Positions 1 to 64,000 of a DNA stretch of 64,000 bases are shown piece after piece (within the stretch, counting starts at the first letter, position 1; every line of letters begins with the position of its first letter). The stretch spans positions 1 to 64,000 of IMG/VR virus record IMGVR_UViG_3300006931_000029. The stretch is one strand, 5' to 3'. The position numbers were made by a program, and so were the translations under genes. The notes under the pieces are model-generated. The model searched no databases and was not told the DNA's origin. It was given only the letters and a program-made list of their open reading frames with translations.

Positions 1-2
1 AA

Positions 3-1715
3 CTGATTTCGATTGGTTGCAATCCTAGCGATCCTTTCCCATTTACTCCGGACTGGAACACGCTCGTCAACGAGGAAGACTACGATCCTTTCAACGACCC
101 CCGTTACGTCGGAACCGACTATACCAGTCCTCTCGGACCCTCAGCTTCTCGGCAATCCGGTCCTGCAAATCCAAATTGGACTATGTGTCCAGACGTGGAC
201 TACTGCGACGGTCCAAACGACTTGGACGTTGTTCAGCTTGATCGCTTCAGTCGCCGCTGGAAAGTTCGACTAGTAAGTGGCAAGGTCACTTTTGGACAGG
301 TTGACGTTGCACTGATCGACGCTCCGGAAGACATGTTTCCACCTAGCTTGAGCATGGCAAACACAACGTATATCACGTTGTCGTTTGATTCTCGCTCAGC
401 GCCATACTTTGCCTACCAGGTGGGAACCAACCAAATTCGAGTTCACTTCAGACTCAATGGCGTTCCGCTGAAAGTTCAGTTTACGGGTGAAGCTCCCCGT
501 CTTTTTTCAGAAGTCATCATCAATCCGATTGCCGAGCTGTGCGACGTGGTGCTTTTCTATGTCAGAGCCGGTAAAATGTACGTTCGGTTCCAAAGAGAGA
601 ATTTTGCCATCGAGCGTTTCGTCTGCGAGCCGACAATCTACGGCGAAGAGTTGGCTGTGTTCACAAAGATCGATGCCAATCGAGACGAACAAAGAATCTA
701 TCTCTACGGCAAAACTCTAGGAGGAAAGAGGCTCCTGTTTAGGTCCGGTCTCTACCCGGGATTCCCTGATCCTAATCCTATCCACGTCGACGTCGATCCC
801 GAGTTTGGCAAAAATGCTATCACGCTCGCGTCCGGATCGTACGAACGCATCGACACTGTCGAGTTCACGGACATGGACATCACCCTGTCGTCCATCGATC
901 ATTCTCGGCAACAGGAAGACGGCGCCCATTTCGTCACGATTCTCGATGGCACGACAGCACCTGTTGCGGAGAAAGGATCGACTTCAACGTCTATCTTAGA
1001 TGGATCGACGGACAGAATCTCCGAGGCTGGAGTCGTAGCCACCGTGATCGTTGATGGAACGACCGCCAACAACACAGCTCACATTCTCAACGATGTCACG
1101 ATCGCTGGAGGCACGTATGGAAACATCGGTGAGAGAGGCACCAACGCTATTACTCTTGAAAGCATCTCTAGCTTGAAAGGTGAGGACGCCTCAAGCTCTC
1201 TTATCGCGCTGGAAAATGGAACGCACGCCGAAGGCCAGTGGAGAGCGTTGAATGACATCACGCTTAAAAGGGTCGACCACATTTTCGGAGAGCACCGATC
1301 AACCAACCAGGAAACTCTAGCTGCCGTCTTTCATCGGTCAGGAAGTCACTCGATCAACGCCCACGAGACACTCAGTTCGATTAGGCATATCCACGGACAA
1401 CACGATGTCACCCAAGCAGAGACGCTTAAGTCTGGAGCCCATGTCGTCCGCCAGTTCAAGGCCTCCAATCGGTTGACATTGGTTTCTCTCAGTCACAAGA
1501 GTGGAACTGACAAAGGGCTTATCGCTTCAACCGTCAAAAACGGCATCATGTCTAAGGGTGACATTGGACGAGCCCGTTTGTCGGATACTTTCATTGGAGG
1601 CGAATATGCGTTCGGACTCCTCACATTCGACAATACCGATAGCGATCATTTCGATTCTACCAAATTTACGTGGGACCTAAACGTCTCACCAGACGACGAG
1701 GAAATCCCACCGTGA
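3..1715 (+). CDS. Probable virion structural protein (5'-partial)
   Basis: Frame of ORF 183..1715 stays open back to the window edge (LISIGCNPSDPFPF...). Repetitive beta-rich C-terminal half. Stop overlaps the start of the gp9/10-like gene (GTGA). Confidence 0.6.
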   Translation: MISIGCNPSDPFPFTPDWNTLVNEEDYDPFNDPRYVGTDYTSPLGPSASRQSGPANPNWTMCPDVDYCDGPNDLDVVQLDRFSRRWKVRLVSGKVTFGQVDVALIDAPEDMFPPSLSMANTTYITLSFDSRSAPYFAYQVGTNQIRVHFRLNGVPLKVQFTGEAPRLFSEVIINPIAELCDVVLFYVRAGKMYVRFQRENFAIERFVCEPTIYGEELAVFTKIDANRDEQRIYLYGKTLGGKRLLFRSGLYPGFPDPNPIHVDVDPEFGKNAITLASGSYERIDTVEFTDMDITLSSIDHSRQQEDGAHFVTILDGTTAPVAEKGSTSTSILDGSTDRISEAGVVATVIVDGTTANNTAHILNDVTIAGGTYGNIGERGTNAITLESISSLKGEDASSSLIALENGTHAEGQWRALNDITLKRVDHIFGEHRSTNQETLAAVFHRSGSHSINAHETLSSIRHIHGQHDVTQAETLKSGAHVVRQFKASNRLTLVSLSHKSGTDKGLIASTVKNGIMSKGDIGRARLSDTFIGGEYAFGLLTFDNTDSDHFDSTKFTWDLNVSPDDEEIPP

Positions 1716-2332
1716 ACATTCAACTACTGAACTTAGGCACAGTCGCCAACGACCGGACAGGCGATACCATCCGAGGCGGCGGCTCTAAGATCAACAGCAA
1801 CTTTCAAGAGCTGTTTTTCTTCGGCCCAGCTCGCCATCGCCAGTGCGCTCTCGTCTATAAAACAACAGGAGGCCTAGCCGATTTCCTTGCGTTCTCTGTG
1901 TTGAACGTCACCATCACGGGACCTTTTCTTGGAGCTATCGCCGGCAAGAACGATGACCGAGGTGAACGCAATCTCTCCGTCTATATTCCTGGCGTCGTTT
2001 CAAACGCGTGGACTGCCCAAGCCAACGGCGACACCTGGTTGTTCGTCTCCAGCACGCCGAACAGCGGAGGTTATGGTTTTGGCACAACCACGTTGGAACC
2101 AGCAAATCAGCAGTCCGCGCCTACGCCGGCAGCAGGCCAATACTGGTACGACACGCTCGAAGGTTCAGTCAAGACGTGGAATGGATCGGCGTGGGTTCAG
2201 GTCTACGCGCTCTTCATTGCAAAGGTTACGGCTGCAGCTGGAACCATCACGTCTTTGACTTACTTGCTGGACAACGACGAACTTATCGCGGCTAGGGCAG
2301 AGGCGGTCAAGGCGGCGATCGTGCTCGGTTGA
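1712..2332 (+). CDS. Baseplate/tail-fibre connector with T4 gp9/gp10-like N-terminus
   Basis: GTG start gives NIQLLNLGTVANDRTGDTIRGGGSKINSNFQEL, the gp9/gp10 N-terminal signature. Confidence 0.75.
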   Translation: MNIQLLNLGTVANDRTGDTIRGGGSKINSNFQELFFFGPARHRQCALVYKTTGGLADFLAFSVLNVTITGPFLGAIAGKNDDRGERNLSVYIPGVVSNAWTAQANGDTWLFVSSTPNSGGYGFGTTTLEPANQQSAPTPAAGQYWYDTLEGSVKTWNGSAWVQVYALFIAKVTAAAGTITSLTYLLDNDELIAARAEAVKAAIVLG

Positions 2333-2378
2333 TTTCTGGATTTACGGCTTGTGTTCTTGGGTGTAAACATCCACCCAC

Positions 2379-4739
2379 ATGGCCAAATCAGAACGGGCTG
2401 TCCCGCGCTTTCTCCTTCCTCCAACTTACCTTGGCAGCGTCAGCAAGGTCCTCGAGACGAATGTTGATGCCAAAATCGGTATCGACTCCCTGACGGGGGC
2501 CATCACGCAAAAGCCATGGTCTCACAAAGGAGCGTGGTCTCGCCTATTGCTGTGCGCTCTCCGTGGCTTGGGTCTACCGAACGTGAAAGTTCTCGGCAAA
2601 GGAGAAAAATGGGCCGATTTCGACATCATCATCCTCGAGCATGGCATGGAATTCGACGGGACATTCAACGTCTACGGTGGCGCCAACGATGAGTTGTCCG
2701 AGCGAGTTGAACAGTTTCTGAACTACGCAGGCGAGATTCTTTCCTACGAAGTTCCGATGCCAGACATCGGGGAGTTCGTCAATTCTCGATCTTCGTCTTG
2801 CTCGGCGAGGTTCGCAACGATGGTAGCGGCTAACTCGGCTTTGACAGAAAAATGTAAAGCCATCAAGTTTTTCGATCAAGTCGATCCTCACGGTCACCTA
2901 GTCATTGGAGATTCCCACGCCCTGTCGGCGTGGACGCCGTTGAATGAGATTCGCCGCCATGATGGGAAGACTCTGTATGGCGTCCTGAAAGAAGGGCTGA
3001 TCAACTTAATCGGCGCTCCGAAGAATTATTCCAAGATAACGGTCTACTTCGGCAACATCGACGTTCGCCATCATCTTTGCCGCCAACCGAATCCAACACA
3101 GGCTGCTGAGAATCTCGCAGCTCAGTACGCAGCTCAGCTTCGACAACTGAGCGAAATGGGAATCGAGGTAGAGGCTATTTCTCTTCTTCCGATTGAGGAT
3201 GAAAGCCGAAAGCTTCCGAAGACCGGATACTACAAGGGTGAACCGTTTCACGGGTCTTGGACTGACCGAGCTGGAGTCCGGGTGCTCTTCAACTCGCTGC
3301 TCAAACAGCTGTCGGTGGACGGTGACAAGAAGATTTTCTCGGTCTATGAGTGGCCTAGCTGCTTTGTGGACGACGGCAAGTTGAGTTTCGACGTCATGGA
3401 GCGGCCAAAGTCTGTTCATATTTCTCCAGAGTGGTACCGCACCGACCTTGACACCGGTGAAGTCCGGGTATGGCCAGCGGTTCGTCCTCCTCGCAAGAAG
3501 GTAGATGACACAGACGACGAGGAACCCTCGACACCTGCGAGCACAGAACCACCGTTGCCTGGTGCAATTCCACCAAAGGTCAAACGGGAACCGAAGACCA
3601 GGACGGCGGCATTCGGCAAAACGCCGTACTATTTCGACTTGGTTGACTACTACAAGAAAGCTCTCAACCTTCAACGGCGAAACTTGGGTCTTTCGTTCGC
3701 GCCGGTCGACGACGACCTGATGAATGCCGTGTCGATCTACGACACCGTGAACCGTCGCTATGCCGGCTTCTCAAAGGTTCTGGAGGACCTTCACTACGGT
3801 CCTGAACCGATCAAGTATCGACAGGCGTTGACGAAGAAGGCCTACTCCTTCTCCCACGTCCAATGGCAGTACATCCATCTCGTTCATCGCATCACCGGTT
3901 CTGGCGCTTCGTTTGAGAAGGACCACGGTTACCGCAACACGATCGTCTTCGAGGTGGCAGACGCCATAGAGCAAGGAGGCATTGACTTAGCAAAAGAAGT
4001 GGTGCTAAAGTGGGACCACAAAGGCAAAGCAATGTTCACCTCCATCGGCAATCAGATTCCTCCGTTCAACAAGCCCACTCCGCCATTCACTCGCGGTGGT
4101 ATTGAGTATTTGGTGAACTTCGCCCCGAGGATCGCAAACGACTACGCGTCATGGTTGGTAGACCAAGCTCGAGCGGGCAATTACGTTGGCATCCGAGAAG
4201 CCGTCGATTACGTTCTCGACCTTCAGTCAAAGCTCGGCCTGAAGAGGTACGCGTTCGTCCTCACAGCATTCGTGATGGATTCAGCCGAGTATTTCCCCTA
4301 CCTGGTTGATCCGTCGTCTCACTGCTACTACGGCAAAAATTGCACCGAGTGTCTCGACCTGATCGGCGACATTGATGGTAAGAAAGAGATTGGTTATGAC
4401 CTGATCATGGAGTCTCTCTGTGCCGACTGCGAGGAAGTTCAAGCTCAGTTCGTCGCCGATCGGAAGGCGGCGGGTCAGCCCACGCCAGAGTTACTCGCGC
4501 CAGTTGTCGATGTTCCGATCAGACCCGGATCGTCCAAGCTTGCCCGGCCATACGACGTCGAAGACGTTGCGTGCGACTACATTCGTTTCATCGAGAACTA
4601 TGTGCCGGACAACAAGCTCGGCAGTTACCGCCATCTCGACTTGAAGACGCTGTTCCACAACAGTTCCGTCACTAACCATCCGAAAGGACGGCAGCGTTGG
4701 ATGATGGAAGGCGTTAAGCCGGAACCAGCAACGACCTAG
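2379..4739 (+). CDS. Two-domain fusion: SGNH-like domain plus helical domain resembling phage amino-acid:DNA-transferase (aGPT-Pplase-like) proteins
   Basis: N-half IGDSH, YFGNIDVRHH, SVH; Pro/acidic linker; C-half DDDLM..YDTVNR and DVEDVACDYIRF. Family assignment is from motif memory. Confidence 0.5.
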   Translation: MAKSERAVPRFLLPPTYLGSVSKVLETNVDAKIGIDSLTGAITQKPWSHKGAWSRLLLCALRGLGLPNVKVLGKGEKWADFDIIILEHGMEFDGTFNVYGGANDELSERVEQFLNYAGEILSYEVPMPDIGEFVNSRSSSCSARFATMVAANSALTEKCKAIKFFDQVDPHGHLVIGDSHALSAWTPLNEIRRHDGKTLYGVLKEGLINLIGAPKNYSKITVYFGNIDVRHHLCRQPNPTQAAENLAAQYAAQLRQLSEMGIEVEAISLLPIEDESRKLPKTGYYKGEPFHGSWTDRAGVRVLFNSLLKQLSVDGDKKIFSVYEWPSCFVDDGKLSFDVMERPKSVHISPEWYRTDLDTGEVRVWPAVRPPRKKVDDTDDEEPSTPASTEPPLPGAIPPKVKREPKTRTAAFGKTPYYFDLVDYYKKALNLQRRNLGLSFAPVDDDLMNAVSIYDTVNRRYAGFSKVLEDLHYGPEPIKYRQALTKKAYSFSHVQWQYIHLVHRITGSGASFEKDHGYRNTIVFEVADAIEQGGIDLAKEVVLKWDHKGKAMFTSIGNQIPPFNKPTPPFTRGGIEYLVNFAPRIANDYASWLVDQARAGNYVGIREAVDYVLDLQSKLGLKRYAFVLTAFVMDSAEYFPYLVDPSSHCYYGKNCTECLDLIGDIDGKKEIGYDLIMESLCADCEEVQAQFVADRKAAGQPTPELLAPVVDVPIRPGSSKLARPYDVEDVACDYIRFIENYVPDNKLGSYRHLDLKTLFHNSSVTNHPKGRQRWMMEGVKPEPATT

Positions 4740-5022
4740 TCAATCTGTCGTATTCAGAAGCGAGCATCGCGCCAGCCCGCCGAAGATTCACAAGCGGATC
4801 GGCTGACGGTTTCCATGATTCGGCCTCGAACGGCCAGCACGGAAGAAGGAGTGTCTTCACCTCATCGATTGTGTGATGTTTCGCAAGCAGCTGGTTCGCC
4901 ATGGCGTAGCAGCAAGCGCCTGCCCCGATCTCGGCGTTCGAGTGAGAATCGTCATGACTCTCGGTGAACCCGTGTTGTCGCTGATTCCCCTGTTCAGTTG
5001 CAAAAGCTTCAATTCCGCTCAT
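4714..5022 (-). CDS. Conserved phage hypothetical protein
   Basis: HDD.H...WPF...WKP...AGA.LASE.DRL pattern typical of a small phage family. Confidence 0.7.
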   Translation of the reverse strand: MSGIEAFATEQGNQRQHGFTESHDDSHSNAEIGAGACCYAMANQLLAKHHTIDEVKTLLLPCWPFEAESWKPSADPLVNLRRAGAMLASEYDRLTRSLLVPA

Positions 5023-5064
5023 GCAATTAAGAATTGCACTAAGCCGAAATTTTTGTAAATCTCC

Positions 5065-5325
5065 TCAAGCCGAAGCCTGACGCGGTTTGTGATCGCGACC
5101 GTACATCTTGTTCAGTTGCAGACGGATTTTTTCCATCTCGCGCACGTGACACTCTGGACAAATGCCGTGAGAAATGTGACCGTCTTGCTCGGGCTCGCAG
5201 GGTTTGTCTTTGAAATGGTTTCCGCAGTTTTGACAAACGACCTTCAACCTGCCGGTGAAAGCAGGATTGTTCCTATCAGCGATGTCGGCCGCCGATTCCA
5301 TCTCGACTAGCTGCCGGCAGTTCAT
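5065..5325 (-). CDS. Small Zn-binding hypothetical protein
   Basis: CQNC and SHGICPEC motifs; ATGA overlap with the upstream gene. Confidence 0.65.
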   Translation of the reverse strand: MNCRQLVEMESAADIADRNNPAFTGRLKVVCQNCGNHFKDKPCEPEQDGHISHGICPECHVREMEKIRLQLNKMYGRDHKPRQASA

Positions 5326-5846
5326 GCTGGACCTGCGTCCGGAGGCGGAACTTCACCGGATGCCGGAGGTGCGGCTTCAGCGGCGCCTTCGCCACCTTCA
5401 GCACCAGGAGCAGGCGGGGCTTTCTTCGCGCCGAAGGAACTTGGACCTGCCGATTTGCGGCGACGAGGTTGAGCCTGAACATCGCCGGCAAGAGGCATCT
5501 CTTCCATCGAAGCGATCAACTTGCGCAACTGGTCACGTAGATTGGAAAAGTAGTTGGCAAGACGCCATGGGTCAACCGCCAGTTGTTCGGCAGATGCTTC
5601 CAGAACCTCGATCGTCTCACGGTTGATAGAACCAGTGATCTCGTTGTCCCGCCATGTCTGGAGGAAGGTATGAATCTTCGTGGCGTACGGTTCATTGCGG
5701 GCCGACTTGTACGTCGACTCCATAGACACGAGCTGACGCTCGATGCTCCCATACCACGAAACAGCGGACACGCCTGAGTATGCCTCAAGCAGATCGCAGT
5801 CGGTTGGGTGTTGAAACCGACCCCATGATTCGTAATCGTCGAACAT
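5322..5846 (-). CDS. Hypothetical protein with Pro/Ala/Glu-rich tail
   Basis: 174-aa ORF packed in a minus-strand operon. Confidence 0.65.
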   Translation of the reverse strand: MFDDYESWGRFQHPTDCDLLEAYSGVSAVSWYGSIERQLVSMESTYKSARNEPYATKIHTFLQTWRDNEITGSINRETIEVLEASAEQLAVDPWRLANYFSNLRDQLRKLIASMEEMPLAGDVQAQPRRRKSAGPSSFGAKKAPPAPGAEGGEGAAEAAPPASGEVPPPDAGPA

Positions 5847-5855
5847 AGTGGCTTT

Positions 5856-6626
5856 TTACTCCTCTTCGAGAGGAGCTGACTTCGCGATCTCGTCCCAATT
5901 GCCGTATTCGCGGAAGAGGCGGACGATCGAGTGGTTGACGTCTGACGTGCCAATCTCGCTGAAACCGCTCTCTCGCAGCGTGTCGACGGCCGCCCGGCGA
6001 ATACGCTGCATGATGGCAGGGTCAAGCGACTGATACTCCGCCATGACGTTCTCGAACGACTGCTCAAAAAGTTGGGCTTCCTCGACGGAATCTTTGATGG
6101 CGGACTTGACTTTCGGCGCAGCAGGAACTTTCGTGCCTTTGTCGTCGGTCGCCGGAGCTTTCAGGTCTGACCCAATTCCCTCAGGACCATCGTCGTTGCC
6201 ATCGTTCATGTCCTTGACCAATTGCTCAAGGTCCGGCACCTTGTCGGAATCCGACGGTTCGATCTCAGAGACGTCGACAAAATTGATGATGAAGCACGCA
6301 GGATCGTTGTTTGAGTTGACGTCGTTGGCGAATGCTGCCACCCAACCCAGCTCGGCGAGTTTGACGATGTTCTCTGCTTCTTTGAGCTTCGACGCAACTT
6401 CTTGGTACTTGCAGCCGTCTTCAACGCGAACAAACGCGCCGTTGACGTCGAGCTCGATCTTCAACTCGATGTTTAAGCCAAGGTCTTTCAAGGCTTTCTC
6501 GAGGGGTTTCTTCTTGACCTCGAGGCCCTCCACTTCAGCCATGTGTTCCATCACGTCAGCAATGGCCTCGTCCGTGTCCGGTTTGAACGACTCGGCGAAG
6601 AGGAAGTTGAGAAGATTTTTGGGCAT
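5856..6626 (-). CDS. Acidic hypothetical protein (possibly virion)
   Basis: 256-aa ORF preceded by a TAGTTA late-type motif. Confidence 0.7.
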   Translation of the reverse strand: MPKNLLNFLFAESFKPDTDEAIADVMEHMAEVEGLEVKKKPLEKALKDLGLNIELKIELDVNGAFVRVEDGCKYQEVASKLKEAENIVKLAELGWVAAFANDVNSNNDPACFIINFVDVSEIEPSDSDKVPDLEQLVKDMNDGNDDGPEGIGSDLKAPATDDKGTKVPAAPKVKSAIKDSVEEAQLFEQSFENVMAEYQSLDPAIMQRIRRAAVDTLRESGFSEIGTSDVNHSIVRLFREYGNWDEIAKSAPLEEE

Positions 6627-6720
6627 GGCAGGTGTGTCTTAACTATGCGGTTCTTGCTACTGAACCGGCCAGCTAAGAATTTGATTCTGTCTGTGTTCTT
6701 GGATACGTAAACAAAAATTG

Positions 6721-8328
6721 ATGAGCAGCATCCTGGATTACTTCCCTCTTACGCGAATTCGCCCGAGCCAGGAGAAGAGTTTGCTCTTCATCGAGAAAAA
6801 CATTCTCAACGGTTTTCGCGACATCATCGTTCAGGCTCCCACTGGTTCTGGCAAGAGTGCCATCCTCATAGCCATCTGCAACTGGATTAAGACGAGAGAA
6901 GACATCGCCGGCGTAAAGGGCGGTTACTACCTCACCGCACAAAAACTTCTGCAAACCCAGCTGGAGAACGATCAGCCGATTCTCAAGGAAGGTCTCAACA
7001 ATCTCCGCTCGATCAAATCGTCAGTGGAATACCCGTGCCCCGTCCACAAGAACTGCGGGTTCGGCACCAGAGCAAAGGACAAATGCCCGTGTGAAGGGAT
7101 GGAATGTGCCTACAAGGCGGCTAAAGGCAGGTTCCTCGCTTCAACGATCGCCGTCACCAACTACGCTTACTTTTTCGCCGAAAGGAGATATGCTGGCAAG
7201 CTGGAGAAGCGTCAACTATTGGCGTTGGACGAATGTCACAACGTTGAGCGTCAAGTTATTCGCTTTGTTGACCTGAAAATTTCGGAATCTCAACTAGAGA
7301 AATTTGCGCCAACAATCATGGGCAACGTTCCGCCGATCGATAGTCTCGAGGAACTGCTAAGTTGGGTTGAGAACGTGTATGTCAAGGAAGCCGTGTCTCG
7401 GTTGGAAGCGCTGCTTGAACTCGCGCAGGACAACAACTCGGGAGACCAATTCGCCCGTGATGCGTTTGATTTGGATCAACACATTTGCAAAACGAACCGA
7501 GCTATCAAGGACGCGAAGGAGAGTCCTAAACAGTGGATTTTCTGGACTGAGAAAGATGCAGAAGGAAAGCAAGAGTTCATCGCTCGGCCATTGCATGCAG
7601 CTCCGTTCATGGAGGAAATGGTGAACAAAGGCGCAACAGTTCGCGTCTACACATCGGCGTATCCCGGTGAGAAAAAGATCTTTTGCCGGTCGCTAGGATT
7701 GGACCCAGAAGAGACACCGATGTGCAAATTGAAGAGTGACTTCGACCCAAAGAATCGGCGTGTAATCGTTTTTGGCGTCGGCCCGATGGGCAAGAAAAAT
7801 CAGGAACAGACGATGCCAGCCCTTTTGAAAGCGGTGAGCAAGATCGTTGACAAGCACAAGACCGAGAGAGGCATCATCCACGGTCACAGCTATGACATCT
7901 GCAACAAGATCAACAACCATCTGCTCGAAGGACCACACGGGCAGCGTGTGATTTTTCCAACCAAAGCAGACCAGCGAGAAGAAGCATTTCGGCGGCATGG
8001 CGAATTTGAAGGATCGATTCTTATCACGCCATCGATGACGGAGGGTTTCGACTTCAAGGACGATCTTGCCCGGTGGCAAATCATGCCGAAAATACCGTGG
8101 CCTTCTCTTGGCGACAGGCAGGTTAAGGCAAAAGCAGATATGGACCCAGATTGGTACAGCTGCGAAACGGTGAAGGCGGTCATTCAAACCTGCGGGCGTA
8201 TCTGCCGCAACATCAACGACTACGGCATGACGTACATCTTAGACGACGATTTTTGGTATCTCCATCGCAAGGCCGAACACATGTTTCCGAAGTGGTTCTT
8301 GGAATCTGTATCGAACCATAGAAAGTAG
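6721..8328 (+). CDS. DinG/XPD-family SF2 helicase
   Basis: APTGSGKS, Cys cluster for Fe-S, DECH, EGFDF, K.PWP, QTCGR..R. Confidence 0.9.
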   Translation: MSSILDYFPLTRIRPSQEKSLLFIEKNILNGFRDIIVQAPTGSGKSAILIAICNWIKTREDIAGVKGGYYLTAQKLLQTQLENDQPILKEGLNNLRSIKSSVEYPCPVHKNCGFGTRAKDKCPCEGMECAYKAAKGRFLASTIAVTNYAYFFAERRYAGKLEKRQLLALDECHNVERQVIRFVDLKISESQLEKFAPTIMGNVPPIDSLEELLSWVENVYVKEAVSRLEALLELAQDNNSGDQFARDAFDLDQHICKTNRAIKDAKESPKQWIFWTEKDAEGKQEFIARPLHAAPFMEEMVNKGATVRVYTSAYPGEKKIFCRSLGLDPEETPMCKLKSDFDPKNRRVIVFGVGPMGKKNQEQTMPALLKAVSKIVDKHKTERGIIHGHSYDICNKINNHLLEGPHGQRVIFPTKADQREEAFRRHGEFEGSILITPSMTEGFDFKDDLARWQIMPKIPWPSLGDRQVKAKADMDPDWYSCETVKAVIQTCGRICRNINDYGMTYILDDDFWYLHRKAEHMFPKWFLESVSNHRK

Positions 8329-8351
8329 CCAGACTATGTTCTCCAGATAAG

Positions 8352-8672
8352 ATGCTACGTCTAAGCAATTTGGACCTAACAATTGCGTACTCGGTAATTC
8401 GATCTGCCGCTGATCGAACTGTTGAACTTATTCATGGCGAAGACATTTCTCGGTTTTGGGAAACGTCCGATCGAATACAAAAATTCTGGCTATTCTCGGT
8501 TTTTCCCTATGCTCCTGGCTACGAGCAGGTGCAGGTTTCCGATGACAAATTTATTCTTTTGCGTCCCGTTCCTGGGGTCGAAGTCAAGAAAACCACGGTG
8601 GAAACTTCCATCGCTGTATTTGGAAATGTTCTCGACTTCACACCTCTCATTGAATGGCTAAGCGCAATGTAA
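8352..8672 (+). CDS. Hypothetical protein
   Basis: ORF in tight + strand operon. Confidence 0.55.
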   Translation: MLRLSNLDLTIAYSVIRSAADRTVELIHGEDISRFWETSDRIQKFWLFSVFPYAPGYEQVQVSDDKFILLRPVPGVEVKKTTVETSIAVFGNVLDFTPLIEWLSAM

Positions 8673-8962
8673 ACAAGTTCCTCGAAGAGTGCATCGAATT
8701 ATGTTGGGTGTCTCAACGCACCCTGATCGACGACACTTGCGAGGAATACAAAATTCTCAGCGCTAAAGTGGAAGCTTTTCAAGAGGTTTACGCCCACTTG
8801 AACGATGGCGAAGAATACGACGGTGGTTCGGAGGTTCTTGATGATGACCGCCCAAGCCTCGACGAAGTCATAGACGGTAAGGCAAAAACAGCCCCAGTTC
8901 CGGTCGTTGACGACGAAGAAGAGGAAGAAGACGGCGAATCAGAAACCGACGAAGATGAGTAG
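8654..8962 (+). CDS. Acidic hypothetical protein
   Basis: ORF with D/E-rich tail overlapping its neighbours. Confidence 0.6.
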   Translation: MAKRNVNKFLEECIELCWVSQRTLIDDTCEEYKILSAKVEAFQEVYAHLNDGEEYDGGSEVLDDDRPSLDEVIDGKAKTAPVPVVDDEEEEEDGESETDEDE

Positions 8963-9245
8963 CGTAGTACCATTCACCAAAGCGTCAGAAAAAGATCGAA
9001 TCAAAGTCACAGTCTCGCTCAAAGAACTTGAGCCGGTTTTTCGTAGTGTGAACTACAAAAACCTAGCCGAGATTGTGAGAGGAACGCCGATCATCATCGA
9101 GCTTCCTGGACCTCGCAAAGTTCTCTTTGAAGTGAACCGAGAAGGAAAGACGGCTGCAACGAACGCTTGGCCTTTGATTCAACCTCAAGTCGGCAAACCG
9201 ATTCGCTACCACGTTATGCGCGTAACGGTTGCCAATTACGAGTAA
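8955..9245 (+). CDS. Hypothetical protein
   Basis: ATG at 8955 overlaps the previous gene end. Confidence 0.55.
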   Translation: MSSVVPFTKASEKDRIKVTVSLKELEPVFRSVNYKNLAEIVRGTPIIIELPGPRKVLFEVNREGKTAATNAWPLIQPQVGKPIRYHVMRVTVANYE

Positions 9246-9496
9246 TGGCAACCAGAAAAGCCACGCAAGAGGTTGTCATCGAACTTTCGAATGGCGTCAA
9301 AGGTGTGTTTAGCGGGCGAGCGATTGCTTGGCCCGGCCAGTCAGAAGGCGTGAGCGTCGTCGGCGTAAAATTCTTTGCCCCGAAGGTGAAAGAAAAGAAG
9401 GCCGAAACGCCAACCGAACCACCAAAACCGCCGGTCCCGCCAGTACCGACTAGTCAATCTGCAGGGGCGCAAACTCCTGCGCCGCCTTCAAAGTAG
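9245..9496 (+). CDS. Hypothetical protein
   Basis: TAATG coupling at 9243-9247. Confidence 0.55.
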   Translation: MATRKATQEVVIELSNGVKGVFSGRAIAWPGQSEGVSVVGVKFFAPKVKEKKAETPTEPPKPPVPPVPTSQSAGAQTPAPPSK

Positions 9497-10202
9497 TCTC
9501 GAGCTTCTCAATCTCGGCTTCGGCTTTTTCGCGTTTCGATTGATCGAGCTGAAGGTCTTTCACCGGACCAGGAAGAGCTCCGCTGAACTTAGCCAAGATT
9601 TCGCCGTAGGTGTACTTCGCCTTTGCCAGGGCGTACTTCTTGACCCAGTCAGCACCGTACACAGGTAGGCGTTCGAGAGGCCACATGGCGTATGCCAGAA
9701 TGCCACAGTGATAGCGTGCAACTGGATTATGGATGTAGAGACACGAATTGATTTCGTCCCACAGCCAGTCGGGTTGAACCGACGTCACGCGAGCCCATGT
9801 TTTTCTCCACCGCAAGAAGGTGTCGTACTCGTCGACGCCTGTTCTGAACAAAGGAGCCGGATCAATGAGATTGCCGTAGAAAATTTCTGTCGGAACTGGA
9901 TTTGGCTCAACGAACCAGACGTTGACCACGCCGAGACCCGGCATTCCACCAAAGCCCAAGTCAACCCCTTGAAGGTATTTGTTGACGTTTGTACTGAGCT
10001 TGATCGCTCCGTACCGCAGAGCTGGACGCCAGATGGAATAATAGCCGATGGCGTCTTGGATCGCGTCGAGAACGTGCTGTGTCGTCAACTCAATCTCCCA
10101 CACAGGAGCGCCAAGTTGGCGCAAAATGTAGTCTTTCAGCTGGTCGTGCGTGTAGCCGATCAGCGGCAGCGTGTCTCGAGATTGGGCAGAAGTCGTCGCC
10201 AT
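9450..10202 (-). CDS. Neck protein, T4 gp13-like
   Basis: LKDYILRQLGAPVWEIEL..AIQDA and WVKKYALAKAK...GEILAKF...LPG signature. Confidence 0.88.
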   Translation of the reverse strand: MATTSAQSRDTLPLIGYTHDQLKDYILRQLGAPVWEIELTTQHVLDAIQDAIGYYSIWRPALRYGAIKLSTNVNKYLQGVDLGFGGMPGLGVVNVWFVEPNPVPTEIFYGNLIDPAPLFRTGVDEYDTFLRWRKTWARVTSVQPDWLWDEINSCLYIHNPVARYHCGILAYAMWPLERLPVYGADWVKKYALAKAKYTYGEILAKFSGALPGPVKDLQLDQSKREKAEAEIEKLETTLKAAQEFAPLQID

Positions 10203-10221
10203 GCCCTAATTACTCGGTCGC

Positions 10222-11136
10222 TTACTCGTCAGCTTCGTTAGCGTATGGAGCCATCAGCTCCTTTTCACGAGCGGGAAAGTGTTTCTTGACATGGTTCAAG
10301 AGGTAACCTTTACGCTTGAACGAACGTCCGTCGGCTTCGCAAACGAACTTGTCAGGACGGTTGACAGGCGCTTTTGGTGCTGCCGGTTGAGGTGCTGCCG
10401 GAGGTTGAACTGGCGGAGTTGGTGTGTCCAATTCGGCGTTCAACTTCTTGAGGTGCGCCCCGACGTCAAGTACTCCGGTGTCGCCACCAACGTCAACTTC
10501 CTCCTGAGATTCGTCTGTCGGCACGATAGGGACTTGTTCCTTCTTCACCTCGACAGGTGACTCAACTCGAACAATTCCCGCTTTCGCCAACTTTCTGGCT
10601 TCGCCAGGCGTGGCATCTCTCGCGTTCATAATCGGTGGCAAATTGTCACCGCGAACTGGTTGACCATCCGTTTCCTTCGGAGCGTTTGAATCGTCCGGAA
10701 TAATGACTGGACGAAAGATGTTCCTCTTGACTGCTTCTTCGACAGTGTAGGTGGCAACTGCGTGCGACGGCGCTGTGACTCCTGTTGGAACTCCCGTGTA
10801 ACGAGAATGGACGCCGTCGAAACTGGCATCCTGCACAATTCCTCGGCTGTCCTTGACGACCTCGCTAGAGGACGACACGCCATTGTGATGAGCACTGCTG
10901 ACGAGCACCTCTGGGCGTGGAAATAAGTTGAGCTCGACTTCAGTTTTCGACGTCTCCCTGGCGAGCATGTCTGCGCCAACGAATTTCTCAAGAAGAGGAT
11001 CGTTTACTTTTTTGCCCGATCGATCGAGCACGTAACCCTTCGGAGAAACTGTTGCGCTGACGCCCACTGCCGAGATGTTGATGATGACAGGCCAGCGGTT
11101 CGGGTTGAAGTAGCCTACGGTCTTGGTTGAGCTCAT
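10222..11136 (-). CDS. Hypothetical protein with C-terminal C2H2-like finger
   Basis: FVCEADGRSFKRKGYLLNHVKKH. Confidence 0.65.
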   Translation of the reverse strand: MSSTKTVGYFNPNRWPVIINISAVGVSATVSPKGYVLDRSGKKVNDPLLEKFVGADMLARETSKTEVELNLFPRPEVLVSSAHHNGVSSSSEVVKDSRGIVQDASFDGVHSRYTGVPTGVTAPSHAVATYTVEEAVKRNIFRPVIIPDDSNAPKETDGQPVRGDNLPPIMNARDATPGEARKLAKAGIVRVESPVEVKKEQVPIVPTDESQEEVDVGGDTGVLDVGAHLKKLNAELDTPTPPVQPPAAPQPAAPKAPVNRPDKFVCEADGRSFKRKGYLLNHVKKHFPAREKELMAPYANEADE

Positions 11137-11172
11137 GTGCGTATGCGGAAAAAGAACACATTCTCTACTGAT

Positions 11173-11820
11173 ATGATTCTTCCCGGCTCTTCGACTTTTT
11201 ACGTGATGGGCATCGACCAGTCGTTAAACAGCACGGGGGTTTCGGTTGTGAGGGCAATCAACGGCTTGACCGAACCGATCATCAAGGAGACAATCGGCGT
11301 TTTCGGCAAAACGGGCATGGAGCGCTTAGACATCATCGTAAACCGAATTTTAGACCTGGCAGGACTGCACGCTCCTAACCTGATTTGCATGGAGGATGTC
11401 ACCAGAATGGCGTCGTCGGCCAGCATCATTCCTCTCACAGAGCTCTACGCTGTGATCAAATTCGAGCTCTGGAAAAGGAAGCTTCCATTGCGAGTTCAAA
11501 ACCAGTCCCAGATGAAGAAATTCAATTTCGGACAAGGTGATGTCTCGAAAGACTCGAACTACATGCTTAAGGTTTTCGACGCCACCGGCGAACGATTTGT
11601 TGACGATAACCAAGCGGACGCCTTCATGCACGCTAAGCTCGGCGTCGAAGTAATCAGATTTCTCCAGAAACAAAAAACCCTGAGCGACTACGAAGCTCCC
11701 CAGCAGGAAGTCCTGTTAGCTTCAGCGATGAAAGCTTCAGGACTGACCCAGGGTAAATTCAAAAAACTTACCGAGGAAGAGAAGATGAAGCTCGTGCTTC
11801 AATCGACTCTGTTATCGTAA
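11173..11820 (+). CDS. RuvC-like Holliday junction resolvase
   Basis: GIDQS..STG, ICMED and DNQADA catalytic motifs. Confidence 0.82.
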   Translation: MILPGSSTFYVMGIDQSLNSTGVSVVRAINGLTEPIIKETIGVFGKTGMERLDIIVNRILDLAGLHAPNLICMEDVTRMASSASIIPLTELYAVIKFELWKRKLPLRVQNQSQMKKFNFGQGDVSKDSNYMLKVFDATGERFVDDNQADAFMHAKLGVEVIRFLQKQKTLSDYEAPQQEVLLASAMKASGLTQGKFKKLTEEEKMKLVLQSTLLS

Positions 11821-12075
11821 GTCCACGGCTGCAACGTGCAGTTGGACAAGATTATCGTTTACGAAAATCCCCAGCCTGGTTCCGTCGCCAGGTTTGACAG
11901 ATTCCGAAGCGTCAAACTCGGCGACACGGACAGGGATTCCGCGTAGAGCGGAAATCTTGAAGTCTCGTCCGGCGGCTAAGGCAACAGTCGCAGCAGGAGT
12001 AATGACGACTTCGGTTGGTGGCCGTCCGTCATGGAGAGCTGAGAACTTGTCAAGAGCCGTTTCGATTGCCAGCAT
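11812..12075 (-). CDS. Hypothetical protein
   Basis: 87-aa ORF with TATTTA upstream. Confidence 0.55.
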   Translation of the reverse strand: MLAIETALDKFSALHDGRPPTEVVITPAATVALAAGRDFKISALRGIPVRVAEFDASESVKPGDGTRLGIFVNDNLVQLHVAAVDLR

Positions 12076-12200
12076 TTGGGGTAAATACCCGACCGGCTAG
12101 CTCCCTGATCAAAACCTGTTGCTCCTGGACGACTCTGTTGAGCTGGGCAACCAAACTAGCATCGTTTTCAGATTGCTGAACCCAGGCGCGAAGAGACGCA

Positions 12201-12704
12201 TTACTGTGCCCCTGCGCTAAGCTCTCGATGGATAGCCCCGAGGACTTCGAACCTTGCTGCGTCGAGGGCGACTTGCCTTGCTTCGATTCCTCGTCTGGCA
12301 AAGATTTCAAGGGAAGAGGAGTCTCGGTGGTAGGGTTTTCCATAAAGAATGAGTTTCACGCCATGGTCAATAACGGCTTCCGCACAGGCGGGACACGGAA
12401 GCGTTGTGACAGCTAACGTGCGAATCTCACCTGGAGAACAAAGACTCAGTGCGTTTCGCTCTGCGTGAATGACGTGCTGAAGTCTTCCCTCTCTATCCAT
12501 CCATTGAGCGTCGGTCAACGTTTGACCCGGTTTGAGACCGTTGTAACCCGTCGCAATGACTCTGTTCGAGTGGTTTAGCGCCACGCATCCAACCCGATGA
12601 AAAGGGTCCTCGCTACGCAACGAGGCTACCCACGCCAGACACATGGCATAGAGTTCTACCGAAATCCGGTAGTCCTTCGGAAAAGTCTGGGCGGACTGGG
12701 ACAT
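12201..12704 (-). CDS. dCMP deaminase
   Basis: SEDP...VGC, TGYNG, HAERNA and PCPAC zinc motifs. Confidence 0.9.
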   Translation of the reverse strand: MSQSAQTFPKDYRISVELYAMCLAWVASLRSEDPFHRVGCVALNHSNRVIATGYNGLKPGQTLTDAQWMDREGRLQHVIHAERNALSLCSPGEIRTLAVTTLPCPACAEAVIDHGVKLILYGKPYHRDSSSLEIFARRGIEARQVALDAARFEVLGAIHRELSAGAQ

Positions 12705-13077
12705 ACTTTGGGCCGATCGTCAATGAGTTTGGTTTGCGGATGCGGATCAGTTTCCCCTCTTTGCAGAGACGAGTAGCCAAGGGCATCAGTTTCTGGCGTT
12801 GAGAACGGCTCTGGTATTTGTGTGGGCCCGCCAGCTTTCCCATCCGATTCAAAAGGTCCCAAAGCTTGATCGGCTGACTAGCGGCCACAAGCTGAAGCAT
12901 GGCGATCTCTTCTTCGACCATGTCAACGGTGTCGCACGGTTTCAGCTTGCGTTGGAATCCCCACGGATTTAGTCCCTTGCCTAGGTCGACCTCGTGCGGA
13001 AGGGGCATCGTAGGTTTTGGACCACGCCCGGAATTGCTGGTGATCCTGTCGGTGTCCGGTCTTTTTCGCTTGCTCAC
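12613..13077 (-). CDS. Hypothetical protein (possible winged helix)
   Basis: 154-aa basic ORF in operon. Confidence 0.5.
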   Translation of the reverse strand: MSKRKRPDTDRITSNSGRGPKPTMPLPHEVDLGKGLNPWGFQRKLKPCDTVDMVEEEIAMLQLVAASQPIKLWDLLNRMGKLAGPHKYQSRSQRQKLMPLATRLCKEGKLIRIRKPNSLTIGPKYVPVRPDFSEGLPDFGRTLCHVSGVGSLVA

Positions 13078-13436
13078 CTTGGCATTTGGCTAGACGGCAG
13101 AAAGACCCGCCTTGGAGCTTGGCTAGACGGGGCTCGTGTTGGCACTCGGCTTGTTGGAGGAACGAACGGTCCTTGAACCAACTTGTGAATCATCTTGTCG
13201 GCTTGTTCTTCGGTCACCTCGACCTCAACTTCGGCAGACACGACCTTTTTGACGATCTTTTTGCGTTCCGGAATCGGCAACTTGGCGTAGATTTTGTCGA
13301 CTTCTTTCGGGTCAAATGGCATGCTGGCAGGAGGAATTCCTTCGCGTAACATACGGCGAATCCTTCTCGAGTCTTTTCCAGAAGGTTTTGGTTTTTCGGC
13401 CCCGAAGGCCATTTGCCTGAATGTTGCCTCGTTCAT
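13074..13436 (-). CDS. Hypothetical protein
   Basis: ATGA overlap with the glycosyltransferase stop. Confidence 0.55.
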   Translation of the reverse strand: MNEATFRQMAFGAEKPKPSGKDSRRIRRMLREGIPPASMPFDPKEVDKIYAKLPIPERKKIVKKVVSAEVEVEVTEEQADKMIHKLVQGPFVPPTSRVPTRAPSSQAPRRVFLPSSQMPR

Positions 13437-14971
13437 TTGATTGCAAGAAATTTGTGGAGGGACTCTGGCACTTCGTCCATCTCGTCCAACGACCACTCTC
13501 TAACCAATTTCCATGGGTTATAGGGAATGTACATGTGAACGTTTTTCATGCCGGGTTTGATGTGCGGCAGGACGTTTTTGATCCAACCTTCGAAATCGTA
13601 GTTCGGATCGTCGTAGTGACCGGACTCGCGGTTTTTCTGGATGATCTCCTCCATTGTCTTTCTGGTGGCGGTGAAATGGAAAATCTTGTGGCCTTTAAGT
13701 TCGCACTTGTTGCCAAACGTTCCTCGACACTCCTGAAACTTAGCTTCGTGGTTGACGTAGATGGACGCCTTGTCGACAGCACCTTCGATTGGAAAACCAG
13801 GAAGTCCGACCACTGGAACCATGCCTGTGTAGACACACAGCGGTTTGAAGTCGTTGATGATGTCGAGAAGTTCAGCCAGTAATCCCTTGCGCCACAGTTC
13901 GTCGCCGTCGGCGATGATGATGTGCTTGAAATCATAGCTACGAACCCACTCAAGCGCTTCGTTTCTTGCGAATGTTTCGACTTGAATTCTCGAGCGTCCT
14001 GGAGCTCGATGAGGCTTGATGTCAAAGATTCTGTTGTGAACTTCGATGTCTGCGTAAGTGTTTTTAAGGCGAAACGCGACCTCCACGACCTGATCCGATT
14101 CCTCTTTTGGGACTATCCGACCTGACCAATACTCGTTCGGAATATAGAAAAAGAAAACTCTGACGCCTTCTTCGTAGAGACGTTGACAAACCTCGAACAG
14201 ACAAAAGTCGTCCTTGGTCGCCTGAATGTAGACGGCAAGGTCTTTTGGAGTCACGACTGCGCTGTCAAACATGGGCCCGGCATCAACAGGAAATCCCATT
14301 GACTGCCGATACTTGAACAACATTTCGCCGGCTATGTAGCGTTGCTTCGACGAGTGGTTCAAATCGATGTCGTCTCGCTGCCTCTTTCCGCAGTCAGGGT
14401 GTAGGTGCTCGAACGTAATGTGAGTTGCCTGAATTACAGCATTCTCCTGGTGGGCGACAAACGTGAACTCCGTGTCGCAAAACATCGACTCGTAACCAGG
14501 ATAGAAAATGTAGCCGAATCGGTTGAACCTCTTCTTCGTTAGAATAGCTAACGTGAAGATGTCGCCATTGTAGCCATCGGCCACGTGAACCGCTTTGTCT
14601 TGCAACCACCACTCTGCTTCGGACACCGTGAGAAGCTGGTCGTCCCATGCCTGTGGAGGATCGAAGTCGTCGGCGACGGCAATAATGATGTCGCCAAGGT
14701 CCGACGCGTCTTGCACAATCTGAGCGGCTAGATTCCACCCTTTAACACAGGTGCCCGGAAGGTCCGTGACCACAGCCGTGCCAACTTCGACCTTCATGCC
14801 TACGGCAACTTTCTCGATCTCGGCGTGGACGTCGGGTCGGTTTGCGTCGGTAGTGATCGCCCAGCTAATCAGCTTTGGGCGAGACGCTCGAGTCATCCAC
14901 TTGTCTACTACGGTTTGAACGTATGCCGCTCGGACCGTCGTGTAGCAGAGAGTAAATTTTGGCAGTTGCAT
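13433..14971 (-). CDS. Tandem GT-A (GT2-like) glycosyltransferase
   Basis: Two DxD-type sites (AVADDF, IADGDE), FCDTE, HLH; TGATG coupling to the ThyA-like gene. Confidence 0.75.
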   Translation of the reverse strand: MQLPKFTLCYTTVRAAYVQTVVDKWMTRASRPKLISWAITTDANRPDVHAEIEKVAVGMKVEVGTAVVTDLPGTCVKGWNLAAQIVQDASDLGDIIIAVADDFDPPQAWDDQLLTVSEAEWWLQDKAVHVADGYNGDIFTLAILTKKRFNRFGYIFYPGYESMFCDTEFTFVAHQENAVIQATHITFEHLHPDCGKRQRDDIDLNHSSKQRYIAGEMLFKYRQSMGFPVDAGPMFDSAVVTPKDLAVYIQATKDDFCLFEVCQRLYEEGVRVFFFYIPNEYWSGRIVPKEESDQVVEVAFRLKNTYADIEVHNRIFDIKPHRAPGRSRIQVETFARNEALEWVRSYDFKHIIIADGDELWRKGLLAELLDIINDFKPLCVYTGMVPVVGLPGFPIEGAVDKASIYVNHEAKFQECRGTFGNKCELKGHKIFHFTATRKTMEEIIQKNRESGHYDDPNYDFEGWIKNVLPHIKPGMKNVHMYIPYNPWKLVREWSLDEMDEVPESLHKFLAIK

Positions 14972-15714
14972 CAGGAAGTCATTGCTAAAGCTTTGTCGGC
15001 ATCCGTGTCGTAGACATGAAACGAATCGGCGATGTGCGTATAGCTTCCAACCTTCAGGTTGGGATATTTCTGTCTCAGCTCCGACACCATGCGCTCGATC
15101 AAATAGCAGAACCACGGCATGTCGTAGACGAGTCCTTTGACAACGTCATTCGACCGCATGTGGACGATGAGGTGCAATCGATCTTCGCGCAACAGAAAAT
15201 TGCCGTAAACCGTGCACGTCTGATCTTTGTTGCCAACCCAGAGATGCTCGTGCTTATGGAATTTGATGATCGCCTGGCGTGTGTCGGGATCGTTGAGGAG
15301 AGACAAGCGAGCCCATTCCCATGGAGTCCTCATTACCGGATTACCGCCTTCCGACTCGTATCTCGGTTCACCACACGACTTGGAAAAGAAGATGAGATGG
15401 CCGTAGGACGAGTTTATAGTACCGTCTGGATTTCCGAGCTGGAGCCAGAATTTACTGATCTTGCCGAAGTCGTCGACTGAGGTTAATCCTTTGGCGTAAA
15501 CGTCAAATTCAGCTTTCGTGTATCGAGCAATGACCTCATTCCTTTCCGGGCTTCGCGTAACAATAGGCTCAGAGCTTGGGTTCTCTACCGTGAACTGGTA
15601 GTGAAGCTTCTCTCGGATAGCCTTACCTCGTGGGGAAGACCTGAAGTCCGCATTGGTCAGGACGTCCCGCAAGACTTCCAGATATGCTTCGCTTGTGTTA
15701 GAAAATCTGCGCAT
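14971..15714 (-). CDS. Thymidylate-synthase-family enzyme (dCMP/dUMP methylase or hydroxymethylase)
   Basis: DTRQA, catalytic Cys in DQTCT, MRSND..GLVYD, SFHVY. Confidence 0.88.
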   Translation of the reverse strand: MRRFSNTSEAYLEVLRDVLTNADFRSSPRGKAIREKLHYQFTVENPSSEPIVTRSPERNEVIARYTKAEFDVYAKGLTSVDDFGKISKFWLQLGNPDGTINSSYGHLIFFSKSCGEPRYESEGGNPVMRTPWEWARLSLLNDPDTRQAIIKFHKHEHLWVGNKDQTCTVYGNFLLREDRLHLIVHMRSNDVVKGLVYDMPWFCYLIERMVSELRQKYPNLKVGSYTHIADSFHVYDTDADKALAMTS

Positions 15715-15754
15715 CGTGTTCTACTTACGCTGAAGAACTACCCAACCAGAAATC

Positions 15755-16345
15755 ATGTATAGCCAAAACGACGAAGAACGGGTCATCCTTGAACTGTTCG
15801 CCAATCAACCAAAAGGGCATCTCCTAGACATCGGTGCCTTTGACGGCAAAACTTTTTCGAACAGTTTAGCTCTGATTGAGCGTGGCTGGTCGGGAGTTCT
15901 GGTTGAGCCGAATCCGACGTCGCTGTGCGCGTTGATCAATCAACACGGAAAGAATCCCGACGTCCAGATCATCGGCGGGCTTATCACGCCAGACACTGGG
16001 TTGAAGAAATTTTTCACTTGCAACGATGCTGTGTCTACGACAGACGAAAGCTTTACCGAGATTTGGAAACAGGCTGGCGTGAAGTTTCAGCCTATCTGGT
16101 TGCCTCCTGTGCACCCGGCCGCAGTGTGCTACGGCCACAAGTTCGACTTTATCACGATTGACGTCGAAGACGGCACACTTCAGATCGTTCAAGCGATGCT
16201 GGGAGCGTTCGTTCAAGCCAAGGTGGTGTGCGTTGAACACAGCGTTGGTCACCACACGATCCGTGACGAGCTGCAGGAAATCTTTTTGTCTCTCGACTAC
16301 AGACTGGTTCACACAACCGGAGAAAATTACATTTTCGCGAAGTAG
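15755..16345 (+). CDS. FkbM-family methyltransferase
   Basis: YSQ, LDIGAFDG..SNS, GVLVEP, IDVE. Confidence 0.85.
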   Translation: MYSQNDEERVILELFANQPKGHLLDIGAFDGKTFSNSLALIERGWSGVLVEPNPTSLCALINQHGKNPDVQIIGGLITPDTGLKKFFTCNDAVSTTDESFTEIWKQAGVKFQPIWLPPVHPAAVCYGHKFDFITIDVEDGTLQIVQAMLGAFVQAKVVCVEHSVGHHTIRDELQEIFLSLDYRLVHTTGENYIFAK

Positions 16346-16358
16346 TAGATAGCTTCGC

Positions 16359-16646
16359 ATGAGAACCGATTCCGAGACTGACCGTCTCGTTCGCGACAAA
16401 ATTCGTATGTCGTGGTTGAACCTACACGCTCGAGAGGTGTTGATTCAACCGCTTAACGGCTCTTGCGTCGCACTGACGTTCAGAGACCTTCGGTTTGAAG
16501 GCACAGACCTTAAGGACTGTGTGGATCAGGCGCTAGAAAAGTTGGATGGAACTGAGCAATCGCGTTTCGGAGCGCGTCACGATACAGTTTCCCATCCGCC
16601 GCAAACCGTCGTCCCCACTGGGGATGCGGGACAATCGCAGGCTTAA
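16359..16646 (+). CDS. Hypothetical protein
   Basis: Short ORF, 3' end overlaps the convergent kinase. Confidence 0.45.
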   Translation: MRTDSETDRLVRDKIRMSWLNLHAREVLIQPLNGSCVALTFRDLRFEGTDLKDCVDQALEKLDGTEQSRFGARHDTVSHPPQTVVPTGDAGQSQA

Positions 16647-17586
16647 GTCCGAACGACTTGACTCTGTCAGCCGCGCTCTGACCCAGAGCGACAACCTGGA
16701 TTTTGCCCATGAGAGGACCTTGCTCAACCATCAGTTGAGCTAGCGTGTCGTGTTCTCGATCGTTGACGTTAGTCCAAATCGCAACTGTTTCGTCGAATAG
16801 AATGCGATGAAGTTGCTCTGTGAGCCACAGAGACGAATGAGCGTATTCGAAAAACGGCCACGTCCATCGGTGCTTCGGTTTAGGAGCATCGCCAGTAATC
16901 AAGATACTAGTTCTCGGTCTGATCATACCAAGAAAGTTGTCGTTGTCTAACGCGCCAAGCAGTTGAGTCGATTGGAGTTCAACTAGTCGTTTCTCGACTA
17001 AGTCACAAGTTAATTCAGTTCCGTTAGGACGGATAGTGTGTTCGATTACGTCTTGGCGGCTTCGACGATTTGCCAACTCAGCCATGTCGTCGAGATAGGT
17101 TTTGCGAGGGACCTCTGGAGGAGGGTTGTCAAAGTTGGGATTCCGACCAAGAGTTTTCAGATAGAGGTCGTTGACGTCTGCGTTTCTCACCGCATCGACA
17201 TCGGTTCGGTTAGCTCGAGTCTTTCGATACCGCTCAATGAGTACTTCCCGATCCCGCTCAACAGAGACGATTTGAACGGCACACGCTTTTAGCAGGACGC
17301 GATCGACCATTCGACCTTGATGCGGCCAAGGGGTTCCATTCCGATAGATTTGAGCGTAGATGACTTCCGACATCCAAAGGCGATCGAGAATCACCAGCCG
17401 AGTTTTGGCTAGTTCCAACGCACGGCGGAGTACGGCGGCATGGTAGGCGAAGATGTTTCTTGTAAACCTGTAGGTCTGGTGTAGAATAACAGCGTCGTGG
17501 CGCTTCTTAAGCTCTTCGGCGAGCGTTGTTTTACCGGTGGCATTCGCGCCATCGATGCAAATAACACCAGTCAATTTTCTTTCCAT
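16510..17586 (-). CDS. dNMP kinase fused to a UDG-like C-terminal domain
   Basis: DGANATGKTT P-loop, LDR...SE; C-terminal VALG..A and PHPQ. Confidence 0.75.
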   Translation of the reverse strand: MERKLTGVICIDGANATGKTTLAEELKKRHDAVILHQTYRFTRNIFAYHAAVLRRALELAKTRLVILDRLWMSEVIYAQIYRNGTPWPHQGRMVDRVLLKACAVQIVSVERDREVLIERYRKTRANRTDVDAVRNADVNDLYLKTLGRNPNFDNPPPEVPRKTYLDDMAELANRRSRQDVIEHTIRPNGTELTCDLVEKRLVELQSTQLLGALDNDNFLGMIRPRTSILITGDAPKPKHRWTWPFFEYAHSSLWLTEQLHRILFDETVAIWTNVNDREHDTLAQLMVEQGPLMGKIQVVALGQSAADRVKSFGLKPAIVPHPQWGRRFAADGKLYRDALRNAIAQFHPTFLAPDPHSP

Positions 17587-17664
17587 TGGAGGTTAAGAAC
17601 AGGCAAGGTTGGCCCAAATCTAGGTAGAGGACACTCGACCAGAGTTCAGTGGTTCTTATCCTCG

Positions 17665-18375
17665 ATGAAGGATGCAATTGTGAGTTTTGCCCGTAAGGGC
17701 CGCGAAAACTATCCGAGCGCGTTTCCGCGCCTTATTTCCAGCGCGCGTGCTGCCGGGTTCACCGGTGATTTCATCATGTGTGCTCCAGAACTACCCGGTA
17801 CCGAGATTATCGAAGGGGTGCTGAATCAGCCAGACCTTTCCATTCCGTCGCACCAGGAGGTGCCGTATGGCTTCAAACCAGCGTTGATGGGTATAGCTAG
17901 GGACCGAGGTTACCAGCGGGTTCTTTGGTGCGACTCGACGATCGATTTTGTGAGAGATGTCCCCGGCATTTTCGACACAATCACATGGAAAGGACTGATG
18001 TTGTTTGACAACCCCGGTTGTCCGGAGAATCACTGGACAAGCGACGATTGCCTGGCTAAGATGGGTTGCTCCTACGAAGAATCGTGCACCATCACTCAAG
18101 CAATGGCGTGTGCGATGGGATTTGATTTTGAGAATCCAGTCGCTAGCGGAATCTTCAACGAATGGATGGAATATGGCAAGGACGGCGTCTGTTTCCAAGG
18201 GAAGTCAGGATCAAGCCGCCCCGACTTCCGAGCTCACCGGCACGACCAAAGTGTCATCAGCTACCTCGCCCACAAGCACAAAATCGAGAAGATTCCGTAC
18301 GGTGTCTTGTCGTACTGGAACGACAGGGCCCAATTCAATTCTCACCTGTGCAACCGAGGTATCGGCCAACCATAA
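17665..18375 (+). CDS. Nucleotide-diphospho-sugar transferase-like protein
   Basis: YGFKP, VLWCDS, HRHDQSV.S motifs. Confidence 0.7.
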   Translation: MKDAIVSFARKGRENYPSAFPRLISSARAAGFTGDFIMCAPELPGTEIIEGVLNQPDLSIPSHQEVPYGFKPALMGIARDRGYQRVLWCDSTIDFVRDVPGIFDTITWKGLMLFDNPGCPENHWTSDDCLAKMGCSYEESCTITQAMACAMGFDFENPVASGIFNEWMEYGKDGVCFQGKSGSSRPDFRAHRHDQSVISYLAHKHKIEKIPYGVLSYWNDRAQFNSHLCNRGIGQP

Positions 18376-18377
18376 CC

Positions 18378-19643
18378 ATGTCCGTTTCAGACGTCACCAT
18401 CAAGCTTCCAAAACCCGAGTGGGTCATCGTATCGTTCAAAGAGCCCGTCCTGTGGGATCGTTCTGAAAATGAGACGTGGATGTTCAATCCGAACCGTCGC
18501 TATATCATCAACAAAGGGCAGGTTGAGAGCGTAGCCGAGAAGATCGACACGATCTCGGAGCTCAAAGGAAGCCGTCTGCACAATCCGCTGCTGGCGAATC
18601 GAAACTTAGCGAACTCCAACATCCTCGTCGAGCGACATCGTGATCGCGGATTCGGTGACTATCTCTTCCTCACCGGTCCGATGAACTACATCAAGCATGT
18701 CTCTGGTGGGAGTGCGAACATCGACGTTTACGCGTTAGCGGATAAGGGAAAGATTCTGGACCACCATCCTGCTCTTCGTTATTCATCGACGCTGTCCGGT
18801 CCAATTGAGTACGACAGCCTGCATCTTTATCACTATCACTGGTTCATCGATACGGTTACGGAGTACGACTCTGAGCCGGACCAGTTGAACGTCTATGACG
18901 CGCTTTACAAGCAGCTCGGCATCGAACACCAGTCTGTCGATCCTCGGTTCAAGCGTCCATCGATGACGTTGTCCAACCAAGACTACAAAGACCTGGACTC
19001 TCTTTACTACTTCATCTACCTGCAGAAGAAGATTGATCTTCGGCGCGTCGGCTATTATGTGGTCGCTCCAACGGCAATGGCGAATCTCCGGTCAGCCAAC
19101 TACCAGTTGTGGCTGACGACGATCATGAACATGGCGAAAGCCCGTCCAGTTGTCGTGCTAGGGTATAGCAACAACTCTCGAGCACCGGCGACCGACATGG
19201 CCTACGGTACGTTCATGCAGCATCTCGACAATCTTGGACCGAACGTAATCAATCTCACAGGCGCAACTCCAATCCGAGTCGCATGCGGTTTGATGTCTCG
19301 AGCCGTCTGTGCCGTGACTCTTGATTCCGGCCTGCTTTACGTGGCGCAGGCGTTCAGAGTTCCTGCCATCTCCATCTGGGGACCTGTGTCGCCGTGGTCT
19401 CGTATCGGCTATGACAAGGATTACATGGAGCTTGCCATCTGGAACAAGGAATCGTGTCGGTTCGCCAGTTGCCAAGCTCATGCCGATTTCCCTCGAAACA
19501 AGTGTCCTCGCGGCGAGAGTCAAGTTGTCTGCGAGCCGATTGGCACCGTAACGCCGGATCAGATCGTTGACAAGATCAGAAAGGTTGAGGCGTCGTTGAA
19601 CGGCACCAAGCCTGTCGAGCCTGATCCGCGGCGTCAAGCGTGA
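18378..19643 (+). CDS. GT9 (heptosyltransferase-like) glycosyltransferase
   Basis: RGFGD, INLTG, DSGL..VAQA..VP.I.IWGP, Cys-rich C-terminus. Confidence 0.82.
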   Translation: MSVSDVTIKLPKPEWVIVSFKEPVLWDRSENETWMFNPNRRYIINKGQVESVAEKIDTISELKGSRLHNPLLANRNLANSNILVERHRDRGFGDYLFLTGPMNYIKHVSGGSANIDVYALADKGKILDHHPALRYSSTLSGPIEYDSLHLYHYHWFIDTVTEYDSEPDQLNVYDALYKQLGIEHQSVDPRFKRPSMTLSNQDYKDLDSLYYFIYLQKKIDLRRVGYYVVAPTAMANLRSANYQLWLTTIMNMAKARPVVVLGYSNNSRAPATDMAYGTFMQHLDNLGPNVINLTGATPIRVACGLMSRAVCAVTLDSGLLYVAQAFRVPAISIWGPVSPWSRIGYDKDYMELAIWNKESCRFASCQAHADFPRNKCPRGESQVVCEPIGTVTPDQIVDKIRKVEASLNGTKPVEPDPRRQA

Positions 19644-20140
19644 CCGCTTTCGATAGAATCCTGATTGCCGACTACAATGAACGCAATCCGTTCAGGTCGA
19701 TTTTCGCCGAAGAGCAGAGACATACAACGTTCGTCAACGCCCCGCTAGGAACCGCTCCAACCGTGGGAATGGCATCGCCAACTGGAGACACAGACAACGA
19801 CACGTCCACAATTGTCTACACGATTCGTCCGCAGAGAATAACGTACGCCTACACGGAGGTTTTTTCTAATTGCACTTCGTGGACGGGCGGGTGGTACACA
19901 GACAATCGCACCGAGGCGGAAAAAAGAAAAGCGTGGCAGAAGTACTGGCAAGGGCTTTATCGCAAGCCGAGAATTGCCTACGTCAAACTTCAGGATTCCA
20001 GGTTCTTTTCGTCAGTCCGTAGCGTAACGAAAATTCCAGGGATTGTTGAATCCAGAAAGAAAGCTCTCAGTCCTGCCATGCACTCCCATCGGAGATTCAT
20101 GGCAAAGATGATGAAGCCGGTCAGTCAGAGATGTTGTTGA
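19640..20140 (+). CDS. Hypothetical protein
   Basis: GTGA overlap with the GT9 stop. Confidence 0.5.
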   Translation: MTAFDRILIADYNERNPFRSIFAEEQRHTTFVNAPLGTAPTVGMASPTGDTDNDTSTIVYTIRPQRITYAYTEVFSNCTSWTGGWYTDNRTEAEKRKAWQKYWQGLYRKPRIAYVKLQDSRFFSSVRSVTKIPGIVESRKKALSPAMHSHRRFMAKMMKPVSQRCC

Positions 20141-22433
20141 GGTAGATGTTGTCGAACCTTGCGAGTTCGAACTGGTCGAGGTCGATTCGAGGAGACGGGT
20201 TTGATGCCGTTTCGAATGACACGCGAGTCACCTCTACAACTCCGTTGACGTTCAACACTACATCTGTGACGTTGGAATTAGACGCTGCCACATTTGCCTG
20301 AGCTGCGGCAAAGATCGAAGCACCCGGAGGGAATCCTGAAATCCACGCGCGAAGAGCTGAACGAATTTCTCGACGCTTGAGCTGAGAGTCGCCGTCTGCG
20401 CGATAGCCGACGTAGATCGAAATGGTGCGTTCACGGGCGTAACCGGTCGCAGGATTCAGTTTCATCGTCAACGTTCCGGGAACTCCATCAACAGCAAACG
20501 TTCCGGTACCGGCAAGAAGGTTGACTTTCGACTTGATAGTCTGGGAAAGATTACCTCCCGAGATAAGCGCAAAACCTGGGACGGCGTCCGGCAGCACTTC
20601 AAGTTTCGAACCGCCCAGGAACAATTGAAAGGCCCACGGCGTTAACGGAGACACCGGGAACGACGCAGAGTAGGCATTGTCCGTCGTGTTCGACGATTGA
20701 AGAGCCAACGAGTAGACGAACTCAGGGTCGGGCGCGGTGAACAATTCGTCTTGGGTGGACGGATAAAGGTCGGCGATTGGGGTCGCGATGTTGAGCGAAT
20801 CGATACCGGGCACCTCGTCCAACGCACGAATGAAGTCGGAGAAGATAACGCCGTTGCCAGGACGCAGCTGAGCAACGATGATTTGCATCTGAGCCAACAA
20901 GCTGTCTGTCGCGTCGTTGACATCGGTACCGGCGAGAACCTTGAAGCGAATACTGACAGGCAGAGGACGCGTTGAACCGTCTGACAGAACTACGTAGTCG
21001 GTTCCCACAGCTTTCCGCTGGAGATAGTCAAGCAGCGCGGCTTTGAGCGAGCCACGGACTGGCGCTAGTGATCCATTGACACCTGATGTCCATGCGCTCA
21101 CGACAACGATATTGCGCTCAAGGAAATCGTTTTCGGCTCGAGTGAATGCCAACGCATAGCGAATCTGACCGAACTTGGGATCGGAAAATCCGGAAGCCAA
21201 CGCTTGGTAGTCGTCTAGCGTCACAGCTCGTCCACCGGCTCTGGTGAATGCAGGAATGTTGGCCCGGGCTTCTTCCAACGTTTCAGCGTCTAGACCGCCG
21301 AAGCCGGGACGAGAGTTAGAGACGTTGACGTTGATCGGATTCGAAAGAGAAGGAATTAGACCGACCAGCGTAGTGTTGATTGCGCCAGAAGCGATGTTGC
21401 CAGCGACTCCGCCACCGACTCGGTACGTCACCACTAGCGTGGCTTCGGTTGGAATTGATTGGCCGAACGTGTCGTCGCCGAATTCCACGATCGTTGACCC
21501 TGACGGAAGTGTGGTGACTTCGAAGATTTGGTCAACCGATTGGCCAGCGTACAACGAATCAACTTGATCCCACGTGTCGCCATTCACCGTCACCGTCACT
21601 GAGTTGTCGATGACAGGTGTGCGACCAAGTTTCACCATGTAATTCTTGATCGACGTCGAAGACGTGACGAACTGTTCGGTGATAGTTTGACCTTGAATCA
21701 ACGAGATGGACCGGTCGATGATTTCGGCGGTGATGACGGCGTCTGCCCCGACCCAAGGCGACGAGAAGAGGATGCGATTTTTTGCCGTCGCGTTTGGACC
21801 TGAGGTAAAGTCAGAGATTTGGTACTCTGTCACACTTGTTGGATTCGTCTTGCGAAAGAGCTGGCCGACTTCGGCGTAATCGTTAACGCTAATCGTCGTG
21901 TCGAGAAGGTCAGCGTAGGCTTTTCCGGAATACACCTGCACGAGAGTTTGTAGGATACTCGTACCGGTTTGGTTCGGATTGAATTGGATGACCGTTCGAA
22001 TCGGGGTCACCTGACCCGTCGAAATCGTGTAGTCCCTGCTAACTTCAAAAGACTGAAGGTTGTCAGCCGTTCGAACTGGAGTCCCTTTGGCAACGAGTAC
22101 GTCCGCGGCCGCGGCAGAGAACAGAGACGTATCGCACGCCACGTTCGCAGGCGCCGGGCCGCGGAGCTTATACCCGACCAACGACCCGACTCGAACTGCC
22201 GACTCGCGCAGTGTCATAGTCGAGATGAAATTCTCCGACGCGGCTCGGTTGACCAGAAAGGCCGTGGATGCCGTTGAGAAAGCGATGGTGTCTAGCAAAA
22301 GTCGACCAAAGTTTCCTGTTTGGAAGTCATTCCAAACACCGGGATAACGAGCCCGGATGCGCTGAATGACAGCGTCCAAGTGGCTATCATAGTCGAACTT
22401 GACGTAGCGTAGTGTGTCGTCGGATGAGGCCAT
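20121..22433 (-). CDS. Baseplate wedge subunit, T4 gp6/baseplate J-like
   Basis: WNDF...NFG, VEFGD..FG..P, YRVGGG..GN, GG.D.ETLEE.R, RAVT..DY. Confidence 0.88.
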   Translation of the reverse strand: MASSDDTLRYVKFDYDSHLDAVIQRIRARYPGVWNDFQTGNFGRLLLDTIAFSTASTAFLVNRAASENFISTMTLRESAVRVGSLVGYKLRGPAPANVACDTSLFSAAAADVLVAKGTPVRTADNLQSFEVSRDYTISTGQVTPIRTVIQFNPNQTGTSILQTLVQVYSGKAYADLLDTTISVNDYAEVGQLFRKTNPTSVTEYQISDFTSGPNATAKNRILFSSPWVGADAVITAEIIDRSISLIQGQTITEQFVTSSTSIKNYMVKLGRTPVIDNSVTVTVNGDTWDQVDSLYAGQSVDQIFEVTTLPSGSTIVEFGDDTFGQSIPTEATLVVTYRVGGGVAGNIASGAINTTLVGLIPSLSNPINVNVSNSRPGFGGLDAETLEEARANIPAFTRAGGRAVTLDDYQALASGFSDPKFGQIRYALAFTRAENDFLERNIVVVSAWTSGVNGSLAPVRGSLKAALLDYLQRKAVGTDYVVLSDGSTRPLPVSIRFKVLAGTDVNDATDSLLAQMQIIVAQLRPGNGVIFSDFIRALDEVPGIDSLNIATPIADLYPSTQDELFTAPDPEFVYSLALQSSNTTDNAYSASFPVSPLTPWAFQLFLGGSKLEVLPDAVPGFALISGGNLSQTIKSKVNLLAGTGTFAVDGVPGTLTMKLNPATGYARERTISIYVGYRADGDSQLKRREIRSALRAWISGFPPGASIFAAAQANVAASNSNVTDVVLNVNGVVEVTRVSFETASNPSPRIDLDQFELARFDNIYLNNISD

Positions 22434-22472
22434 GGGCGTCTTCCATACCTACATCCGACGACACGGGACCCG

Positions 22473-23504
22473 TTAACGCTTCTTCTTCGTTTTGCTGGCC
22501 GGCTTGGTTGCCGCGACTGGAGGAACAACCGGCTCGCCGGCGTACTCAAAAGTCGGAGGTTGACAGAATCCGGTTCCGGTCAATCCGGTTGGAAACGAGG
22601 AGGTTTTCGGCGTGGCCGGGGCTTTGGAAACGTCGATGCCAAGTTTCTTCAGGCCCTTGGTGTCGGTGTAGTAGAGCTCCATGACGACGAGTTGCACCCC
22701 GTCTTGCCACGCGACCTCAGCCACGGAATCCTGCTGGGTAGCTCCCCAACCGGTACCGAGATTCATGATCGAAACTTCGCCGCCTCCAACAGACATCGAC
22801 GCAGTGATTGTGGTTTCGCCCGCTTCTGCGCCTTGGCTGACGAAGTTGCACGCAGACAAAAGTTGTCCGTCGGCTTTAGGTCCGGCGGCCGACCGCATCA
22901 TGTTACCTCCGAGATTCGCTGAAAACGAGTAGCTCGGTCCACCGACGCCAGCCGACGCCTCACCTGTCATGGAACTGCCCGCGGCACCTGTCGTGGTGCA
23001 GTAAATCCCAGGAGGATAGTAGTACGGGCGAGGACGCCTGTACGGCCATGGCCATGTGTCGTACCATTCGTCGTAGTGATGGTGGTCGTGATGGATGTGT
23101 TTTTCGATGATCTGCGGAGGCTGAGGTTTGACCTTCTCCGCGTGAGCGATCAGCGAGATGACACCGCACTGGGCATCTGATCCTTTAACGGCTTTCGTGT
23201 ACGATTTATCCTTCGTTTCGAACACGAAAGACGCGACATCGTTCAACGATTTTCTCCAGCCTTTTACTTCGTAGGAACTGTAGGCCTCGAGGATGTATCC
23301 TCGCAAGTCCTTCTCATTTCCTGAAACGACCCCGACGCCATCTACCAGCACCGAGACGTGAACTTTTGTCGGATGATTATTCCGAACCTTGATGGTGAAG
23401 GAAACGCCTTTTCGGCCTTCCACGATGGTTCGGCCTTCTGCGCCGAACTCACGAACTGGTCTACCTTCGACGCAGACCTGCATGTCGATTCCGTTCTGAT
23501 TCAT
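22473..23504 (-). CDS. Conserved hypothetical protein
   Basis: VDG..V.SG, GWR, GVI, LGTGWG segments around a low-complexity His/Pro/Gly centre. Confidence 0.7.
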   Translation of the reverse strand: MNQNGIDMQVCVEGRPVREFGAEGRTIVEGRKGVSFTIKVRNNHPTKVHVSVLVDGVGVVSGNEKDLRGYILEAYSSYEVKGWRKSLNDVASFVFETKDKSYTKAVKGSDAQCGVISLIAHAEKVKPQPPQIIEKHIHHDHHHYDEWYDTWPWPYRRPRPYYYPPGIYCTTTGAAGSSMTGEASAGVGGPSYSFSANLGGNMMRSAAGPKADGQLLSACNFVSQGAEAGETTITASMSVGGGEVSIMNLGTGWGATQQDSVAEVAWQDGVQLVVMELYYTDTKGLKKLGIDVSKAPATPKTSSFPTGLTGTGFCQPPTFEYAGEPVVPPVAATKPASKTKKKR

Positions 23505-23578
23505 TGTTGTTTGCCACCGAGGTGGACTTTTAGTGACGAGAGGTAATTCCCTCGTCGTCGCTAAGAACAACGCTGACC

Positions 23579-24460
23579 TTACGACGTCGCGGTCAACAGC
23601 ACTTGAACCCAGTCTGAAATCACCACGTCGCCGCTATCGATGTCGGTAATCGTTACGTTCACGGCGACAAGAACCGTCTCGTTAAGGCTAAGTCCAGCCG
23701 CGGAAATTGTAGTAGAATCCTGAGTAGGATTGTCAATGGAAACCCGCACGTCGTCCGACATGAGATTCCACTGGTAGGAGAAGTTTCCGCTTCCTCCAGT
23801 GATCGTTGTCGCGACCGAGTCGGTCTCGACCAGCGTTGTTGATCCTGTTGCGATTAGCTGCTGTGTGCTGAGCTCGATGTAGAACGCGTCGAATGACGCC
23901 GTGAGAAAGACCATCACCGAGGATGATGTCACGATAGTTCCATCCGCGTCTGTCACTTTGCACACCACCCGAATCCACGACGTGAATCCAGTGGATGGCG
24001 ATTCAAGTTGAGCCGAGAAAGACGTGGCAGCGCCAGTCGGGCTGCTAGGCCAGATTCCAGCGGTTGCGAAGCTGAAACCGGTGTCTGCTTCCCACGAATA
24101 CGAGTAAGGGGCGACTCCTCCGGTAGCGATTGCAGCGACTGGAGTATCGGTAACGACATCGAGTCCATAGTCCGGTCCGTATTCCGTGCCAAAAAGCCAC
24201 GGAGAGCTCAAAGAAACCGCTAAGGCTGAGGGGGACGGCGCGTTTGTAACATGAAGCGTCTTTGAGACAGAGCTCGTCCTGGAGCCGCAGGTTGTGGTCA
24301 AAACCACGGTGTAGGTTCCTGGCGTAGAGTATGTGTGGACCGGTTCACGAATGGTGGACGTTGCGGCATCGCCGAAGTTCCAGGCCCACGTCGAAGCCAC
24401 GAACGTTGTGCGGTCGAAAAACTTAACGTCAAGGCCACTGATCTCGAAGTCAAACGCCAT
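23579..24460 (-). CDS. PKD/Ig-domain virion protein
   Basis: WAWNFGD...P.HTY..PGTYTVVL PKD motif plus GG..PYSYSW repeats. Confidence 0.8.
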   Translation of the reverse strand: MAFDFEISGLDVKFFDRTTFVASTWAWNFGDAATSTIREPVHTYSTPGTYTVVLTTTCGSRTSSVSKTLHVTNAPSPSALAVSLSSPWLFGTEYGPDYGLDVVTDTPVAAIATGGVAPYSYSWEADTGFSFATAGIWPSSPTGAATSFSAQLESPSTGFTSWIRVVCKVTDADGTIVTSSSVMVFLTASFDAFYIELSTQQLIATGSTTLVETDSVATTITGGSGNFSYQWNLMSDDVRVSIDNPTQDSTTISAAGLSLNETVLVAVNVTITDIDSGDVVISDWVQVLLTATS

Positions 24461-24983
24461 GATAAGCAGAATCGAGAGAGATGATGTAGCGCTGAGTCGC
24501 CGCGGCCGTTGAGTAGATCGCCACGTTGAACGTGAACTCTCGACCGAAGAATTGCGGGCTATCGTTCAATTCGGGATAGAGCCCTTTCTTCACGTAAGCC
24601 AAAGTCATGTGAGGATGGTAGTCCGGGTAGTTGTTCGTCACTCGACCGGCAAAAGCTTCAACTAGTTTGGCGTTAAGTTCGAAAATCGATCCCCCTTCGA
24701 CGTCGATCTTCAGGACGTCATGTTTTTCCGACTCGAAACGAGTGATAGCACCAAGCTCAATCGTCACATCACCGAAGTTTTTGACGACGTCTTCGATCTC
24801 GGTAGGTTGGACGTCGGGATGGAATCCGTATAGGACAGTGACGTGAGGTTCCTGCTCGTAGCCGTCCTCGGCAAGGTCCTGTGCGTCAATCGTCTGCCGA
24901 CTCCACTGCAGGATTTCCTCCGAAGGTGTAACGCTCAACATGAGCATCAGACATCCGAACTTGGGAGATTCTTGCAGGAGCAT
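24450..24983 (-). CDS. 2H phosphoesterase (T4 57B/Acb1- or ThpR-like)
   Basis: Two HxT motifs, PHVTVLY and PHMTLAY. Confidence 0.82.
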   Translation of the reverse strand: MLLQESPKFGCLMLMLSVTPSEEILQWSRQTIDAQDLAEDGYEQEPHVTVLYGFHPDVQPTEIEDVVKNFGDVTIELGAITRFESEKHDVLKIDVEGGSIFELNAKLVEAFAGRVTNNYPDYHPHMTLAYVKKGLYPELNDSPQFFGREFTFNVAIYSTAAATQRYIISLDSAYHGV

Positions 24984-25004
24984 GTCCTACCTACTAGTTA
25001 GGCC

Positions 25005-25358
25005 GTGGCAGACATTATTCGAAATCCGGACATCACCGAGGAGATGACCCAGACTTTGGCAGGTCGGGCGTGGTTTGTCTTTTCGATTAACCCAGGCGAC
25101 CGCACCGGAGTCGAGGGAATCGAAGGAAACGACTACGACGTTGCCGGAGAGGGAGTTGACGTCATGGACGAAATTCTGGCCAAGATGGCGAACTATCCGA
25201 GAGGACGTTGGCAGCTAGACTACGGCGGGATCATTCAAGACGTTCGCGAAATCGGCTCAGACAACCTTCGAGACCTGAAAACGGCCTTCATCAACATCTA
25301 CGGCACGGTGAATCGGCCAGATGTCTGGGGAAAACCAGACCAGTGGTGGTTAGGATAA
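25005..25358 (+). CDS. Hypothetical protein
   Basis: GTG start with TAGTTA upstream. Confidence 0.6.
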   Translation: MADIIRNPDITEEMTQTLAGRAWFVFSINPGDRTGVEGIEGNDYDVAGEGVDVMDEILAKMANYPRGRWQLDYGGIIQDVREIGSDNLRDLKTAFINIYGTVNRPDVWGKPDQWWLG

Positions 25359-25781
25359 GTCTCTAATTCGGCGAACCAAGGCGCTCGTTGACGGACCGTG
25401 TTCCGGCCGTGCCAGAAACGCTAGTTCGATTCCGTACCGCTCGATGACTTCCATCTCAACGGGCGGCAAAGAATTTTGCCACTCTGACCCTTTGACGTGG
25501 ATGTGTTTCCAACCCGGCGGCCGACGTTTGGCTACTGACTCAAGCCAAAGATAAGTTTCCTCCATCAGTTCGACACCGTCGACACACGACAGGTTTTCCA
25601 GCAGCTCTTTGCGTTCGGCTTCGACTACGATAGGGCGACCTGGCTTGTAGGCGGCCACGCTTTTGTCGTTGTTGAGCCCGACGAGAAGAAGAGTGCCAAG
25701 CGCCTTGGCTTCTCTCAAACCTCTGACGTGACCAACATGAAGAAGGTCGAAACAACCGTTTGTTGTGACTAGAATGCTCAC
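25350..25781 (-). CDS. Sugar-phosphate nucleotidyltransferase, RfaE/HldE domain II-like
   Basis: NGCFDLLHVGH, VGLN.D.SV, K..RP, KG, STS. Confidence 0.88.
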   Translation of the reverse strand: MSILVTTNGCFDLLHVGHVRGLREAKALGTLLLVGLNNDKSVAAYKPGRPIVVEAERKELLENLSCVDGVELMEETYLWLESVAKRRPPGWKHIHVKGSEWQNSLPPVEMEVIERYGIELAFLARPEHGPSTSALVRRIRDLS

Positions 25782-26140
25782 CGGAATCTCATCCTCTTTT
25801 CAACTCGAACTTGGGCTTGGATAGAGAACCGTGCCGTAGGGAATGCCTCCAACCTTTCAGTCGAGATTGGCTGATTGGTTAATTCACAGATGCCGTAGGT
25901 TCCGCGTTGGATGCGCGTAAGCGCTGCGTCTATGTCTGCCAGTTCGGCGAACATCTTCGCCATGATAGATGACCGGCAATTCTGCTCTGTGACGACCGAA
26001 GCCTTATCGCCAAGGTCGCCGGGGTCATCAACTTCAACCGGCTCTGGTTTTACCGACATCGCCTCCCGGAGTTCGATCATCCGGTTCACGAGAGCAAATC
26101 TTTGCTTCTCGATAAATTCAGGCGTGAAAGGGGAATACAC
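25778..26140 (-). CDS. DksA/TraR-family regulator
   Basis: DLGDKA coiled-coil tip; AL.RI..GTYGICE....I...RLEA.P.A. Confidence 0.88.
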   Translation of the reverse strand: MYSPFTPEFIEKQRFALVNRMIELREAMSVKPEPVEVDDPGDLGDKASVVTEQNCRSSIMAKMFAELADIDAALTRIQRGTYGICELTNQPISTERLEAFPTARFSIQAQVRVEKRMRFR

Positions 26141-26159
26141 GCCCTAAATACGGCGAGAC

Positions 26160-26366
26160 TTACGATTCCTTGATCAGTCTAAACTCCTCACCTCGAAGCT
26201 CATCACTCAAAGGGTACGGGAAATCTTTTAAGCATTCTCCTGAGGAGATGAATCGGATCGCTGAGTGAATTGAGTCCGCACGAACTTCGACGTGCAGCAT
26301 GTTCAGCTCTCCTACCGAGAAAAGATACGTTTTCAGCCCTGTCCCAATCGTTACGGCAGCGCTCAT
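26160..26366 (-). CDS. Hypothetical protein
   Basis: Short ORF in operon. Confidence 0.5.
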   Translation of the reverse strand: MSAAVTIGTGLKTYLFSVGELNMLHVEVRADSIHSAIRFISSGECLKDFPYPLSDELRGEEFRLIKES

Positions 26367-26376
26367 AGGCGGCTAA

Positions 26377-26787
26377 CTATCTCAAGCTGCCGTAAATGTT
26401 TTCGGCTCGCTGCGCGTAATCTTTTTTGCCTGCGTTTAGCTTTCCAAGTCTCACATTTTCAAAACCTGCGCACCAAACCAAAGCGATGAAATAAGGTGTC
26501 TCAGCTGCTCCAATTTTAGGAAGCTGCTTGCGAATCCAGTTAACGTGAGCCGAAGCGACACGTCTCTGTTCAGCAACGCATTCGGGTCTTTTACTAGACG
26601 CCCACGAGATGTGTTCTCGTGAGTATTGACGCCAAACCGATGGTAGAATTTGCCACGGTCCTTGCTCCCCAGCCTTGCCGGTAGTCGAAGAGTTTTCGAC
26701 TACCCTGATCGTCTCGACCATCTTGGCCAAGTCGACTGAAGCGAAGGCTGAAGAGCAGAGGAACGCAAGGATAAAAACTAGCCGCAT
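26377..26787 (-). CDS. Secreted lysozyme-fold (lytic transglycosylase-like) protein
   Basis: Signal peptide MRLVFILAFLCSSAFA; VE catalytic Glu; G.WQI motif. Confidence 0.65.
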   Translation of the reverse strand: MRLVFILAFLCSSAFASVDLAKMVETIRVVENSSTTGKAGEQGPWQILPSVWRQYSREHISWASSKRPECVAEQRRVASAHVNWIRKQLPKIGAAETPYFIALVWCAGFENVRLGKLNAGKKDYAQRAENIYGSLR

Positions 26788-27527
26788 CACTTCACCGTTG
26801 CGACCGGCGTGAGAGTGACGGTGTTGGAGACAACCTCGAAGATTTGCTCCTGAGCAACGACGCTCGGGAACTTGGTCCAACGCTCGGCGTGGAAGTTGGT
26901 GAGAGGAAGGACCTTCTTCGTAACGGCGAGAGGCGTTTTGGTGCCCTCGGGCAGCATTTTCTTCGCGACCAACTCGGCGGTCACCTTTTCAATGGCCTTC
27001 GCGTACGCGTCGAACACCTTCTGGTTGAACTCGCCATTCTCGCCGGTTTGAAAGATTTTGCTGTTGAAACCAGCCGTGACGGTTTCCTGCATGAAGTTGT
27101 TGATCGACAGGCGGTCGGCTTTGGCCTTGTCGGCATTTGTCGGACGCAGCAGGTCTTCGAAGAGACTGTCGGCTGTGCTTGCATCGCACGCGGAATAGCG
27201 ATCCTGGAACGTGAGGCGTACGACTTCGCCGTCGCCAGCCATTGCGTCCTTGTCTTCGCCGGCCTCATCTTTGCCCTGATCTTGGAGCAACTGGATCGAC
27301 GTGGCGGGATTGGTCGGGTTCGCGATATTGAACGTGAAGAGCTCGGCGATACCCTTTTGCAGTAACTTGGCTCGTTCTTCTTTCTGGATCGCCTCTTGAC
27401 GTTTCAACTCCGCGGTAGCCTCGATGAACCGAGCGACCGAACGGCCTGAGATTTTGACGACCGGCGTATCTCCGCTCTTGGTAACCGGAGCCGTTTCAGC
27501 GATAGTGGATAAGCGTTTGAGTGCCAT
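26787..27527 (-). CDS. Hypothetical early protein
   Basis: Follows a TTGTTTAC promoter-like motif; strong codon bias. Confidence 0.7.
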   Translation of the reverse strand: MALKRLSTIAETAPVTKSGDTPVVKISGRSVARFIEATAELKRQEAIQKEERAKLLQKGIAELFTFNIANPTNPATSIQLLQDQGKDEAGEDKDAMAGDGEVVRLTFQDRYSACDASTADSLFEDLLRPTNADKAKADRLSINNFMQETVTAGFNSKIFQTGENGEFNQKVFDAYAKAIEKVTAELVAKKMLPEGTKTPLAVTKKVLPLTNFHAERWTKFPSVVAQEQIFEVVSNTVTLTPVATVK

Positions 27528-27592
27528 AGTGGGAGTTACAATGTGCTTGGGTTGAAAAATGTAAACAAAAAAGTGTAGGAAAAGCGCACTTT

Positions 27593-28177
27593 TTACAAGG
27601 CCCATTTCCGCTTAATCCACGCGTTGGATTCGCGGCCGGCTGAGCCAAGTGGGACGTACCGTGAACCGAGAAGCTTTCCCACAACTCCCTCGTACGGCGA
27701 AGAACGGAGTTCGAGGATAAAAGGCGAGGCTTCCTGCTTGAGAGTATCCTTCGAACCGTACATCCACGCGACTTTGAGCATCTTACAAACGCTCCTGGCG
27801 TGCTCCGCCCGAACAGACGGACACTTGTCGGTGAGCGATCCTTCGGGACTTTCGATCAGTTCGAATGGAAAGAATTCCTTCTTGTAGACTTCACCGTCGA
27901 ACAACCACGATCCTTTTAATTTCGACGCAAACGTCGGAGCATTTGCAACGTTGAACTTGAACCATGACCCGTGGCGGTTGGCAAAGTAAACCTGCTTGTC
28001 GACGACGCCCATGAGAGCACGATCGCCGTTTAATTTCAGCGACCAGTGATACTCAGGGTCGAGCGAGTCCATGTCCTCCAGTTTTGCGATGATCGTGCCG
28101 AGACGCGGACGCATCGGAAAAAACGGCAACGAAAATCGGTTCGAGATTTGAACCGTCTGGACAGCGGCATCACTCAT
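27593..28177 (-). CDS. Minimal ATP-dependent polynucleotide ligase (adenylation domain only)
   Basis: KLNGDR, NRHG, FDGE, EGVV, WIKRK; no OB domain. Confidence 0.78.
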   Translation of the reverse strand: MSDAAVQTVQISNRFSLPFFPMRPRLGTIIAKLEDMDSLDPEYHWSLKLNGDRALMGVVDKQVYFANRHGSWFKFNVANAPTFASKLKGSWLFDGEVYKKEFFPFELIESPEGSLTDKCPSVRAEHARSVCKMLKVAWMYGSKDTLKQEASPFILELRSSPYEGVVGKLLGSRYVPLGSAGRESNAWIKRKWAL

Positions 28178-28222
28178 ACCAACCCACGCTAACAGCGGGT
28201 TGGTATTTGTAAACAAAAAAGA

Positions 28223-31200
28223 TTAGATCGGATTTTTGAGCTTCACGAACGGATAAACCGCCGTTGCCACTGACCTCGAAGACGTTTGTCCGGGAGGAGG
28301 CAGCGGGGCGAACGGCTGTGACGCTTCGTCCAGCAAACTAACCTCTGGAACTGCCGTTTGAGGAGACACTGAAATCGATCCATCGTCGCCTGGAATGTTA
28401 GCTCCAGACGCTGTCGAAATCGTCGTGTCACCGGACGACTGAACTTTCACGACCGCCGTTGTCGAAGCAGAAGAGCCAGAACCAACCGTCGGATCGGTTG
28501 CTGTTCCAACGCTGTTCGGATCGTAGAACGTGTAGCTCGCGGTGATCAACTCGCTAGGAGCATAGCTCGTCTTGAAGCCACGAACCTTCAGCACGACGAC
28601 GCCAGTATTTCCTTCAGGCGGCGAAATCAGGAATGGCCCGAGGTATTCCAAACCGTCGGTCGGATTGAAGACGTCCGTTCCGTCCAACGTGTATCGAATT
28701 GAAACCTCGGTATCTTGCGACGTAATTTCCTGAACAAATCCACTTTGGTAGAAACCAGGAGCAACCGAGAGTGTGATCGGCTTCAGGAACGAAGACGCGA
28801 CCGTCACGACAGGAAGAGGAGCCGTGGTCGATCCGCCGTTTCCGTCGTTCACGGTGAGCGTACCTTCGATGGTCAAACCGATGTCGCCCGCCTCTGTCTG
28901 ATATTTCACGTTGCCGCCCAGGAGTTGAGCGACTCGAGGAGAGGTGAAATTCCACACGTAGGAAACTTGGTCCAAGTCAACGTCCTGGACTTGAGCGGAG
29001 TACGGCACCAACGTTCCAGCCAAAGCTCCGGTCGCTGGCGTTGTGATTGCCACGATCGTCGGAGGAGTATTTTGGACGAGCGTAATGGTCGTTTGAACCA
29101 GCGTCGAGAATCCGTCAAGGTCCGTGACGACAACTTGCACGAGCTTCTCACCGGGTGTGCTTCCGGAAAGAGACTTGGTCGCTTGGTTGAAGTAGACGTT
29201 GCTGTTCGTGACGTGAGTTGTGACGCCGTTCGTTGCGAACGTACCGGAAATCGACTGAACGTTTAAGTATGAAGGGCCGCTTACGAGATTGACCACCCGG
29301 AAGACCAACGTGTTTTCGCCGATGACAAACGTCGTGTTTGACGGATTGATCGCGAAAGTTTTCGTCAGGCCGAAGTCAAAGCCGTGGGAAATAGCAAACA
29401 CGCCGTTTGTGTAGATGTCCGCGTACGATGACGCTTGACCTGTCACGTTCAGCGAAACCGTGCTTAGGTCTGTGCCCGCAGGAATCACGAACGACAGCTT
29501 GAAGTCGTAGAAACCAGCAGGGCGGATCGAGCTGCTGCCGTTAATGCCGGTCGCAGGAGACACAATCAATCCAGGCGAGCCTGAAAGCGTGTAGGCATCT
29601 CCGCTGTAGAGAGGGTTGACCGAGTTGCCGATGACCTCGTAGTGGAAATCCTTCACGTTGTCACCTAGAGCCGTGCCGACGTCAGTAATGCCGGTGCGGT
29701 AGAGCGACGGGATGGAGCTGTTCCAGAAAGTCCATTTGAACGTCATCAACCCGCCGGTGTTCGGGTTCAACCCGTAGACGGCGAAATCCATCTCGTTCGA
29801 TACCGAGATTCTGCCAAGGTCTGAACGAATGATCGGTGAGACGATAGGCGCTTGGCGAGGATTTCCAGAGAAGGAAACTCGGGAGTCAGTCACACCTCCA
29901 CGAGAGTCCGTAGCGCGCCCGATGAGAGTGATTTGCTCGTTCGCTTGGTAATTCAGGTTGAGACCCGTGGCAATTTGGGTACCGTTCTCGATCCACTTCA
30001 TTGCCACGCTGTCACCGTCCGGATCGGAAACCGTCGCGACGATCGAACCAAAGTACGGAAAGATGCCGACGTTTTGGGTGACTGCAAGAGAAACAACTGG
30101 AGGATGATTGATCGGGACGACTGCTGACTTTGCCGACGAGTTGCCGACTCTGTCCACGACAGTCATGGCAACAGTGCCGTTGGCAATTCCAGGTGGAGGA
30201 GTCACAACCTTTTCGATCGTGGTTCCCAAAGTGGTTTCAACTGAGTTGTCCCAGAAGCGCCAAACGTACGCCTGAGCGTTGGAGCCGTTGGAGACCGAAC
30301 CTGTGATTCGAACCGTGTCGCCGATGTTGTAGTAAGGTTTGTTGGTCCCGACAAGCTTGTCAACGAATGTCACAGCGGTGACAGTTGGCAACGTGGCGAT
30401 AGCCGGGTCCGGTTCGACCTTCGGGTTCACGACGCGAAGGTTTTGGCGGCGCATCCACGACGACGTTGTGAGAAGGTTGGAGAGCGGCCAATCAGACAGC
30501 TCAGGGAATTGGAGAGCTTCGTGGTCGATTCTAGCGATCGTGCCGTAGCTGTTGATCTTGGCGATCAATCCACCAGCGCGAACCGCGGTCGTGTCTGAGA
30601 TGTTGACCGCCGTCATGGTCAACGGATTCAGAGCGACCTGGTAGAGAGCAGGAGAGATGAGGCGGAACTCGTAGCCATAGATCGCCATCTGGCGTTTTTG
30701 TCCTTTGCGAGGAACAGCCAGGGCGTTATTCCATTCAACGGTCAGGAGCCAAGGCCCGTTGATGACCTCGTCGATGTCGAGGTTAAACGAGACTTTCGCT
30801 CGAGGATTCTCGCCTTCACCATCAACCAAGAGCACTTGAGATTCTTGGGCCACGACAGAGCCAGACCCGTTGATCAAGCTGACGATGGTTGAGAAACCCG
30901 AGAAGTTATCGTCAACGGTGCCGATATTGCCGACGTCGACCGTCATCTGGAACGTGCCGATCGGCAGAGTCTCGGGGTTCGTGAACTCCAACTCGCCGTC
31001 GCCGCTCAGTGCTGCGATGCCTAATCCTTGGCCGAACGTGTTGGGATTCGCCCAACGGCCGAATGCACTCGACAACGCGTCAACGTAGACTTTCGTCTGA
31101 CGGTACAGGTAGAGAGGAGGAGTCGTCCACGTTTGACCGGCGTCGTTCGCTTCGTAGACTTGGTAGTTCGTGCCGCTGACACTGACTGAGAGCCGCTTGC

Positions 31201-34200
31201 CGATTACCGCCAGAACCGAGTGTGCGTCGGTTGGTTGATCGACCGCAGCTTCAACGCCGCCTTCGCGGTAGCGAAGCACGCGATCCGCTTTAAGGATCGG
31301 ACCAGCTCCGATGTCGTCAGCCCAAATCTTGTAGACGTAACCGTCGTCACCTTTGATGTAGGCGCGGTCCTGAGCCGGATTGCTGAGCGTGTTGTTCGGC
31401 CATGGAGACGCGACGGTAGTCGGCGTGGTCGTAACGCCACCGTTGGTTGTGAACGGAGCCGTGACTCTGACAATCCTACCTGGAATTGTTCCCCATGCCT
31501 CGGTGTATCCAGGCAGAGGAGGATACGACCCAGAAATCAGTGTGCGACCGAATCCTTCGATGTAGGGGCCACGGAATCCAAGAGGATAAGCCGGTTGGAC
31601 TGGCGATCCTTCACCGATGCCCACATTTTTGAACCTCGGATCGCCTTCGTAAAGACCGAAGCCGTCATAGCGCTGAGCGTACGCAGGAACGTCTCGAACA
31701 GACCGAAGGTCGGATTTAGCCGGGTAAGCAAACCCGGAATCGGTCATGTTGAAGATGTAGCGGTTGTCGCGAGACAGAGATTCAACCCACGTGCTCGGGT
31801 ACGCCACAGAAGACTTGACAGGAGTTGGGTTGCGAACCAACTCAAAATCAGCGTCGGACTTTCTGGACGTCCACGCGGTAAAATCGTGAATGCCGTACGA
31901 CCGAGCACCACAAGAGAAAGTTAGCTTCGAGAGCGTCACCTCGTCTAGGTCTGTCAACGTGAAATTCTGCCACGTGATAGAGCTGACTTCCGTTCCGATG
32001 CCGAACGAGAATGATGTACCGTCGCGCCGGACGGCGATAAACTGCCAATCGTTGTCTAGAGCGAAAACGCCGATCGAAGTCAGAACGCCGGAGCGCATCG
32101 CCTTCAGGCGGATAAACGTCTGAGAAACGGAGGCGTTGTCCGTGATTTCAATGGACAAGAAACCACCAACGTCAAGAATCTGTGTGTAGGCACTTCCGGA
32201 AATCGGAGACGCAGCCGGGTTCAACCAGAAAGCCAACGAGAACAGCGTGCCGAGTCCAGTCGGGCTGTCGATCTCGACCGAGTTTCCACTGTCCATCTTC
32301 AGGTACCAGCCTCGGCCAGCGTCCCATAGGCGATTAGCGTGGTTGACTTCAGCCTCGACGCTCGACGCGTAGCGAGCGTAAGGTTCGACGTCGTCGAGCG
32401 GATGCTCGTTGAATGGAACCCATTGAATGATGTCAGACCGTTTCGCAGGCGACCAGTACTGAGTCGACACGATTGCCTTGTCGATCAGCAAGACGTGGTA
32501 CTGAAATGCGTCGTCATCTTCTGCCAACAGCAGGCGGTCGTAGGTTGTGGCTGTTGGGTCACCCGTGATCGGATCAATCTCCTGGTTTTGGATGATCTTG
32601 AACCGGAATGGCTGGATTTTCTGGACGGCGTCGAGAACTGCCACTTCGTATTGACGGCCTGAAAGCGCGAGAACTCGGTACGGGACAACGGCCTGCTTGT
32701 AGTCAAGGTCGGGAACCGCAGGAACGTAGAAATCGTCGTCGACGTGGTGACCGGCGATGAGTTGATCTCGGCGCCACGGCATCTCGTCCCAGAAACTGAC
32801 GTTGCTTCCGCTGAAGCTGCCTTGGTCTTCTGGGTTGTGGCCGTACGCAACAGTGCCATCGGCTTTCGACCGGAAGGTTGGTTCGGCACGGACGTTCGTG
32901 CCTTGGAGAGCGGTGAACGTGGCCATCATTCGACCACCGCTTGAGAAAGGACCAGGGAAAACGGCGATGCTGTAGTGGTCGTCAGCTAGGCGATAGGTGC
33001 CGTAGAAATCTCCACCTGTGATCGCAACCGTGCCTTCGGCGATCAAATCGACGTACGTCGTGGCTTCAAAATCACCGACCAGCGCTTGGAAGGAAACGGT
33101 CTTTGGACCGTCTGGAGCTTTGCCTGTCGCGTAGCCAGCGTAAGTTCCGGTAGCATTTGCTGTGAAGAGCAACGCTTGGGATGGGTAGGCCGCAAACTTG
33201 GCGTCGTCTCGAACAGAAAGTCCAACGCCTCGGGAGTGAATTCTGCGAGTGGCCGCTCGCATCGAGTCCAAGTTGTTCGAGGCGCTGAGAGCAGCGTCGA
33301 ACTCTTGGCGACTCATCTGCACCGAATTGCCAGCCGCCTGAGAACGTGCGACAACGATCGTGCTATTTCCAACGTCGACAGTTGGGTAGACGTCAACGCT
33401 TTGAGCCGTTGAACCACCAACCCACGGACGGAATGGCACGAGTGCTGTTCCATCCGGATCAAGCGATGGATTCAGCTCAAGGTCGGGCGACGACTGGATA
33501 GACTCTGTGCCGACAGAACGGATCGTCGCTTTCAGGTCGAAGTAACTCGAACGGAATTTGATGGCAGAAAGCTTCGCTGTGATTTCCAGTCCGACCGCGG
33601 TACCAGAAAAGTCAATCACGTTCAGCTTCATCCCGTTCATGGACAAGCCGGCGGCCAAACCGTCGGCGCGCAGATTGCTGACGATGCTTCCTTGGTTGAG
33701 AAGAACCGAAGGTGTGACGTTCGACTCGCCGCCGGTCAAAACGTACCGTCCGATTGCCGGGCGAACCACGTCGCCAAGCTGGATCAACTTCACGAATGGG
33801 TTGCGGTTGTTGACTGCGATCGGCCAGAAGTTTGCCGAACCGGGGTCCTCGGACATCGGTCCGGAGTTGTAAGTGTAAAACTCGCCGTCCTTGAAATCGA
33901 TCGGGTCGTACCTCTGGTCGGGCAGCGTGGCCGACGGGGTTTGCTCAGGACGCGCGTTGAAATCTTCGGCATTGACATCGTTGCCCGGATCGTTCGGCAA
34001 CCGTGGAACGAGTCTGGACCATAGTGGCGTCATTGCCACGGTGTCGAATCCGAGGACGCGGCCGAGCAGTTCGAAGCTATCGGCCGTGCCCTTGATCCTC
34101 AACCTAGGAAAGTGGGATTCGAGTAGCTGTTGGCGAGTGCGGCGAGCTGCGTCGGCCGATTCGTCATCGTTGATGCCAGGGTAGAGAATCGCGCCAACAT

Positions 34201-34615
34201 TTCCAGCGAGAAGGCTGATGGAATCAATGTCGACCAGACGCAGGACGTCTGTCCCAGCCACGGCGCTTCTCAGCTTTTCTGAGTCGTCAAGCTGAAGTTC
34301 GTTCGCCGCCCAGTTTTTTAGAGCGGTCGTATCATCAAGGCTAGGTGTGCTGTCGTTGATGTCCAGCGAACGAGTGATAACCTGGCCAACGGGACCTTCG
34401 AAGGTTGCCAGGACGACGTTGAAGCCCGACTGCGGCAGTTGAGCATCGGGCTTGACCAACTCGTTGAGGTTGCTAGCATAGCTGCGCAGGTCGCAAATGC
34501 GATCCTGGTAGCCGCCCACAACGGCCTCGATCATCTTCCGCGTGTCGAGGTTGACTACGCCTTGCGGAAGAAGGTGATAAAGGAACTGCTCTGGAATGTT
34601 CTGGGCCGGTAACAC
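28223..34615 (-). CDS. 2130-aa virion/baseplate protein with LamG-like, PKD/Ig-like and FN3-associated domains
   Basis: RIKGT..S wedge-like N-terminus; FSLAFWLNP and WQFIAV; DPDGD; IRYTLDGTD. Confidence 0.75.
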   Translation of the reverse strand: MLPAQNIPEQFLYHLLPQGVVNLDTRKMIEAVVGGYQDRICDLRSYASNLNELVKPDAQLPQSGFNVVLATFEGPVGQVITRSLDINDSTPSLDDTTALKNWAANELQLDDSEKLRSAVAGTDVLRLVDIDSISLLAGNVGAILYPGINDDESADAARRTRQQLLESHFPRLRIKGTADSFELLGRVLGFDTVAMTPLWSRLVPRLPNDPGNDVNAEDFNARPEQTPSATLPDQRYDPIDFKDGEFYTYNSGPMSEDPGSANFWPIAVNNRNPFVKLIQLGDVVRPAIGRYVLTGGESNVTPSVLLNQGSIVSNLRADGLAAGLSMNGMKLNVIDFSGTAVGLEITAKLSAIKFRSSYFDLKATIRSVGTESIQSSPDLELNPSLDPDGTALVPFRPWVGGSTAQSVDVYPTVDVGNSTIVVARSQAAGNSVQMSRQEFDAALSASNNLDSMRAATRRIHSRGVGLSVRDDAKFAAYPSQALLFTANATGTYAGYATGKAPDGPKTVSFQALVGDFEATTYVDLIAEGTVAITGGDFYGTYRLADDHYSIAVFPGPFSSGGRMMATFTALQGTNVRAEPTFRSKADGTVAYGHNPEDQGSFSGSNVSFWDEMPWRRDQLIAGHHVDDDFYVPAVPDLDYKQAVVPYRVLALSGRQYEVAVLDAVQKIQPFRFKIIQNQEIDPITGDPTATTYDRLLLAEDDDAFQYHVLLIDKAIVSTQYWSPAKRSDIIQWVPFNEHPLDDVEPYARYASSVEAEVNHANRLWDAGRGWYLKMDSGNSVEIDSPTGLGTLFSLAFWLNPAASPISGSAYTQILDVGGFLSIEITDNASVSQTFIRLKAMRSGVLTSIGVFALDNDWQFIAVRRDGTSFSFGIGTEVSSITWQNFTLTDLDEVTLSKLTFSCGARSYGIHDFTAWTSRKSDADFELVRNPTPVKSSVAYPSTWVESLSRDNRYIFNMTDSGFAYPAKSDLRSVRDVPAYAQRYDGFGLYEGDPRFKNVGIGEGSPVQPAYPLGFRGPYIEGFGRTLISGSYPPLPGYTEAWGTIPGRIVRVTAPFTTNGGVTTTPTTVASPWPNNTLSNPAQDRAYIKGDDGYVYKIWADDIGAGPILKADRVLRYREGGVEAAVDQPTDAHSVLAVIGKRLSVSVSGTNYQVYEANDAGQTWTTPPLYLYRQTKVYVDALSSAFGRWANPNTFGQGLGIAALSGDGELEFTNPETLPIGTFQMTVDVGNIGTVDDNFSGFSTIVSLINGSGSVVAQESQVLLVDGEGENPRAKVSFNLDIDEVINGPWLLTVEWNNALAVPRKGQKRQMAIYGYEFRLISPALYQVALNPLTMTAVNISDTTAVRAGGLIAKINSYGTIARIDHEALQFPELSDWPLSNLLTTSSWMRRQNLRVVNPKVEPDPAIATLPTVTAVTFVDKLVGTNKPYYNIGDTVRITGSVSNGSNAQAYVWRFWDNSVETTLGTTIEKVVTPPPGIANGTVAMTVVDRVGNSSAKSAVVPINHPPVVSLAVTQNVGIFPYFGSIVATVSDPDGDSVAMKWIENGTQIATGLNLNYQANEQITLIGRATDSRGGVTDSRVSFSGNPRQAPIVSPIIRSDLGRISVSNEMDFAVYGLNPNTGGLMTFKWTFWNSSIPSLYRTGITDVGTALGDNVKDFHYEVIGNSVNPLYSGDAYTLSGSPGLIVSPATGINGSSSIRPAGFYDFKLSFVIPAGTDLSTVSLNVTGQASSYADIYTNGVFAISHGFDFGLTKTFAINPSNTTFVIGENTLVFRVVNLVSGPSYLNVQSISGTFATNGVTTHVTNSNVYFNQATKSLSGSTPGEKLVQVVVTDLDGFSTLVQTTITLVQNTPPTIVAITTPATGALAGTLVPYSAQVQDVDLDQVSYVWNFTSPRVAQLLGGNVKYQTEAGDIGLTIEGTLTVNDGNGGSTTAPLPVVTVASSFLKPITLSVAPGFYQSGFVQEITSQDTEVSIRYTLDGTDVFNPTDGLEYLGPFLISPPEGNTGVVVLKVRGFKTSYAPSELITASYTFYDPNSVGTATDPTVGSGSSASTTAVVKVQSSGDTTISTASGANIPGDDGSISVSPQTAVPEVSLLDEASQPFAPLPPPGQTSSRSVATAVYPFVKLKNPI

Positions 34616-34646
34616 GCTCCTAAGTATTCGGAGCGTGGGGAGCGGC

Positions 34647-34955
34647 TCAGAGCACCAAGTCGATAGTCGTCTGCTCGAAGCTGTTGTTGATGTCGAACGT
34701 CGCCGGCATCATTGCCATCACCTTATTCCATTCCTCGTGGTGCTCAGCAATCCAGCGGTAGCGAGGCATGAAATAGTACTCGACCGGCTTCTTGGAACTG
34801 TCGAGAGGTTTGAAGATGAACGAGACGTAGGAGTAGGCAAGCTCCGGGTCAAAGCCCGCGCGAATCATGGGTTTGAACAACACCAGCACTTCGCGAAACG
34901 GTGAGTCCCACAACTCGACTTTCGTCATGAATTGAATTGGGATTTGAGAGTTCAC
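34647..34955 (-). CDS. Hypothetical protein
   Basis: Follows a TTGTTTAC motif. Confidence 0.55.
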   Translation of the reverse strand: MNSQIPIQFMTKVELWDSPFREVLVLFKPMIRAGFDPELAYSYVSFIFKPLDSSKKPVEYYFMPRYRWIAEHHEEWNKVMAMMPATFDINNSFEQTTIDLVL

Positions 34956-35016
34956 AGCGACAACCTTGCATCGCAGTGACCCAACGTAAACAAAAATTTT
35001 GTGAACGTTTACCTTT

Positions 35017-35292
35017 TTAGGCGGGAACTTTTTCCTGAAGTTTCTTCGTCTTGGCTTTGTGTCTGGAGACTGTCGGATAAGCTTTTACTGGCATTCCGTT
35101 TATCACTTCGTCGCCCTTCAGAATGATGCCAGGAAAGGTCTTCTCAACGCAGGCCCTTGCCTGTTCGAATACGGAATGGGGAGGAAAAGAAGAGCCGGGT
35201 TCGTGGTCTTCCCCAATCAAATCCCCAGAACACTTGACCTTGTTACCGCTCGGCAAAATGCCAGAAGCGCTGAAGGTGTAGTGAGCCTTCAC
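35017..35292 (-). CDS. Hypothetical protein
   Basis: GTGA overlap with the vWA gene. Confidence 0.55.
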   Translation of the reverse strand: MKAHYTFSASGILPSGNKVKCSGDLIGEDHEPGSSFPPHSVFEQARACVEKTFPGIILKGDEVINGMPVKAYPTVSRHKAKTKKLQEKVPA

Positions 35293-36299
35293 GGATTTTT
35301 CAGAATGATGAGCGTCGTCCCGCCAATCAGCTTGCGGTTGACGGACGTGGACTGAACGAAGATGTCGAACTTCGCAAGACCTTCAGGCTTGATGCGAGCG
35401 TCCGTATCCGGCAGATTCAAGAGCTTGCGCGCCTTGTCTCCGGAGTAAACGTAGCCAGAAATCTTGTTGCGGATGCAGACCTTCTTGTAGGACTGCACCG
35501 TCTCGGGCTTTGAGAGCTGATAAAACGCGGAGCCTTTGACGTAGTCCTCTCCGGTTGCCCGCTCGACAACGTCGCGAATCGTGCCATCTTTTGTCAGGGC
35601 GACAGCGATGAACTCGTGAGACTTGAGCGAATCAAGTGAGTCGTTGACCTTCTTCGATGAAAGATTCGACGTATCGATCTTGAAGAGTGAGCGCGTGCCG
35701 CGGATACCTTTCGCCCGGTTTTGGAAGAAGGTCTCCGTGGATTCGGTCATCTTCTTTTCCATCTCGACCATGTTGCGGTCTGAGGTGTCCCACACGGCAA
35801 TGTTGTCCGCAGGGAAGCCCGCCCGCTTTGCTTCGTGCACACCAGACGCGTCCGGAACGAGAACCGCGACTGTCCAGTTGTCCGGCAAGCCATTGAGCCT
35901 CCGGGCAAGAGAATTTGCGTTCGCTGCTGAATCGTTTTCCTCCCCGTCTGTGATGGCGTAGAGGAGGAATGCGTGATCGCCGTAAATCTGAGAAGTCGTC
36001 TCGAGGTCGACAACCGCTTTGAGCGTTGCGTCGCGAAGAGCTGTATTGCCGTTCGGGGTGTAAAGGCCTGCCAACGACGGCAGACGCAAGACGTCCTTGT
36101 CGAAGATGACGCAGTGGATGGAATCAGAGTGCGAAAAGAAGTAGACAGAGACGCGCGTCTCCTGATTTACCTCTTTGGACCGGCGAGCGAGATGCTTGAT
36201 CTGAGCATCGAAGAGTTCGACGACTGTCTTGCTCTTATCCGACATCGAAGTTGAAGCGTCGACGACGAATGCGATGTGATTGATGTTGTTTTGGCTCAT
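35289..36299 (-). CDS. vWA-domain protein
   Basis: MIDAS motifs DASTSM, NTAL.DA, ITDGEEN. Confidence 0.85.
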   Translation of the reverse strand: MSQNNINHIAFVVDASTSMSDKSKTVVELFDAQIKHLARRSKEVNQETRVSVYFFSHSDSIHCVIFDKDVLRLPSLAGLYTPNGNTALRDATLKAVVDLETTSQIYGDHAFLLYAITDGEENDSAANANSLARRLNGLPDNWTVAVLVPDASGVHEAKRAGFPADNIAVWDTSDRNMVEMEKKMTESTETFFQNRAKGIRGTRSLFKIDTSNLSSKKVNDSLDSLKSHEFIAVALTKDGTIRDVVERATGEDYVKGSAFYQLSKPETVQSYKKVCIRNKISGYVYSGDKARKLLNLPDTDARIKPEGLAKFDIFVQSTSVNRKLIGGTTLIILKNP

Positions 36300-36595
36300 G
36301 GAAAATAGTCGACGTCTAGGTCTTTACCGCTGCCTCTGCATTCAGGGCAAGGAACAGGATCGCCAGTGGCGTAGCAAGGATGATTCGGTGGCTCCATGTC
36401 TTCTTCGCAAGCGTATCCTTGCGCTCCGCAACGGCGGCAATCGCCTTCAGCAACTGGACCGGAACCTGTAGGATTGTTTTTCGCGATGGCTTCACGCCAC
36501 CAGCAACACACGAAATTGAGGCTTGGAATCCCTGGGTAGTAGTTCTCCCAGGGAGCCAGCCGAAACGGAACAGGATGTTGAAATCCGAATCTCAC
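36296..36595 (-). CDS. Hypothetical protein with DnaJ-like Cys repeats
   Basis: CRRCGAQG and CPECRGSG. Confidence 0.55.
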   Translation of the reverse strand: MRFGFQHPVPFRLAPWENYYPGIPSLNFVCCWWREAIAKNNPTGSGPVAEGDCRRCGAQGYACEEDMEPPNHPCYATGDPVPCPECRGSGKDLDVDYFP

Positions 36596-36825
36596 CCGCT
36601 AGGATCGTTGAGATGGCGGACCAGAGCGACATGATCCGCCCGAGGTAGCGAGTGGCCATACACGAAGCGTTCCCATACTGGGTTTGCAACCTTGATGACG
36701 ACTGTCGGAAACTTTTTGAAGGTTACCTCCAGGTCCGGGTGAGCCGTCGATCCTTTCGGAGTGAGAATCTTCAAAGTCCTCGGACAAAGTTCGTTCGCCC
36801 TAACGCCTGTGATCGTACGAATCAC
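36592..36825 (-). CDS. Hypothetical protein
   Basis: Coupled by 4-nt overlaps on both sides. Confidence 0.55.
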   Translation of the reverse strand: MIRTITGVRANELCPRTLKILTPKGSTAHPDLEVTFKKFPTVVIKVANPVWERFVYGHSLPRADHVALVRHLNDPSG

Positions 36826-37040
36826 GACACTGCAGGTTCGACAGGAGCGCGGCCGGCGTCGACCTGAGCGATGAAGTTAGTGACAGACGCATCGACAGGC
36901 GCGCCGCTCTGGCGGAGCTGCTCCTTTGCCAGGTCGATTACGGTATAGAAGGCTGCTGCGGAATCTCCTTTGACGGAGATGGTAGCGACCTTGGTTTTGG
37001 TGGTAACGGTTTTTTCTTTTGTGGAGAGTTTAAGGCTCAT
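36822..37040 (-). CDS. Hypothetical protein
   Basis: 4-nt overlap with the next gene. Confidence 0.55.
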   Translation of the reverse strand: MSLKLSTKEKTVTTKTKVATISVKGDSAAAFYTVIDLAKEQLRQSGAPVDASVTNFIAQVDAGRAPVEPAVS

Positions 37041-37065
37041 GAGTGGGACAGAACGTAGTCAGACT

Positions 37066-37296
37066 TCAGTATTCGTGATGGTTCGCTTTGTATCTCTGAG
37101 TGGCAGCTCTCCACCGGGCACGACGCTTTTCTACGGGCATCGCCGCATAGTACGCCGTCGTCTTTTGCAAATTGCGCTCGAGATGCTCCAAGCAGTAGAT
37201 GCTGAGACCAGTACCCCGGCGCTTCTTCGCCACCGGCTTGCTGCAAACGATGCAGAGCTTTTTCGCCTTCCTCTTTTGGTACTCTTCCCGGGTCAT
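37066..37296 (-). CDS. Small basic Zn-finger-like protein
   Basis: CIVC...CLEH. Confidence 0.55.
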   Translation of the reverse strand: MTREEYQKRKAKKLCIVCSKPVAKKRRGTGLSIYCLEHLERNLQKTTAYYAAMPVEKRRARWRAATQRYKANHHEY

Positions 37297-37300
37297 GACG

Positions 37301-37528
37301 TCAACCTTCCATCAACTCTTCAAGCTGATCAACCGTCTCCATCACACCGAATCCCGTGGAGTAACCTCGAATGAAGACGAGCGATTTTGCCGGGCTGTGA
37401 GGAGGTCTTCCCGTCGGCTCAGGTGCTGCAGTGATCCACTTGATCGACCACATAGGAAAGAGAGCGACTCTCTTCGAATCCGCCAAGATGACCCTGATGG
37501 AACGCTTGCGCTTCGGTTCGTCAAACAT
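37301..37528 (-). CDS. Hypothetical protein
   Basis: In operon. Confidence 0.5.
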   Translation of the reverse strand: MFDEPKRKRSIRVILADSKRVALFPMWSIKWITAAPEPTGRPPHSPAKSLVFIRGYSTGFGVMETVDQLEELMEG

Positions 37529-37817
37529 GGCTACCCTCTGTTCGAGACATCGGTTCGTTTTTGTAGAGAATCACCAGGCATGTTGGCACAATCACAGTAC
37601 CAAGGGATTCAGACACGCCACTGGAGACGGAACTCGACATGCCGCAAGTGTGCGAAACCATCCAACCTGCTTTGAGCTCCTCGTTCAGTGCATCGACGGT
37701 GGCCGTGGTGACCACAAGTGCTTTCATCATGCAGACCAGAACAACGCCAGACTTCAAAGTGTTTACCTTGCCGAATGACCCTGGTCGTATGACATCTCGG
37801 TGGATGTGGGCGCGCAT
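37521..37817 (-). CDS. Hypothetical protein
   Basis: AAGGGG RBS-like sequence upstream. Confidence 0.5.
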   Translation of the reverse strand: MRAHIHRDVIRPGSFGKVNTLKSGVVLVCMMKALVVTTATVDALNEELKAGWMVSHTCGMSSSVSSGVSESLGTVIVPTCLVILYKNEPMSRTEGSHV

Positions 37818-37829
37818 AGCGGCCCCTTA

Positions 37830-38226
37830 ATCGTGTGTGCGTGAGGGCTCGTGAGAGCGAGGGCGGGACGCACGGTCAGGGACGACCAGGGTCGTGAGGA
37901 CGGCGGGATTAACCATGGCCCGAGTCACGACTCAGCTATGGACGCAATGCATAGCTGCGAGAAGTTTAATTAGACTTCTCGTATGTTGTTGAATGTAAGC
38001 GTCTTTTCGCGGAGCTAAGCTCCGGTGTTCCAAAATGAGCGAGTAGGTTTTTGAGGCCTACTCTAAACGCCCTGAGGCGACGGGTTACTTACCGAGGGTC
38101 TCACCCCGGCGTCGCTTGAGTTGACAGTCAAGCTCGACCTATACCCGATTTGGCTCACACTTTCCACGCCATTCGCCAGGCACACCCTACGACTTAACGG
38201 GTCTCTGGAGATACGCGCTACGACCT
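37830..38226. other. ~400-bp ORF-free, hairpin-dense region (candidate ncRNA or origin)
   Basis: Run of near-perfect inverted repeats at 37922-37933, 37933-37957, 37958-37981, 38010-38024 and 38041-38063. Confidence 0.45.
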
Positions 38227-38237
38227 AAGAACGTGGT

Positions 38238-39962
38238 TCACTCGTGGCCGAACGCTGGCTCGTATTTCAAGGCCAAGTCCTGGCTTCCTGGTTCAATGAC
38301 AGGGTGGTAAAACTCGTAGCCACGAATCTGCTGGAGCTTTCTGAAGAGGTTCATGCAGCCACGGCGGTAGGTGGGAACTTGGCGATCCATCACCCAAACT
38401 ATTTCAGCCGTGTTGTCTTCACCGGGCGGTTTTTTGCGGATGAACCGGCCGATCAACTGGTTGGCGGCGTCTTCAGAACCGATGTAATCGGCGATGATGC
38501 CGGCGTTAAGATGGTTGATCGACACGCCTTCTTTGACGAGTGGCGAGATGAGAACCCCACCTGGAGTGGATCGAATCCAGTCGAACGTGTCGTCACGTTC
38601 CTTCGTGTTATGCTCCGAAAAGAGGATGCGCACGAGGTCTGGATCGATCAGCTTCTCGATGCACGCCTGCAAGATCAAAACGTGGAGAGTTCGTGTAGCT
38701 ACGACTAGCGTCTTTTTCTTGCGACCCGAAAAGTACTGTGCCCACCTCGCAAGTAATTCATTGCGTTCTCGGAACCGAATGATGCCTCTGTCATTCTGCC
38801 GATGTAGCAGACACCACCGGGATTCGACGTCAAGTTCAACCGGCCCGAGTTGGAGACGGTGCATGTTCAACATCGTGACGGGATTGCCACTCTTCGTTTG
38901 GCGTGGGGTTCCGTCTCTGTGACGTTCAACCGCGGGTCCCAAGTAGATTCCCTGCTTCCATTCCGAATTCACGTAGGCCCAGGCCGGAGACTGCTCTTCG
39001 ACTTGCTGAGGAAGATCGGCAAACTTGTTTTGCCACTCGGGATTGTCGATGATGTAGATGGTCGGCTTCGCCAGTTTCTGTTGCTCGATCAACGGACCGG
39101 CCCGCACTTCCGTCAACACCGGACCTAACAGGCCGCGGATTTTGAACCCACGAATAACATCATCCTCCTTTGCGGAATCGGATGCACCAAATTTGAAGAA
39201 AGCGGGAACCGCGGGAATGATCTTCTCCAGAGTCGGCGACGATGCGTGGTGACATTCATCGACCATGAGGATCATGAAAGTCTTCAGCCACGGGAGCAAC
39301 TCGTTGAAATTCTTCCCGACAATGGCGTACGTGGAAACTACCATGTCGGCGCCGGTGTTGTCCCGTTTTCCCCCTCCGAATTGAGTGATGTGCCAATCCG
39401 GCAGGAAAGCCTTCGCGTCTTTGTACGCCTGAGAAACGAGACGTTCGGTGGAGCAAAGGTAGAGAGTGCGGCACTTGGGTGACCGACGCTTGACGACTGC
39501 GGCAGCCATGCAGAAGGTTCTGGTTTTTCCGCCGCTGACTGTGATTTCGTTGATGCCAATTCCAGCTCGCATCCACTGAACCACGGCTTCTACCTGGTGA
39601 GGATATGGCGGGTTCGGATCATTGACGATGTCATGCGGAATATCGTCCGCGACGATATTTGCGTACGGCCGAGGAATGACACCAGACAAATCCAACTCAA
39701 TGTCTAAGTCGGCCGCCTTCATCTTCAAATCTTCCAGATGGCCGCGCATGATGCGACCAACCGTCTTCGACAGAATCTCGAATGGGTACAGATACCCGTC
39801 CCAACCTCTCTCGCCTTCTGTCTGCTTGAAAAGCTGATAACGAGGACTGCGCCAGTAGTCCGGCGGTTGAAGCCGATACGCAAAGCGCAGTTTCTTTATT
39901 GCATCCCAATCCCCTTCGAGGATGAGGTAGCTAGCCGTTTCTTTGACACGGATTTTGGACAC
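38238..39962 (-). CDS. UvsW-like SF2 helicase
   Basis: PYPHQ, SGGKT, DECHH, EGVSI, QLIGR..R. Confidence 0.85.
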   Translation of the reverse strand: MSKIRVKETASYLILEGDWDAIKKLRFAYRLQPPDYWRSPRYQLFKQTEGERGWDGYLYPFEILSKTVGRIMRGHLEDLKMKAADLDIELDLSGVIPRPYANIVADDIPHDIVNDPNPPYPHQVEAVVQWMRAGIGINEITVSGGKTRTFCMAAAVVKRRSPKCRTLYLCSTERLVSQAYKDAKAFLPDWHITQFGGGKRDNTGADMVVSTYAIVGKNFNELLPWLKTFMILMVDECHHASSPTLEKIIPAVPAFFKFGASDSAKEDDVIRGFKIRGLLGPVLTEVRAGPLIEQQKLAKPTIYIIDNPEWQNKFADLPQQVEEQSPAWAYVNSEWKQGIYLGPAVERHRDGTPRQTKSGNPVTMLNMHRLQLGPVELDVESRWCLLHRQNDRGIIRFRERNELLARWAQYFSGRKKKTLVVATRTLHVLILQACIEKLIDPDLVRILFSEHNTKERDDTFDWIRSTPGGVLISPLVKEGVSINHLNAGIIADYIGSEDAANQLIGRFIRKKPPGEDNTAEIVWVMDRQVPTYRRGCMNLFRKLQQIRGYEFYHPVIEPGSQDLALKYEPAFGHE

Positions 39963-40004
39963 CGGACTAGACTACTGACTTAAGGTGGATTTGTAAACAA
40001 AATC

Positions 40005-41129
40005 TTAGAGGAATCTTGATGCCGCTTGGCACACTTCCTCTGGCGTGATTGCACCCAATACCGCGCACTGCTTCCTCACTTCTGTCTCAGGAAGAGGTGG
40101 ACAGTACTTTGGAAAATCGTGCATGGTAGCAAAGCACGGAGAGAACTGACACGCGTTTTGGTGCCAGATCGGCAGGTGGTTTTTGTAGTAAGCAGCTCGG
40201 TTTTTCGGCCGCATCAATCCCCAAAAGCCGATCGACGGCACGTTCAAACAGCCGGCAACGTGAAGCATCATGCTATCGGGACTGACGGACAGGCTCGCCC
40301 TTGCCGCAGTCGCCCAGAGAATCCGAAGTTCAGGGAAGGTCATGACTCGAATGTTTGGCGCAGTCAACTCCTTCGCCAACTTCACCGAGTTTTCCTCTGA
40401 GAAACAATCGTAAATCGCGATCCAAACCGTGTCTTTGAACCGCTCAGCGAGACTCTGCAAAATAGAAACAGACATCTCTGGAAGAAGCGATCGAGTGGGA
40501 CTTGTTGCGGCGAGCTGGTAGATGGCGAACTTCCTGACGTCGCCGATGATTGCGCTTGCCTTGTCCATTTCGCTTTGCGTGAATACAGGTGCGACCTTCT
40601 TCAACGCAGGATCGATCGAATCAGGATCGATGCCGAACCGAATAAGTTCAGCGTCAACAGGGTGTCTTTGATCGGGATGCTCGTCAAAGTTCACCACTGA
40701 GTCCATCAAGATCATGTTTTTCCACATCTCGAGCTGACCCTGAGGAATCGGCATGGTGACGATCGACTTCACCCACGGGAAATTCCACCAGCACATTTCA
40801 AGACCTGGCTCGCAAGCGATGTGAACCTCGAACCCCATCTTGTGCAGAATCTTCGCGCATGGCCACGCCATGATTTGATCGCCGAACCCGCCTGATCCGT
40901 TGAAGTAAAGGACCCGGTCCCCTGGCTTCATGGCATGAACGTGAAACGCAGGAACCCGGTTGGTGTAATCCGTGACCTTGAACAGGAATTTCTGAACGTT
41001 GTCGTAGATTTGCCGGAAATGGGCGTTGCTCAAAACGTATGGCTGGTAGGCCTGAAAGTTCAAGCGGTATTCGCCTGACGACCGCTTGATGCCGAATGAA
41101 ATGGGTTCTTGGAGAGTAAGAAGCTTCAT
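40005..41129 (-). CDS. GT9-like glycosyltransferase (paralogue of 18378..19643)
   Basis: GGFGD, PDS.MLHVAG..VP.IGFWG, same Cys pattern. Confidence 0.82.
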   Translation of the reverse strand: MKLLTLQEPISFGIKRSSGEYRLNFQAYQPYVLSNAHFRQIYDNVQKFLFKVTDYTNRVPAFHVHAMKPGDRVLYFNGSGGFGDQIMAWPCAKILHKMGFEVHIACEPGLEMCWWNFPWVKSIVTMPIPQGQLEMWKNMILMDSVVNFDEHPDQRHPVDAELIRFGIDPDSIDPALKKVAPVFTQSEMDKASAIIGDVRKFAIYQLAATSPTRSLLPEMSVSILQSLAERFKDTVWIAIYDCFSEENSVKLAKELTAPNIRVMTFPELRILWATAARASLSVSPDSMMLHVAGCLNVPSIGFWGLMRPKNRAAYYKNHLPIWHQNACQFSPCFATMHDFPKYCPPLPETEVRKQCAVLGAITPEEVCQAASRFL

Positions 41130-41332
41130 GCTTGGATACCTAGAATGTCCGAACCACGTCGCGTGATTCTGAATGCTAGACCTTTTGCTTCTAGCGCTTT
41201 TGGGTAGGTATCGACCTTCTCGTTTTTCTCGTTGATGATCTCCACGAGACTTCCCAACCTGACAGCATGGCGCAAGGTTCGTTGGTCGATCCTGTCTTCG
41301 TGAATGTTTTTCAGGACTTGAGCGGGTGTCAT
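41126..41332 (-). CDS. Hypothetical protein
   Basis: ATGA overlap with the GT9 start. Confidence 0.5.
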   Translation of the reverse strand: MTPAQVLKNIHEDRIDQRTLRHAVRLGSLVEIINEKNEKVDTYPKALEAKGLAFRITRRGSDILGIQA

Positions 41333-41344
41333 GTATTTAGCCTC

Positions 41345-41740
41345 ATGGAGATTAAAAAGAAGAACGACGACTCCTACGACACCTACACGATGGTCGTAAG
41401 TCACCTCGAGCTCAAGACCTTTGCCGATGCTCTGACGCGCGGCGGTGTCGGTCCTGTCGCCGACGAGATGCGTCGCTCCATCGAGTGGCACATGGACCGT
41501 GTGCCAAAACCTGGTCAGACCAAGGATGAATTTGATGCCGAGAAAGAAGCCCGCAAGGCGATCGGCGAACCGGAAGGCGAAGATGGCGCTGAAGTCGACG
41601 TGAAGATCGATGAACCAGGCGCCAAGCCAGGCGAGGAAATGGTCAACGACGGCGATGCTCCTGCGTCGCCGCCCGCACCAGGACCTGAGCGCACCGACGT
41701 TGACATCGAGGCGGACAAGCTGCTACCTGAGCCAACGTAA
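41345..41740 (+). CDS. Acidic hypothetical protein
   Basis: TATTTA motif just before the ATG. Confidence 0.6.
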   Translation: MEIKKKNDDSYDTYTMVVSHLELKTFADALTRGGVGPVADEMRRSIEWHMDRVPKPGQTKDEFDAEKEARKAIGEPEGEDGAEVDVKIDEPGAKPGEEMVNDGDAPASPPAPGPERTDVDIEADKLLPEPT

Positions 41741-41746
41741 TTTGCC

Positions 41747-42016
41747 GTGGCGGATGCAATCATAACGAAGAGCGTCCAAGAAGCTGCCCCAAACGAAACA
41801 CTGTTCGGAGGAGGACCTACCTCCAAGCGCCCGACAAACCCCGCAAAGTGGTTTCATTACTTTGACACCGACCTTGGATTCACCGTCGTGTGGGATGGAT
41901 TAACTTGGCGAGACGGGGCTCAGGGTCCTCAAGGGGACGCTGCTCAAGGATCGATAGGTAATCAAGGTTTCCGTGGCGTGCAAGGAAGCGCCGGAAACTC
42001 TACCGACGGATTCTAA
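41747..42016 (+). CDS. Small fibre-associated protein
   Basis: GPTS.RP...YFDTDL..V.WDG module plus G-x-Q triplets, paralogous to the next gene. Confidence 0.65.
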   Translation: MADAIITKSVQEAAPNETLFGGGPTSKRPTNPAKWFHYFDTDLGFTVVWDGLTWRDGAQGPQGDAAQGSIGNQGFRGVQGSAGNSTDGF

Positions 42017-42017
42017 C

Positions 42018-42893
42018 ATGGCCACGCCTTCACAAACCAACGTCGCGCTCCTCACACAGGACCCGAACACAAGTAGCAATTCAGCGATCCTGAATCTTGC
42101 TGGCGGTGGTTCGACGTCTCAGCGTCCGACAAATCCTCCGCTGTGGTTCCACTACTATGACCTGGACTTGGGTCGTGACGTCATTTGGAACGGGACAGAC
42201 TGGATTATTACTGTAGGCGGACCTCAAGGATTCCAAGGCGCGCAAGGATCGCAAGGTCCTCAAGGATTTCAGGGCGTGCAAGGGTTTCAAGGTCCGGCAG
42301 GTACAGCCACTCCTATGAACTCAGGTCCCACATCCAGTCGTCCGTCAAGCCCGGGCAACTTCGAACGCTATTTCGACACCGACATCAACGCTCAAATTTG
42401 GTGGGAGCGGAGCGCTTGGCGCACGGTTGAAGGTACTCCTGGCGACGTGAAGTTCGTGCTGAGTGCAAACACTGGAGATGCAATAACTCGCAACCCAGGT
42501 TGGTCCCTTTTGCCAGACGGTTACTACGGCCGGTCGCCGATGTTCGCTGGCGCTGGACCCGGCTTGACAACGAGAGCTCCTGGCGATTCGATCGGAGCCG
42601 AAAGTCACGTGTTGGTCGCCGGAGAGATGCGCAAACACTGTCACGTTTTCGGTCGGGCGATTGTCAACAACAACGACGACTTCTGCTTCCGCATCGGCTC
42701 TGGTCCTACGTTCGGTTCCGGTCAAGCGAGAGAAAGCGATGGCGAAAAGAACGCCGGTGTTTACCGCGATCTCTCTTCGCTTCTCGGCGATTACTTCATG
42801 ACGAATCCGGCTGAAGATACCAGCTCGGCTGCGTCTGACGGTCACAACACGATCCACCCATCGATCGTGATGATTGGCATCAAGAAAGACTGA
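42018..42893 (+). CDS. Collagen-repeat tail fibre with tail-collar-like C-terminus
   Basis: (G-x-Q)n; PGDVK, PGW, G.E.H.L..EM..H.H, HNTI.P. Confidence 0.78.
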   Translation: MATPSQTNVALLTQDPNTSSNSAILNLAGGGSTSQRPTNPPLWFHYYDLDLGRDVIWNGTDWIITVGGPQGFQGAQGSQGPQGFQGVQGFQGPAGTATPMNSGPTSSRPSSPGNFERYFDTDINAQIWWERSAWRTVEGTPGDVKFVLSANTGDAITRNPGWSLLPDGYYGRSPMFAGAGPGLTTRAPGDSIGAESHVLVAGEMRKHCHVFGRAIVNNNDDFCFRIGSGPTFGSGQARESDGEKNAGVYRDLSSLLGDYFMTNPAEDTSSAASDGHNTIHPSIVMIGIKKD

Positions 42894-44513
42894 TCAGGTC
42901 GGCCACATCTTCGTGCCGATCGCAGTGATCTGAACTTGGACTGGAACGTCCGAGTTGCTGATGACAGTGAACGAACTCGTGTCGATCGACTTCACTTCCA
43001 CCGACGGCGTCGTCGTACCTTGAATCGTTCCGTGCTTCTCGATTAGCACCTCGACGTCTTCGCCATTCCATTCACGAAGAGAACCGTCAGCAGGACCAGC
43101 TGGCAAACCAACGATCAGCTCACCTTTGAAGATGGCGCGTTTCGTTCCGCGGAGCGTGCTGACGCCGTTGTAGCTGAAACCGGTAAGATTGCCGTAGGAC
43201 GACGACTCGTTCCAATTCATCGCCGGATAGTTCGATCCTGAAGCGATCGATCCGTACATTGTAGTTGGCGTGCCGGCAACGTAGTCGGCTCCTGTTACGA
43301 GGGCAGAGCGTGCAGTTTTGACGTCGAAGAAAGTGCCGCTACCTGGAGCGAGAAGTTTCTGCCATGGAGCCCCTGGAGGAGGATTGCCAGGACCCGTGTT
43401 TGCGGCAGCGGCGTACGTGATTGCCGTTGTGCCATCGGTGATGGTAACGACGTCGTTCGTGAAATATGCCTGGAACTCTGAGTAAATTCCTGCGAGATTG
43501 AACCCGACGCCGAATTGACCTTGATTTCCTTGCGAACCTTGCGAGCCTTGGAAACCCGTCGTTCCTTGGGCGCCTTGGTTACCCTGCGTTCCCGTCGGTC
43601 CGATGTTTCCTTGGAATCCTTGAAAGCCTTGAACGCCGGTACCACCTGCAGCGCCTTGAGACCCTTGGACACCTTGCGAGCCTTGGCTACCAAGCGCTGC
43701 CACCAAGTCCCACACTCCTGAGATGTCAAACGGCGAAGCAGGCGGAGCGACGTTTGTGTTTGGAGAACGGGCGAACCAGGTGCTTCCACCATACTGGACT
43801 TCGTCGCGGGTAGCGTATCCGGTCACTGACGACCACGATCCACGCCACGTCATTCCAATCGGACCCGCGGGACCTGGCAAACCGGGATTTCCTTGGTCGC
43901 CCTTGTCGCCCTTGTCGCCCTTGTCGCCACGAGGACCGACAGCACCGGGTCCGATGATGCCGCCTTTCTGGGCTGCAACTGGCCGCATTGTGAGCATGAC
44001 AGACGCGGTTGCAGTCGACGTCCTGCCACTGACATTCAATAGCTGAATGACGAACTCACCTGTGCCGTAGAATGACGATCCGGCAGTGGACTCGTCAAAA
44101 GTCGTGATCGGCTGTGTTGAGAAGGTTGTGAGTCCGTACTGGTTAGCGTTGTAGCCGATCGTCAGTTGGATTGCTCCGGAAGGGGACGAAGAAATCTTCG
44201 CGTTAAGAATACGCGCCTCGAAGCCGGGTGGAATGCGATAGTTCGAGATGATCTGCGACGCGCCACCGGGAAGCGTGGTGACCGGCAGCGGAAGATTGAT
44301 GAACTGGTCTTTATTGTTAACGACCTCGACGAGCTCGTTGACCTTCTCGGCTAAGATGACGTCGCGATAGGCAAGTTGCCTTGTCGGACCTGATAGCGAA
44401 TCGCCCTCAATAGCGTCAGCGATCGACGAGACGTGTTTAACGTCACCGCCTGCAAAGTTTTGAGCAGCAGACTGAGGGATCGAAATCGGCTGGATTAGGA
44501 AGATTCCCGACAT
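42894..44513 (-). CDS. Collagen-repeat fibre protein
   Basis: GDKGDKGDKG and (G-x-Q)n blocks separated by WRGSW...Y...D.V modules. Confidence 0.78.
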   Translation of the reverse strand: MSGIFLIQPISIPQSAAQNFAGGDVKHVSSIADAIEGDSLSGPTRQLAYRDVILAEKVNELVEVVNNKDQFINLPLPVTTLPGGASQIISNYRIPPGFEARILNAKISSSPSGAIQLTIGYNANQYGLTTFSTQPITTFDESTAGSSFYGTGEFVIQLLNVSGRTSTATASVMLTMRPVAAQKGGIIGPGAVGPRGDKGDKGDKGDQGNPGLPGPAGPIGMTWRGSWSSVTGYATRDEVQYGGSTWFARSPNTNVAPPASPFDISGVWDLVAALGSQGSQGVQGSQGAAGGTGVQGFQGFQGNIGPTGTQGNQGAQGTTGFQGSQGSQGNQGQFGVGFNLAGIYSEFQAYFTNDVVTITDGTTAITYAAAANTGPGNPPPGAPWQKLLAPGSGTFFDVKTARSALVTGADYVAGTPTTMYGSIASGSNYPAMNWNESSSYGNLTGFSYNGVSTLRGTKRAIFKGELIVGLPAGPADGSLREWNGEDVEVLIEKHGTIQGTTTPSVEVKSIDTSSFTVISNSDVPVQVQITAIGTKMWPT

Positions 44514-44550
44514 GTCCTAATTACAGCGACGCCGGGACGACGCCATTCCT

Positions 44551-44883
44551 CTAGTCAAGCTTCCATGCAAGCGTTTTGTTGGCCATGAAACTCTTGAAGA
44601 GGATGAACTTGTATTTGATCCGACTTCCGAGGTAGTACGTCCTCGGCACTTTCTCAACTTCGTTACCAGCTAGCCGCTTGAATCCCATTTGCTGGATTCG
44701 AGGACCATACTTCACCGGCGAAATAGCTCCAACCCTTGACAGTTGAATCTTGCTTCCTGCACAGATGCCATCTTCGATCGTCTTGATGAAGCTGTCGTAG
44801 GCCGACGCCGCTTGAACGTACGTGAGGCCTTGGGTTTGGACTAGATTTCGAAGAAAATCGGCGCGTGTTACGCAGTCGCTCAT
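44551..44883 (-). CDS. HU/IHF-like DNA-binding protein
   Basis: Helix-helix, G.KIQL..VG, beta-arm, KF..FKS. Confidence 0.7.
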   Translation of the reverse strand: MSDCVTRADFLRNLVQTQGLTYVQAASAYDSFIKTIEDGICAGSKIQLSRVGAISPVKYGPRIQQMGFKRLAGNEVEKVPRTYYLGSRIKYKFILFKSFMANKTLAWKLD

Positions 44884-45617
44884 GAATTGACAAACGTGGT
44901 GGACACCACGAACTGGCGTTGATCGAGTTTGGAAGCCAGACTCACGTTGATCCTTACCTGTTTTTCTCCGATGTGGCTCAGACTGACGGAAGTCACAGCT
45001 AACCTTGGCTCATGTATTGAGAACGCCCTAATGACTTCTTGCGAAACATCGTCTTGAAGCGAAGGTGTCGACGGCGAAAAAATGATGAGTGGCAGCTTAG
45101 TGCCATACTCAAGTTGCATCAATCTTTCACCAACTGTCGTGACCAAAAGCATCCTGGCTGACGACTCCAACAGGACAGAATCTTGCGAAGACTGGAATGC
45201 CCACTCGCTTTGGTTTGGAAATCCTTCGTCTCTTGGCAAGATCGGGCCGTAAATGATCGGTTGAAGGCCCTGTTCGATGAGCGAAGGGACTCGAGGATTT
45301 GGACTCGCGACTCTAACGTCGTGAGAATCCACAGCGATGTCCGCCAGAGGCACCTGGTAATTCTTACCGGTGACCTTGAGAATGTAATTTCCAGGTGTGT
45401 ACGTGTGCTCGAACGTCGCTGAGTACGGCGATGGAGACCGCACGACCGTTTCATTCTGCGAACCATCACCCCACTCGACCACCACGCCGACCGGTTTGTA
45501 GACGACGAACGGGCGCGTATCGATCAACGAAACGGTGAGCGTGACAGACGCTACGCGACCGGTGGTCTTTGTGACGTAGCTCTGCGTGATCGACGTCGAT
45601 AGCGTAAGGTTAGGCAT
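44880..45617 (-). CDS. PKD domain plus gp25-like baseplate protein
   Basis: WGDG..HTY; LL.T..GERLM..EYGT.L, EPRL. Confidence 0.82.
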   Translation of the reverse strand: MPNLTLSTSITQSYVTKTTGRVASVTLTVSLIDTRPFVVYKPVGVVVEWGDGSQNETVVRSPSPYSATFEHTYTPGNYILKVTGKNYQVPLADIAVDSHDVRVASPNPRVPSLIEQGLQPIIYGPILPRDEGFPNQSEWAFQSSQDSVLLESSARMLLVTTVGERLMQLEYGTKLPLIIFSPSTPSLQDDVSQEVIRAFSIHEPRLAVTSVSLSHIGEKQVRINVSLASKLDQRQFVVSTTFVNS

Positions 45618-47448
45618 TTGAGCCAGCGCCAAAGTTGTAGCGGCGGTAGCCAGGAGCGCCTGACGCAGGAACCTTGCGGCCCTCTTCCACCGGACCAAAC
45701 GACGAAACAATGACGTCGTTCGGCTTGATCATCGATTGAGGATTGCGGAGAACGTTCTCGGTCGTGTAACGGAGCTCGCCTGGTTTGCGATCGGGCATCT
45801 TTCCGTCTGAAAGGTCCTGCAGTTCGTTGAGCATTCTCTTAGCACGAGGATGTCCGTCAAGTCGCATCTTCACTTCGTTCAACATGGCCATCGTAGACAT
45901 GGATTTCTTCTTGCTTTCCATCGGCTGTGGCTCGGCTTCTTTCGGCAACGCCGTGACGAACGCGTTAACGATGTCATCCGGCAAATGCATGTACTTTTTG
46001 AAGATAACCTCAACCCACGCTTCGCGAGGAAGAGCGTAGGTCTCCATCACGTCGCCGAGCACTTGAAGCACCTCGGCTTGCGCCTTCAGTGTTTCTAGTT
46101 TGATTTGTTCGTCGAGTTGGCCAATCTCCGACATCTTCGTGCGGACGTTGATGTTGTTGATGTCTTTGCCTTTCAGGAGAAGGTGGAAGTAACCCATCCA
46201 GCGGTAGCCCTGGGTGATTGGCCGGCGTAGCGCCTTGATTTTGCGCAAGAATCTGATGTCCTGGGCGAGCAACGCTTTACCACTGGCCATCGTGTTTTGA
46301 CTGCCTTTGTCGCCGATTCCCAACCATTCCTTCGGCATACCGATAACCGAGAAAAAGAGGTTGGTGAGCATCTCGACGTCGTAGATGTCAGGAACTGATG
46401 GTGTACCGGCAAGTTTCTCGATGGCGTGCGTGAAACCTTTCGGACGCGCAACCCAAAGGACCGAATCAAGACCGAGAGCGTTGTAGAACGACTTGAAATC
46501 GGTTGGGTCTGACATTCCCGCGCCACCACCCGAGCCACCGGAGCCGAACGAAAGCTTTGCCCGCATCGACTGCTTCCAGCGCTGAAGAGTCCGCATTTGC
46601 TCTGCAGGAGGTTGCTCGCCAGTGTCGACGTTGACGACGTACCGGTCCGGTTGAACCTGTGCCCGGTGGACAACCATCTGGTCCAAGGCGATGCGCATCT
46701 TCTTGTAGATCGACTGTGCCTCGTCGAAGATCGGCTCACCGTGTTCGGATTCTCGCATGCGGTACATGCGACGAAAATGCATGAAGTCCCACGGATACCA
46801 GAGTTTGTCCGTTGACTGTCCGACGTCGACACGCTCAATTTTTTGCTGCTGGTTGATCAGCCAGAAATTCTCCTTGTCGGGAGCCTTACCTTTCTCCCAT
46901 CGGAAGCCGACGCATTGACGATTTTTCTGAAGCCAGTAACGACGAATGTCCTGCGGATCAACAAAAGACATGCCGGTCACGCCGTCGCCTCTGGAGTATT
47001 CCAGCTTCTCGAATGCGTTACCCATCGCCGAGAGGAACCAAAACTGGTTAGGAAGAATTTCCTCGATGTTGAGGTTTTCCAACATCGAGTTCAACTCTTC
47101 CTCGATCTTTGGGTCGTCGCACTCGTACCAAATCGAACCTGGATTTAGCTCGTCCCGTTGGATAGCTTCATCGACGACTTGGACAAGGGCAGCTGCGAGC
47201 AGGTCCCATCCAGCCATCTCTCTCCAGGTCTGGAGCATGGCCGAGTAGGTCGTCGGCCTGGTCATCGCCGTGGCGTAATTCGACCAGATTTCCGAATTCG
47301 TTACCTGACCCAGGTCCGTAAACTGGGTCATCGCCAGGTTGTCGGCCGGATTGGGAATTCTTGGAGCGATGCTGCTCGTAGGTAGCGGGGTGCCGGTCAA
47401 ACCCATGAAGTTCAACACACCACCAGCAATAGAATCACGTGTAGCCAT
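45610..47448 (-). CDS. Portal protein, T4 gp20-like
   Basis: HFR..., MVVHR....PDRYV.NVDTG..P, IEKLAG, D...L...FF...MP, DIRF...I..LR. Confidence 0.88.
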   Translation of the reverse strand: MATRDSIAGGVLNFMGLTGTPLPTSSIAPRIPNPADNLAMTQFTDLGQVTNSEIWSNYATAMTRPTTYSAMLQTWREMAGWDLLAAALVQVVDEAIQRDELNPGSIWYECDDPKIEEELNSMLENLNIEEILPNQFWFLSAMGNAFEKLEYSRGDGVTGMSFVDPQDIRRYWLQKNRQCVGFRWEKGKAPDKENFWLINQQQKIERVDVGQSTDKLWYPWDFMHFRRMYRMRESEHGEPIFDEAQSIYKKMRIALDQMVVHRAQVQPDRYVVNVDTGEQPPAEQMRTLQRWKQSMRAKLSFGSGGSGGGAGMSDPTDFKSFYNALGLDSVLWVARPKGFTHAIEKLAGTPSVPDIYDVEMLTNLFFSVIGMPKEWLGIGDKGSQNTMASGKALLAQDIRFLRKIKALRRPITQGYRWMGYFHLLLKGKDINNINVRTKMSEIGQLDEQIKLETLKAQAEVLQVLGDVMETYALPREAWVEVIFKKYMHLPDDIVNAFVTALPKEAEPQPMESKKKSMSTMAMLNEVKMRLDGHPRAKRMLNELQDLSDGKMPDRKPGELRYTTENVLRNPQSMIKPNDVIVSSFGPVEEGRKVPASGAPGYRRYNFGAGSNA

Positions 47449-47512
47449 TTTCTTCTGGTTTCAGTTTTGACCGTTGTTTACAAAATGCAAAAATCTTGTT
47501 CTGTATACTGAC

Positions 47513-47731
47513 ATGCCTAAGGACAACAAAACTAGCCTCGTTGTATTCCGACTACCCGAGAGCCTCGAAGGAAAACTCAACAAAGAGTTCAAGGAGCGAA
47601 GAGTGCTCGACGTAAAGTCGACGCACCAATATGCACGGAAGATCGTCACTGACTATCTATCGGGGCGCCTGATCTATGTCGACGCCGCTTCGGTAGACGG
47701 TAACGTCCTCCTGCAGACTAGGTCGGCGTAA
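47513..47731 (+). CDS. Small ribbon-helix-helix-like DNA-binding protein
   Basis: VVFRLP..L...L followed by two helices. Confidence 0.5.
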   Translation: MPKDNKTSLVVFRLPESLEGKLNKEFKERRVLDVKSTHQYARKIVTDYLSGRLIYVDAASVDGNVLLQTRSA

Positions 47732-48026
47732 CGGCCGAACATTCTCCGGACTTCAAGTCGACCTTGAAGTTCACTTCGGCGTCGAAAAAACGAGGGTTCT
47801 CGTGGTCTTTGACGCGAGTTCTGCACTGGCACAAAGCGTGAGTTTCAGTAACTCCGGTGACGTGCACCAGATCGATCCCTGGCCTCTCAGGAAGTGTTGA
47901 TAGAAAGTCGTCTATCCGATCTTTGAAAGGCCCGGTCTTGAGCTCAGTCTCGACAATTGAAGCGAGCGGGTGAATCGGTGGAGGCGTCTCAACAAACGCT
48001 CCAATCAACTTCTTCACCAGGTTCAC
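47718..48026 (-). CDS. Hypothetical protein
   Basis: GTGA overlap. Confidence 0.5.
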   Translation of the reverse strand: MNLVKKLIGAFVETPPPIHPLASIVETELKTGPFKDRIDDFLSTLPERPGIDLVHVTGVTETHALCQCRTRVKDHENPRFFDAEVNFKVDLKSGECSAVTPT

Positions 48027-48358
48027 AGTTCCTCCAGCGCGGCTTTTTGCGGTTTGCACCGGAAGCCGTGGTAAATGTGGTTGGATTCCTCGTTACGGAA
48101 TGTGAACACCTTCACTTCTTCCGCTCCGATCAACTGAATCACTTTGTCGATGATCTCCGGCGGCAGTTCGTTGAAGACCAGTTCGATCTCGTCATCCTCG
48201 TTGATTTTTGCGTCGAACAGATAAACCATCAGAGACGTCGACGAGTAGATGCGAATCAGCAACCTGTCAAGATAGCTCTCGAGTTCTGAGCCAGAACCTT
48301 CCTTGTTAGTCCTGGTCCGAAAGAGAAGCTTGAGGACTTTGTCTTGAGACGGTTGCAC
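48023..48358 (-). CDS. Hypothetical protein
   Basis: TAATTA upstream. Confidence 0.55.
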   Translation of the reverse strand: MQPSQDKVLKLLFRTRTNKEGSGSELESYLDRLLIRIYSSTSLMVYLFDAKINEDDEIELVFNELPPEIIDKVIQLIGAEEVKVFTFRNEESNHIYHGFRCKPQKAALEEL

Positions 48359-48613
48359 AAGGCTAATTATCGCCCATGGCCAAGGCCACGGAGACGAAGT
48401 ATCTCAGCCAGCAGAGTCCAGCACGAGCCTGAGGAATTACGCCCAGTCCATTGCCCTGAATCTGCACGCGGCAGATTCGTCTCCGGCCATTCCACAGTTG
48501 GTAGTCAAACTTTTTCACAGTCTAAATTTGATCGGGTTGTTGTTTGCAAAGAACGCTCCGTCACGTGCTCACAGGAAGATTGCAGATGAATTCCGCAGTT
48601 CTTGCTGTTTACC

Positions 48614-49123
48614 ATGCCCGAACTGTGGAACACCTTCAAGGAACCCCGCCCCTACGTCACCGTCTCTGGCATTGCCATTGACGACCAAGGCCGTTTTCCT
48701 CTTATCCATCGATCTGAAAACGTCCGCTCGGCTCGCAACTGTTGGAGTCTTCCTTCAGGTTTGCACGAGGTCGGCCTCACCTTGCGAGAACAGTTCGCAA
48801 CCGAGCTGAAAGAGGAGATGGGATTAGATGCGATCCCGGAAAAATCCTCCCTAGTTGGAGCCTATGAAAACATCCGACCTGACGGTCCCGACGTCTTGGG
48901 ATGGCACTGGGTCATCTTCGTCTTGGTAATGCGAGTGAAGACTCTCGATACTCTGGTGAATTCGGAACCAGAGAAACACGACAAGATCGACATCGTGAAT
49001 TTTCGTGGTCCTTGGTTTAACGGCCGAACATGGGCACCGAAGTTGGAAGATTTTCTGCGTGGGCACCACACTCTTCTACAAGGCCAGTGCGAAATGATTT
49101 CGAAAGCGACGATTAACTGGTAA
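48614..49123 (+). CDS. Nudix hydrolase
   Basis: WSLPSG.HE.G.......ELKEEMG Nudix box. Confidence 0.85.
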   Translation: MPELWNTFKEPRPYVTVSGIAIDDQGRFPLIHRSENVRSARNCWSLPSGLHEVGLTLREQFATELKEEMGLDAIPEKSSLVGAYENIRPDGPDVLGWHWVIFVLVMRVKTLDTLVNSEPEKHDKIDIVNFRGPWFNGRTWAPKLEDFLRGHHTLLQGQCEMISKATINW

Positions 49124-50154
49124 TGCGTCTCCTCGTCTACACTGACCTTCAGGCGACTGAAGGAACTGAACGCTGCTTCACAGACCCGTCGCTTCCTCTG
49201 CAACGGTACCGGGTCAAGCGTTTTTACGAAATCCTAGCAAAGGTTTATCACGACGAGCAATGCGATGGCGTTATCGACCTCGGGGACACCACAGACGATC
49301 GATCCTTCATTCCCAGAGCCACGCTGGACACTATGCTTGGTGGATTGTCACAATTCGCCCCAAACTCGCTTGGTGTCAAACTGACCGGCAACCATGAGCA
49401 GCTCCTCAAATACGCGGACGTCAACTCGAAGTTTTTGTTTCAACCGTACTTTGGCGCCATCGACCCAGAGACGTTGAACGTGGACGAAGGCGTGGACGCT
49501 GTTTGCCACGCTTACCACGACAACTACGACGAAGTCAACGCTGCGATTGAAGGTCGGCTGAACCGGTTGAAACCAGGGTCTGTCAAGGTGCTACTTGCTC
49601 ACGGTGATGTCTGTGGTGTTCGCTACGATTCTGGAGAGGCGTGCAAGAAGGGCATTGATCCAAAACTGGTAGATCGGTTTGACCTTGCTCTTTTCGGTCA
49701 CGTTCATCGCCATCAGAAATTTGGCAAGAACGCGTTCTACGTTGGTTCGCCGTTTCAGCAAGACTTCGGCGAAGCGGCGCAGCGGAAGTTCGTCCTGATT
49801 CTCGAGACGCCTTCCATGGAGTTGAAATGGATTCCGATTGAAGGAATGCCGGAGTACCGAGTCGTGAATCTTGAGGATTTCTTTGCAAAAGCAAATCCGG
49901 CCGAAGAGCATCGCTACTGGGTCACGCTAAACTCCATCGAAGAAACCGAGAGATTCTACGCCGATCCACGCTCAATTCTCGGATCGGCAAAGTTAACCTA
50001 CACGGCGCAGCTCGGAGAAGCGACTAAGGCGGAAGCCGAACTACTGAGCGACCGTCAGCTTCTTGAACGCTATGCGTCTACTCGTCCGATTTCTGGCGTT
50101 CCGGAGGACGTGGCTCGAGAATTGGTAGAGATTGGGGAAATGTTGTTGGCATAG
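49123..50154 (+). CDS. Mre11/SbcD/T4 gp47-like nuclease
   Basis: TDLQ, LGD, GNHE, AH, GHVH, YVGSP.Q.DFGE. Confidence 0.88.
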   Translation: MRLLVYTDLQATEGTERCFTDPSLPLQRYRVKRFYEILAKVYHDEQCDGVIDLGDTTDDRSFIPRATLDTMLGGLSQFAPNSLGVKLTGNHEQLLKYADVNSKFLFQPYFGAIDPETLNVDEGVDAVCHAYHDNYDEVNAAIEGRLNRLKPGSVKVLLAHGDVCGVRYDSGEACKKGIDPKLVDRFDLALFGHVHRHQKFGKNAFYVGSPFQQDFGEAAQRKFVLILETPSMELKWIPIEGMPEYRVVNLEDFFAKANPAEEHRYWVTLNSIEETERFYADPRSILGSAKLTYTAQLGEATKAEAELLSDRQLLERYASTRPISGVPEDVARELVEIGEMLLA

Positions 50155-50581
50155 GAATCGAACCAGAGCTCTTGTCCTTCAGCGACTTGACCAGGTCTTT
50201 CACGGTGTATTTGAAGTCGGTGGGTCCTGCTAGGACAACCGATCTCGCCAACTTTTCTTTCTCAGCGGAAATTGCTTCACTGCTTGCCGCAATCTCGGCC
50301 ATGTGGTCCGTGAAGGTTTGACCTAGCTCTCCGAACGGATTTTCGTCGTCGAATGGCACAATCTCCAGACTTTTGGCTTCTTCCATCGAATAAGTCTTGA
50401 ACGAGCCTAGACTTTTGCTCGTGTCGATGGTCACTTTTTTGCCGTCAATTTCCACTTCGTGGAAGCCTGTGACAGAATTAGGATGACGATTGGCTATGAC
50501 GCCAAGCACGGCGTTCTCTGCCATGCGATCAAAGCGGTATGGATTGCCCGAGATAGAGTTGTCGGCAGATGGAATTTCCAT
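50078..50581 (-). CDS. Hypothetical protein
   Basis: 167-aa ORF with a GTTCTT motif upstream. Confidence 0.6.
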   Translation of the reverse strand: MEIPSADNSISGNPYRFDRMAENAVLGVIANRHPNSVTGFHEVEIDGKKVTIDTSKSLGSFKTYSMEEAKSLEIVPFDDENPFGELGQTFTDHMAEIAASSEAISAEKEKLARSVVLAGPTDFKYTVKDLVKSLKDKSSGSIPMPTTFPQSLPILEPRPPERQKSDE

Positions 50582-50709
50582 AAGTAGAAAGAACGCAGGC
50601 CGAAGTCTTGCTCTTTGGGAAATTGCCCGGTGTGCGCTTCTCGCTATTTGCGCAGAATTGAGTTAGCTATTGTGTCTACTCGTTAATCTAAACTCAACCC
50701 GCCCTACGC

Positions 50710-51135
50710 ATGAACCAAGTCTCATCTATCCCGTTCGGCACGGACGCTACCCTCCTTGCAGGTTATGCGTATCGCGCCAATGACCGCCTCGGAAACGTTG
50801 ATCTCGTCCTCGAGAACACCGGTTCCAACTCGCTGTACTTCCAGCTGAAGGAACAGACCAACCCGTCCGGCGCCTTCGTCAATGTCGGCTCCGCTCAGAC
50901 CCTCGTTCCGAAGGGCGTGAAGACGGTTTCCTACAACCTGATCTCGAAGCGCGTCGGTTTCTTCGGCTCTGGCAACACCACGGCCAACGTCTCCTTCGTC
51001 ATCCGCAACAAGGGCAACCTTCGCGGAGCGCAAGTCGACATCGTGGTTACCGGCCGCCGCGGCTGGGGTTACGACGCCGGCTTCAACACGAGCGCGGAAG
51101 TCCCGAACTGGGGCAATCCCGACACCCTGAAGTAA
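50710..51135 (+). CDS. Probable abundant virion protein
   Basis: Strong C-ending codon bias, beta-rich, own terminator. Confidence 0.65.
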   Translation: MNQVSSIPFGTDATLLAGYAYRANDRLGNVDLVLENTGSNSLYFQLKEQTNPSGAFVNVGSAQTLVPKGVKTVSYNLISKRVGFFGSGNTTANVSFVIRNKGNLRGAQVDIVVTGRRGWGYDAGFNTSAEVPNWGNPDTLK

Positions 51136-51160
51136 AATTCAGGTTGAGTCAGAATCTCAA

Positions 51161-51186
51161 GAGCCGGACGAAAGTCCGGCTCTTTT
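51161..51186 (+). terminator. Intrinsic terminator
   Basis: GAGCCGGAC-GAAA-GTCCGGCTC-TTTT. Confidence 0.8.
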
Positions 51187-51198
51187 CGTATGTAGACA

Positions 51199-51486
51199 AT
51201 GAAACCTACGGAACTAGTCAGCGTGCTGTTGGAAGGGCGGCCATTACCACTAACTTGGGAACTTGCTGTTTGGGGACCTGATCTTCCTGGCTACGCCCAA
51301 GTAGACATGGTAGACGCAGAAGGCGTAAATCACGGTTCGACAGATTTCAAGAAGCTAGCGGCACAAGGATACGACATTCCTGACATATCACGATTACCCA
51401 GCGGAAAGTACACCGCCGATCTTAGGCCGATGGTCAAAGTCGACGGATACTATCAACCGGCTCGCAGCGCTGTTCCTGCATCGTAA
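51199..51486 (+). CDS. Hypothetical protein
   Basis: ATG preceded by TATGTA. Confidence 0.55.
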   Translation: MKPTELVSVLLEGRPLPLTWELAVWGPDLPGYAQVDMVDAEGVNHGSTDFKKLAAQGYDIPDISRLPSGKYTADLRPMVKVDGYYQPARSAVPAS

Positions 51487-51733
51487 GCTCTTTGAGGTGT
51501 CGGCGCGGATTTCCGCACATAACACAGGAGCAGGGTTGCCGGTTTTTCCACAGCCGAGAAACCATGCGATGGATTTTTTCCTCTCGTTCGGCGTGGGTTA
51601 GCCGCTTGAGGCCGATGAAATTCTTAAAGTCGAACTCATTCCATAGCCATCGATGGGTTTTGAGCTGACGATAAACCTTCCGCTTGATGCGGTCGGCGTG
51701 ATGCCTTCTGAGGGCTCGCGTATGATTTTCCAA
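51434..51733 (-). CDS. Small basic protein with CSCxMCGNPR motif (start uncertain)
   Basis: RRHH..RIKRK and PCSCVMCGNPRR. Confidence 0.6.
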   Translation of the reverse strand: MENHTRALRRHHADRIKRKVYRQLKTHRWLWNEFDFKNFIGLKRLTHAEREEKIHRMVSRLWKNRQPCSCVMCGNPRRHLKELTMQEQRCEPVDSIRRL

Positions 51734-51805
51734 TGGTTCATGACGATAGCCCGGCGGAATTGCCGGGCTATCGCATGATTTCCATCGGAAGTTGAACGAC
51801 GAATC

Positions 51806-52462
51806 TCACTTTTTCTTCGGGATCAAGAAGTGTCTCCAAGTCGGGTGCTTAATGTCGCGCATCATTGCGCAGCGCGGCACCTTCTTCGGAGCGATCGGTG
51901 TCCTGATAAGCTTTAGACCAACCTCGTGCGGTAGCTTGTTGCTCTTTTCGCTGTTGATCTTCGGCTTGCACCAGACAAGATTCTCGAACGTGTCTTTGCC
52001 ACCCTTGTCGCGTGGAACAACGTGGTCGAGATTTCCAGCAGAACCGATGTATTCACCGGAGTACTGGCAAACGCCGCCGTCACGCTCGCGAATGCTCTTC
52101 GAGTTTGGCCTCGGAGTGTAATCCGGCATGCCAGCGTAGTTGCACGCAACTACGATCGTTGGAACGCGAATGCGTCCACCGTTTGGAGCACCGTCTCGGA
52201 GACTCGTCTGGATGAACAAGTCCCACGGACGAATCGGCAAAGCGATCCAGTCCTCCCACGCAGTCGGGTGGGCTTTGGTCAGCTTGTCCGTCGGCTCACC
52301 GTTCTCGTCGAGAACAAAGTCAAGATCGAGCGCGTAAACCGGCGGCTCGCCGTTCAAACCAGACGTGAGCGACGTGATTGCCTTCTTAACCGTGTAGTGG
52401 TTAATCGGCTGCCAGAGCTTGTTTAGAGCTAGGACGATGGTCTTGTTTAGGACTTCGCTCAT
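51806..52462 (-). CDS. HNH endonuclease
   Basis: VLALN..WQP, RD...CQYSG, NLDHVVP...GG....ENLV, N..K.N. Confidence 0.88.
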   Translation of the reverse strand: MSEVLNKTIVLALNKLWQPINHYTVKKAITSLTSGLNGEPPVYALDLDFVLDENGEPTDKLTKAHPTAWEDWIALPIRPWDLFIQTSLRDGAPNGGRIRVPTIVVACNYAGMPDYTPRPNSKSIRERDGGVCQYSGEYIGSAGNLDHVVPRDKGGKDTFENLVWCKPKINSEKSNKLPHEVGLKLIRTPIAPKKVPRCAMMRDIKHPTWRHFLIPKKK

Positions 52463-52507
52463 GGTGGTATGGGTGAAAGAATATGGTGCGCACCGCCTTT
52501 TGAATAA

Positions 52508-52549
52508 GAATAAAAATAGAAGAGGGCGGTCCGTTTCCAGACCGCCCTC
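52508..52549 (-). terminator. Terminator after the Ro60 gene
   Basis: 10-bp GAGGGCGGTC/GACCGCCCTC stem followed by a T-rich tract on the minus strand. Confidence 0.7.
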
Positions 52550-52565
52550 GAAGTGAACTAGGGCT

Positions 52566-54047
52566 TTACTCAGCCTTCTCGGATCGCTCCGGAAGGGTGA
52601 ACTCAACCTTCTCGATGGTGTGAACCATCGCGTCCTTGTCCTGTTCCAGGAGCGACATCATCTTGAACAGCTTGTCTCCGGCGAAACCAGCGATCGCAGC
52701 CACGCGGTCCTCCGGGAAGGCCATCGTGCCCTGACCGTTTAAGTCGAAGCTGTAGACGAACGGCTTCACGCCGAACTTGCGCGTGTAAGCCGACATTGCC
52801 GAGTTGGCGTTACCTGCTCCCATGCCGCCGACCCACGTCTGCATGTCCGAGAGGATCAGCACGCGCGAGTACTTGCGGTTCATTGCCTGGATTGCTGCTG
52901 GCATGTTCGTGCCACCACCGCTGAACTGGAACCCGCGAGACAGTGACATGGTCGAGTCCTTTCGGTTGTAGTTCACGTAGTGGGCAGAGTCGTCGAAACG
53001 GATCAGGTCCGCATCCCACGCCTTGCAGATAACAGCCGCAAAAATCGATGCGATCTGAGACGGCTTGCCGGCCATCGAACCAGAAACGTCGAGGAACACG
53101 ACAGAGTCGCCCTCTAGCTTCGGAACGTTGCCGCAGGACAGGTCGATTGCGTCGTCCAGCGCACCCATAACCTTTCGGGTAGCAGATGCGTTGAGACCGC
53201 CAACGACCTCGTATGCGGTGTGAATCTGGAACGGGAACACGAGGCTCTTGTGGATGGCGTCCGCGTTGCGAAGCTGGTCGCACACGGCATCGATCAACTC
53301 GCTGTCAGCACCCGCGAGGATGTTGCGCAGATTGCGAATCAATGCCAGATAGCCGAGCTTCTTCTCGCGAATCAGCGCGGCCCATGCGGCGGCCTTCAAC
53401 TCCGCCTTGTTCTCGTCGCTCTCAGCGGCTTGACCGGCCTGCGTGAGCTTGGTCTCCCACGTGTCGGCCGGCTGGAGCTTGCCAGTCATCAACAGCTTCA
53501 ACGCCGGAGTCTCCTTCGGGCGAAGCAAGTTGACTGCGTCGATCAGCTTGAACGGCTGGCCGTCTCGGCGATACTTTGCCAGAGCGTAGGCGTCATAGCG
53601 CTGTAGCGCCGCGCCGAGACCCTTCTTCAGGGAGTTCGGAATCGGCTTGCCGTAGGTCGCCATGTAATACGCGAGAATCTCCACCGGGTCGTCGGCACGA
53701 CGAGAAACACGGTTGAAGAAGTCCTTCGTCCATGCCTCACCCTTGACAGTCTTCGCGATCTCGCCGGCCACGATGTGGCTGATCGAGCGCATGCCGAACT
53801 CGTTACGAGCGAAGACGGCGGCCTTTGCCGCGAAGAGCGGGTCGACCTTCTGGAGGAGTTCCTTGACCCGCACGATTGTGCCGGACTCGGAACGATAAAA
53901 TTGATCCTGAACAAAAGTCGTCAGCAAAATGCTGACAAACTCGAGCTTTGAGGACTGGGAATATCCCGGTCCACCTGCTGCGTTGGTGACAACGGTCCTG
54001 CCTGGGACCTTGCGTGCCACCTTCGCGGATGATGCGAACTTAGCCAT
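52566..54047 (-). CDS. rsr: Ro60/TROVE-domain RNA-binding protein (TROVE + vWA)
   Basis: N.AGG..Y, FY, AR.EFGMR, Y.LAKY, TWE..L, ALIRNLRN, S.V.PF, DVSGSM, GGT, SDMQ; AAGGA RBS. Confidence 0.92.
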   Translation of the reverse strand: MAKFASSAKVARKVPGRTVVTNAAGGPGYSQSSKLEFVSILLTTFVQDQFYRSESGTIVRVKELLQKVDPLFAAKAAVFARNEFGMRSISHIVAGEIAKTVKGEAWTKDFFNRVSRRADDPVEILAYYMATYGKPIPNSLKKGLGAALQRYDAYALAKYRRDGQPFKLIDAVNLLRPKETPALKLLMTGKLQPADTWETKLTQAGQAAESDENKAELKAAAWAALIREKKLGYLALIRNLRNILAGADSELIDAVCDQLRNADAIHKSLVFPFQIHTAYEVVGGLNASATRKVMGALDDAIDLSCGNVPKLEGDSVVFLDVSGSMAGKPSQIASIFAAVICKAWDADLIRFDDSAHYVNYNRKDSTMSLSRGFQFSGGGTNMPAAIQAMNRKYSRVLILSDMQTWVGGMGAGNANSAMSAYTRKFGVKPFVYSFDLNGQGTMAFPEDRVAAIAGFAGDKLFKMMSLLEQDKDAMVHTIEKVEFTLPERSEKAE

Positions 54048-54199
54048 GGTGTTTTTCCTTTGTTTGACTGCCACGCGGAATGCGTGGAGAATAGTTGACG
54101 CTACGGACGTTTTTGAAATTGTAAACAAAAATTTGGCGCTCGAAATGCGTTACAGGCTTCGCAATCCGATTACGGTGCCACACGCCAAACATTGCAAGA

Positions 54200-54275
54200 T
54201 GGAGCCCGCTGCCGGAATTGCACCGGCCATCTCTGGAGTACAAAGCCAGGGTCTCGCTCACTAAACGTAACGGGC
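54200..54275 (-). tRNA. tRNA-Thr(UGU)
   Basis: Hand-folded cloverleaf, encoded CCA, UGC T-loop. Confidence 0.85.
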
Positions 54276-54364
54276 AAATGACATCGCACGCGCATGTTGT
54301 TACAGCAAGCGTACCCACTGCGAAACGGTTTAGCGCTTCGATCTGCATTTCGTGCGAAGATGAT

Positions 54365-54441
54365 TGGTGGACCCAGTGGGATTTGCACCCACGATCAAAG
54401 AATTATGAGTTCTCTGCTTTGGACTGCTAAGCTACAGGTCC
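54365..54441 (-). tRNA. tRNA(CAU), probably Ile2
   Basis: GGACCUG acceptor, CU-CAU-AA loop; Ile2 versus Met inferred from body sequence. Confidence 0.8.
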
Positions 54442-54447
54442 AACAAG

Positions 54448-54804
54448 ATGATTTCTAGCCAAAGAAAAATTGTCAAAGAAAAGTTGATATTTCATCGCGG
54501 TCATAGATGCGAAGGTTGCCAGGGCACTCAATGGCGAGGAAAACCAATCCCTTTGGAACTTCATCATGAGACTGACAGTGACGAAGAAAAGGACCTTCAG
54601 CTTCTGTGTCCTAACTGTCACGCTCAAACCCCGAACTATCGAGGGCGAAACAAGAAAGCTGGAAAGATTTGGAGCAATCTCTGCTCGTGCGGTAATCGAA
54701 AACACGTGTGTTCCCCGAGTTGCAGAAGTTGTGGCGCGAAAAGAAGATGGAATGGTGCCCTTGGAGGGAGTTGCACCCTCACGACATGCGTCACTAAGGT
54801 TTAA
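54448..54804 (+). CDS. HNH (homing-type) endonuclease, antisense within the tRNA array
   Basis: CEGC, LELHH, LLCPNCHAQT. Confidence 0.75.
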   Translation: MISSQRKIVKEKLIFHRGHRCEGCQGTQWRGKPIPLELHHETDSDEEKDLQLLCPNCHAQTPNYRGRNKKAGKIWSNLCSCGNRKHVCSPSCRSCGAKRRWNGALGGSCTLTTCVTKV

Positions 54805-54836
54805 GCAAAGCGCGTCTCCTTTTCCGCCACAAGGGC
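54753..54836 (-). tRNA. tRNA-Leu(UAA)
   Basis: Long variable arm, CCA. Confidence 0.85.
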
Positions 54837-54840
54837 AAGT

Positions 54841-54926
54841 TGGTGCCGGCGACAGGAATCGCACCTGCATGGCCCGAAGACCGCTGGATTTTGAGTTCAG
54901 TGTGTATCCTATTCCACCACGCCGGC
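54841..54926 (-). tRNA. tRNA-Leu(CAA)
   Basis: Long variable arm, CCA. Confidence 0.9.
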
Positions 54927-54931
54927 AAAAT

Positions 54932-55008
54932 TGGTGCCCTCGGCGGGACTCGAACCCGCAACCTCGAGGTTAGAAAGCTCTTGCTCTAGTCCATTGAGCT
55001 ACGAGGAC
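54932..55008 (-). tRNA. tRNA-Arg(UCU)
   Basis: Canonical GG D-loop and UUC T-loop. Confidence 0.9.
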
Positions 55009-55013
55009 AAAAT

Positions 55014-55090
55014 TGGCGCCTCAGACAGGACTCGCACCTGCAACCTGCAGTTTAGGAAACCGCCGCTCTATCTAGTTGAGCTACTGAGAC
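55014..55090 (-). tRNA. tRNA-Arg(CCU)
   Basis: Cloverleaf, CCA. Confidence 0.9.
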
Positions 55091-55094
55091 AAAT

Positions 55095-55180
55095 TGGTGC
55101 CCGCGACAGGAATCGCACCTGCATGGTTTTTCAACCACTAATTTCTAAGACTAGCGTGTCTACTGTTCCACCACGCGGGC
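55095..55180 (-). tRNA. tRNA-Leu(UAG)
   Basis: Long variable arm, CCA. Confidence 0.9.
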
Positions 55181-55185
55181 AAAGA

Positions 55186-55248
55186 TGGAGGGAGCGTCCG
55201 TGCTCGGCACCCTGAGCGCTCAGCCACAACCTCAAGCTGTGGACTCCC
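55186..55248 (-). ncRNA. 63-nt CCA-ended mini-cloverleaf
   Basis: GGGAG.../...CUCCC-U-CCA closing three hairpins; no D/T consensus. Confidence 0.5.
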
Positions 55249-55259
55249 ATTTTCAAAAT

Positions 55260-55333
55260 TGGCTCCCGACCAAGGATTCGCACCTTGGCAAAACGAGTCA
55301 GAGTCGTTTGTGCTACTGTTACACCAGTCGGGA
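55260..55333 (-). tRNA. tRNA-Gln(CUG)
   Basis: U1-A72, G73, CCA. Confidence 0.9.
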
Positions 55334-55334
55334 A

Positions 55335-55429
55335 TGGCGGAGGTGAGCAGGTTCGCACTGCGCCGAGCTTTACCCCGGGCCATGTTTAGCAAACATGTGG
55401 GACTCCTAGTTGTCCACCTTTCTACCTCC
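55335..55429 (-). tRNA. tRNA-Ser(GCU), atypical 8/4 fold
   Basis: 8-bp acceptor with bulged A, 4-bp T stem, long variable arm, G73. Confidence 0.8.
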
Positions 55430-55433
55430 AAAA

Positions 55434-55508
55434 TGGTGCCCGCACCGGGAATCGCACCCGGCTCTCCGCCTTGAGAGGGCGGCGAACTAACTGATATTCG
55501 ATGCGGGC
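55434..55508 (-). tRNA. tRNA-Glu(CUC)
   Basis: Cloverleaf, CCA. Confidence 0.88.
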
Positions 55509-55513
55509 AAAAA

Positions 55514-55598
55514 TGGTCGGCATGACAGGAATCGCACCTGCACGGATTTTATCCAACGCCTTCTGAGGACGCCGTGTCTACTGTTCCACCACATGCCG
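55514..55598 (-). tRNA. tRNA-Leu(CAG)
   Basis: Long variable arm, CCA. Confidence 0.9.
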
Positions 55599-55603
55599 AA
55601 AAA

Positions 55604-55679
55604 TGGTCCTCGCTGTAGGATTCGCACCCACAACTTCCTCCGTGTGAAAGAGGCACTCTAACTGTTGAGTTAAGCGAGG
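55604..55679 (-). tRNA. tRNA-Val(CAC)
   Basis: Cloverleaf, CCA. Confidence 0.9.
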
Positions 55680-55683
55680 AAAA

Positions 55684-55878
55684 TTATTCGACGGCTTCGC
55701 AGATGTCGCGAATGAGGGCAAAGTATGCGATGCATTCACCACCTAGTTTCGTCCCTGGAAGAGCATACTGTCCTGAGCATTGGCGCTCGAGGATAGTCCC
55801 CTTTGGGTAAGCAATGCCGACCTTCAAGTCTAGGTAGTCTTCAGTCAGTTGGACCGTTGCTGGTTTTTGAGTCATCAC
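55684..55878 (-). CDS. Small hypothetical protein inside the tRNA array
   Basis: Fills the gap between RNA genes, same strand. Confidence 0.5.
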   Translation of the reverse strand: MMTQKPATVQLTEDYLDLKVGIAYPKGTILERQCSGQYALPGTKLGGECIAYFALIRDICEAVE

Positions 55879-55892
55879 TTTTAGAATAAATC

Positions 55893-55974
55893 GTGCAGAA
55901 AGCGAAGGGCTGTTCGTTGGTTAGTCGCCGTTGAACAGGTAGCATCGTTGGACCCGGACTAACGGGTTCTGCAC
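55893..55974 (-). ncRNA. Three-way-junction RNA with potential kissing loops
   Basis: 8-bp terminal stem; loops carry GUUAGUC and GACUAAC. Confidence 0.55.
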
Positions 55975-55978
55975 AAAG

Positions 55979-56071
55979 TGGCGGAGAGGTGCAGGTTCGC
56001 ACTGCGCACGATTAAACGTGTCCGAGTTTTCGAGGCTCGTGGGACTCCTGATTGTCCTCCTTACTCTCTCC
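55979..56071 (-). tRNA. tRNA-Ser(CGA), atypical 8/4 fold
   Basis: Same architecture as Ser(GCU). Confidence 0.8.
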
Positions 56072-56072
56072 G

Positions 56073-56162
56073 TGGCGGAAGGTAAAGGAGTTGCACCCTA
56101 GCCGGTTTCCCGACTGATCCGCTTTCCAAGCGGTCCCCACTCTACAGCAGGTCCTACCTTCC
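56073..56162 (-). tRNA. tRNA-Ser(GGA)
   Basis: Long variable arm, G73, irregular D arm. Confidence 0.78.
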
Positions 56163-56166
56163 AAAG

Positions 56167-56244
56167 TGGTGCACGCGGAGGGATTTGAACCCCCAACCCT
56201 TCGTTCCGAAGACGAATGCTCTGGTCCAATTGAGCTACGCGTGC
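56167..56244 (-). tRNA. tRNA-Arg(UCG)
   Basis: Canonical elbow, CCA. Confidence 0.9.
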
Positions 56245-56245
56245 A

Positions 56246-56333
56246 TGGCGGAAGGTGTAGGATTCAAACCCACGGCCGGTTTCCCGACTCCGAGGTTCAA
56301 GCTCGGTGCAATAATTCGCTCTGCCAACCTTCC
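56246..56333 (-). tRNA. tRNA-Ser(UGA)
   Basis: Long variable arm; UUUGAAU T-loop with GA in the D-loop. Confidence 0.88.
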
Positions 56334-56340
56334 AAGTTTT

Positions 56341-56546
56341 CGAACCAGTGTAGCCTGGATTCTGTTTTATCCGCACATTTCTCTAAGCCGCTACCACGAC
56401 GTTTGAACGGGAAGCACTACCCTGACGTCTTAATTTGCGTTGCACCTACCGAGGTCCGCGAGCGTTAACTCTCCCTCGTGCTGCTTTGGTGTCCTAGCTT
56501 CCTCAGGCCGATACACTTTCTCGACCCGCGTGCAGTCCTGTATTCG
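56341..56546 (-). ncRNA. rnpB: Minimal RNase P RNA-like gene
   Basis: Ordered motifs GAGGAAGCUAGGAC, GCAACGCAAAU, UAGAGAAAUG, AAACAGAAUCCAGGCUA; the ends pair as P1. Confidence 0.72.
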
Positions 56547-56961
56547 AAGATGGTTCTTGCGCCAATTTGATGCTAAAAACATCAAAAATGCTGCCGATTG
56601 ATTCAGGCGAAAAGTCTGACGGTTTTCGAATCATGACGGCAAAATCGATCTTGCGCACGGCATCTATCAATTTTTCGTCAATATATCCGGACACAATGCT
56701 GACCGGAGTCATTATTTTGTTGGCTCTCATTTCCCGAAAAACGTCTAAGCCGCTACCATCTGGTAGCTTCATGTCCAACAGCACCACGTGAAACTCTCGC
56801 TGCGCCAGTTGATTGATCGCTTCCTGGCACGTCTTAGCCCAGAACACGTGGCATCTGTAACTCTTTGAGGCGTTAATCAACAACTCCGCCAGTAGCTCAT
56901 CGTCCTCAACGAGAAGCACGTCTTTTATGAGATTCTTAGCGTATTCCGCAAGAGTTTTCAT
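56503..56961 (-). CDS. Single-domain response regulator (REC/CheY-like)
   Basis: VLLVEDD, LLDMKLPDGSG, VSG, KP. Confidence 0.88.
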   Translation of the reverse strand: MKTLAEYAKNLIKDVLLVEDDELLAELLINASKSYRCHVFWAKTCQEAINQLAQREFHVVLLDMKLPDGSGLDVFREMRANKIMTPVSIVSGYIDEKLIDAVRKIDFAVMIRKPSDFSPESIGSIFDVFSIKLAQEPSSNTGLHAGRESVSA

Positions 56962-57006
56962 TAAAACAAATATAGACCATGGAACGACGAACCGTTCCCT
57001 GAGAAG

Positions 57007-57080
57007 TGGCACCCGCGCAAGGATTCGCACCTTGGCAAAGTGAGTCAAAGTCACTTGTGCTACTGTTACACCACACGGGT
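57007..57080 (-). tRNA. tRNA-Gln(UUG)
   Basis: Cloverleaf, CCA. Confidence 0.9.
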
Positions 57081-57275
57081 AAAAACCCCGTCGACGGTCC
57101 GCGATCCATCTGGCAGGCAGGCGCATTACGACTCAGCGACGATCAATCGCCTACCGTGACTCGGTCGACTACGAATCTGCGTCCCCTGAACGGAGACAAA
57201 AGCTTTGCCGGCGGCGATCGCATCCGCAGCTTGGGTTCCTCGAGCTCGCCCAAGACTTGCTACTCATCGGCAAAA

Positions 57276-57351
57276 TGGTCCTCGCGGCAGGATTCGCACC
57301 TGCGACCTCTTCCATGTCAAGGAAGCGCGCTAACTGCTGTGCTACGCGAGG
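57276..57351 (-). tRNA. tRNA-Val(GAC)
   Basis: Cloverleaf, CCA. Confidence 0.9.
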
Positions 57352-57352
57352 A

Positions 57353-57429
57353 TGGCTCCGGCAGAAGGGTTCGCACCTTCATCTTCTCGGTTAACAGCCG
57401 AGCGCTCTACTAAGTTGAGCTACACCGAA
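57353..57429 (-). tRNA. tRNA-Asn(GUU), copy with A18/G55 elbow
   Basis: Cloverleaf, G73, CCA. Confidence 0.88.
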
Positions 57430-57435
57430 ACAAAA

Positions 57436-57512
57436 TGGTCCTCTCAGCCGGAGTCGCACCGACAACCTCGTCCTTCGCAGAGACGCGCTCTATCTAGTTG
57501 AGCTATGAGAGG
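57436..57512 (-). tRNA. tRNA-Arg(GCG)
   Basis: Loop CU-GCG-AA. Confidence 0.88.
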
Positions 57513-57516
57513 AAAT

Positions 57517-57593
57517 TGGGGCGGCTAACGGGATTCGCACCCGCGGTCCTCTGATTCACAATCAGATGCTTTTACTGCTAAGCTATAGCCGCC
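57517..57593 (-). tRNA. tRNA-His(GUG)
   Basis: Encoded G-1 and C73. Confidence 0.9.
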
Positions 57594-57599
57594 ATAAAT

Positions 57600-57684
57600 T
57601 GGTGCGGATAGGGAGAATCGCACTCCCATGGCTGTCAACCGTTACGTTCTCAACGTAGTGTGTCTACTGTTCCACCATATCCGC
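57600..57684 (-). tRNA. tRNA-Leu(GAG)
   Basis: Long variable arm, CCA. Confidence 0.9.
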
Positions 57685-57854
57685 AAGAGCTGGGATTTGC
57701 ACCCTTTACCGCCTCGCTCAGGCGTCTTGTCCGACGATGACTTTTGCTACTCGCAACCATCGTCATTATTTTAGGTTGCTTTGGCGCACCACCGACTGAT
57801 CCTTCGAGAGCTGACGACAGCATTAAGGACCCTCTATGAACAAAATGAACAAAA

Positions 57855-57930
57855 TGGAGCCTAAGAAGGGATTTGCACCCATGACCCACGCTTTACGAAA
57901 GCGTTGCTCTACTAACTGAGCTACTTAGGC
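57855..57930 (-). tRNA. tRNA-Thr(CGU)
   Basis: Cloverleaf, CCA. Confidence 0.9.
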
Positions 57931-57934
57931 AAAG

Positions 57935-58159
57935 TTAAGCTTCACCGCCTCGAGGCGGTGCGGGACGCTTGATCCCAAAGGTTAGGTTCTCGAATGCCCT
58001 ACAGTCGTTCGAGTCAATGGACTTGAACCTGCCGTCATCTAGCTGAACCAAGAAAATTGGATTGTGGTCGATGCCGTAATCGATCATCAGGATTGCGCGT
58101 CCAGGACCGAGAGGTGTCTGCACCCATATCGGCGCTGAGAACTCGTGGGTAATGGTCAT
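57935..58159 (-). CDS. Small conserved phage protein inside the tRNA array
   Basis: 74 aa, TPLG.G.A...IDYG..HN. Confidence 0.6.
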   Translation of the reverse strand: MTITHEFSAPIWVQTPLGPGRAILMIDYGIDHNPIFLVQLDDGRFKSIDSNDCRAFENLTFGIKRPAPPRGGEA

Positions 58160-58179
58160 TCCACTACCAGAACGCAAAA

Positions 58180-58255
58180 TGGAGCTGAACATGGGACTTG
58201 CACCCATCATCACCTGCTTACCAAGCAGGGTCCGCGCTATCTCGGAGTGATCAGC
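58180..58255 (-). tRNA. tRNA-Thr(GGU)
   Basis: Cloverleaf, CCA, atypical D arm. Confidence 0.85.
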
Positions 58256-58257
58256 AA

Positions 58258-58344
58258 TGGTCCGCCTGGAAGGACTTGCACCTACGTAGACCCGAAGGTC
58301 AATGCGTTTACAGCGCATCGCAATTGCTACTCTGCCACAGGCGG
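58258..58344 (-). tRNA. tRNA-Tyr(GUA) with C1-G72
   Basis: Long variable arm, A73. Confidence 0.9.
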
Positions 58345-58349
58345 ATAAA

Positions 58350-58425
58350 TGGAAGCACCGACGGGATTTGCACCCGTGACCTTGGGCTTATGAGTCCCGC
58401 GCTCTACTAACTGAGCTACAGTGCC
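58350..58425 (-). tRNA. tRNA-Met(CAU), elongator-like
   Basis: GGC acceptor start, CU-CAU-AA. Confidence 0.82.
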
Positions 58426-58433
58426 ACTGAGAA

Positions 58434-58523
58434 TGGTGGAACGGGAGGGACTTGCACCCCCGACGGTGGGTTCACCACATGGGCTTAAAAGGCCCGACCA
58501 ATCGCTGCTATGGGGACCGTTCC
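58434..58523 (-). tRNA. tRNA with Lys anticodon (UUU) and a long variable arm
   Basis: CU-UUU-AA loop; GUGG/CCAC variable stem. Confidence 0.8.
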
Positions 58524-58529
58524 AAAAGT

Positions 58530-58604
58530 TGGCTGGGAAGGTTGGGATCGAACCAACGACCATCGAGTTAACAGCTCGCCGCTCTGCCACTGAGCTACAT
58601 CCCA
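58530..58604 (-). tRNA. tRNA-Asn(GUU), canonical-elbow copy
   Basis: GG D-loop, UUC T-loop. Confidence 0.9.
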
Positions 58605-58612
58605 ATGAAAAA

Positions 58613-58798
58613 TTTGCCTTGGCGTGGACCTTCAGCAGTGACCGCAGTCCAACCTCGCTTTTCCCGCTGAGCTTTCTGTTTCGACCGAAGTCTTCCGCCG
58701 CGATGTCTCGAACGACCAGGCCGGTATTAGCGACCCGAAGCGGTATGAACAACCTAGCGCGCCACACTTGAGTCTCCCTCGTAGAGCTCCAAGGCAAA
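58613..58798 (-). ncRNA. ~186-nt structured RNA of unknown family
   Basis: 10-bp terminal pairing UUUGCCUUGG/CCAAGGCAAA, UUCG-capped hairpins, fills the tRNA gap. Confidence 0.55.
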
Positions 58799-58799
58799 A

Positions 58800-58875
58800 T
58801 GGCGGGAATGAAGGGATTCGCACCCTCGGTCTCTTGCGTGACAGGCAAGCGCTTTAACTGCTAAGCTACACCCCC
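58800..58875 (-). tRNA. tRNA-Asp(GUC)
   Basis: G73, CCA. Confidence 0.9.
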
Positions 58876-58882
58876 GTGAAAA

Positions 58883-58990
58883 TGGTTGAGGCCCAGCTTG
58901 TCGTCTGCGCTATGCCCAGCTGGAATCGAACCGAGTCTAGTTAGGGACTTGCACCCCGCTTCGCGACAAGATCGCACCGCACGATCCTCA
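58883..58990 (-). ncRNA. CCA-ended RNA with two T-loop hairpins
   Basis: UGAGG/CCUCA-ACCA, CUUGUCG/CGACAAG, GGG-UGCAAGU-CCC and GG-UUCGAUU-CC. Confidence 0.6.
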
Positions 58991-58994
58991 AAAA

Positions 58995-59071
58995 TGGTCC
59001 GGACGACAGGATTCGCACCTGCGGCCTCTTGATCCCAAATCAAGCGTTCTACTAGGCTGAACTACATCCGG
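58995..59071 (-). tRNA. tRNA-Pro(UGG)
   Basis: C1-G72, A73. Confidence 0.9.
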
Positions 59072-59077
59072 ATAAAT

Positions 59078-59187
59078 TGTGCCGAAGACGTTTCTGCATT
59101 TGTAAGCCACTTGGTTCCCTGCGGGAATTGCTGGTAACAGGGAGACGGTTTCGAACCCGTGTCTTCATGACCCCCATCGCTGACACA
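59078..59187 (-). ncRNA. Circularly permuted tRNA-like RNA on a terminal stem
   Basis: UGUGUC/GGCACA ends, GAAGAC/GUCUUC, T arm first, then UCCCUG..ACCA..CAGGGA. Confidence 0.5.
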
Positions 59188-59191
59188 AAAG

Positions 59192-59270
59192 TGGGAGCAG
59201 GAGTTGGATTTGAACCAACGATTTCGACCTTATGAGGATCGCGAGGACGGCCATGCTCCTCTACCCTGCC
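59192..59270 (-). tRNA. tRNA(CAU), initiator-like body
   Basis: A11-U24 D stem, UUCAAAU; lacks the three G-C anticodon-stem pairs. Confidence 0.75.
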
Positions 59271-59421
59271 ACAAAAAGATTATTGACACGACTCGCACGG
59301 ACCATCGTCTAAGTTGCAAGTTTTTGGCTTCTCGCCTTCAGGCGCAGGAGCATCTTGCACGAACTCGCCGATGTCGTCATCGGGAGACAGAGTCGACGGT
59401 TTTGGATCAGTCATGCGCTAT

Positions 59422-59598
59422 CTACAAGTTCAATCCGTGCAGAACTCCGATTTTGTCCAGCGCATAAACCACGAAGATCAGAGCCAAGATAGCACCGATG
59501 ATTTTCAACGGCGTACCTTGAGCGAACTGACCAGCTACCCAGAAGATCAGGTAGAGCACGAGACCGACTATGAGGATGACGATTAGTGATTCGATCAT
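59422..59598 (-). CDS. 58-aa two-helix membrane protein
   Basis: Two hydrophobic segments; GAGGAGG upstream. Confidence 0.7.
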   Translation of the reverse strand: MIESLIVILIVGLVLYLIFWVAGQFAQGTPLKIIGAILALIFVVYALDKIGVLHGLNL

Positions 59599-59634
59599 GG
59601 TAAACAGACATAGTCTGCCCCTCCTCGTTCCAAA

Positions 59635-59710
59635 TGGTGGGAACAGCTGGAGTTGCACCAGCGACACGCAGATTTTCAGTCTGCTGCTCTACTGACTGAG
59701 CTATGTCCCC
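59635..59710 (-). tRNA. tRNA-Phe(GAA)
   Basis: Cloverleaf, CCA. Confidence 0.92.
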
Positions 59711-59714
59711 AAAG

Positions 59715-59847
59715 TGGTGGGAAGTGCAGGATTCGAACCTACTTGCTTGGCTTTTCAGGGCTTTGCTTTTCCGAAGTAACCCAGTCGGTCACTGCGATCT
59801 TGCGACCGAGAATTAGGTGACTAGGTGTTGTCTTGTTAAGACTTCCC
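59715..59847 (-). ncRNA. tRNA body with Y-like module replacing the anticodon arm (chimera 1)
   Basis: GGGAAGU/ACUUCCC-ACCA, T arm, internal ..UUCUC-GGUC-GCAA-GAUC-GCAGUGA-N9-UUACUUC. Confidence 0.72.
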
Positions 59848-59851
59848 AAAG

Positions 59852-59927
59852 TGGCACGGACGGCAGGAATTGCACCTGCGACCTGGAGATTTGGAGTTTC
59901 CCGCTCTACTAATTGAGCTACGTCCGT
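59852..59927 (-). tRNA. tRNA-Trp(CCA)
   Basis: A1-U72, G73. Confidence 0.9.
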
Positions 59928-59928
59928 A

Positions 59929-60004
59929 TGGAGAGGGATGTCGGAATTGCACCGACGCATGACGCTTTTGCAGAACGTTGCCTTTCTGACTTGGCTAATC
60001 CCTC
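59929..60004 (-). tRNA. tRNA-Cys(GCA)
   Basis: U73, CCA. Confidence 0.88.
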
Positions 60005-60008
60005 AAAG

Positions 60009-60083
60009 TGGTGGAAGCAGTGGGACTTGCACCCACAACCCTTCGCTTAAGAGGCGAGAGCTCTACTATTGAGCTATACTTCC
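60009..60083 (-). tRNA. tRNA-Lys(CUU)
   Basis: Cloverleaf, CCA. Confidence 0.9.
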
Positions 60084-60088
60084 AAAAA

Positions 60089-60218
60089 TGGTGCGCGCGC
60101 CTGGATTCGAACCAAGTCTAATCTTTTCGTAGAAGAAGTAACCCAATCGGTCACTGCGTCTTGCGACGAGAATAAGGTGACTGAGATATTTGTTGTGCTA
60201 CCATTACACTACACGCGC
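60089..60218 (-). ncRNA. tRNA body with Y-like module in the anticodon arm (chimera 2)
   Basis: Intact acceptor, D and T arms plus CCA; permuted module closed by a GCAA loop. Confidence 0.75.
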
Positions 60219-60225
60219 AAAAGCT

Positions 60226-60360
60226 TTCCGAGAGAAAAACGAGGACGGTAGAAGACGCGGTGTTAAGTCGCGTTGCCCAACCATTAGGCGTATTCTCCAG
60301 TTTTGGCGGAGGATATTGGATTTGAACCAATGAAGTAACCGTTTCTCTCACTACTCGGAA
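60226..60360 (-). ncRNA. YrlA-like RNA with a permuted tRNA domain
   Basis: UUCCGAG/CUCGGAA ends, UAGUGA..UUACUUC, then T arm, acceptor 3' strand + GCCA, spacer, acceptor 5' strand, D arm. Confidence 0.72.
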
Positions 60361-60362
60361 AA

Positions 60363-60490
60363 TGGTGGACTGCACGAGATTCGAACTCGGACGCTCGCCC
60401 CCGTAGGGCCGCGAGCGGTTCTACCTGCCGTGGCGGACGGATTGATTACCGTCGGACTTGATTCGTCGTTACGCGTTGGCGATACAGCCC
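60363..60490 (-). ncRNA. 128-nt tRNA-like RNA with Ala identity and no anticodon arm
   Basis: GGGCUGU/GCAGUCC-ACCA (G3-U70, A73), UUCGAAU T arm. Confidence 0.65.
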
Positions 60491-60494
60491 GAAA

Positions 60495-60572
60495 TGGTCG
60501 GTCTGGCCGGATTCGCACCGGCGATCTTTCCGCCCCGAACGGAACGCGATAACTAGGCTACGCTACAGACCG
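60495..60572 (-). tRNA. tRNA-Pro(CGG)
   Basis: C1-G72, A73. Confidence 0.9.
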
Positions 60573-60576
60573 AAAA

Positions 60577-60652
60577 TGGTCCTCCCGATAGGATTCGCAC
60601 CTACGACCCCACGCTTATCAAGCGCGTGCTCTAACTGCTGAGCTACGAGAGG
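60577..60652 (-). tRNA. tRNA-Ile(GAU)
   Basis: Cloverleaf, CCA. Confidence 0.9.
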
Positions 60653-60656
60653 AAAA

Positions 60657-60792
60657 TGGTGCAGCGTGTAGGATTCGAACCCACGTAAGCGGTTTGGATT
60701 TGAAGTAACTCAATCTTCACTGCGTCTTGCGACGAGAAAAGTCAGACTGAGACTTGTTAGGACCGCTGTCCTGGCCACTAGACGAACGCTGC
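60657..60792 (-). ncRNA. Complete tRNA body with Y-like module inserted in the anticodon loop (chimera 3)
   Basis: Anticodon stem GCGGU/ACCGC intact around the module. Confidence 0.78.
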
Positions 60793-60800
60793 AAATTTTT

Positions 60801-60929
60801 CCGTGAGAACAATGGACTGGGAGGTGAAGACCTTTCGGCCCTCGGGTGGAATTGAACCACCATTGATTCCTTAATAGGGAATTGCTTTACCATTAAGCAA
60901 CGAAGTATCCCATATTCCTCACTGCACGG
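60801..60929 (-). ncRNA. Y-like RNA enclosing an unpermuted D/anticodon/T cloverleaf
   Basis: CCGUG/CACGG ends, CAGUGA..AUACUUC, then D arm, AUUCC-CUAUUAA-GGAAU and T arm. Confidence 0.7.
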
Positions 60930-60939
60930 AAATTGTAAT

Positions 60940-61001
60940 CGGGAGAAAAGAATGTCGACGGGTGTATTTCCCCAAGAAGTATCCGTAGACGTCACTACCC
61001 G
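60940..61001 (-). ncRNA. Minimal Y-like module
   Basis: CGGG-UAGUGA..AUACUUC..UUUUCU-CCCG. Confidence 0.7.
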
Positions 61002-61010
61002 AAAAAGCTC

Positions 61011-61082
61011 TCTGCGAGAATAAAGTGGACTCGGTGTTTTTCGATGTTGATGTTGAAGTAACCGAACCCGTCACTGCGCAGA
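61011..61082 (-). ncRNA. Minimal Y-like module
   Basis: UCUGCG-CAGUGA..UUACUUC..UAUUCU-CGCAGA. Confidence 0.7.
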
Positions 61083-61085
61083 AAT

Positions 61086-61162
61086 TGGTGGACCGGATGG
61101 GAGTTGCACCCACCACACGGTGCTTGCAAAGCACTGTCGCCGCTAACGGTACATGCCGGCCC
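61086..61162 (-). tRNA. tRNA-Ala(UGC)
   Basis: G3-U70, irregular D arm. Confidence 0.85.
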
Positions 61163-61169
61163 AATAAAG

Positions 61170-61247
61170 TGGTGCGTCAAGAGGGAATTGCACCCACGAC
61201 ATCCTCTTTGGAAGAGAGGTGCTCTAAACTAACTGAGCTATTGACGC
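61170..61247 (-). tRNA. tRNA-Gly(UCC), A73
   Basis: GCG acceptor start, CU-UCC-AA. Confidence 0.9.
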
Positions 61248-61251
61248 GAAA

Positions 61252-61311
61252 CGGGAGAAAAGTCGACAAGGTGTTTTTCATACAAAGAAGTAACCCTGTC
61301 ATCACTGCCCG
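61252..61311 (-). ncRNA. Minimal Y-like module
   Basis: CGGG-CAGUGA-UGACAGGG-UUACUUC..ACCUUGUCG-ACUUUUCU-CCCG. Confidence 0.7.
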
Positions 61312-61315
61312 AAGA

Positions 61316-61394
61316 TGGTGCGTGTGGCGGGATTCGCACCCACGAAATCCTCGTTGGCAACGAGGCGCTGTAGACTAGGCTGAGCCACACACGC
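61316..61394 (-). tRNA. tRNA-Gly(GCC), A73
   Basis: Cloverleaf, CCA. Confidence 0.9.
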
Positions 61395-61398
61395 AAAT

Positions 61399-61474
61399 TG
61401 GTGCCCGCGACGAGATTCGCACTCGTGTTCTCGCCTTGAAAGGGCGGCGTCCTGGTCTCCTAGACGACGCGGGC
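61399..61474 (-). tRNA. tRNA-Glu(UUC)
   Basis: Cloverleaf, CCA. Confidence 0.9.
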
Positions 61475-61475
61475 A

Positions 61476-61549
61476 TGGCGCACGAGGATGGAATTGAACC
61501 ACCGACCAACCAGTGGAAACCGGCTGCTCTTTCTCTGAGCTACTCGTGC
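61476..61549 (-). tRNA. tRNA-like gene with 6-nt anticodon loop (undetermined)
   Basis: GCCGG-UUUCCA-CUGGU; other arms intact. Confidence 0.65.
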
Positions 61550-61785
61550 AAAATTGTTCGGGCAGAGGCTGTCAAAGCATTTAACGCATCGCGCACCTCT
61601 GCCCTAGTTTTCTATATTCAAAAGAACGATACACACCTTCGACAACTCTTAGTTGAGTCTATTGGTGACCGTGTTGGCCCCGATAGCTATTCCCATCGTT
61701 TGTCTGGCCTAGATGGGTTGCCAGGAGGGATTTTACCCTCAGAGTTGACCGGCTTGCGCCGGAAAGTTGTTTGAATTCAGATACG

Positions 61786-61817
61786 AAAAAACCCGACCTC
61801 TTGCGAGAGTCGGGCTC
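61786..61817 (-). terminator. Intrinsic terminator (attenuator) upstream of the tRNA array
   Basis: GAGCCCGACUCUC-GCAA-GAGGUCGGG-UUUUUU. Confidence 0.85.
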
Positions 61818-61847
61818 AACTAAACCTAAGGTTCCTTTTCTGGCTAC

Positions 61848-61994
61848 CTAGGCGGTTGAACCCTCCTCGATGGGCAAATTATGCCCTTGGGTCGTCTTCG
61901 CGCTACGGCTTTCATATCCGGCCGACAGCACGACGCCGCAATCCTGGTTAAACCAGGTTTTTGGCTGTATCGATACTGTTGATCTTAAGGACAT
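61848..61994 (-). CDS. 48-aa leader peptide (pan-codon attenuator uORF)
   Basis: MSLRSTVSIQPKTWFNQDCGVVLSAGYESRSAKTTQGHNLPIEEGSTA*; its last codons are complementary to the terminator 5' arm. Confidence 0.7.
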   Translation of the reverse strand: MSLRSTVSIQPKTWFNQDCGVVLSAGYESRSAKTTQGHNLPIEEGSTA

Positions 61995-62123
61995 GGAAAG
62001 TGAAGATTGGTTGGTTGAAAATTTGGTGCGAGCTGATTTATCTACTCGCGTCGTGTGAAACTGGAAGAACTTAGACTCTTAGGACCAAGATTTGGTCCAG
62101 GCTGACAAGGTTAATTTGGAAAT

Positions 62124-62209
62124 TGGTGGCGAAAGAAGGGATCGAACCTCCGACCTGGTCGTCCATTTTTAAGGTGGCCGTCCATGCTCTACCGCTAAGC
62201 TATTTCGCC
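62124..62209 (-). ncRNA. tRNA-like RNA with extended anticodon arm
   Basis: Perfect acceptor, D and T arms plus CCA; ~29-nt anticodon arm. Confidence 0.65.
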
Positions 62210-62212
62210 GAC

Positions 62213-62282
62213 TTTCAAGAGAACACCGAGGAAACAGGAACAATCCAGATTACTACGGCCAAAACCTGGCGTTCTCTTGAAA
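62213..62282 (-). ncRNA. Long-stem RNA (15-bp terminal helix)
   Basis: UUUCAAGAGAACGCC/GGUGUUCUCUUGAAA. Confidence 0.45.
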
Positions 62283-62283
62283 T

Positions 62284-62357
62284 TGGAGCCGACCGGGGAT
62301 TAAGAAACACCCCTCTTCCGTCCCATGGGACGGCGTGCGCGGTTACACTATGACGGC
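62284..62357 (-). ncRNA. Degenerate tRNA-like RNA with collapsed anticodon loop
   Basis: CCGUCCC-AU-GGGACGG, 11-nt T-loop, CCA. Confidence 0.55.
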
Positions 62358-62363
62358 ATAAAG

Positions 62364-62469
62364 TGGTGCCAAGGCCGACATCGCTGCCGGCGGCGAAACC
62401 CTGCCCGCTGCATTAGTCGCGTCCGAAGACACGTCGAGAGCAGTGGCGTTTGATTCCACGGGGCTTGGC
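62364..62469 (-). ncRNA. 106-nt CCA-ended tRNA-like RNA with a long central arm
   Basis: GCCAAG/CUUGGC-ACCA; central helix capped by CUUCGG. Confidence 0.55.
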
Positions 62470-62475
62470 ATAAAT

Positions 62476-62830
62476 TGGTGGAGATGGCGGGAGTTGAACC
62501 CGCGTGCTAAAAGAGAACCGAATCTGAGTCTACGCGCGTGTCCTATTTTAATGTCCAGGCGGACCTATCTTTGGCTGAGTTTTTGAGTTCCGCCTCAGCC
62601 GGCAGCGAAATCAGTAGCGTAGTTTTTACGCAGCACGATCTACCCCGCTCATCTTAATCGTGCCACGCGCAGCCTAATTAGGCCGCGAGACGGAGCTCGT
62701 TGGAACGAGCGAACGCCTTGACAATGGTGTTGCCATTTGTGGTTTGCCAAGTCTTGTTATGGAGGTCGACCTAGCAGTCTCCAGCGCGCATCAGGTATCT
62801 GTCTCCTAAAGTAGAATCCAGAACATCCCC
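62476..62830 (-). ncRNA. ssrA: tmRNA, tag (A)GNTIVKAFARSNELRLAA
   Basis: GGGGAUG/CAUCUCC-ACCA with G3-U70, GGAUUC 5' motif, T arm, tag ORF 62678..62734 ending LAA-TAA. Confidence 0.93.
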
Positions 62831-62883
62831 AGTGCTATGTCAAAAGAACTTATCGACGACCGAAGTCACCGACAACGTCGCAG

Positions 62884-62914
62884 AGTTTACTGCTCAATGA
62901 GTCAATGTAAACAA
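62884..62914 (-). promoter_or_regulatory. Sigma70-like early promoter heading the RNA island
   Basis: TTGTTTAC-N17-TAAACT; the same motif recurs at other operon starts. Confidence 0.6.
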
Positions 62915-62927
62915 AAAAGATGCGTTC

Positions 62928-63563
62928 TCACGCATTTTGTTCAACTGGCCGAACGCCGTGAATTCCCTGCTTCAGGACATACCAGTAGAGTTTTCCTTCG
63001 AGTCGAATCTGGTTGGCGCGGCTCTTGTCGACGTAAATTTTGTCGCCGATCTTGATTTGGGCGAGCACCGGGTCTTCGCTCGATGGCAGAAGATTTCCGA
63101 TTTGCACGACCTCAAACTCTGGAGGTGGAATGGCCGAATCCGGCAGATAGAGACCGCCGATCATGTCGATCTTGATGTCACGAACGAGCACCCAGTCGCC
63201 GAGCACATGAAAATTTTCAAGCGTGATCTGCGGAGAATCCAGCTTCGCGAATGCGTCTCCTTGATGCATGATCATCACGGGCTGACGACGGTCACCTTCA
63301 CCGACAAAATGGGTCACGCCCATTTCGAACATCTTGTTGCATTGGTAGATGACGATGTCGCCGACCTTGACGGCAATTTCGACCGTGTCTCCGATGGACG
63401 CAACTCGGCCAAGCCGATGGACTTGGTTGGCATTGGAGGGCATCAGGATGATGCCAGTCGCTTCTTCCTGCACAGCGGTGAGAGCGACTCGGTGTTTGAC
63501 TGGACGCACGCAGCTTCTCAGGTCAATCTCTGCGGGTTTGAAAGGGACGACGTTGGAACTCAT
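62928..63563 (-). CDS. Tandem GroES-like co-chaperonin
   Basis: Two repeats: RP..HRV..GIILMP..V.SIG..VKVGD and LGDWVLV..GGLYLP..VVQIG..IKIGD. Confidence 0.8.
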   Translation of the reverse strand: MSSNVVPFKPAEIDLRSCVRPVKHRVALTAVQEEATGIILMPSNANQVHRLGRVASIGDTVEIAVKVGDIVIYQCNKMFEMGVTHFVGEGDRRQPVMIMHQGDAFAKLDSPQITLENFHVLGDWVLVRDIKIDMIGGLYLPDSAIPPPEFEVVQIGNLLPSSEDPVLAQIKIGDKIYVDKSRANQIRLEGKLYWYVLKQGIHGVRPVEQNA

Positions 63564-63589
63564 TCTGAACCTGAGAACGTATTTACTAC

Positions 63590-63916
63590 ATGCCGCACAG
63601 TATCGTCAAGAAACTTCTTGGGGAAGCAAGTCAAGATGCGCGATTCGACGTCAACGCTCGAATCGAAATCTGGGTCACTATTTCGGACCTCGAGTACGAT
63701 CGGCGGATTCAGGCCCTTCAGCAAGACCCGCGTCCAGTGGAGGCTAAAATCGTTGACGCAAAGAAGATTGCCCTGCAGGTCGCTCACGACAAGGTCAATG
63801 AGAAATCTACGGGAGACTTTGACATCACAGCTGACATCAGCATGGAGTCGATGAATGTCAATCGGATCGATTGGGTCGCGCTGGTCAGTCCTCCTCCGCC
63901 TGAGGACGAGGGTTAA
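63590..63916 (+). CDS. Hypothetical protein
   Basis: TATTTA just upstream of the ATG. Confidence 0.55.
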   Translation: MPHSIVKKLLGEASQDARFDVNARIEIWVTISDLEYDRRIQALQQDPRPVEAKIVDAKKIALQVAHDKVNEKSTGDFDITADISMESMNVNRIDWVALVSPPPPEDEG

Positions 63917-64000
63917 AGTCCGTCTAGCAATCGCTCCAGCGAGTTAATTGAGCTGAACGGCTTTCGCTGTTCGAACGTCTTTACGGCTGCTTTTGCGTCG

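Follow-up and report, generated by a model that had tools for sequence, protein, structure and literature searches.

The window analysed here is the opening 64 kb of a soil phage genome, complete at 224,954 bp and with direct terminal repeats. An RNA-gene block of about 11 kb on its minus strand combines some 40 tRNAs, a tmRNA, eight Y-RNA-like modules and a half-size RNase P ribozyme with the gene for a Ro60 protein. Along this strand, a promoter motif, the tmRNA, tRNA-like RNAs and a structured leader with an intrinsic terminator are followed by the tRNA array with its Y-like modules and RNase P RNA, a second promoter motif, Ro60, a terminator and an HNH gene. Features described below lie on the minus strand unless stated otherwise. 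Every part listed in a sequence-only reading of this DNA was recovered, at or near the position given there and on this strand, and the anatomy, both promoter positions and both terminators of that reading stand. Its description of the block as an integrated, one-stranded single operon is not supported. What is present is a phage genome bounded by direct repeats rather than a chromosomal insertion, a strong terminator-like hairpin separates the tmRNA unit from the array, Ro60 has a promoter motif of its own, and one gene, for an HNH homing-type endonuclease (54448-54804), occupies the opposite strand. The proposed order of parts is generally right, except that the RNase P-like RNA is embedded in the array, where 13 tRNAs called at default settings still follow it, rather than placed after its end. 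The cassette is syntenic in the related phages L004, L006 and L007, and the content of the tRNA array differs from relative to relative.

The Ro60 gene (52566..54047) encodes 493 residues with TROVE and vWA-like regions (Pfam TROVE, 59.8 bits; PHROG 850, E 9e-38) and, like the tmRNA and the tRNAs, scores above its family threshold. The protein is 52-54% identical to Rsr of the Opitutaceae, a similarity which makes this the likely host family. Beyond an intrinsic terminator with a 12-bp stem (52512..52549) lies the gene of a conserved Ro60 neighbour, an HNH_4 protein (51806..52462; Pfam HNH_4, 30.9 bits). Its position is unchanged in L004, L006 and L007, and the protein is 47% identical to an HNH protein of Ereboglobus luteus encoded between rsr and rtcB.

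At the other end of the block, a sigma-70-like promoter match (62884..62914), composed of TTGTTTACA, 16 nt and TAAACT, is found 54 nt upstream of the tmRNA. The second promoter-like motif, TTGTTTACA with 16 nt and TAGCGT (54098..54128), is placed 50 nt before the Ro60 start, exactly at the 54128-54098 where a separate Ro60 promoter had been proposed. This 9-mer occurs in 31 copies in the 225-kb genome, mostly directly upstream of start codons, and nowhere inside the tRNA array. The tmRNA (62476..62830) is called by ARAGORN and scores 95 bits against Rfam RF00023 (threshold 47); its tag, GNTIVKAFARSNELRLAA*, is identical in L004, while that of the host family is GNYEEMPLAA. Two short structured RNAs follow (62284..62470), with ends CACCA (62364-62470) and CTCCA (62284-62358); judged by their folds they are possible tRNA mimics, recognised by no model and weakly conserved in L004. 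Next to the leader, a tRNA-like RNA (62124..62209; Rfam tRNA, 48.2 bits) combines a canonical elbow and an encoded CCA with an oversized, 9-nt anticodon loop (AAA). ARAGORN calls it at low threshold only, and its L004 orthologue is called as tRNA-Phe(aaa).

The first part of the structured, non-coding leader (61815..62123) is 73-80% identical in L004, L006 and L007. It is followed by an intrinsic terminator (61786..61814), CCCGACTCTCGCAAGAGGTCGGG and then six T, which is kept in all four aligned phages, and by a second part (61550..61785) in which alignment of the relatives reveals an invariant GUCGAAGG at 61643. The latter corresponds to the published Y RNA motif GNCGAAN0-1G (as defined in PMC4201824), a motif absent from the Y modules of the window. 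The leader hairpins show compensatory changes among the aligned phages, and the 5' arm of the terminator overlaps the 3' arm of the conserved hairpin just before it. In Rfam, the leader matches no family and no T-box or riboswitch; it is a set of conserved hairpins and a terminator only. The order of promoter, tmRNA, tRNA-like RNAs, leader, terminator and array is real and conserved in four phages, the tmRNA lying upstream of the proposed attenuator.

The tRNA array (54365..61549; ARAGORN, Rfam) holds 36 tRNAs at ARAGORN default settings and 39-42 when a lower threshold and Rfam extras are included, in keeping with the 41 CCA-encoding tRNAs for all 20 amino acids counted earlier. Calls made at the lower threshold only are Ala-TGC (61086-61162), Thr-GGT (58180-58255) and Ser-GGA (56073-56162). 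Each of the 20 amino acids is represented, and an encoded CCA terminates 35 of the 36 default-called tRNAs. Housekeeping tRNAs in the family of the likely host follow the same rule (30 of 30), so that encoded CCA is not special to the cassette. The elbow is unusual. T-loop UGC (G55) is found in 29 of the 36 default calls, and about 80% of the phage tRNAs have an A18:G55 elbow, as do cellular Ro60-linked tRNAs, whereas G18:U55 is the elbow of the housekeeping tRNAs encoded in the same bacterial genome. That phage and cellular Ro60-linked tRNAs have this elbow in common is a new finding. In sequence, the phage tRNAs share 72-88% identity with housekeeping tRNAs from the likely host family and are closer to these than to the Ro60-linked cellular tRNAs. 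A tRNA-like RNA of about 95 nt ending in GCCA (55979..56072), uncalled as tRNA, has copies 94-97% identical in L004, L007 and L002, as well as a paralogue with the same end (55335..55429) recognised by sequence comparison. Near Ro60, a degenerate tRNA (54200..54275; Rfam tRNA, 35.2 bits) with an 8-nt anticodon loop stands where relatives have tRNA-Thr(tgt).

Interspersed with the tRNAs, eight Y-like modules of three topologies occupy 59714-61316, 5.7-7.2 kb away from Ro60. Type I comprises module 1, which stands alone (61248..61316), and modules 2 (61006..61085) and 3 (60933..61006), together with module 4 (60795..60933), which folds around a tRNA-like body with D, anticodon and T arms. The tRNA-Asn(att) called there by ARAGORN was rejected as a mis-call of this enclosed body. 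Type II modules are chimeras. One (60657..60792) has a tRNA-Glu-like body with ACCA and an acceptor stem that covaries among orthologues, and a circularly permuted 63-nt Y module in place of the anticodon loop; another (60089..60218; Rfam tRNA, 37 bits) joins a tRNA-like body, and a third (59714..59851; 88% identical to its L004 orthologue) tRNA-like ends with ACCA, to a capped Y module. The remaining module is a YrlA-like RNA (60222..60362), assigned by topology and by orthologues in L004, L005, L006, L008 and L009, which holds a T arm, a closed acceptor-like hairpin (GCCA in the loop) and a D arm inside the Y stem. The same topology is seen in a cellular element that Rfam matches weakly to YrlA; the window's own modules have no Rfam YrlA match, even at E 10. 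Over 58 module instances, pairing of loop-partner and outer stem averaged -19.2 kcal/mol for cognate and -9.4 for non-cognate combinations.

Cellular genomes offer a basis for evaluating these modules. Two Opitutaceae loci have the order tRNA array, Y modules, TROVE, HNH_4 and RtcB, and one of their Y module copies encloses the weak YrlA match. Among 61 Opitutaceae-family genomes, all six with a strong TROVE match carry the Y motif on the TROVE strand, 0.3-1.3 kb upstream, and none of those lacking such a match has clustered copies. The Y-like RNAs noted earlier are real Ro60-associated elements, and their identification with the element directly upstream of Ro60 in cellular Opitutaceae is new. 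The Ro60/Y-module/HNH part of the phage block is homologous to a cellular Opitutaceae Ro60 RNA-damage locus. Relative to that locus, the phage has kept Ro60, Y RNAs and HNH, expanded the tRNAs to a full set and added tmRNA and a mini RNase P RNA. RtcB, already reported missing from the window, is encoded nowhere in the 225-kb genome, in which a search extended to RnpA and SmpB, as the sequence-only reading had proposed, and to the CCA-adding enzyme likewise found none. Its phrase "replace rather than repair" fits this comparison with cellular relatives, whose loci include RtcB.

The mini RNase P RNA (56335..56548, 214 nt) matches Rfam RF00010 with 46.9 bits (E 4e-12), a score below the Rfam threshold of 100 and obtained over model positions 1-367 with large deletions. 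It keeps the class A catalytic domain (P1-P5, P15-P17, CR-I, CR-V), with the core motifs GAGGAA and ACAGAA and GGU in loop L15, and is without the specificity domain and P18. Homologues are present in L004, L005, L006, L008, L009, L042 and L043; tRNAs directly abut the RNA on both sides in relatives, and in the window it ends 1 nt before a tRNA. Among six phage homologues, 16 of 46 pairs show compensatory double changes, one of them in P4, a number that none of 500 shuffles attained, and 94% of cells are paired, compared with at most 40% in slid controls. The subgroup of the window has an A.A mismatch in P4. The RNA is missing from the L007 locus retrieved and so is dispensable in some phages. 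Its conservation in related phages with compensatory changes, as judged from alignment, is new, and the literature searched contained no account of an RNase P RNA in a phage.

We consider it reasonably probable that the block is a phage-borne cassette for maintaining translation during infection. Long precursors of its array would start at the TTGTTTACA promoter that precedes the tmRNA, or else at another, unrecognised one beyond the leader terminator. RNase P cleavage at tRNA 5' ends would release tRNAs, the mini RNase P RNA and the Y chimeras with tRNA bodies. Both the host enzyme and the catalytic-domain RNA of the phage could provide this activity; the latter, with its CCA-binding L15 loop kept, might borrow host RnpA. 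The tRNAs would then substitute for host tRNAs cleaved, depleted or ill-matched during infection, tmRNA with host SmpB would release stalled ribosomes, and Ro60 on Y modules would carry out quality control or degradation of RNA, possibly aided by PNPase of the host or by the neighbouring HNH nuclease. The RtcB ligation step of the cellular locus would have been dropped. The leader terminator, standing between the tmRNA promoter and the array, counts against this account of array transcription. Other points against the cassette reading are the sub-threshold score and P4 mismatch of the RNase P-like RNA and its absence from L007, together with the distance of the Y modules from Ro60 and their lack of an Rfam YrlA match and of the published motif. 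The sequence-only reading instead implies a two-tier stress operon, in which mimics and leader would detect translation stress and thereby release an attenuator, tmRNA being constitutive and tRNAs, Y RNAs and RNase P RNA induced. The conserved order from promoter to array, the attenuator-like overlap of terminator and preceding helix, and an array free of internal TTGTTTACA motifs favour such an operon. We nonetheless give it little credence, as the leader resembles no riboswitch model, no conserved antiterminator was identified, and a different type of phage promoter, middle or late, could follow the terminator.

Large tRNA arrays with tmRNA are common in big phages, and the block might be an ordinary jumbo-phage set offsetting codon-usage differences and late host tRNA decay, with Ro60, Y modules and RNase P-like RNA as passengers without joint function. 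The nearness of the phage tRNAs to host-family housekeeping tRNAs, the variable array content and the L007 locus are consistent with this. We regard it as unlikely, however, since tRNA array, Y modules, Ro60 and HNH recur together in both cellular loci compared and in at least seven phage loci, compensatory change preserves the non-tRNA RNAs, and the A18:G55 elbow links the tRNAs specifically to Ro60 loci. RNase P RNAs without a specificity domain can be active, as in Pyrobaculum type T and in isolated bacterial catalytic domains with protein. The phage RNA could instead be non-enzymatic, a decoy for host RnpA or pre-tRNA, or a structured spacer or processing signal from an old rnpB fragment. 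Its sub-threshold score, missing elements and P4 mismatch agree with such a role, and a decoy function has been considered for the RNase P-like RNA of camelpox virus (PMC3001073). An invariant universal core and L15 GGU across four sequence types, with covarying helices, is the pattern expected of a working catalytic core, and we regard a non-enzymatic role as improbable.

The block is a variant of the known phage tRNA/tmRNA/Ro60/Y RNA cassette. Mycobacteriophages of the Bxz1/ET08 type carry tRNA and tmRNA sets, a Ro60 orthologue and tRNA-like, YrlA-like RNAs on one strand (Pedulla 2003, as cited in PMC4201824; Chen et al. 2014, PMC4201824; PMC5966550), and RNase P cleavage of a YrlA has been described (PMC4201824). 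The present cassette differs in phage lineage (no DNA match among 50,697 phage records), in its eight modules of three topologies without Rfam YrlA match instead of one or two YrlA, and in its mini RNase P RNA, HNH partner and A18:G55 tRNAs. Mycobacterial array units, also on plasmids and phages and proposed as anti-defence or translation back-up (PMC5966550, PMC12803027), likewise pack some 30 or more tRNA genes densely on mobile DNA; unlike them, the cassette and the two Opitutaceae loci join the array physically to Ro60/Y RNA, with a covarying elbow change. In the Salmonella rsr-yrlBA-rtcBA operon (PMC4201824, PMC7790460), Y RNAs also lie upstream of Ro60 on a single strand. That operon includes RtcB, with which the Opitutaceae locus ends and which the phage lacks; the Opitutaceae loci differ from it in their tRNA arrays, HNH_4 gene and divergent upstream LysR-type gene. 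Archaeal type T RNA, bacterial catalytic domains and camelpox RNA resemble the phage RNase P RNA in length (about 200 nt) and in having P1-P5, P15 and the P4 core without P7-P14. The phage RNA is set apart from these by bacterial class A features, by being phage-encoded and by its place in a tRNA array.

Protein genes inside the block mean that it is neither strictly one-stranded nor RNA-only. The HNH homing-type endonuclease (54448..54804, plus strand; PHROG 14736 HNH endonuclease, E 1.1e-14) is carried on a 311-bp stretch with no match in relatives. A stand-alone receiver (CheY-like) domain gene (56503..56961; Pfam Response_reg, 65 bits), absent in the relatives compared, has tRNA-Gln on one side and the RNase P-like RNA on the other, its final 46 nt overlapping the latter. 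Between tRNAs, a 58-aa ORF without family match (59422..59598), hydrophobic by eye, possibly encodes a small membrane protein; its DNA is kept in L005, where it is called as a 60-aa gene.

We favour, with moderate confidence, the reading of the block of RNA genes as a cassette for translation maintenance and RNA quality control, from which the phage would be expected to benefit. Its source record (224,954 bp, of which the window comprises bases 1-64000) carries direct terminal repeats, is rated complete and has a G+C content of about 53% throughout. In syntenic relatives the block is flanked by portal, baseplate and other phage genes, and the metagenomes that contain the sequence originate from rhizosphere and soil. 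Because the record is complete with terminal repeats, and phage genes flank the block in relatives, we assign it to a jumbo phage genome. The sequence-only reading had called the operon integrated, a description that fails insofar as it implies a chromosomal insertion.

Directly upstream of the block lies a minus-strand gene (62928-63563) whose 211-aa product ends in a GroES (Cpn10) domain and has an N-terminal half without match; this position is kept in three loci of related phages (L004, L006 and L007). All RNA parts of the block lie on the minus strand. A promoter-like site (62914-62884), preceded by a short hairpin, is followed by the tmRNA (62476-62830), by two small structured RNAs with CCA ends, by a tRNA-like RNA (62124-62209), by a non-coding stretch of 574 nt and by a dense tRNA array that ends at 54365. 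Ro60 (52566-54047, minus strand) follows, with a terminator of 12-bp stem after it and an HNH_4 gene (51806-52462, minus strand) after the terminator. The coordinates thus confirm the order of promoter, tmRNA, tRNA-like RNAs, terminator-bearing leader and array that had been read from the sequence alone. A block of RNA genes on one strand, as also claimed, describes the RNA parts correctly and the region as a whole less well. The plus strand carries a small homing-type HNH endonuclease gene (54448-54804; E 1e-14 against PHROG), and the region further holds a stand-alone receiver (CheY-like) gene (56503-56961, minus strand; 65 bits) and a 58-aa ORF (59422-59598) that seems hydrophobic by eye. 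The receiver gene is found in this phage alone and the plus-strand HNH gene falls within a 311-bp stretch of the array; neither has a match in the relatives, so both look like recent additions. The receiver gene also has a weak match (18.8 bits) to the cyclic-phosphate-processing receiver family cREC_REC.

A generic sigma-70 scan gave matches at chance level overall. The 9-mer TTGTTTACA, on the other hand, has 31 copies in the 225-kb genome where, by our own estimate, about two would be expected by chance; these usually follow a T run and mostly stand 25-45 nt before a start codon. Within the window the 9-mer or its 8-mer core, TGTTTACA, is found at 2369, 8676, 27568, 28216, 40000, 47474, 54128 and 62914. 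The motif probably represents the -35 region in a class of phage promoters, many of which have very short leaders. Copies at 62914, before the tmRNA, and at 54128-54098, before Ro60, coincide exactly with both promoter positions of the sequence-only reading, and the whole-genome count places no copy inside the tRNA array. The block would be transcribed polycistronically and processed into its parts. Two low-depth runs of unidentified kind contain contigs of 150-270 nt at 2-4x, spread over genes and spacers alike; the other runs are DNA metagenomes.

The 574-nt leader is 73-80% identical in three relatives, its hairpins stay paired through compensatory changes, and it contains a conserved terminator (61814-61786). 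The range 52000-63600 gave no match to a T-box or riboswitch family of Rfam at E 1, and an antiterminator was looked for without success. The sensor and the two tiers of regulation proposed from the sequence alone thus found no support. An invariant leader segment at 61629-61646, GUUGUCGAAGGUGUGUAU, holds the published Ro60-contact motif GNCGAAN0-1G. This segment, which we take to resemble the 5' strand of animal Y RNAs, could represent a further Y RNA of another type.

Between 59714 and 61316 the minus strand carries eight copies of a Y-RNA-like module; elsewhere in the genome the same pattern has one chance-like match only. The core of the module consists, in order, of an outer stem, AGUGA, a variable loop of 7-10 nt, G(G)UUACUUC, an insert, GAAAAACA, a segment complementary to the loop, UUnUUCUC and the return strand of the outer stem, with AGUGA and GUUACUUC common to the modules. 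Across 58 instances from seven phage and two cellular loci, the pairing of cognate loop partner and outer stem averages -19.2 kcal/mol versus -9.4 kcal/mol for non-cognate combinations, and the cognate partner is among the best 5% in 44 instances. The AGTGA...TTACTTC repeats were also considered as CRISPR-like repeats or as promoter repeats acting at the DNA level, possibilities ruled out by the covariation of the variable loop with its distant partner.

Three of the copies are stand-alone type I modules with a short insert. A tRNA-like insert is present in two further type I modules, with its arms in the order D, anticodon, T at 60795-60933, and as T arm, closed acceptor hairpin (GCCA in the loop) and D arm at 60222-60362. 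The remaining, type II modules (60657-60792, 60089-60218 and 59714-59851) are tRNA-like, with an open acceptor stem and NCCA; here a circularly permuted module replaces the anticodon loop, the outer stem is capped by a GNRA loop, and the acceptor stems covary among orthologues. One Ro60-associated stem has seemingly been fused to tRNA bodies in three circular permutations. The published YrlA arrangement, in which a stem formed by the ends surrounds a T arm, a closed acceptor-like hairpin and a D arm (PMC4201824), is found in 60222-60362, as judged from the sequence and from its cognate stem pairing; the topologies of the remaining seven modules differ from it. The Rfam YrlA model (RF02553) had no match in the window at E 1 or E 10, and GNCGAAN0-1G is absent from all eight modules, occurring once, in the leader at 61643. 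The criterion of Chen et al. (2014) places Y RNAs within 4 kb of Ro60 on the same strand; the window modules share the Ro60 strand and lie 5.7-7.2 kb upstream, and a module lies within 2 kb of Ro60 in the related phage locus L009. The link to Ro60 rests on the copies in cellular genomes described below, through which, by the criterion of Chen et al., the modules are putative Y RNAs, despite failing the Rfam model in the window and lacking the contact motif; they would be expected to bind Ro60. As such they would extend bacterial Y RNAs to a lineage missed by the current Rfam model. The type II module core, scanned for as an exact motif in IMG/VR, returned no match.

The phage Ro60 scores 59.8 bits against TROVE (threshold 23) and 24.1 bits against VWA_CoxE, just below the threshold of 26.4, and the source records of its homologues give the name 60 kDa SS-A/Ro. 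It is 52-54% identical to Rsr of Opitutaceae (Verrucomicrobiota). Upstream of rsr in Ereboglobus luteus (CP023004.1, 1717129-1730664) and in a second genome there are 4-5 copies of the same module, one of which encloses a stretch scoring against Rfam YrlA (33 bits, E 0.001, threshold 69). When a sample of 61 genomes of the family was scanned for the module motif and TROVE, all six genomes with a strong TROVE match had the motif upstream of it at 0.3-1.3 kb, with contig and strand shared. The genomes of this sample that lack such a match had no clustered copies; eight isolated singletons occurred in other genomes, at about the rate of a reversed-pattern control. In the cellular loci a divergent LysR-type gene is followed by a tRNA array (7 and 13 tRNAs), Y modules, TROVE, HNH_4 and RtcB, with other genes intervening in one of the two loci. 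We know of no Ro60 locus described with this layout and its tRNA arrays. The phage HNH protein shares 47% identity with the cellular HNH_4 protein along its whole length, and its position after Ro60 is kept in relatives. The phage cassette is therefore homologous to, and of common ancestry with, a cellular Ro60/RtcB RNA-damage locus. A further phage, LR745206.1 (634 kb), encodes a Ro60 with 46% identity; it lacks an RNase P RNA, and its Ro60 gene has no tRNAs nearby.

Compared with the cellular Opitutaceae locus, the phage has lost RtcB, has expanded its tRNAs to a full set and has gained both a tmRNA and a small RNase P-like RNA. These four differences are the factual core of the "replace rather than repair" response proposed from the sequence alone. 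The RtcB ligase of Rtc-type RNA repair operons is thus missing from the phage and present in the homologous cellular loci. Family searches of the whole 225-kb genome took in RtcB, SmpB (PF01668), RnpA and CCA-adding enzyme. All four families searched for are absent. The lack of RtcB noted for the window thereby extends to the entire genome, and the search that the sequence-only reading had proposed for RtcB, RnpA and SmpB is negative throughout. The tmRNA (RF00023, 95 bits, curated threshold 47), whose tag, GNTIVKAFARSNELRLAA, ends in LAA and whose 3' end is CCACCA, would need the SmpB of the host.

Rfam aligns the 214-nt RNase P-like RNA (56335-56548, minus strand) to the whole class A model, RF00010, with 46.9 bits (E 4e-12), under the curated threshold of 100. 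P1, P2, P3, GAGGAA (CR-I), P4, P5, P15-P17, the GGU in L15, UAGAGAAAUG in J18/2 and ACAGAA (CR-V) are retained. The model alignment accordingly contains the class A catalytic core, namely the long-range P4 formed by CR-I and CR-V, P1-P3, P5, and P15 with the L15 GGU. P18 is absent from the same alignment, and so is the specificity domain (P7-P14), which reads the tRNA elbow; model segments of 15, 15 and 110 nt are reduced to 11, 7 and 14 nt, or 32 nt in total.

Homologues of this mini RNase P RNA occur in seven other phage loci and represent, together with the window, four sequence types. Covariation was assessed on six homologues, using a structure that includes the P4 pseudoknot, 500 shuffles and a control with slid partners. 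Paired cells amounted to 94%, and double-sided changes were seen in 16 of 46 pairs. None of the 500 shuffles reached the observed compensatory level, and slid partners were at most 40% paired. In P1, 7 of 10 pairs are compensatory; in P4, 90% of cells are paired, with one compensatory pair. The compensatory helices and the core motifs, invariant among homologues, indicate a functional RNA rather than a decaying fragment. Nor is it a recent fragment of host rnpB, since the E. luteus gene (normal, 483 nt, 187 bits) aligns with the phage RNA in the universal core alone. Catalysis by the mini RNA is predicted; should it prove active, nature would have provided an RNase P RNA of bacterial type that lacks the specificity domain, with which the purpose of this domain could be studied.

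In relatives the mini RNase P RNA begins 2 nt after tRNA-Gln and ends 1 nt before tRNA-Ala; in the window the receiver gene stands between tRNA-Gln and the RNA, with the receiver stop codon inside the RNA, and the RNA abuts tRNA-Ser. Because of this abutment, its 3' end would come from RNase P cleavage. The RNA was not found in the 10 kb that precede Ro60 in the locus L007; this relative, whose Ro60 is 71% identical, has an array with a TylF-type methyltransferase gene besides tmRNA, tRNAs and Y modules. When 50,697 phage records were searched by megablast and blastn, neither the block nor the RNase P-like RNA gave a match. RNase P RNAs encoded by phages were not encountered in the literature searched, where the camelpox RNase P-like RNA is the sole viral case.

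In the array (54365-61549), ARAGORN called 36 tRNAs at default settings, and Ala-TGC, Thr-GGT and Ser-GGA at a lower threshold only. With a few further tRNAs from Rfam the calls span all 20 amino acids, and the earlier count of 41 tRNAs is about right. CCA is encoded at the 3' end of 35 of the 36 default-called tRNAs. As this is also the rule among housekeeping tRNAs of the likely host family (30/30), it is no special feature of the array.

The elbow of these tRNAs is less ordinary. T-loop positions 54-56 read UGC, not UUC, in 29 of the 36 window tRNAs and in 165 of 205 distinct tRNAs from seven phage arrays (~80%). The D-loop GG is also missing from 146 of these 165, with AG for GG, as in UCAGUCAGUAGA instead of the housekeeping UCAGUUGGUAGA. 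UGC is likewise present in 17 of 20 tRNAs from the cellular Ro60-linked arrays (E. luteus locus L010, 4034-5354; second Opitutaceae locus L011, 2221-4469), where AG again takes the place of the D-loop GG; housekeeping tRNAs of E. luteus have UUC with GG in 29 of 30 cases. Canonical UUC is retained in the tRNA-like domains of the Y RNAs and the tmRNA. It looks as if the elbow tertiary pair had changed in a covarying manner from G18:U55 to A18:G55, positions 18 and 55 being assigned from their place in the sequence. Copying of the phage tRNAs from cellular Ro60-linked arrays is ruled out, as they are nearer to housekeeping tRNAs, with which they are 72-88% identical. For the same reason the common elbow appears to have been selected rather than inherited as a block. 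No description of tRNAs with an A18:G55-type elbow was found in the literature searched.

The elbow or T-loop is read by the RNase P specificity domain, TruB and some contact-dependent toxins, and an altered elbow could therefore make tRNAs insensitive to attackers of canonical tRNAs. We offer as speculation, and regard as rather improbable, that A18:G55 marks a separate pool of spare tRNAs which accompanies Ro60, Y RNAs and HNH in Opitutaceae cells and phages, and which is insensitive to some reader of the canonical G18:psi55 elbow or T-loop. Such a reader might be a toxin that cuts the T-loop, surveillance that depends on TruB, or the Ro60/HNH machinery. Were there such a pool, the phage would translate with its own tRNAs at a time when canonical tRNAs of the host are being cleaved or destroyed on purpose, and its version would serve all 20 amino acids and include a tmRNA together with an RNase P RNA minus the elbow-reading specificity domain. 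That Ro60 loci are linked to tRNA arrays with the covarying G18:U55 to A18:G55 change offers a concrete, testable handle on bacterial Ro60 function, as well as on why mobile elements carry whole tRNA sets.

Phage tRNA and tmRNA arrays, and phage Ro60 with YrlA, are already known (PMC4201824, PMC5966550, PMC7824862). Four features appear to be new: an RNase P RNA that a phage encodes and that lacks the specificity domain, a family of Y modules carried by tRNA bodies in three permutations, the association of Ro60 loci with tRNA arrays in a lineage of cells, and the A18:G55 elbow.

Several unusual small RNA genes were also observed. Two paralogous RNAs of ~95 nt (55979-56072 and 55335-55429) combine an acceptor-like stem, a UGC-type T arm, a GCCA end and three internal hairpins; no tRNA model matches them, although their conservation in three relatives is 94-97%. 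Odd anticodon loops, including a 6-nt loop called 'tc', a 9-nt loop with AAA, a UUU-type loop in a long-arm tRNA and an 8-nt loop in a Thr-like gene, characterize tRNA-like genes at 61476-61549, 62124-62209, 58438-58523 and 54200-54275, and the relative L007 has one with a 4-base 'gcaa' anticodon (2081-2158). Such genes could be decoys, frameshift suppressors or decaying copies. Finally, a tRNA with CUA anticodon (tRNA-Pyl in ARAGORN) is encoded outside the window and far from the array, on the plus strand of the phage genome (G000:C1:132581-132656), and another lies within the array of the relative L004 (9426-9503). These may be amber suppressors, with read-through or recoding of TAG in some phage genes.

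Follow-up and report, generated by a model that had tools for sequence, protein, structure and literature searches.

Replacement of the G18-pseudouridine-55 elbow contact by a co-varying A18-G55 pair in the tRNA genes of a soil phage

Introduction

[quoted passage not shown] The outer G19-C56 face is the surface on which elbow readers, such as the ribosomal L1 stalk, RNase P and T-boxes, stack (PMC4810234). Outside tRNA, the standard T-loop module of riboswitches combines a UGNRA loop with an intercalated adenosine. Here, we analysed a 64,000-nucleotide window (positions 1 to 64,000 of IMG/VR record IMGVR_UViG_3300006931_000029) of a 225-kb soil phage in which nearly every tRNA gene carries A18 and G55. 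The same replacement was found to be recurrent in many uncultivated large phages and in a few cellular tRNAs, and it is apparently undescribed, as no paper describing this pair was found.

The tRNA gene array and its elbow sequences

The array (54200-61549, minus strand) contains about 40 tRNA and tRNA-like genes, all on the minus strand and almost all with encoded CCA, which were identified by ARAGORN, by Rfam RF00005 hits of 35-69 bits, and by parsing of the loops. Of the 35 ARAGORN tRNAs that end in an encoded CCA, 29 have the T-loop T54-G55-C56-R57-A58, and in all 29 the D-loop has A-G at the place of G18-G19. The 29 genes (with D-loop and T-loop sequences in that order) are as follows:
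54365-54441 (-), tRNA-Met(CAU), AGCAGTCCA, TGCAAAT
54753-54836 (-), tRNA-Leu(UAA), GAAAAGGAGA (AG then G20, by register with the other Leu tRNAs), TGCAACT
54841-54926 (-), tRNA-Leu(CAA), ..AATAGGATA.., TGCGATT
55014-55090 (-), tRNA-Arg(CCU), AACTAGATA, TGCGAGT
55095-55180 (-), tRNA-Leu(UAG), GAACAGTAGA, TGCGATT
55260-55333 (-), tRNA-Gln(CUG), AACAGTA, TGCGAAT
55434-55508 (-), tRNA-Glu(CUC), ATCAGTTA, TGCGATT
55514-55598 (-), tRNA-Leu(CAG), GAACAGTAGA, TGCGATT
55604-55679 (-), tRNA-Val(CAC), AACAGTTA, TGCGAAT
57007-57080 (-), tRNA-Gln(UUG), AACAGTA, TGCGAAT
57276-57351 (-), tRNA-Val(GAC), AGCAGTTA, TGCGAAT
57353-57429 (-), tRNA-Asn(GUU) copy 1, AACTTAGTA, TGCGAAC
57436-57512 (-), tRNA-Arg(GCG), AACTAGATA, TGCGACT
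57517-57592 (-), tRNA-His(GUG), AGCAGTAA, TGCGAAT
57600-57684 (-), tRNA-Leu(GAG), GAACAGTAGA, TGCGATT
57855-57930 (-), tRNA-Thr(CGU), AGTTAGTA, TGCAAAT
58258-58344 (-), tRNA-Tyr(GUA), AGTAGCAA, TGCAAGT
58350-58425 (-), tRNA-Met(CAU), AGTTAGTA, TGCAAAT
58800-58875 (-), tRNA-Asp(GUC), AGCAGTTA, TGCGAAT
58995-59071 (-), tRNA-Pro(UGG), AGCCTAGTA, TGCGAAT
59635-59710 (-), tRNA-Phe(GAA), AGTCAGTA, TGCAACT; 85% identical to a canonical tRNA-Phe in another locus, L099, that differs at positions 18 and 55
59852-59927 (-), tRNA-Trp(CCA), AATTAGTA, TGCAATT
59929-60004 (-), tRNA-Cys(GCA), AAGTCAGAAA, TGCAATT
60009-60083 (-), tRNA-Lys(CUU), AATAGTA, TGCAAGT
60495-60572 (-), tRNA-Pro(CGG), AGCCTAGTTA, TGCGAAT
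60577-60652 (-), tRNA-Ile(GAU), AGCAGTTA, TGCGAAT
61170-61247 (-), tRNA-Gly(UCC), AGTTAGTTTA, TGCAATT
61316-61394 (-), tRNA-Gly(GCC), AGCCTAGTCTA, TGCGAAT
61399-61474 (-), tRNA-Glu(UUC), AGGAGACCA (A14 G15 G17 A18 G19), TGCGAAT

Four more tRNA-like genes, which were missed by ARAGORN, also have UGC T-loops and an AG in the D region, giving 33 UGC T-arms in total:
61086-61162 (-), tRNA-Ala(UGC)-like gene with G3:U70, an irregular D-arm (D region containing TTAG) and G55; T-arm GTGGG-TGCAACT-CCCAT
58434-58523 (-), class-II-shaped tRNA-like gene with a CUUUUAA anticodon loop and G55; T-arm GGGGG-TGCAAGT-CCCTC, with a weak Rfam tRNA-Sec hit (28.7 bits)
58180-58255 (-), tRNA-Thr(GGU)-like gene with A18/G55; D-loop AGATAGCG, T-arm ATGGG-TGCAAGT-CCCAT
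54200-54275 (-), tRNA-like gene with a 9-nt anticodon loop and G55; Rfam tRNA hit of 35 bits, T-arm GCCGG-TGCAATT-CCGGC

The tRNAs with U55 keep G18:
54932-55008 (-), tRNA-Arg(UCU), canonical G18 G19 / U55 C56; D-loop AATGGACTA, T-loop TTCGAGT
56167-56244 (-), tRNA-Arg(UCG), canonical elbow; D-loop AATTGGACCA, T-loop TTCAAAT
56246-56333 (-), tRNA-Ser(UGA), in which G18-U55 is kept but G19-C56 is replaced by A19-U56; D-loop AGCGAATTA, T-loop TTTGAAT (T-loop UUUGAAU with D-loop AGCGAAUUA)
58530-58604 (-), tRNA-Asn(GUU) copy 2, canonical elbow; D-loop AGTGGCA, T-loop TTCGATC
59192-59270 (-), tRNA-Met(CAU) with an unusual D-arm and a canonical elbow; D-loop AGCATGGCCGT, T-loop TTCAAAT, without the GGG/CCC initiator signature

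Chance is excluded as an explanation for this association (29/0 against 1/6 in the window, Fisher p=3.6e-6; across unrelated loci, p=2e-249). The observation made in the sequence-only reading is thus confirmed: its count of 36 UGC T-loops among 41 tRNAs is slightly high, but the substance holds, and the four UUC exceptions that it named (Arg-UCU, Arg-UCG, Asn at 58530 and an initiator-like tRNA, the Met at 59192) all keep GG, as does its description of Ser(UGA) hold. The sequence is not an assembly artefact, because the same DNA is present, partly with zero differences, in contigs of several independent rhizosphere and soil runs and in a second JGI contig of identical length. No RNA run was found to contain this phage.

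Other RNA and protein genes in and around the array

The tRNA mimics, comprising four Y-RNA-like/tRNA chimeras, the elements at 60837, 61476 and 62127, and the tmRNA, keep the UUC T-loop. These and other genes of the region are as follows:
59715-60792 (-), interval holding the four chimeras, interleaved with the ordinary tRNA genes Trp, Cys, Lys, Pro and Ile listed above
62476-62830 (-), tmRNA (ARAGORN; Rfam, 95 bits) with a canonical UUC T-loop, T-arm GCGGG-TTCAACT-CCCGC
56335-56548 (-), miniature RNase P RNA-like gene (catalytic domain only), abutting the 5' end of tRNA-Ser
52566-54128 (-), gene for a Ro60/Rsr-like TROVE + VWA protein next to the array (Pfam TROVE, 3.7e-16; PHROG 850)

Each chimera has acceptor, T-arm and CCA ends around a shared module (CTCGTCGCAAGACGCAGTGA..GGGTTACTTC), as seen in an alignment, and the T-arms are located at 59726, 60100, 60315 and 60668. 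A canonical GG D-loop is seen in two of them (m60668 and m60100). An Rfam tRNA hit covers 60092-60218, whereas Rfam YrlA is not matched here and is matched only partially in the relatives L141 and L296. The RNase P RNA-like gene matches RF00010 at 47 bits (E=4e-12), and the match spans model positions 1-367 with about 140 specificity-domain positions deleted. This gene is conserved in L324, one of the relatives found using the TROVE protein (48 bits; 96% identity against about 86% for the flank), with one compensatory pair. The HNH proteins embedded in the array look like DNA homing or nicking enzymes, and no T-loop nuclease was found.

Distribution of the A18-G55 pair in phages and cells

Pattern scans of IMG/VR and GTDB were performed with position 18 left free. 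Among about 1,240 distinct tRNAs from these loci, G55 goes with AG 438 times against GG 15 times, and U55 goes with GG 514 times against AG 6 times (p=2e-249); the test over genome loci gave p=4e-43. Mismatched combinations are rare (15 and 6 among about 970), and the pair is under selection as a pair. The association holds whatever Watson-Crick pair sits at 19-56: with U56, G56 or A56, the D-loop carries A19, C19 or U19, in both the G55 and the U55 backgrounds. In addition, A57 is enriched next to G55 (295 A / 274 G against 145 A / 462 G, p=4e-23), which we take as co-adaptation. About 30 phage loci are at least 60% G55. Initiator-like tRNAs stay canonical.

The relatives L323, L324 and L274 (73-99% TROVE identity) keep the pattern and the same exceptions, which we take as purifying selection. 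Arg(UCU) is also canonical in L323 and L324 and is U55 with A19-U56 in L274, and the states of Arg(UCG) and Ser(UGA) are the same in L324. The array does not result from recent duplication, because the highest identity between tRNAs for different amino acids within the array is 77% and 18 of the 29 are closer to a canonical tRNA for the same amino acid elsewhere.

Interpretation of the A18-G55 elbow

The analysis itself establishes the T-loop sequence U54-G55-C56-R57-A58, the adenine at position 18, and the retention of everything else that defines the elbow, namely U54, A58, G53-C61, R57 and, above all, the outer G19-C56 pair; what these residues do in the folded and working tRNA is inferred, in part by analogy with riboswitch T-loops, and no structure, melting data, charging data or tRNA-seq exists for any A18/G55 tRNA. 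In the explanation that we favour, with a probability of roughly 0.6, these are working elongator tRNAs whose elbow uses an alternative but isosteric tertiary contact. They are otherwise normal tRNAs, with Rfam tRNA scores of 42-69 bits against a threshold of 29 and with encoded CCA. A18-G55 most likely does the same job as G18-Psi55 without a pseudouridine, since G55 cannot become one, and would also remove the substrate bases of TruB (U55) and TrmH (G18). Because the outer face is unchanged, the ribosome, EF-Tu, RNase P and most synthetases should accept these tRNAs. However, some partners may be lost, as TrmK appears to recognise G18 and U55 themselves: a G18U-U55G double mutant did not restore methylation (PMC9801127).

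The reason why nearly the whole set, covering 19 amino acids, was converted in this phage lineage is the least certain step and remains unresolved. Most likely, an elbow whose stability does not depend on host T-loop and D-loop modification enzymes is advantageous for tRNAs made in bulk during infection, and in this view a few tRNAs would be held canonical by their own partners (initiator-type Met in related arrays, Ser-UGA and Arg-UCU). Escape from a factor that depends on U55 is also possible, and both are inferences. The benefit of Psi55 in bacteria is modest, and independence from it may therefore be too weak a force to convert about 30 genes. Mimicry of the host, which is unknown, is not formally excluded, but indirect evidence argues against it: the tmRNA, tRNA mimics and several tRNAs of the phage itself are canonical, an isolated Vibrio phage carries 2 A18/G55 tRNAs, and a more distant relative with a TROVE-linked array is fully canonical. 

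The interpretation given in the sequence-only reading, i.e. selection for an orthogonal elbow that needs no Psi55 or evades elbow- or T-loop-recognising nucleases, with canonical mimics as possible decoys, is only partly supported. The 18/55 covariation is real and these tRNAs cannot carry Psi55, but an orthogonal elbow is not supported, given the retained outer face and the occurrence of the pair in cells described below, while nuclease evasion and the decoy role are conjectures.

Comparison with known tRNAs and T-loops

Well-studied isolated jumbo phages with large arrays are fully canonical (24/24 in XacN1 and 21/21 in CcrSC), indicating that bulk tRNA production alone does not demand the replacement. 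On the other hand, the chromosomal tRNA-Phe(GAA) of 36 Pelagibacteraceae species representatives has identical A18/G55 loops, as do tRNA-Ala of DPANN archaea and tRNA-Thr of Elusimicrobia, from which we infer that the pair works with ordinary translation machinery. Structurally, the loop corresponds to the common UGNRA-plus-adenosine module rather than to something exotic: the T-loops of FMN and cobalamin riboswitches are UGNRA with an almost invariant intercalating adenosine hydrogen-bonded to the sugar edge of the G at loop position 2, and tRNA is the exception with U (bioRxiv 10.1101/2022.12.26.521914).

The phage genome and its tRNA array

The window is the first 64 kb of the IMG/VR contig 3300006931_000029, which is 224,954 bp long, and a JGI metagenome contig of identical length contains the same sequence at rotated coordinates, which is consistent with a complete, circularly permuted genome. 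It represents a large phage with T4-like modules, namely a gp20-type portal, gp25 and gp9/10 baseplate proteins, a dCMP deaminase and a thymidylate-synthase-like gene, and its GC content is about 53%. The phage is very distant from any isolated phage: the portal protein is at most 25% identical to that of any isolated phage, and a megablast search returned no match. A search with a glycosyltransferase returned viral clusters only. Contigs from at least eight independent rhizosphere and soil DNA runs contain the array region, and four further runs yielded pieces with zero differences, with no variant at positions 18 or 55 among the subset of variants inspected. The sequence is therefore real. 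None of the RNA runs searched contained the array.

ARAGORN and Rfam placed 36-38 tRNA genes and a tmRNA on the minus strand between 54.2 and 62.8 kb. Positions were numbered from the encoded 3' CCA using the loop assignments of ARAGORN. Of the 35 CCA-ended tRNAs, 29 have the T-loop T54-G55-C56-R57-A58, and all 29 carry A-G where G18-G19 belongs; tRNA-Phe, for example, has the D-loop AGUCAGUA and the T-loop UGCAACU, against AGUCGGUA and UUCGAUU in Escherichia coli. Four further tRNA-like genes that were missed by ARAGORN also combine UGC with an AG in the D region, one of them being a tRNA-Ala(UGC) with G3:U70. The G55 set covers 19 amino acids. The U55 tRNAs (Arg-UCU, Arg-UCG, the second Asn and an odd Met) keep GG, whereas tRNA-Ser(UGA) keeps G18-U55 but has A19-U56. 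A UUC T-loop is also present in four chimeras with tRNA ends around a shared internal module (two of which show a canonical GG D-loop), in three other irregular tRNA-like genes and in the tmRNA. Fisher's exact test on the window gave p=3.6e-6. The observation made in the sequence-only reading thus holds in every qualitative statement, although its count of 36 of 41 tRNAs is a little high.

In the other sequence features of the family these genes conform to transfer RNA. All 29 score 42-69 bits with Rfam RF00005, against a gathering score of 29, and ARAGORN calls them with 7-nt anticodon loops. All 29 T-arms read T-G-C-R-A-N-N between a stem that ends in G and one that starts with C, so that U54, A58, G53-C61, the 7-nt loop and purine 57 are conserved, and C56 and G19 are present in all 29. 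Only G18 and U55, which are regarded as universally conserved, are replaced, in 29 of the 35 genes, and they are described here as tRNAs with a variant elbow.

Distribution of the A18/G55 pair

IMG/VR and one genome per GTDB species were scanned for a D-stem and G55 T-loop pattern that left position 18 free, and IMG/VR was also scanned for two neighbouring G55 T-loops. All tRNAs in the fetched loci were parsed in the same way, giving about 1,240 distinct tRNAs outside the window.

Combinations of position 55 with the D-loop dinucleotide at 18-19 in tRNAs outside the window.
Viral loci: G55 with AG, 438; G55 with GG, 15; U55 with GG, 514; U55 with AG, 6; Fisher p=2e-249
Genome loci: G55 with AG, 83; G55 with GG, 5; U55 with GG, 88; U55 with AG, 1; Fisher p=4e-43

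Several of the G55-with-GG calls that were checked come from ambiguous D-loops such as AGGAG, in which the caller prefers GG. The 18-55 rule is independent of the neighbouring pair: 19 and 56 covary as Watson-Crick pairs, and when position 56 is U, G or A, the D-loop has A19, C19 or U19, in both backgrounds, as exemplified by A18-C19 with UGG in a tRNA-Leu of L274, a syntenic relative. Position 57 shifts toward A next to G55 (p=4e-23). The loops TGCGA and TGCAA, which are the only two found in the 29 window tRNAs, account for 527 of 569 G55,C56 loops elsewhere. A third, rarer elbow type, C55 with G18 (T-loop TCCGA..), was seen in 18 distinct tRNAs of the viral loci.

Most phage contigs have one A18/G55 tRNA among about five canonical ones, but about 30 loci have at least 60% G55, many of which lie on contigs of 65-275 kb (e.g. 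the viral loci L285, 27/27; L250, 18/18; L296, 34/37; L264, 15/15; and L277, 13/13). Several small MAG contigs show the same state and look like mis-binned phage (e.g. L214, 24/25, and L141, 13/15). Arrays with intermediate fractions also exist (L287, 11/21; L298, 9/27; and L310, 21/31).

Related loci and the state of their tRNAs.
L323: 98% DNA identity to the window; same pattern, the Arg-UCU exception is kept; the locus covers only six tRNAs
L324: ~86% DNA identity and 94% TROVE identity; same pattern and all three exceptions (Arg-UCU, Arg-UCG and Ser-UGA)
L274: 73% TROVE identity, syntenic; 10 of 11 G55, its Arg-UCU being U55 with A19-U56
L141: 49% TROVE identity; G55-rich, 13/15
L322: 46% TROVE identity; canonical, 8/8

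The state has therefore changed within this wider group. The tRNA-Arg(UCU) gene (54932-55008, minus strand) is replaced by a clearly different, still canonical allele (L323 179-256 and L324 3239-3316) in strains that are otherwise ~98% identical, and contig joints at 54943 and 55008 in several runs fit cassette exchange at this position.

In cells, the chromosomal tRNA-Phe(GAA) of 36 Pelagibacteraceae species representatives has the same A18/G55 pair, with near-identical loop sequences across them, and tRNA-Ala of several DPANN archaea and tRNA-Thr(GGU) of Elusimicrobia also use the pair. Among isolated phages, XacN1 (24/24) and CcrSC (21/21) are canonical, whereas the 349-kb Vibrio phage 2.275.O has two A18/G55 tRNAs, Tyr and Cys. 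BLAST hits to phi92, a T4-like phage and S-RIM8 turned out to be canonical tRNAs.

The exceptions within G55-rich arrays are not random. All seven strict initiator-type tRNA-Met genes (1-72 mismatch, GGG/CCC anticodon stem; found in L085, L214, L262, L269, L296 and L304) are U55/G18, even where 85-100% of the array is A18/G55 and against about 85% G55 overall. Ser-UGA is U55 in 5 of 6, Asn-GUU in 5 of 20 and Arg-UCU in 4 of 15. These results point to partner-specific constraints on some tRNAs and a directional pull on the rest.

Features neighbouring the array

52566-54128, minus strand: Ro60/Rsr-like TROVE-VWA protein gene flanking the array
59715-60792, minus strand: four chimeric RNAs, each with tRNA acceptor, T-arm and CCA ends around a shared ~45-nt module that contains a GNRA hairpin
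56335-56548, minus strand: 214-nt RNase P RNA-like gene, catalytic domain only
51806-52462, minus strand: gene for a ~200-aa HNH protein
54448-54804, plus strand: small HNH homing-type endonuclease gene between tRNA-Met and tRNA-Leu, on the strand opposite to the tRNAs
58434-58523, 54200-54275, 61476-61549, 60837-60907 and 62127-62209, all minus strand: irregular tRNA-like genes, namely a class-II-shaped one with a CUUUUAA anticodon loop, one with a 9-nt anticodon loop, one with a 6-nt loop and no GG or AG register, a CCA-less 'Asn-AUU', and one with a long insertion in the anticodon region
62476-62830, minus strand: tmRNA (tag GNTIVKAFARSNELRLAA)
62928-63563, minus strand: gene for a 211-aa protein with a C-terminal GroES (Cpn10) domain, beside the tmRNA
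24450-24983, minus strand: gene for a 2H-phosphoesterase/LigT-like protein with a weak Acb1-like match

The chimeric RNAs next to the Ro60/Rsr-like gene are not matched by Rfam YrlA in the window, but this model partly matches in the relatives L141 (4324-4393) and L296 (5706-5784). The irregular tRNA-like genes could be suppressors, frameshifters or mimics, and the LigT-like protein could act on 2',3'-cyclic phosphate RNA ends or on cyclic-nucleotide signals.

The 214-nt RNA directly abuts the 5' end of tRNA-Ser, and its first ~45 nt overlap the 3' end of the response-regulator ORF 56503-57126. It matches bacterial RNase P RNA type A (RF00010) end to end, over model positions 1-367 (E=4e-12, 47 bits), but below the Rfam threshold of 100 bits. 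The elements of the catalytic core (P1-P4, CR-I, CR-V, J18/2 and P15) were found, GAGGAA, ACAGAAUCC..GGCUA and AGAGAAAUG being present and the P4 strands being complementary. In contrast, the whole specificity domain (P7-P14, with the T-loop-binding J11/12-J12/13), the part that binds the tRNA elbow, is deleted, about 140 model positions being replaced by about 32 nt. It is thus referred to as RNase P-like and catalytic-domain only, not as a family member by the threshold of Rfam. L324 has the same element (1526-1737, plus strand), again followed directly by a tRNA; it is 96% identical there, where the surrounding DNA is about 86% identical, with one G-C to A-U compensatory change. The element is not a general companion of G55 arrays, since none was found in seven G55-rich loci or in any other fetched locus apart from L324. 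No paper on phage-encoded RNase P RNA was found.

The larger HNH protein was considered as a candidate T-loop nuclease. It has a conserved N-terminal 'LVLNxNWQPI' beta-rich domain without a PDB match and a Cas9/McrA-like HNH domain; the 266-aa ORF with a TTG start is probably too long, and the likely start is M49. Homologues recur inside or beside tRNA arrays that contain A18/G55 tRNAs (L141, L245, L264, L285, L287, L290, L296, L262, L076, L097, L115 and L123), and occur in 11 of 30 G55-rich array loci against 3 of 44 G55-poor ones (p=0.002, not corrected for relatedness or duplicate loci). However, only the HNH domain matches anything, namely Cas9, IscB and McrA-type DNA nucleases, and there is no evidence for RNA cleavage, so this reading was rejected. 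The second, small HNH protein is a homing-type enzyme with relatives in other phage tRNA arrays, including that of a T4-like coliphage.

Interpretation of the variant elbow

In tRNA, base 18 intercalates between 57 and 58 and makes a single hydrogen bond to Psi55, and the exposed face of the elbow is the G19-C56 pair, on which the L1 stalk, RNase P and T-boxes stack (PMC4810234; PMC7912444). Outside tRNA, the T-loop motif is typically U-G-N-R-A, and an adenosine intercalates between positions 4 and 5 and makes two hydrogen bonds to the sugar edge of the G at position 2; tRNA is singled out as the exception, with U at position 2 (bioRxiv 10.1101/2022.12.26.521914). The A18/G55 tRNAs therefore appear to use the common version of the motif, which explains the strict covariation. 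The loop sequences and the almost perfect covariation of A18 with G55 are direct observations, and the reading as the generic motif is regarded as well supported, whereas the contact geometry in tRNA is inferred from covariation, the processing, aminoacylation and use of these tRNAs in translation are inferred from conserved cellular tRNAs with the same elbow, and any reason for the array-wide conversion is inference only.

The interpretation given in the sequence-only reading, selection for an orthogonal elbow, is only partly supported: the elbow is not 'orthogonal', since its outer face and its T-stem are unchanged and essential cellular tRNAs carry the same pair. What does change is the inside of the elbow: there is no U55 for TruB and no G18 for TrmH, and the same probably holds for other enzymes that read these bases, as TrmK appears to recognise G18 and U55 themselves (PMC9801127).

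Possible causes of the array-wide conversion

Two mechanical explanations were rejected. The palindrome TTCGAA of canonical T-loops is not avoided, occurring 36 times in the window against 37 expected; a G57A change alone would remove the site, and other G55-rich arrays keep TTCGAAT in their U55 tRNAs. Recent duplication of one founder tRNA with anticodon switching is ruled out because the highest identity between tRNAs for different amino acids in the array is 77%, and 18 of 29 are closer to canonical tRNAs for the same amino acid elsewhere; the window tRNA-Phe is 85% identical to a canonical phage tRNA-Phe that differs at 18 and 55.

Selection for an elbow whose folding does not depend on host modification enzymes is favoured here, although the present evidence does not discriminate it from two rivals. 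The main rival, itself rather unlikely, is escape from, or immunity to, a factor that needs U55/Psi55 or G18, which could be a host T-loop-cleaving toxin or defence nuclease, or a phage enzyme that disables host tRNAs while sparing the phage's own pool. The strongly lineage-specific distribution among phages, from 0 to 100% of an array with many above 85%, fits a lineage-specific conflict better than a universal folding benefit; the converted tRNAs would be sufficient to replace almost a whole pool, and the swap is much more prominent in phage arrays than in cellular genomes, where single isoacceptors are affected. Phage tRNAs escape anticodon nucleases through sequence changes, and a Burkholderia CDI toxin is reported to cut between T54 and Psi55. 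However, no candidate nuclease was found, the two HNH proteins in or beside the array resembling DNA homing and nicking enzymes; the phage keeps several canonical tRNAs, a tmRNA and tRNA mimics, which the same factor would hit; and related G55-rich arrays keep their initiator tRNAs canonical. A near-neutral alternative fixed by history is somewhat less likely still. In this view, phage tRNAs are redundant with host tRNAs, so that the unfit intermediate can be crossed, A18/G55 genes would simply be inherited once a lineage has many of them, and array-wide occurrence would reflect descent and relaxed constraint rather than an advantage. Single A18/G55 tRNAs scattered through many unrelated phages, arrays with intermediate fractions, the presence of the pair in cells and the state shared by descent among close relatives are in its favour. 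On the other hand, about 30 separate isoacceptor lineages in one genome all went the same way without any sign of recent duplication, the exceptions are non-random, other TROVE-linked arrays differ completely (L322 and L141), and drift alone predicts a mix, not 85-100%.

It is very unlikely, though not excluded, that the soil host itself uses A18/G55 in most tRNAs and the phage merely copies it. Related contigs were binned with Verrucomicrobia and Planctomycetota MAGs, but in the GTDB scan cellular contigs show single A18/G55 isoacceptors among canonical neighbours, and the G55-rich arrays sit on short, phage-like contigs, apart from one mixed array (5 of 18) on a 222-kb Kofleriaceae contig. 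In addition, the tmRNA, tRNA mimics and seven tRNAs of the phage are canonical, phage 2.275.O has its two A18/G55 tRNAs on a Vibrio host, and two chromosomal Planctomycetota tRNAs seen in passing are canonical. Least likely is that the G55 genes are decoys or pseudogenes: the array does contain several irregular tRNA-like genes, but the G55 genes have full cloverleaves, correct identity elements (e.g. G3:U70 in Ala and A20 in Arg), encoded CCA and high Rfam scores, they are conserved in relatives, and essential cellular tRNAs have the same elbow. A more speculative possibility, doubtful but less so than these two, is that the elbow is used as a self/non-self mark on tRNA. A clade of large soil and aquatic phages would bring a nearly complete pool of U55-less, G18-less tRNAs, and in this phage also its own RNase P RNA that lacks the elbow-reading specificity domain, so that translation could continue while a host defence nuclease or a phage-made factor that depends on U55/Psi55 or G18 removes or blocks the canonical host pool; the canonical tRNA mimics next to the Ro60 gene would be baits or regulators in that conflict.

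U55/Psi55 and G18 are textbook 'universal' tRNA residues, and Psi55 is described as the most conserved RNA modification. The precise alternative, A18-G55, in whole sets of phage tRNAs and in conserved cellular tRNAs provides a natural experiment on what Psi55, TruB and Gm18 are for, and indicates, with the geometry inferred, that the tRNA elbow can be built with the generic T-loop module. No description of this pair in tRNA was found in the literature, although the texts searched omitted most subscription journals and an older mention cannot be ruled out. The two tRNA-Asn copies of the window and the Phe tRNAs with either elbow are ready-made pairs for biochemistry, the pair offers a marker for a class of uncultivated large phages, and it may be useful for engineering tRNAs that fold without modification. 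If the array-wide conversion reflects a conflict over tRNA, it would add the elbow to the anticodon loop as a battleground between phages and hosts.

Comparison with known systems

The window tRNAs share with canonical bacterial and phage elongator tRNAs (RF00005; arrays of jumbo phages such as XacN1 and CcrSC) the cloverleaf, anticodon set, encoded CCA, U54-A58, G53-C61, R57 and G19-C56, and are clustered in a large array beside homing-type HNH genes, as in T4-like and other large phages, but G18-Psi55 is replaced by A18-G55 in about 85% of the genes, whereas the XacN1 and CcrSC arrays examined are 100% canonical. With the T-loop/T-loop-receptor module of FMN and cobalamin riboswitches they share loop positions 1-5 (U-G-N-R-A) and an adenine as the partner, which in the riboswitches intercalates between positions 4 and 5 and pairs with G2 (bioRxiv 10.1101/2022.12.26.521914); here, however, the module sits in a tRNA, and position 3 (C56) additionally forms the Watson-Crick pair with G19 that makes the exposed elbow face. 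Staphylococcus non-proteinogenic tRNA-Gly, tRNA-Pyl and many metazoan mitochondrial tRNAs (PMC4574755, PMC1851642 and PMC2777451) are likewise natural departures from G18G19/T-Psi-C, but those tRNAs lose or loosen the D-loop/T-loop interaction and serve special roles or reduced systems, whereas here the interaction appears to be kept through a precise compensatory pair across a near-complete set of elongator tRNAs. Phage tRNAs that escape host anticodon nucleases through anticodon-loop changes (T5-type) also differ systematically from host tRNAs, and the idea that such differences serve conflict is the same, but the change here is at the elbow, no matching nuclease is known or was found, and the same variant occurs in essential cellular tRNAs. 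Finally, the chromosomal tRNA-Phe(GAA) of Pelagibacteraceae, tRNA-Ala of DPANN archaea and tRNA-Thr(GGU) of Elusimicrobia have identical 18/55 identities and loop sequences of the same type (e.g. AGGAGTA/TGCGAAT), but there a single isoacceptor per genome is affected among canonical neighbours, whereas in this phage the pair is array-wide.
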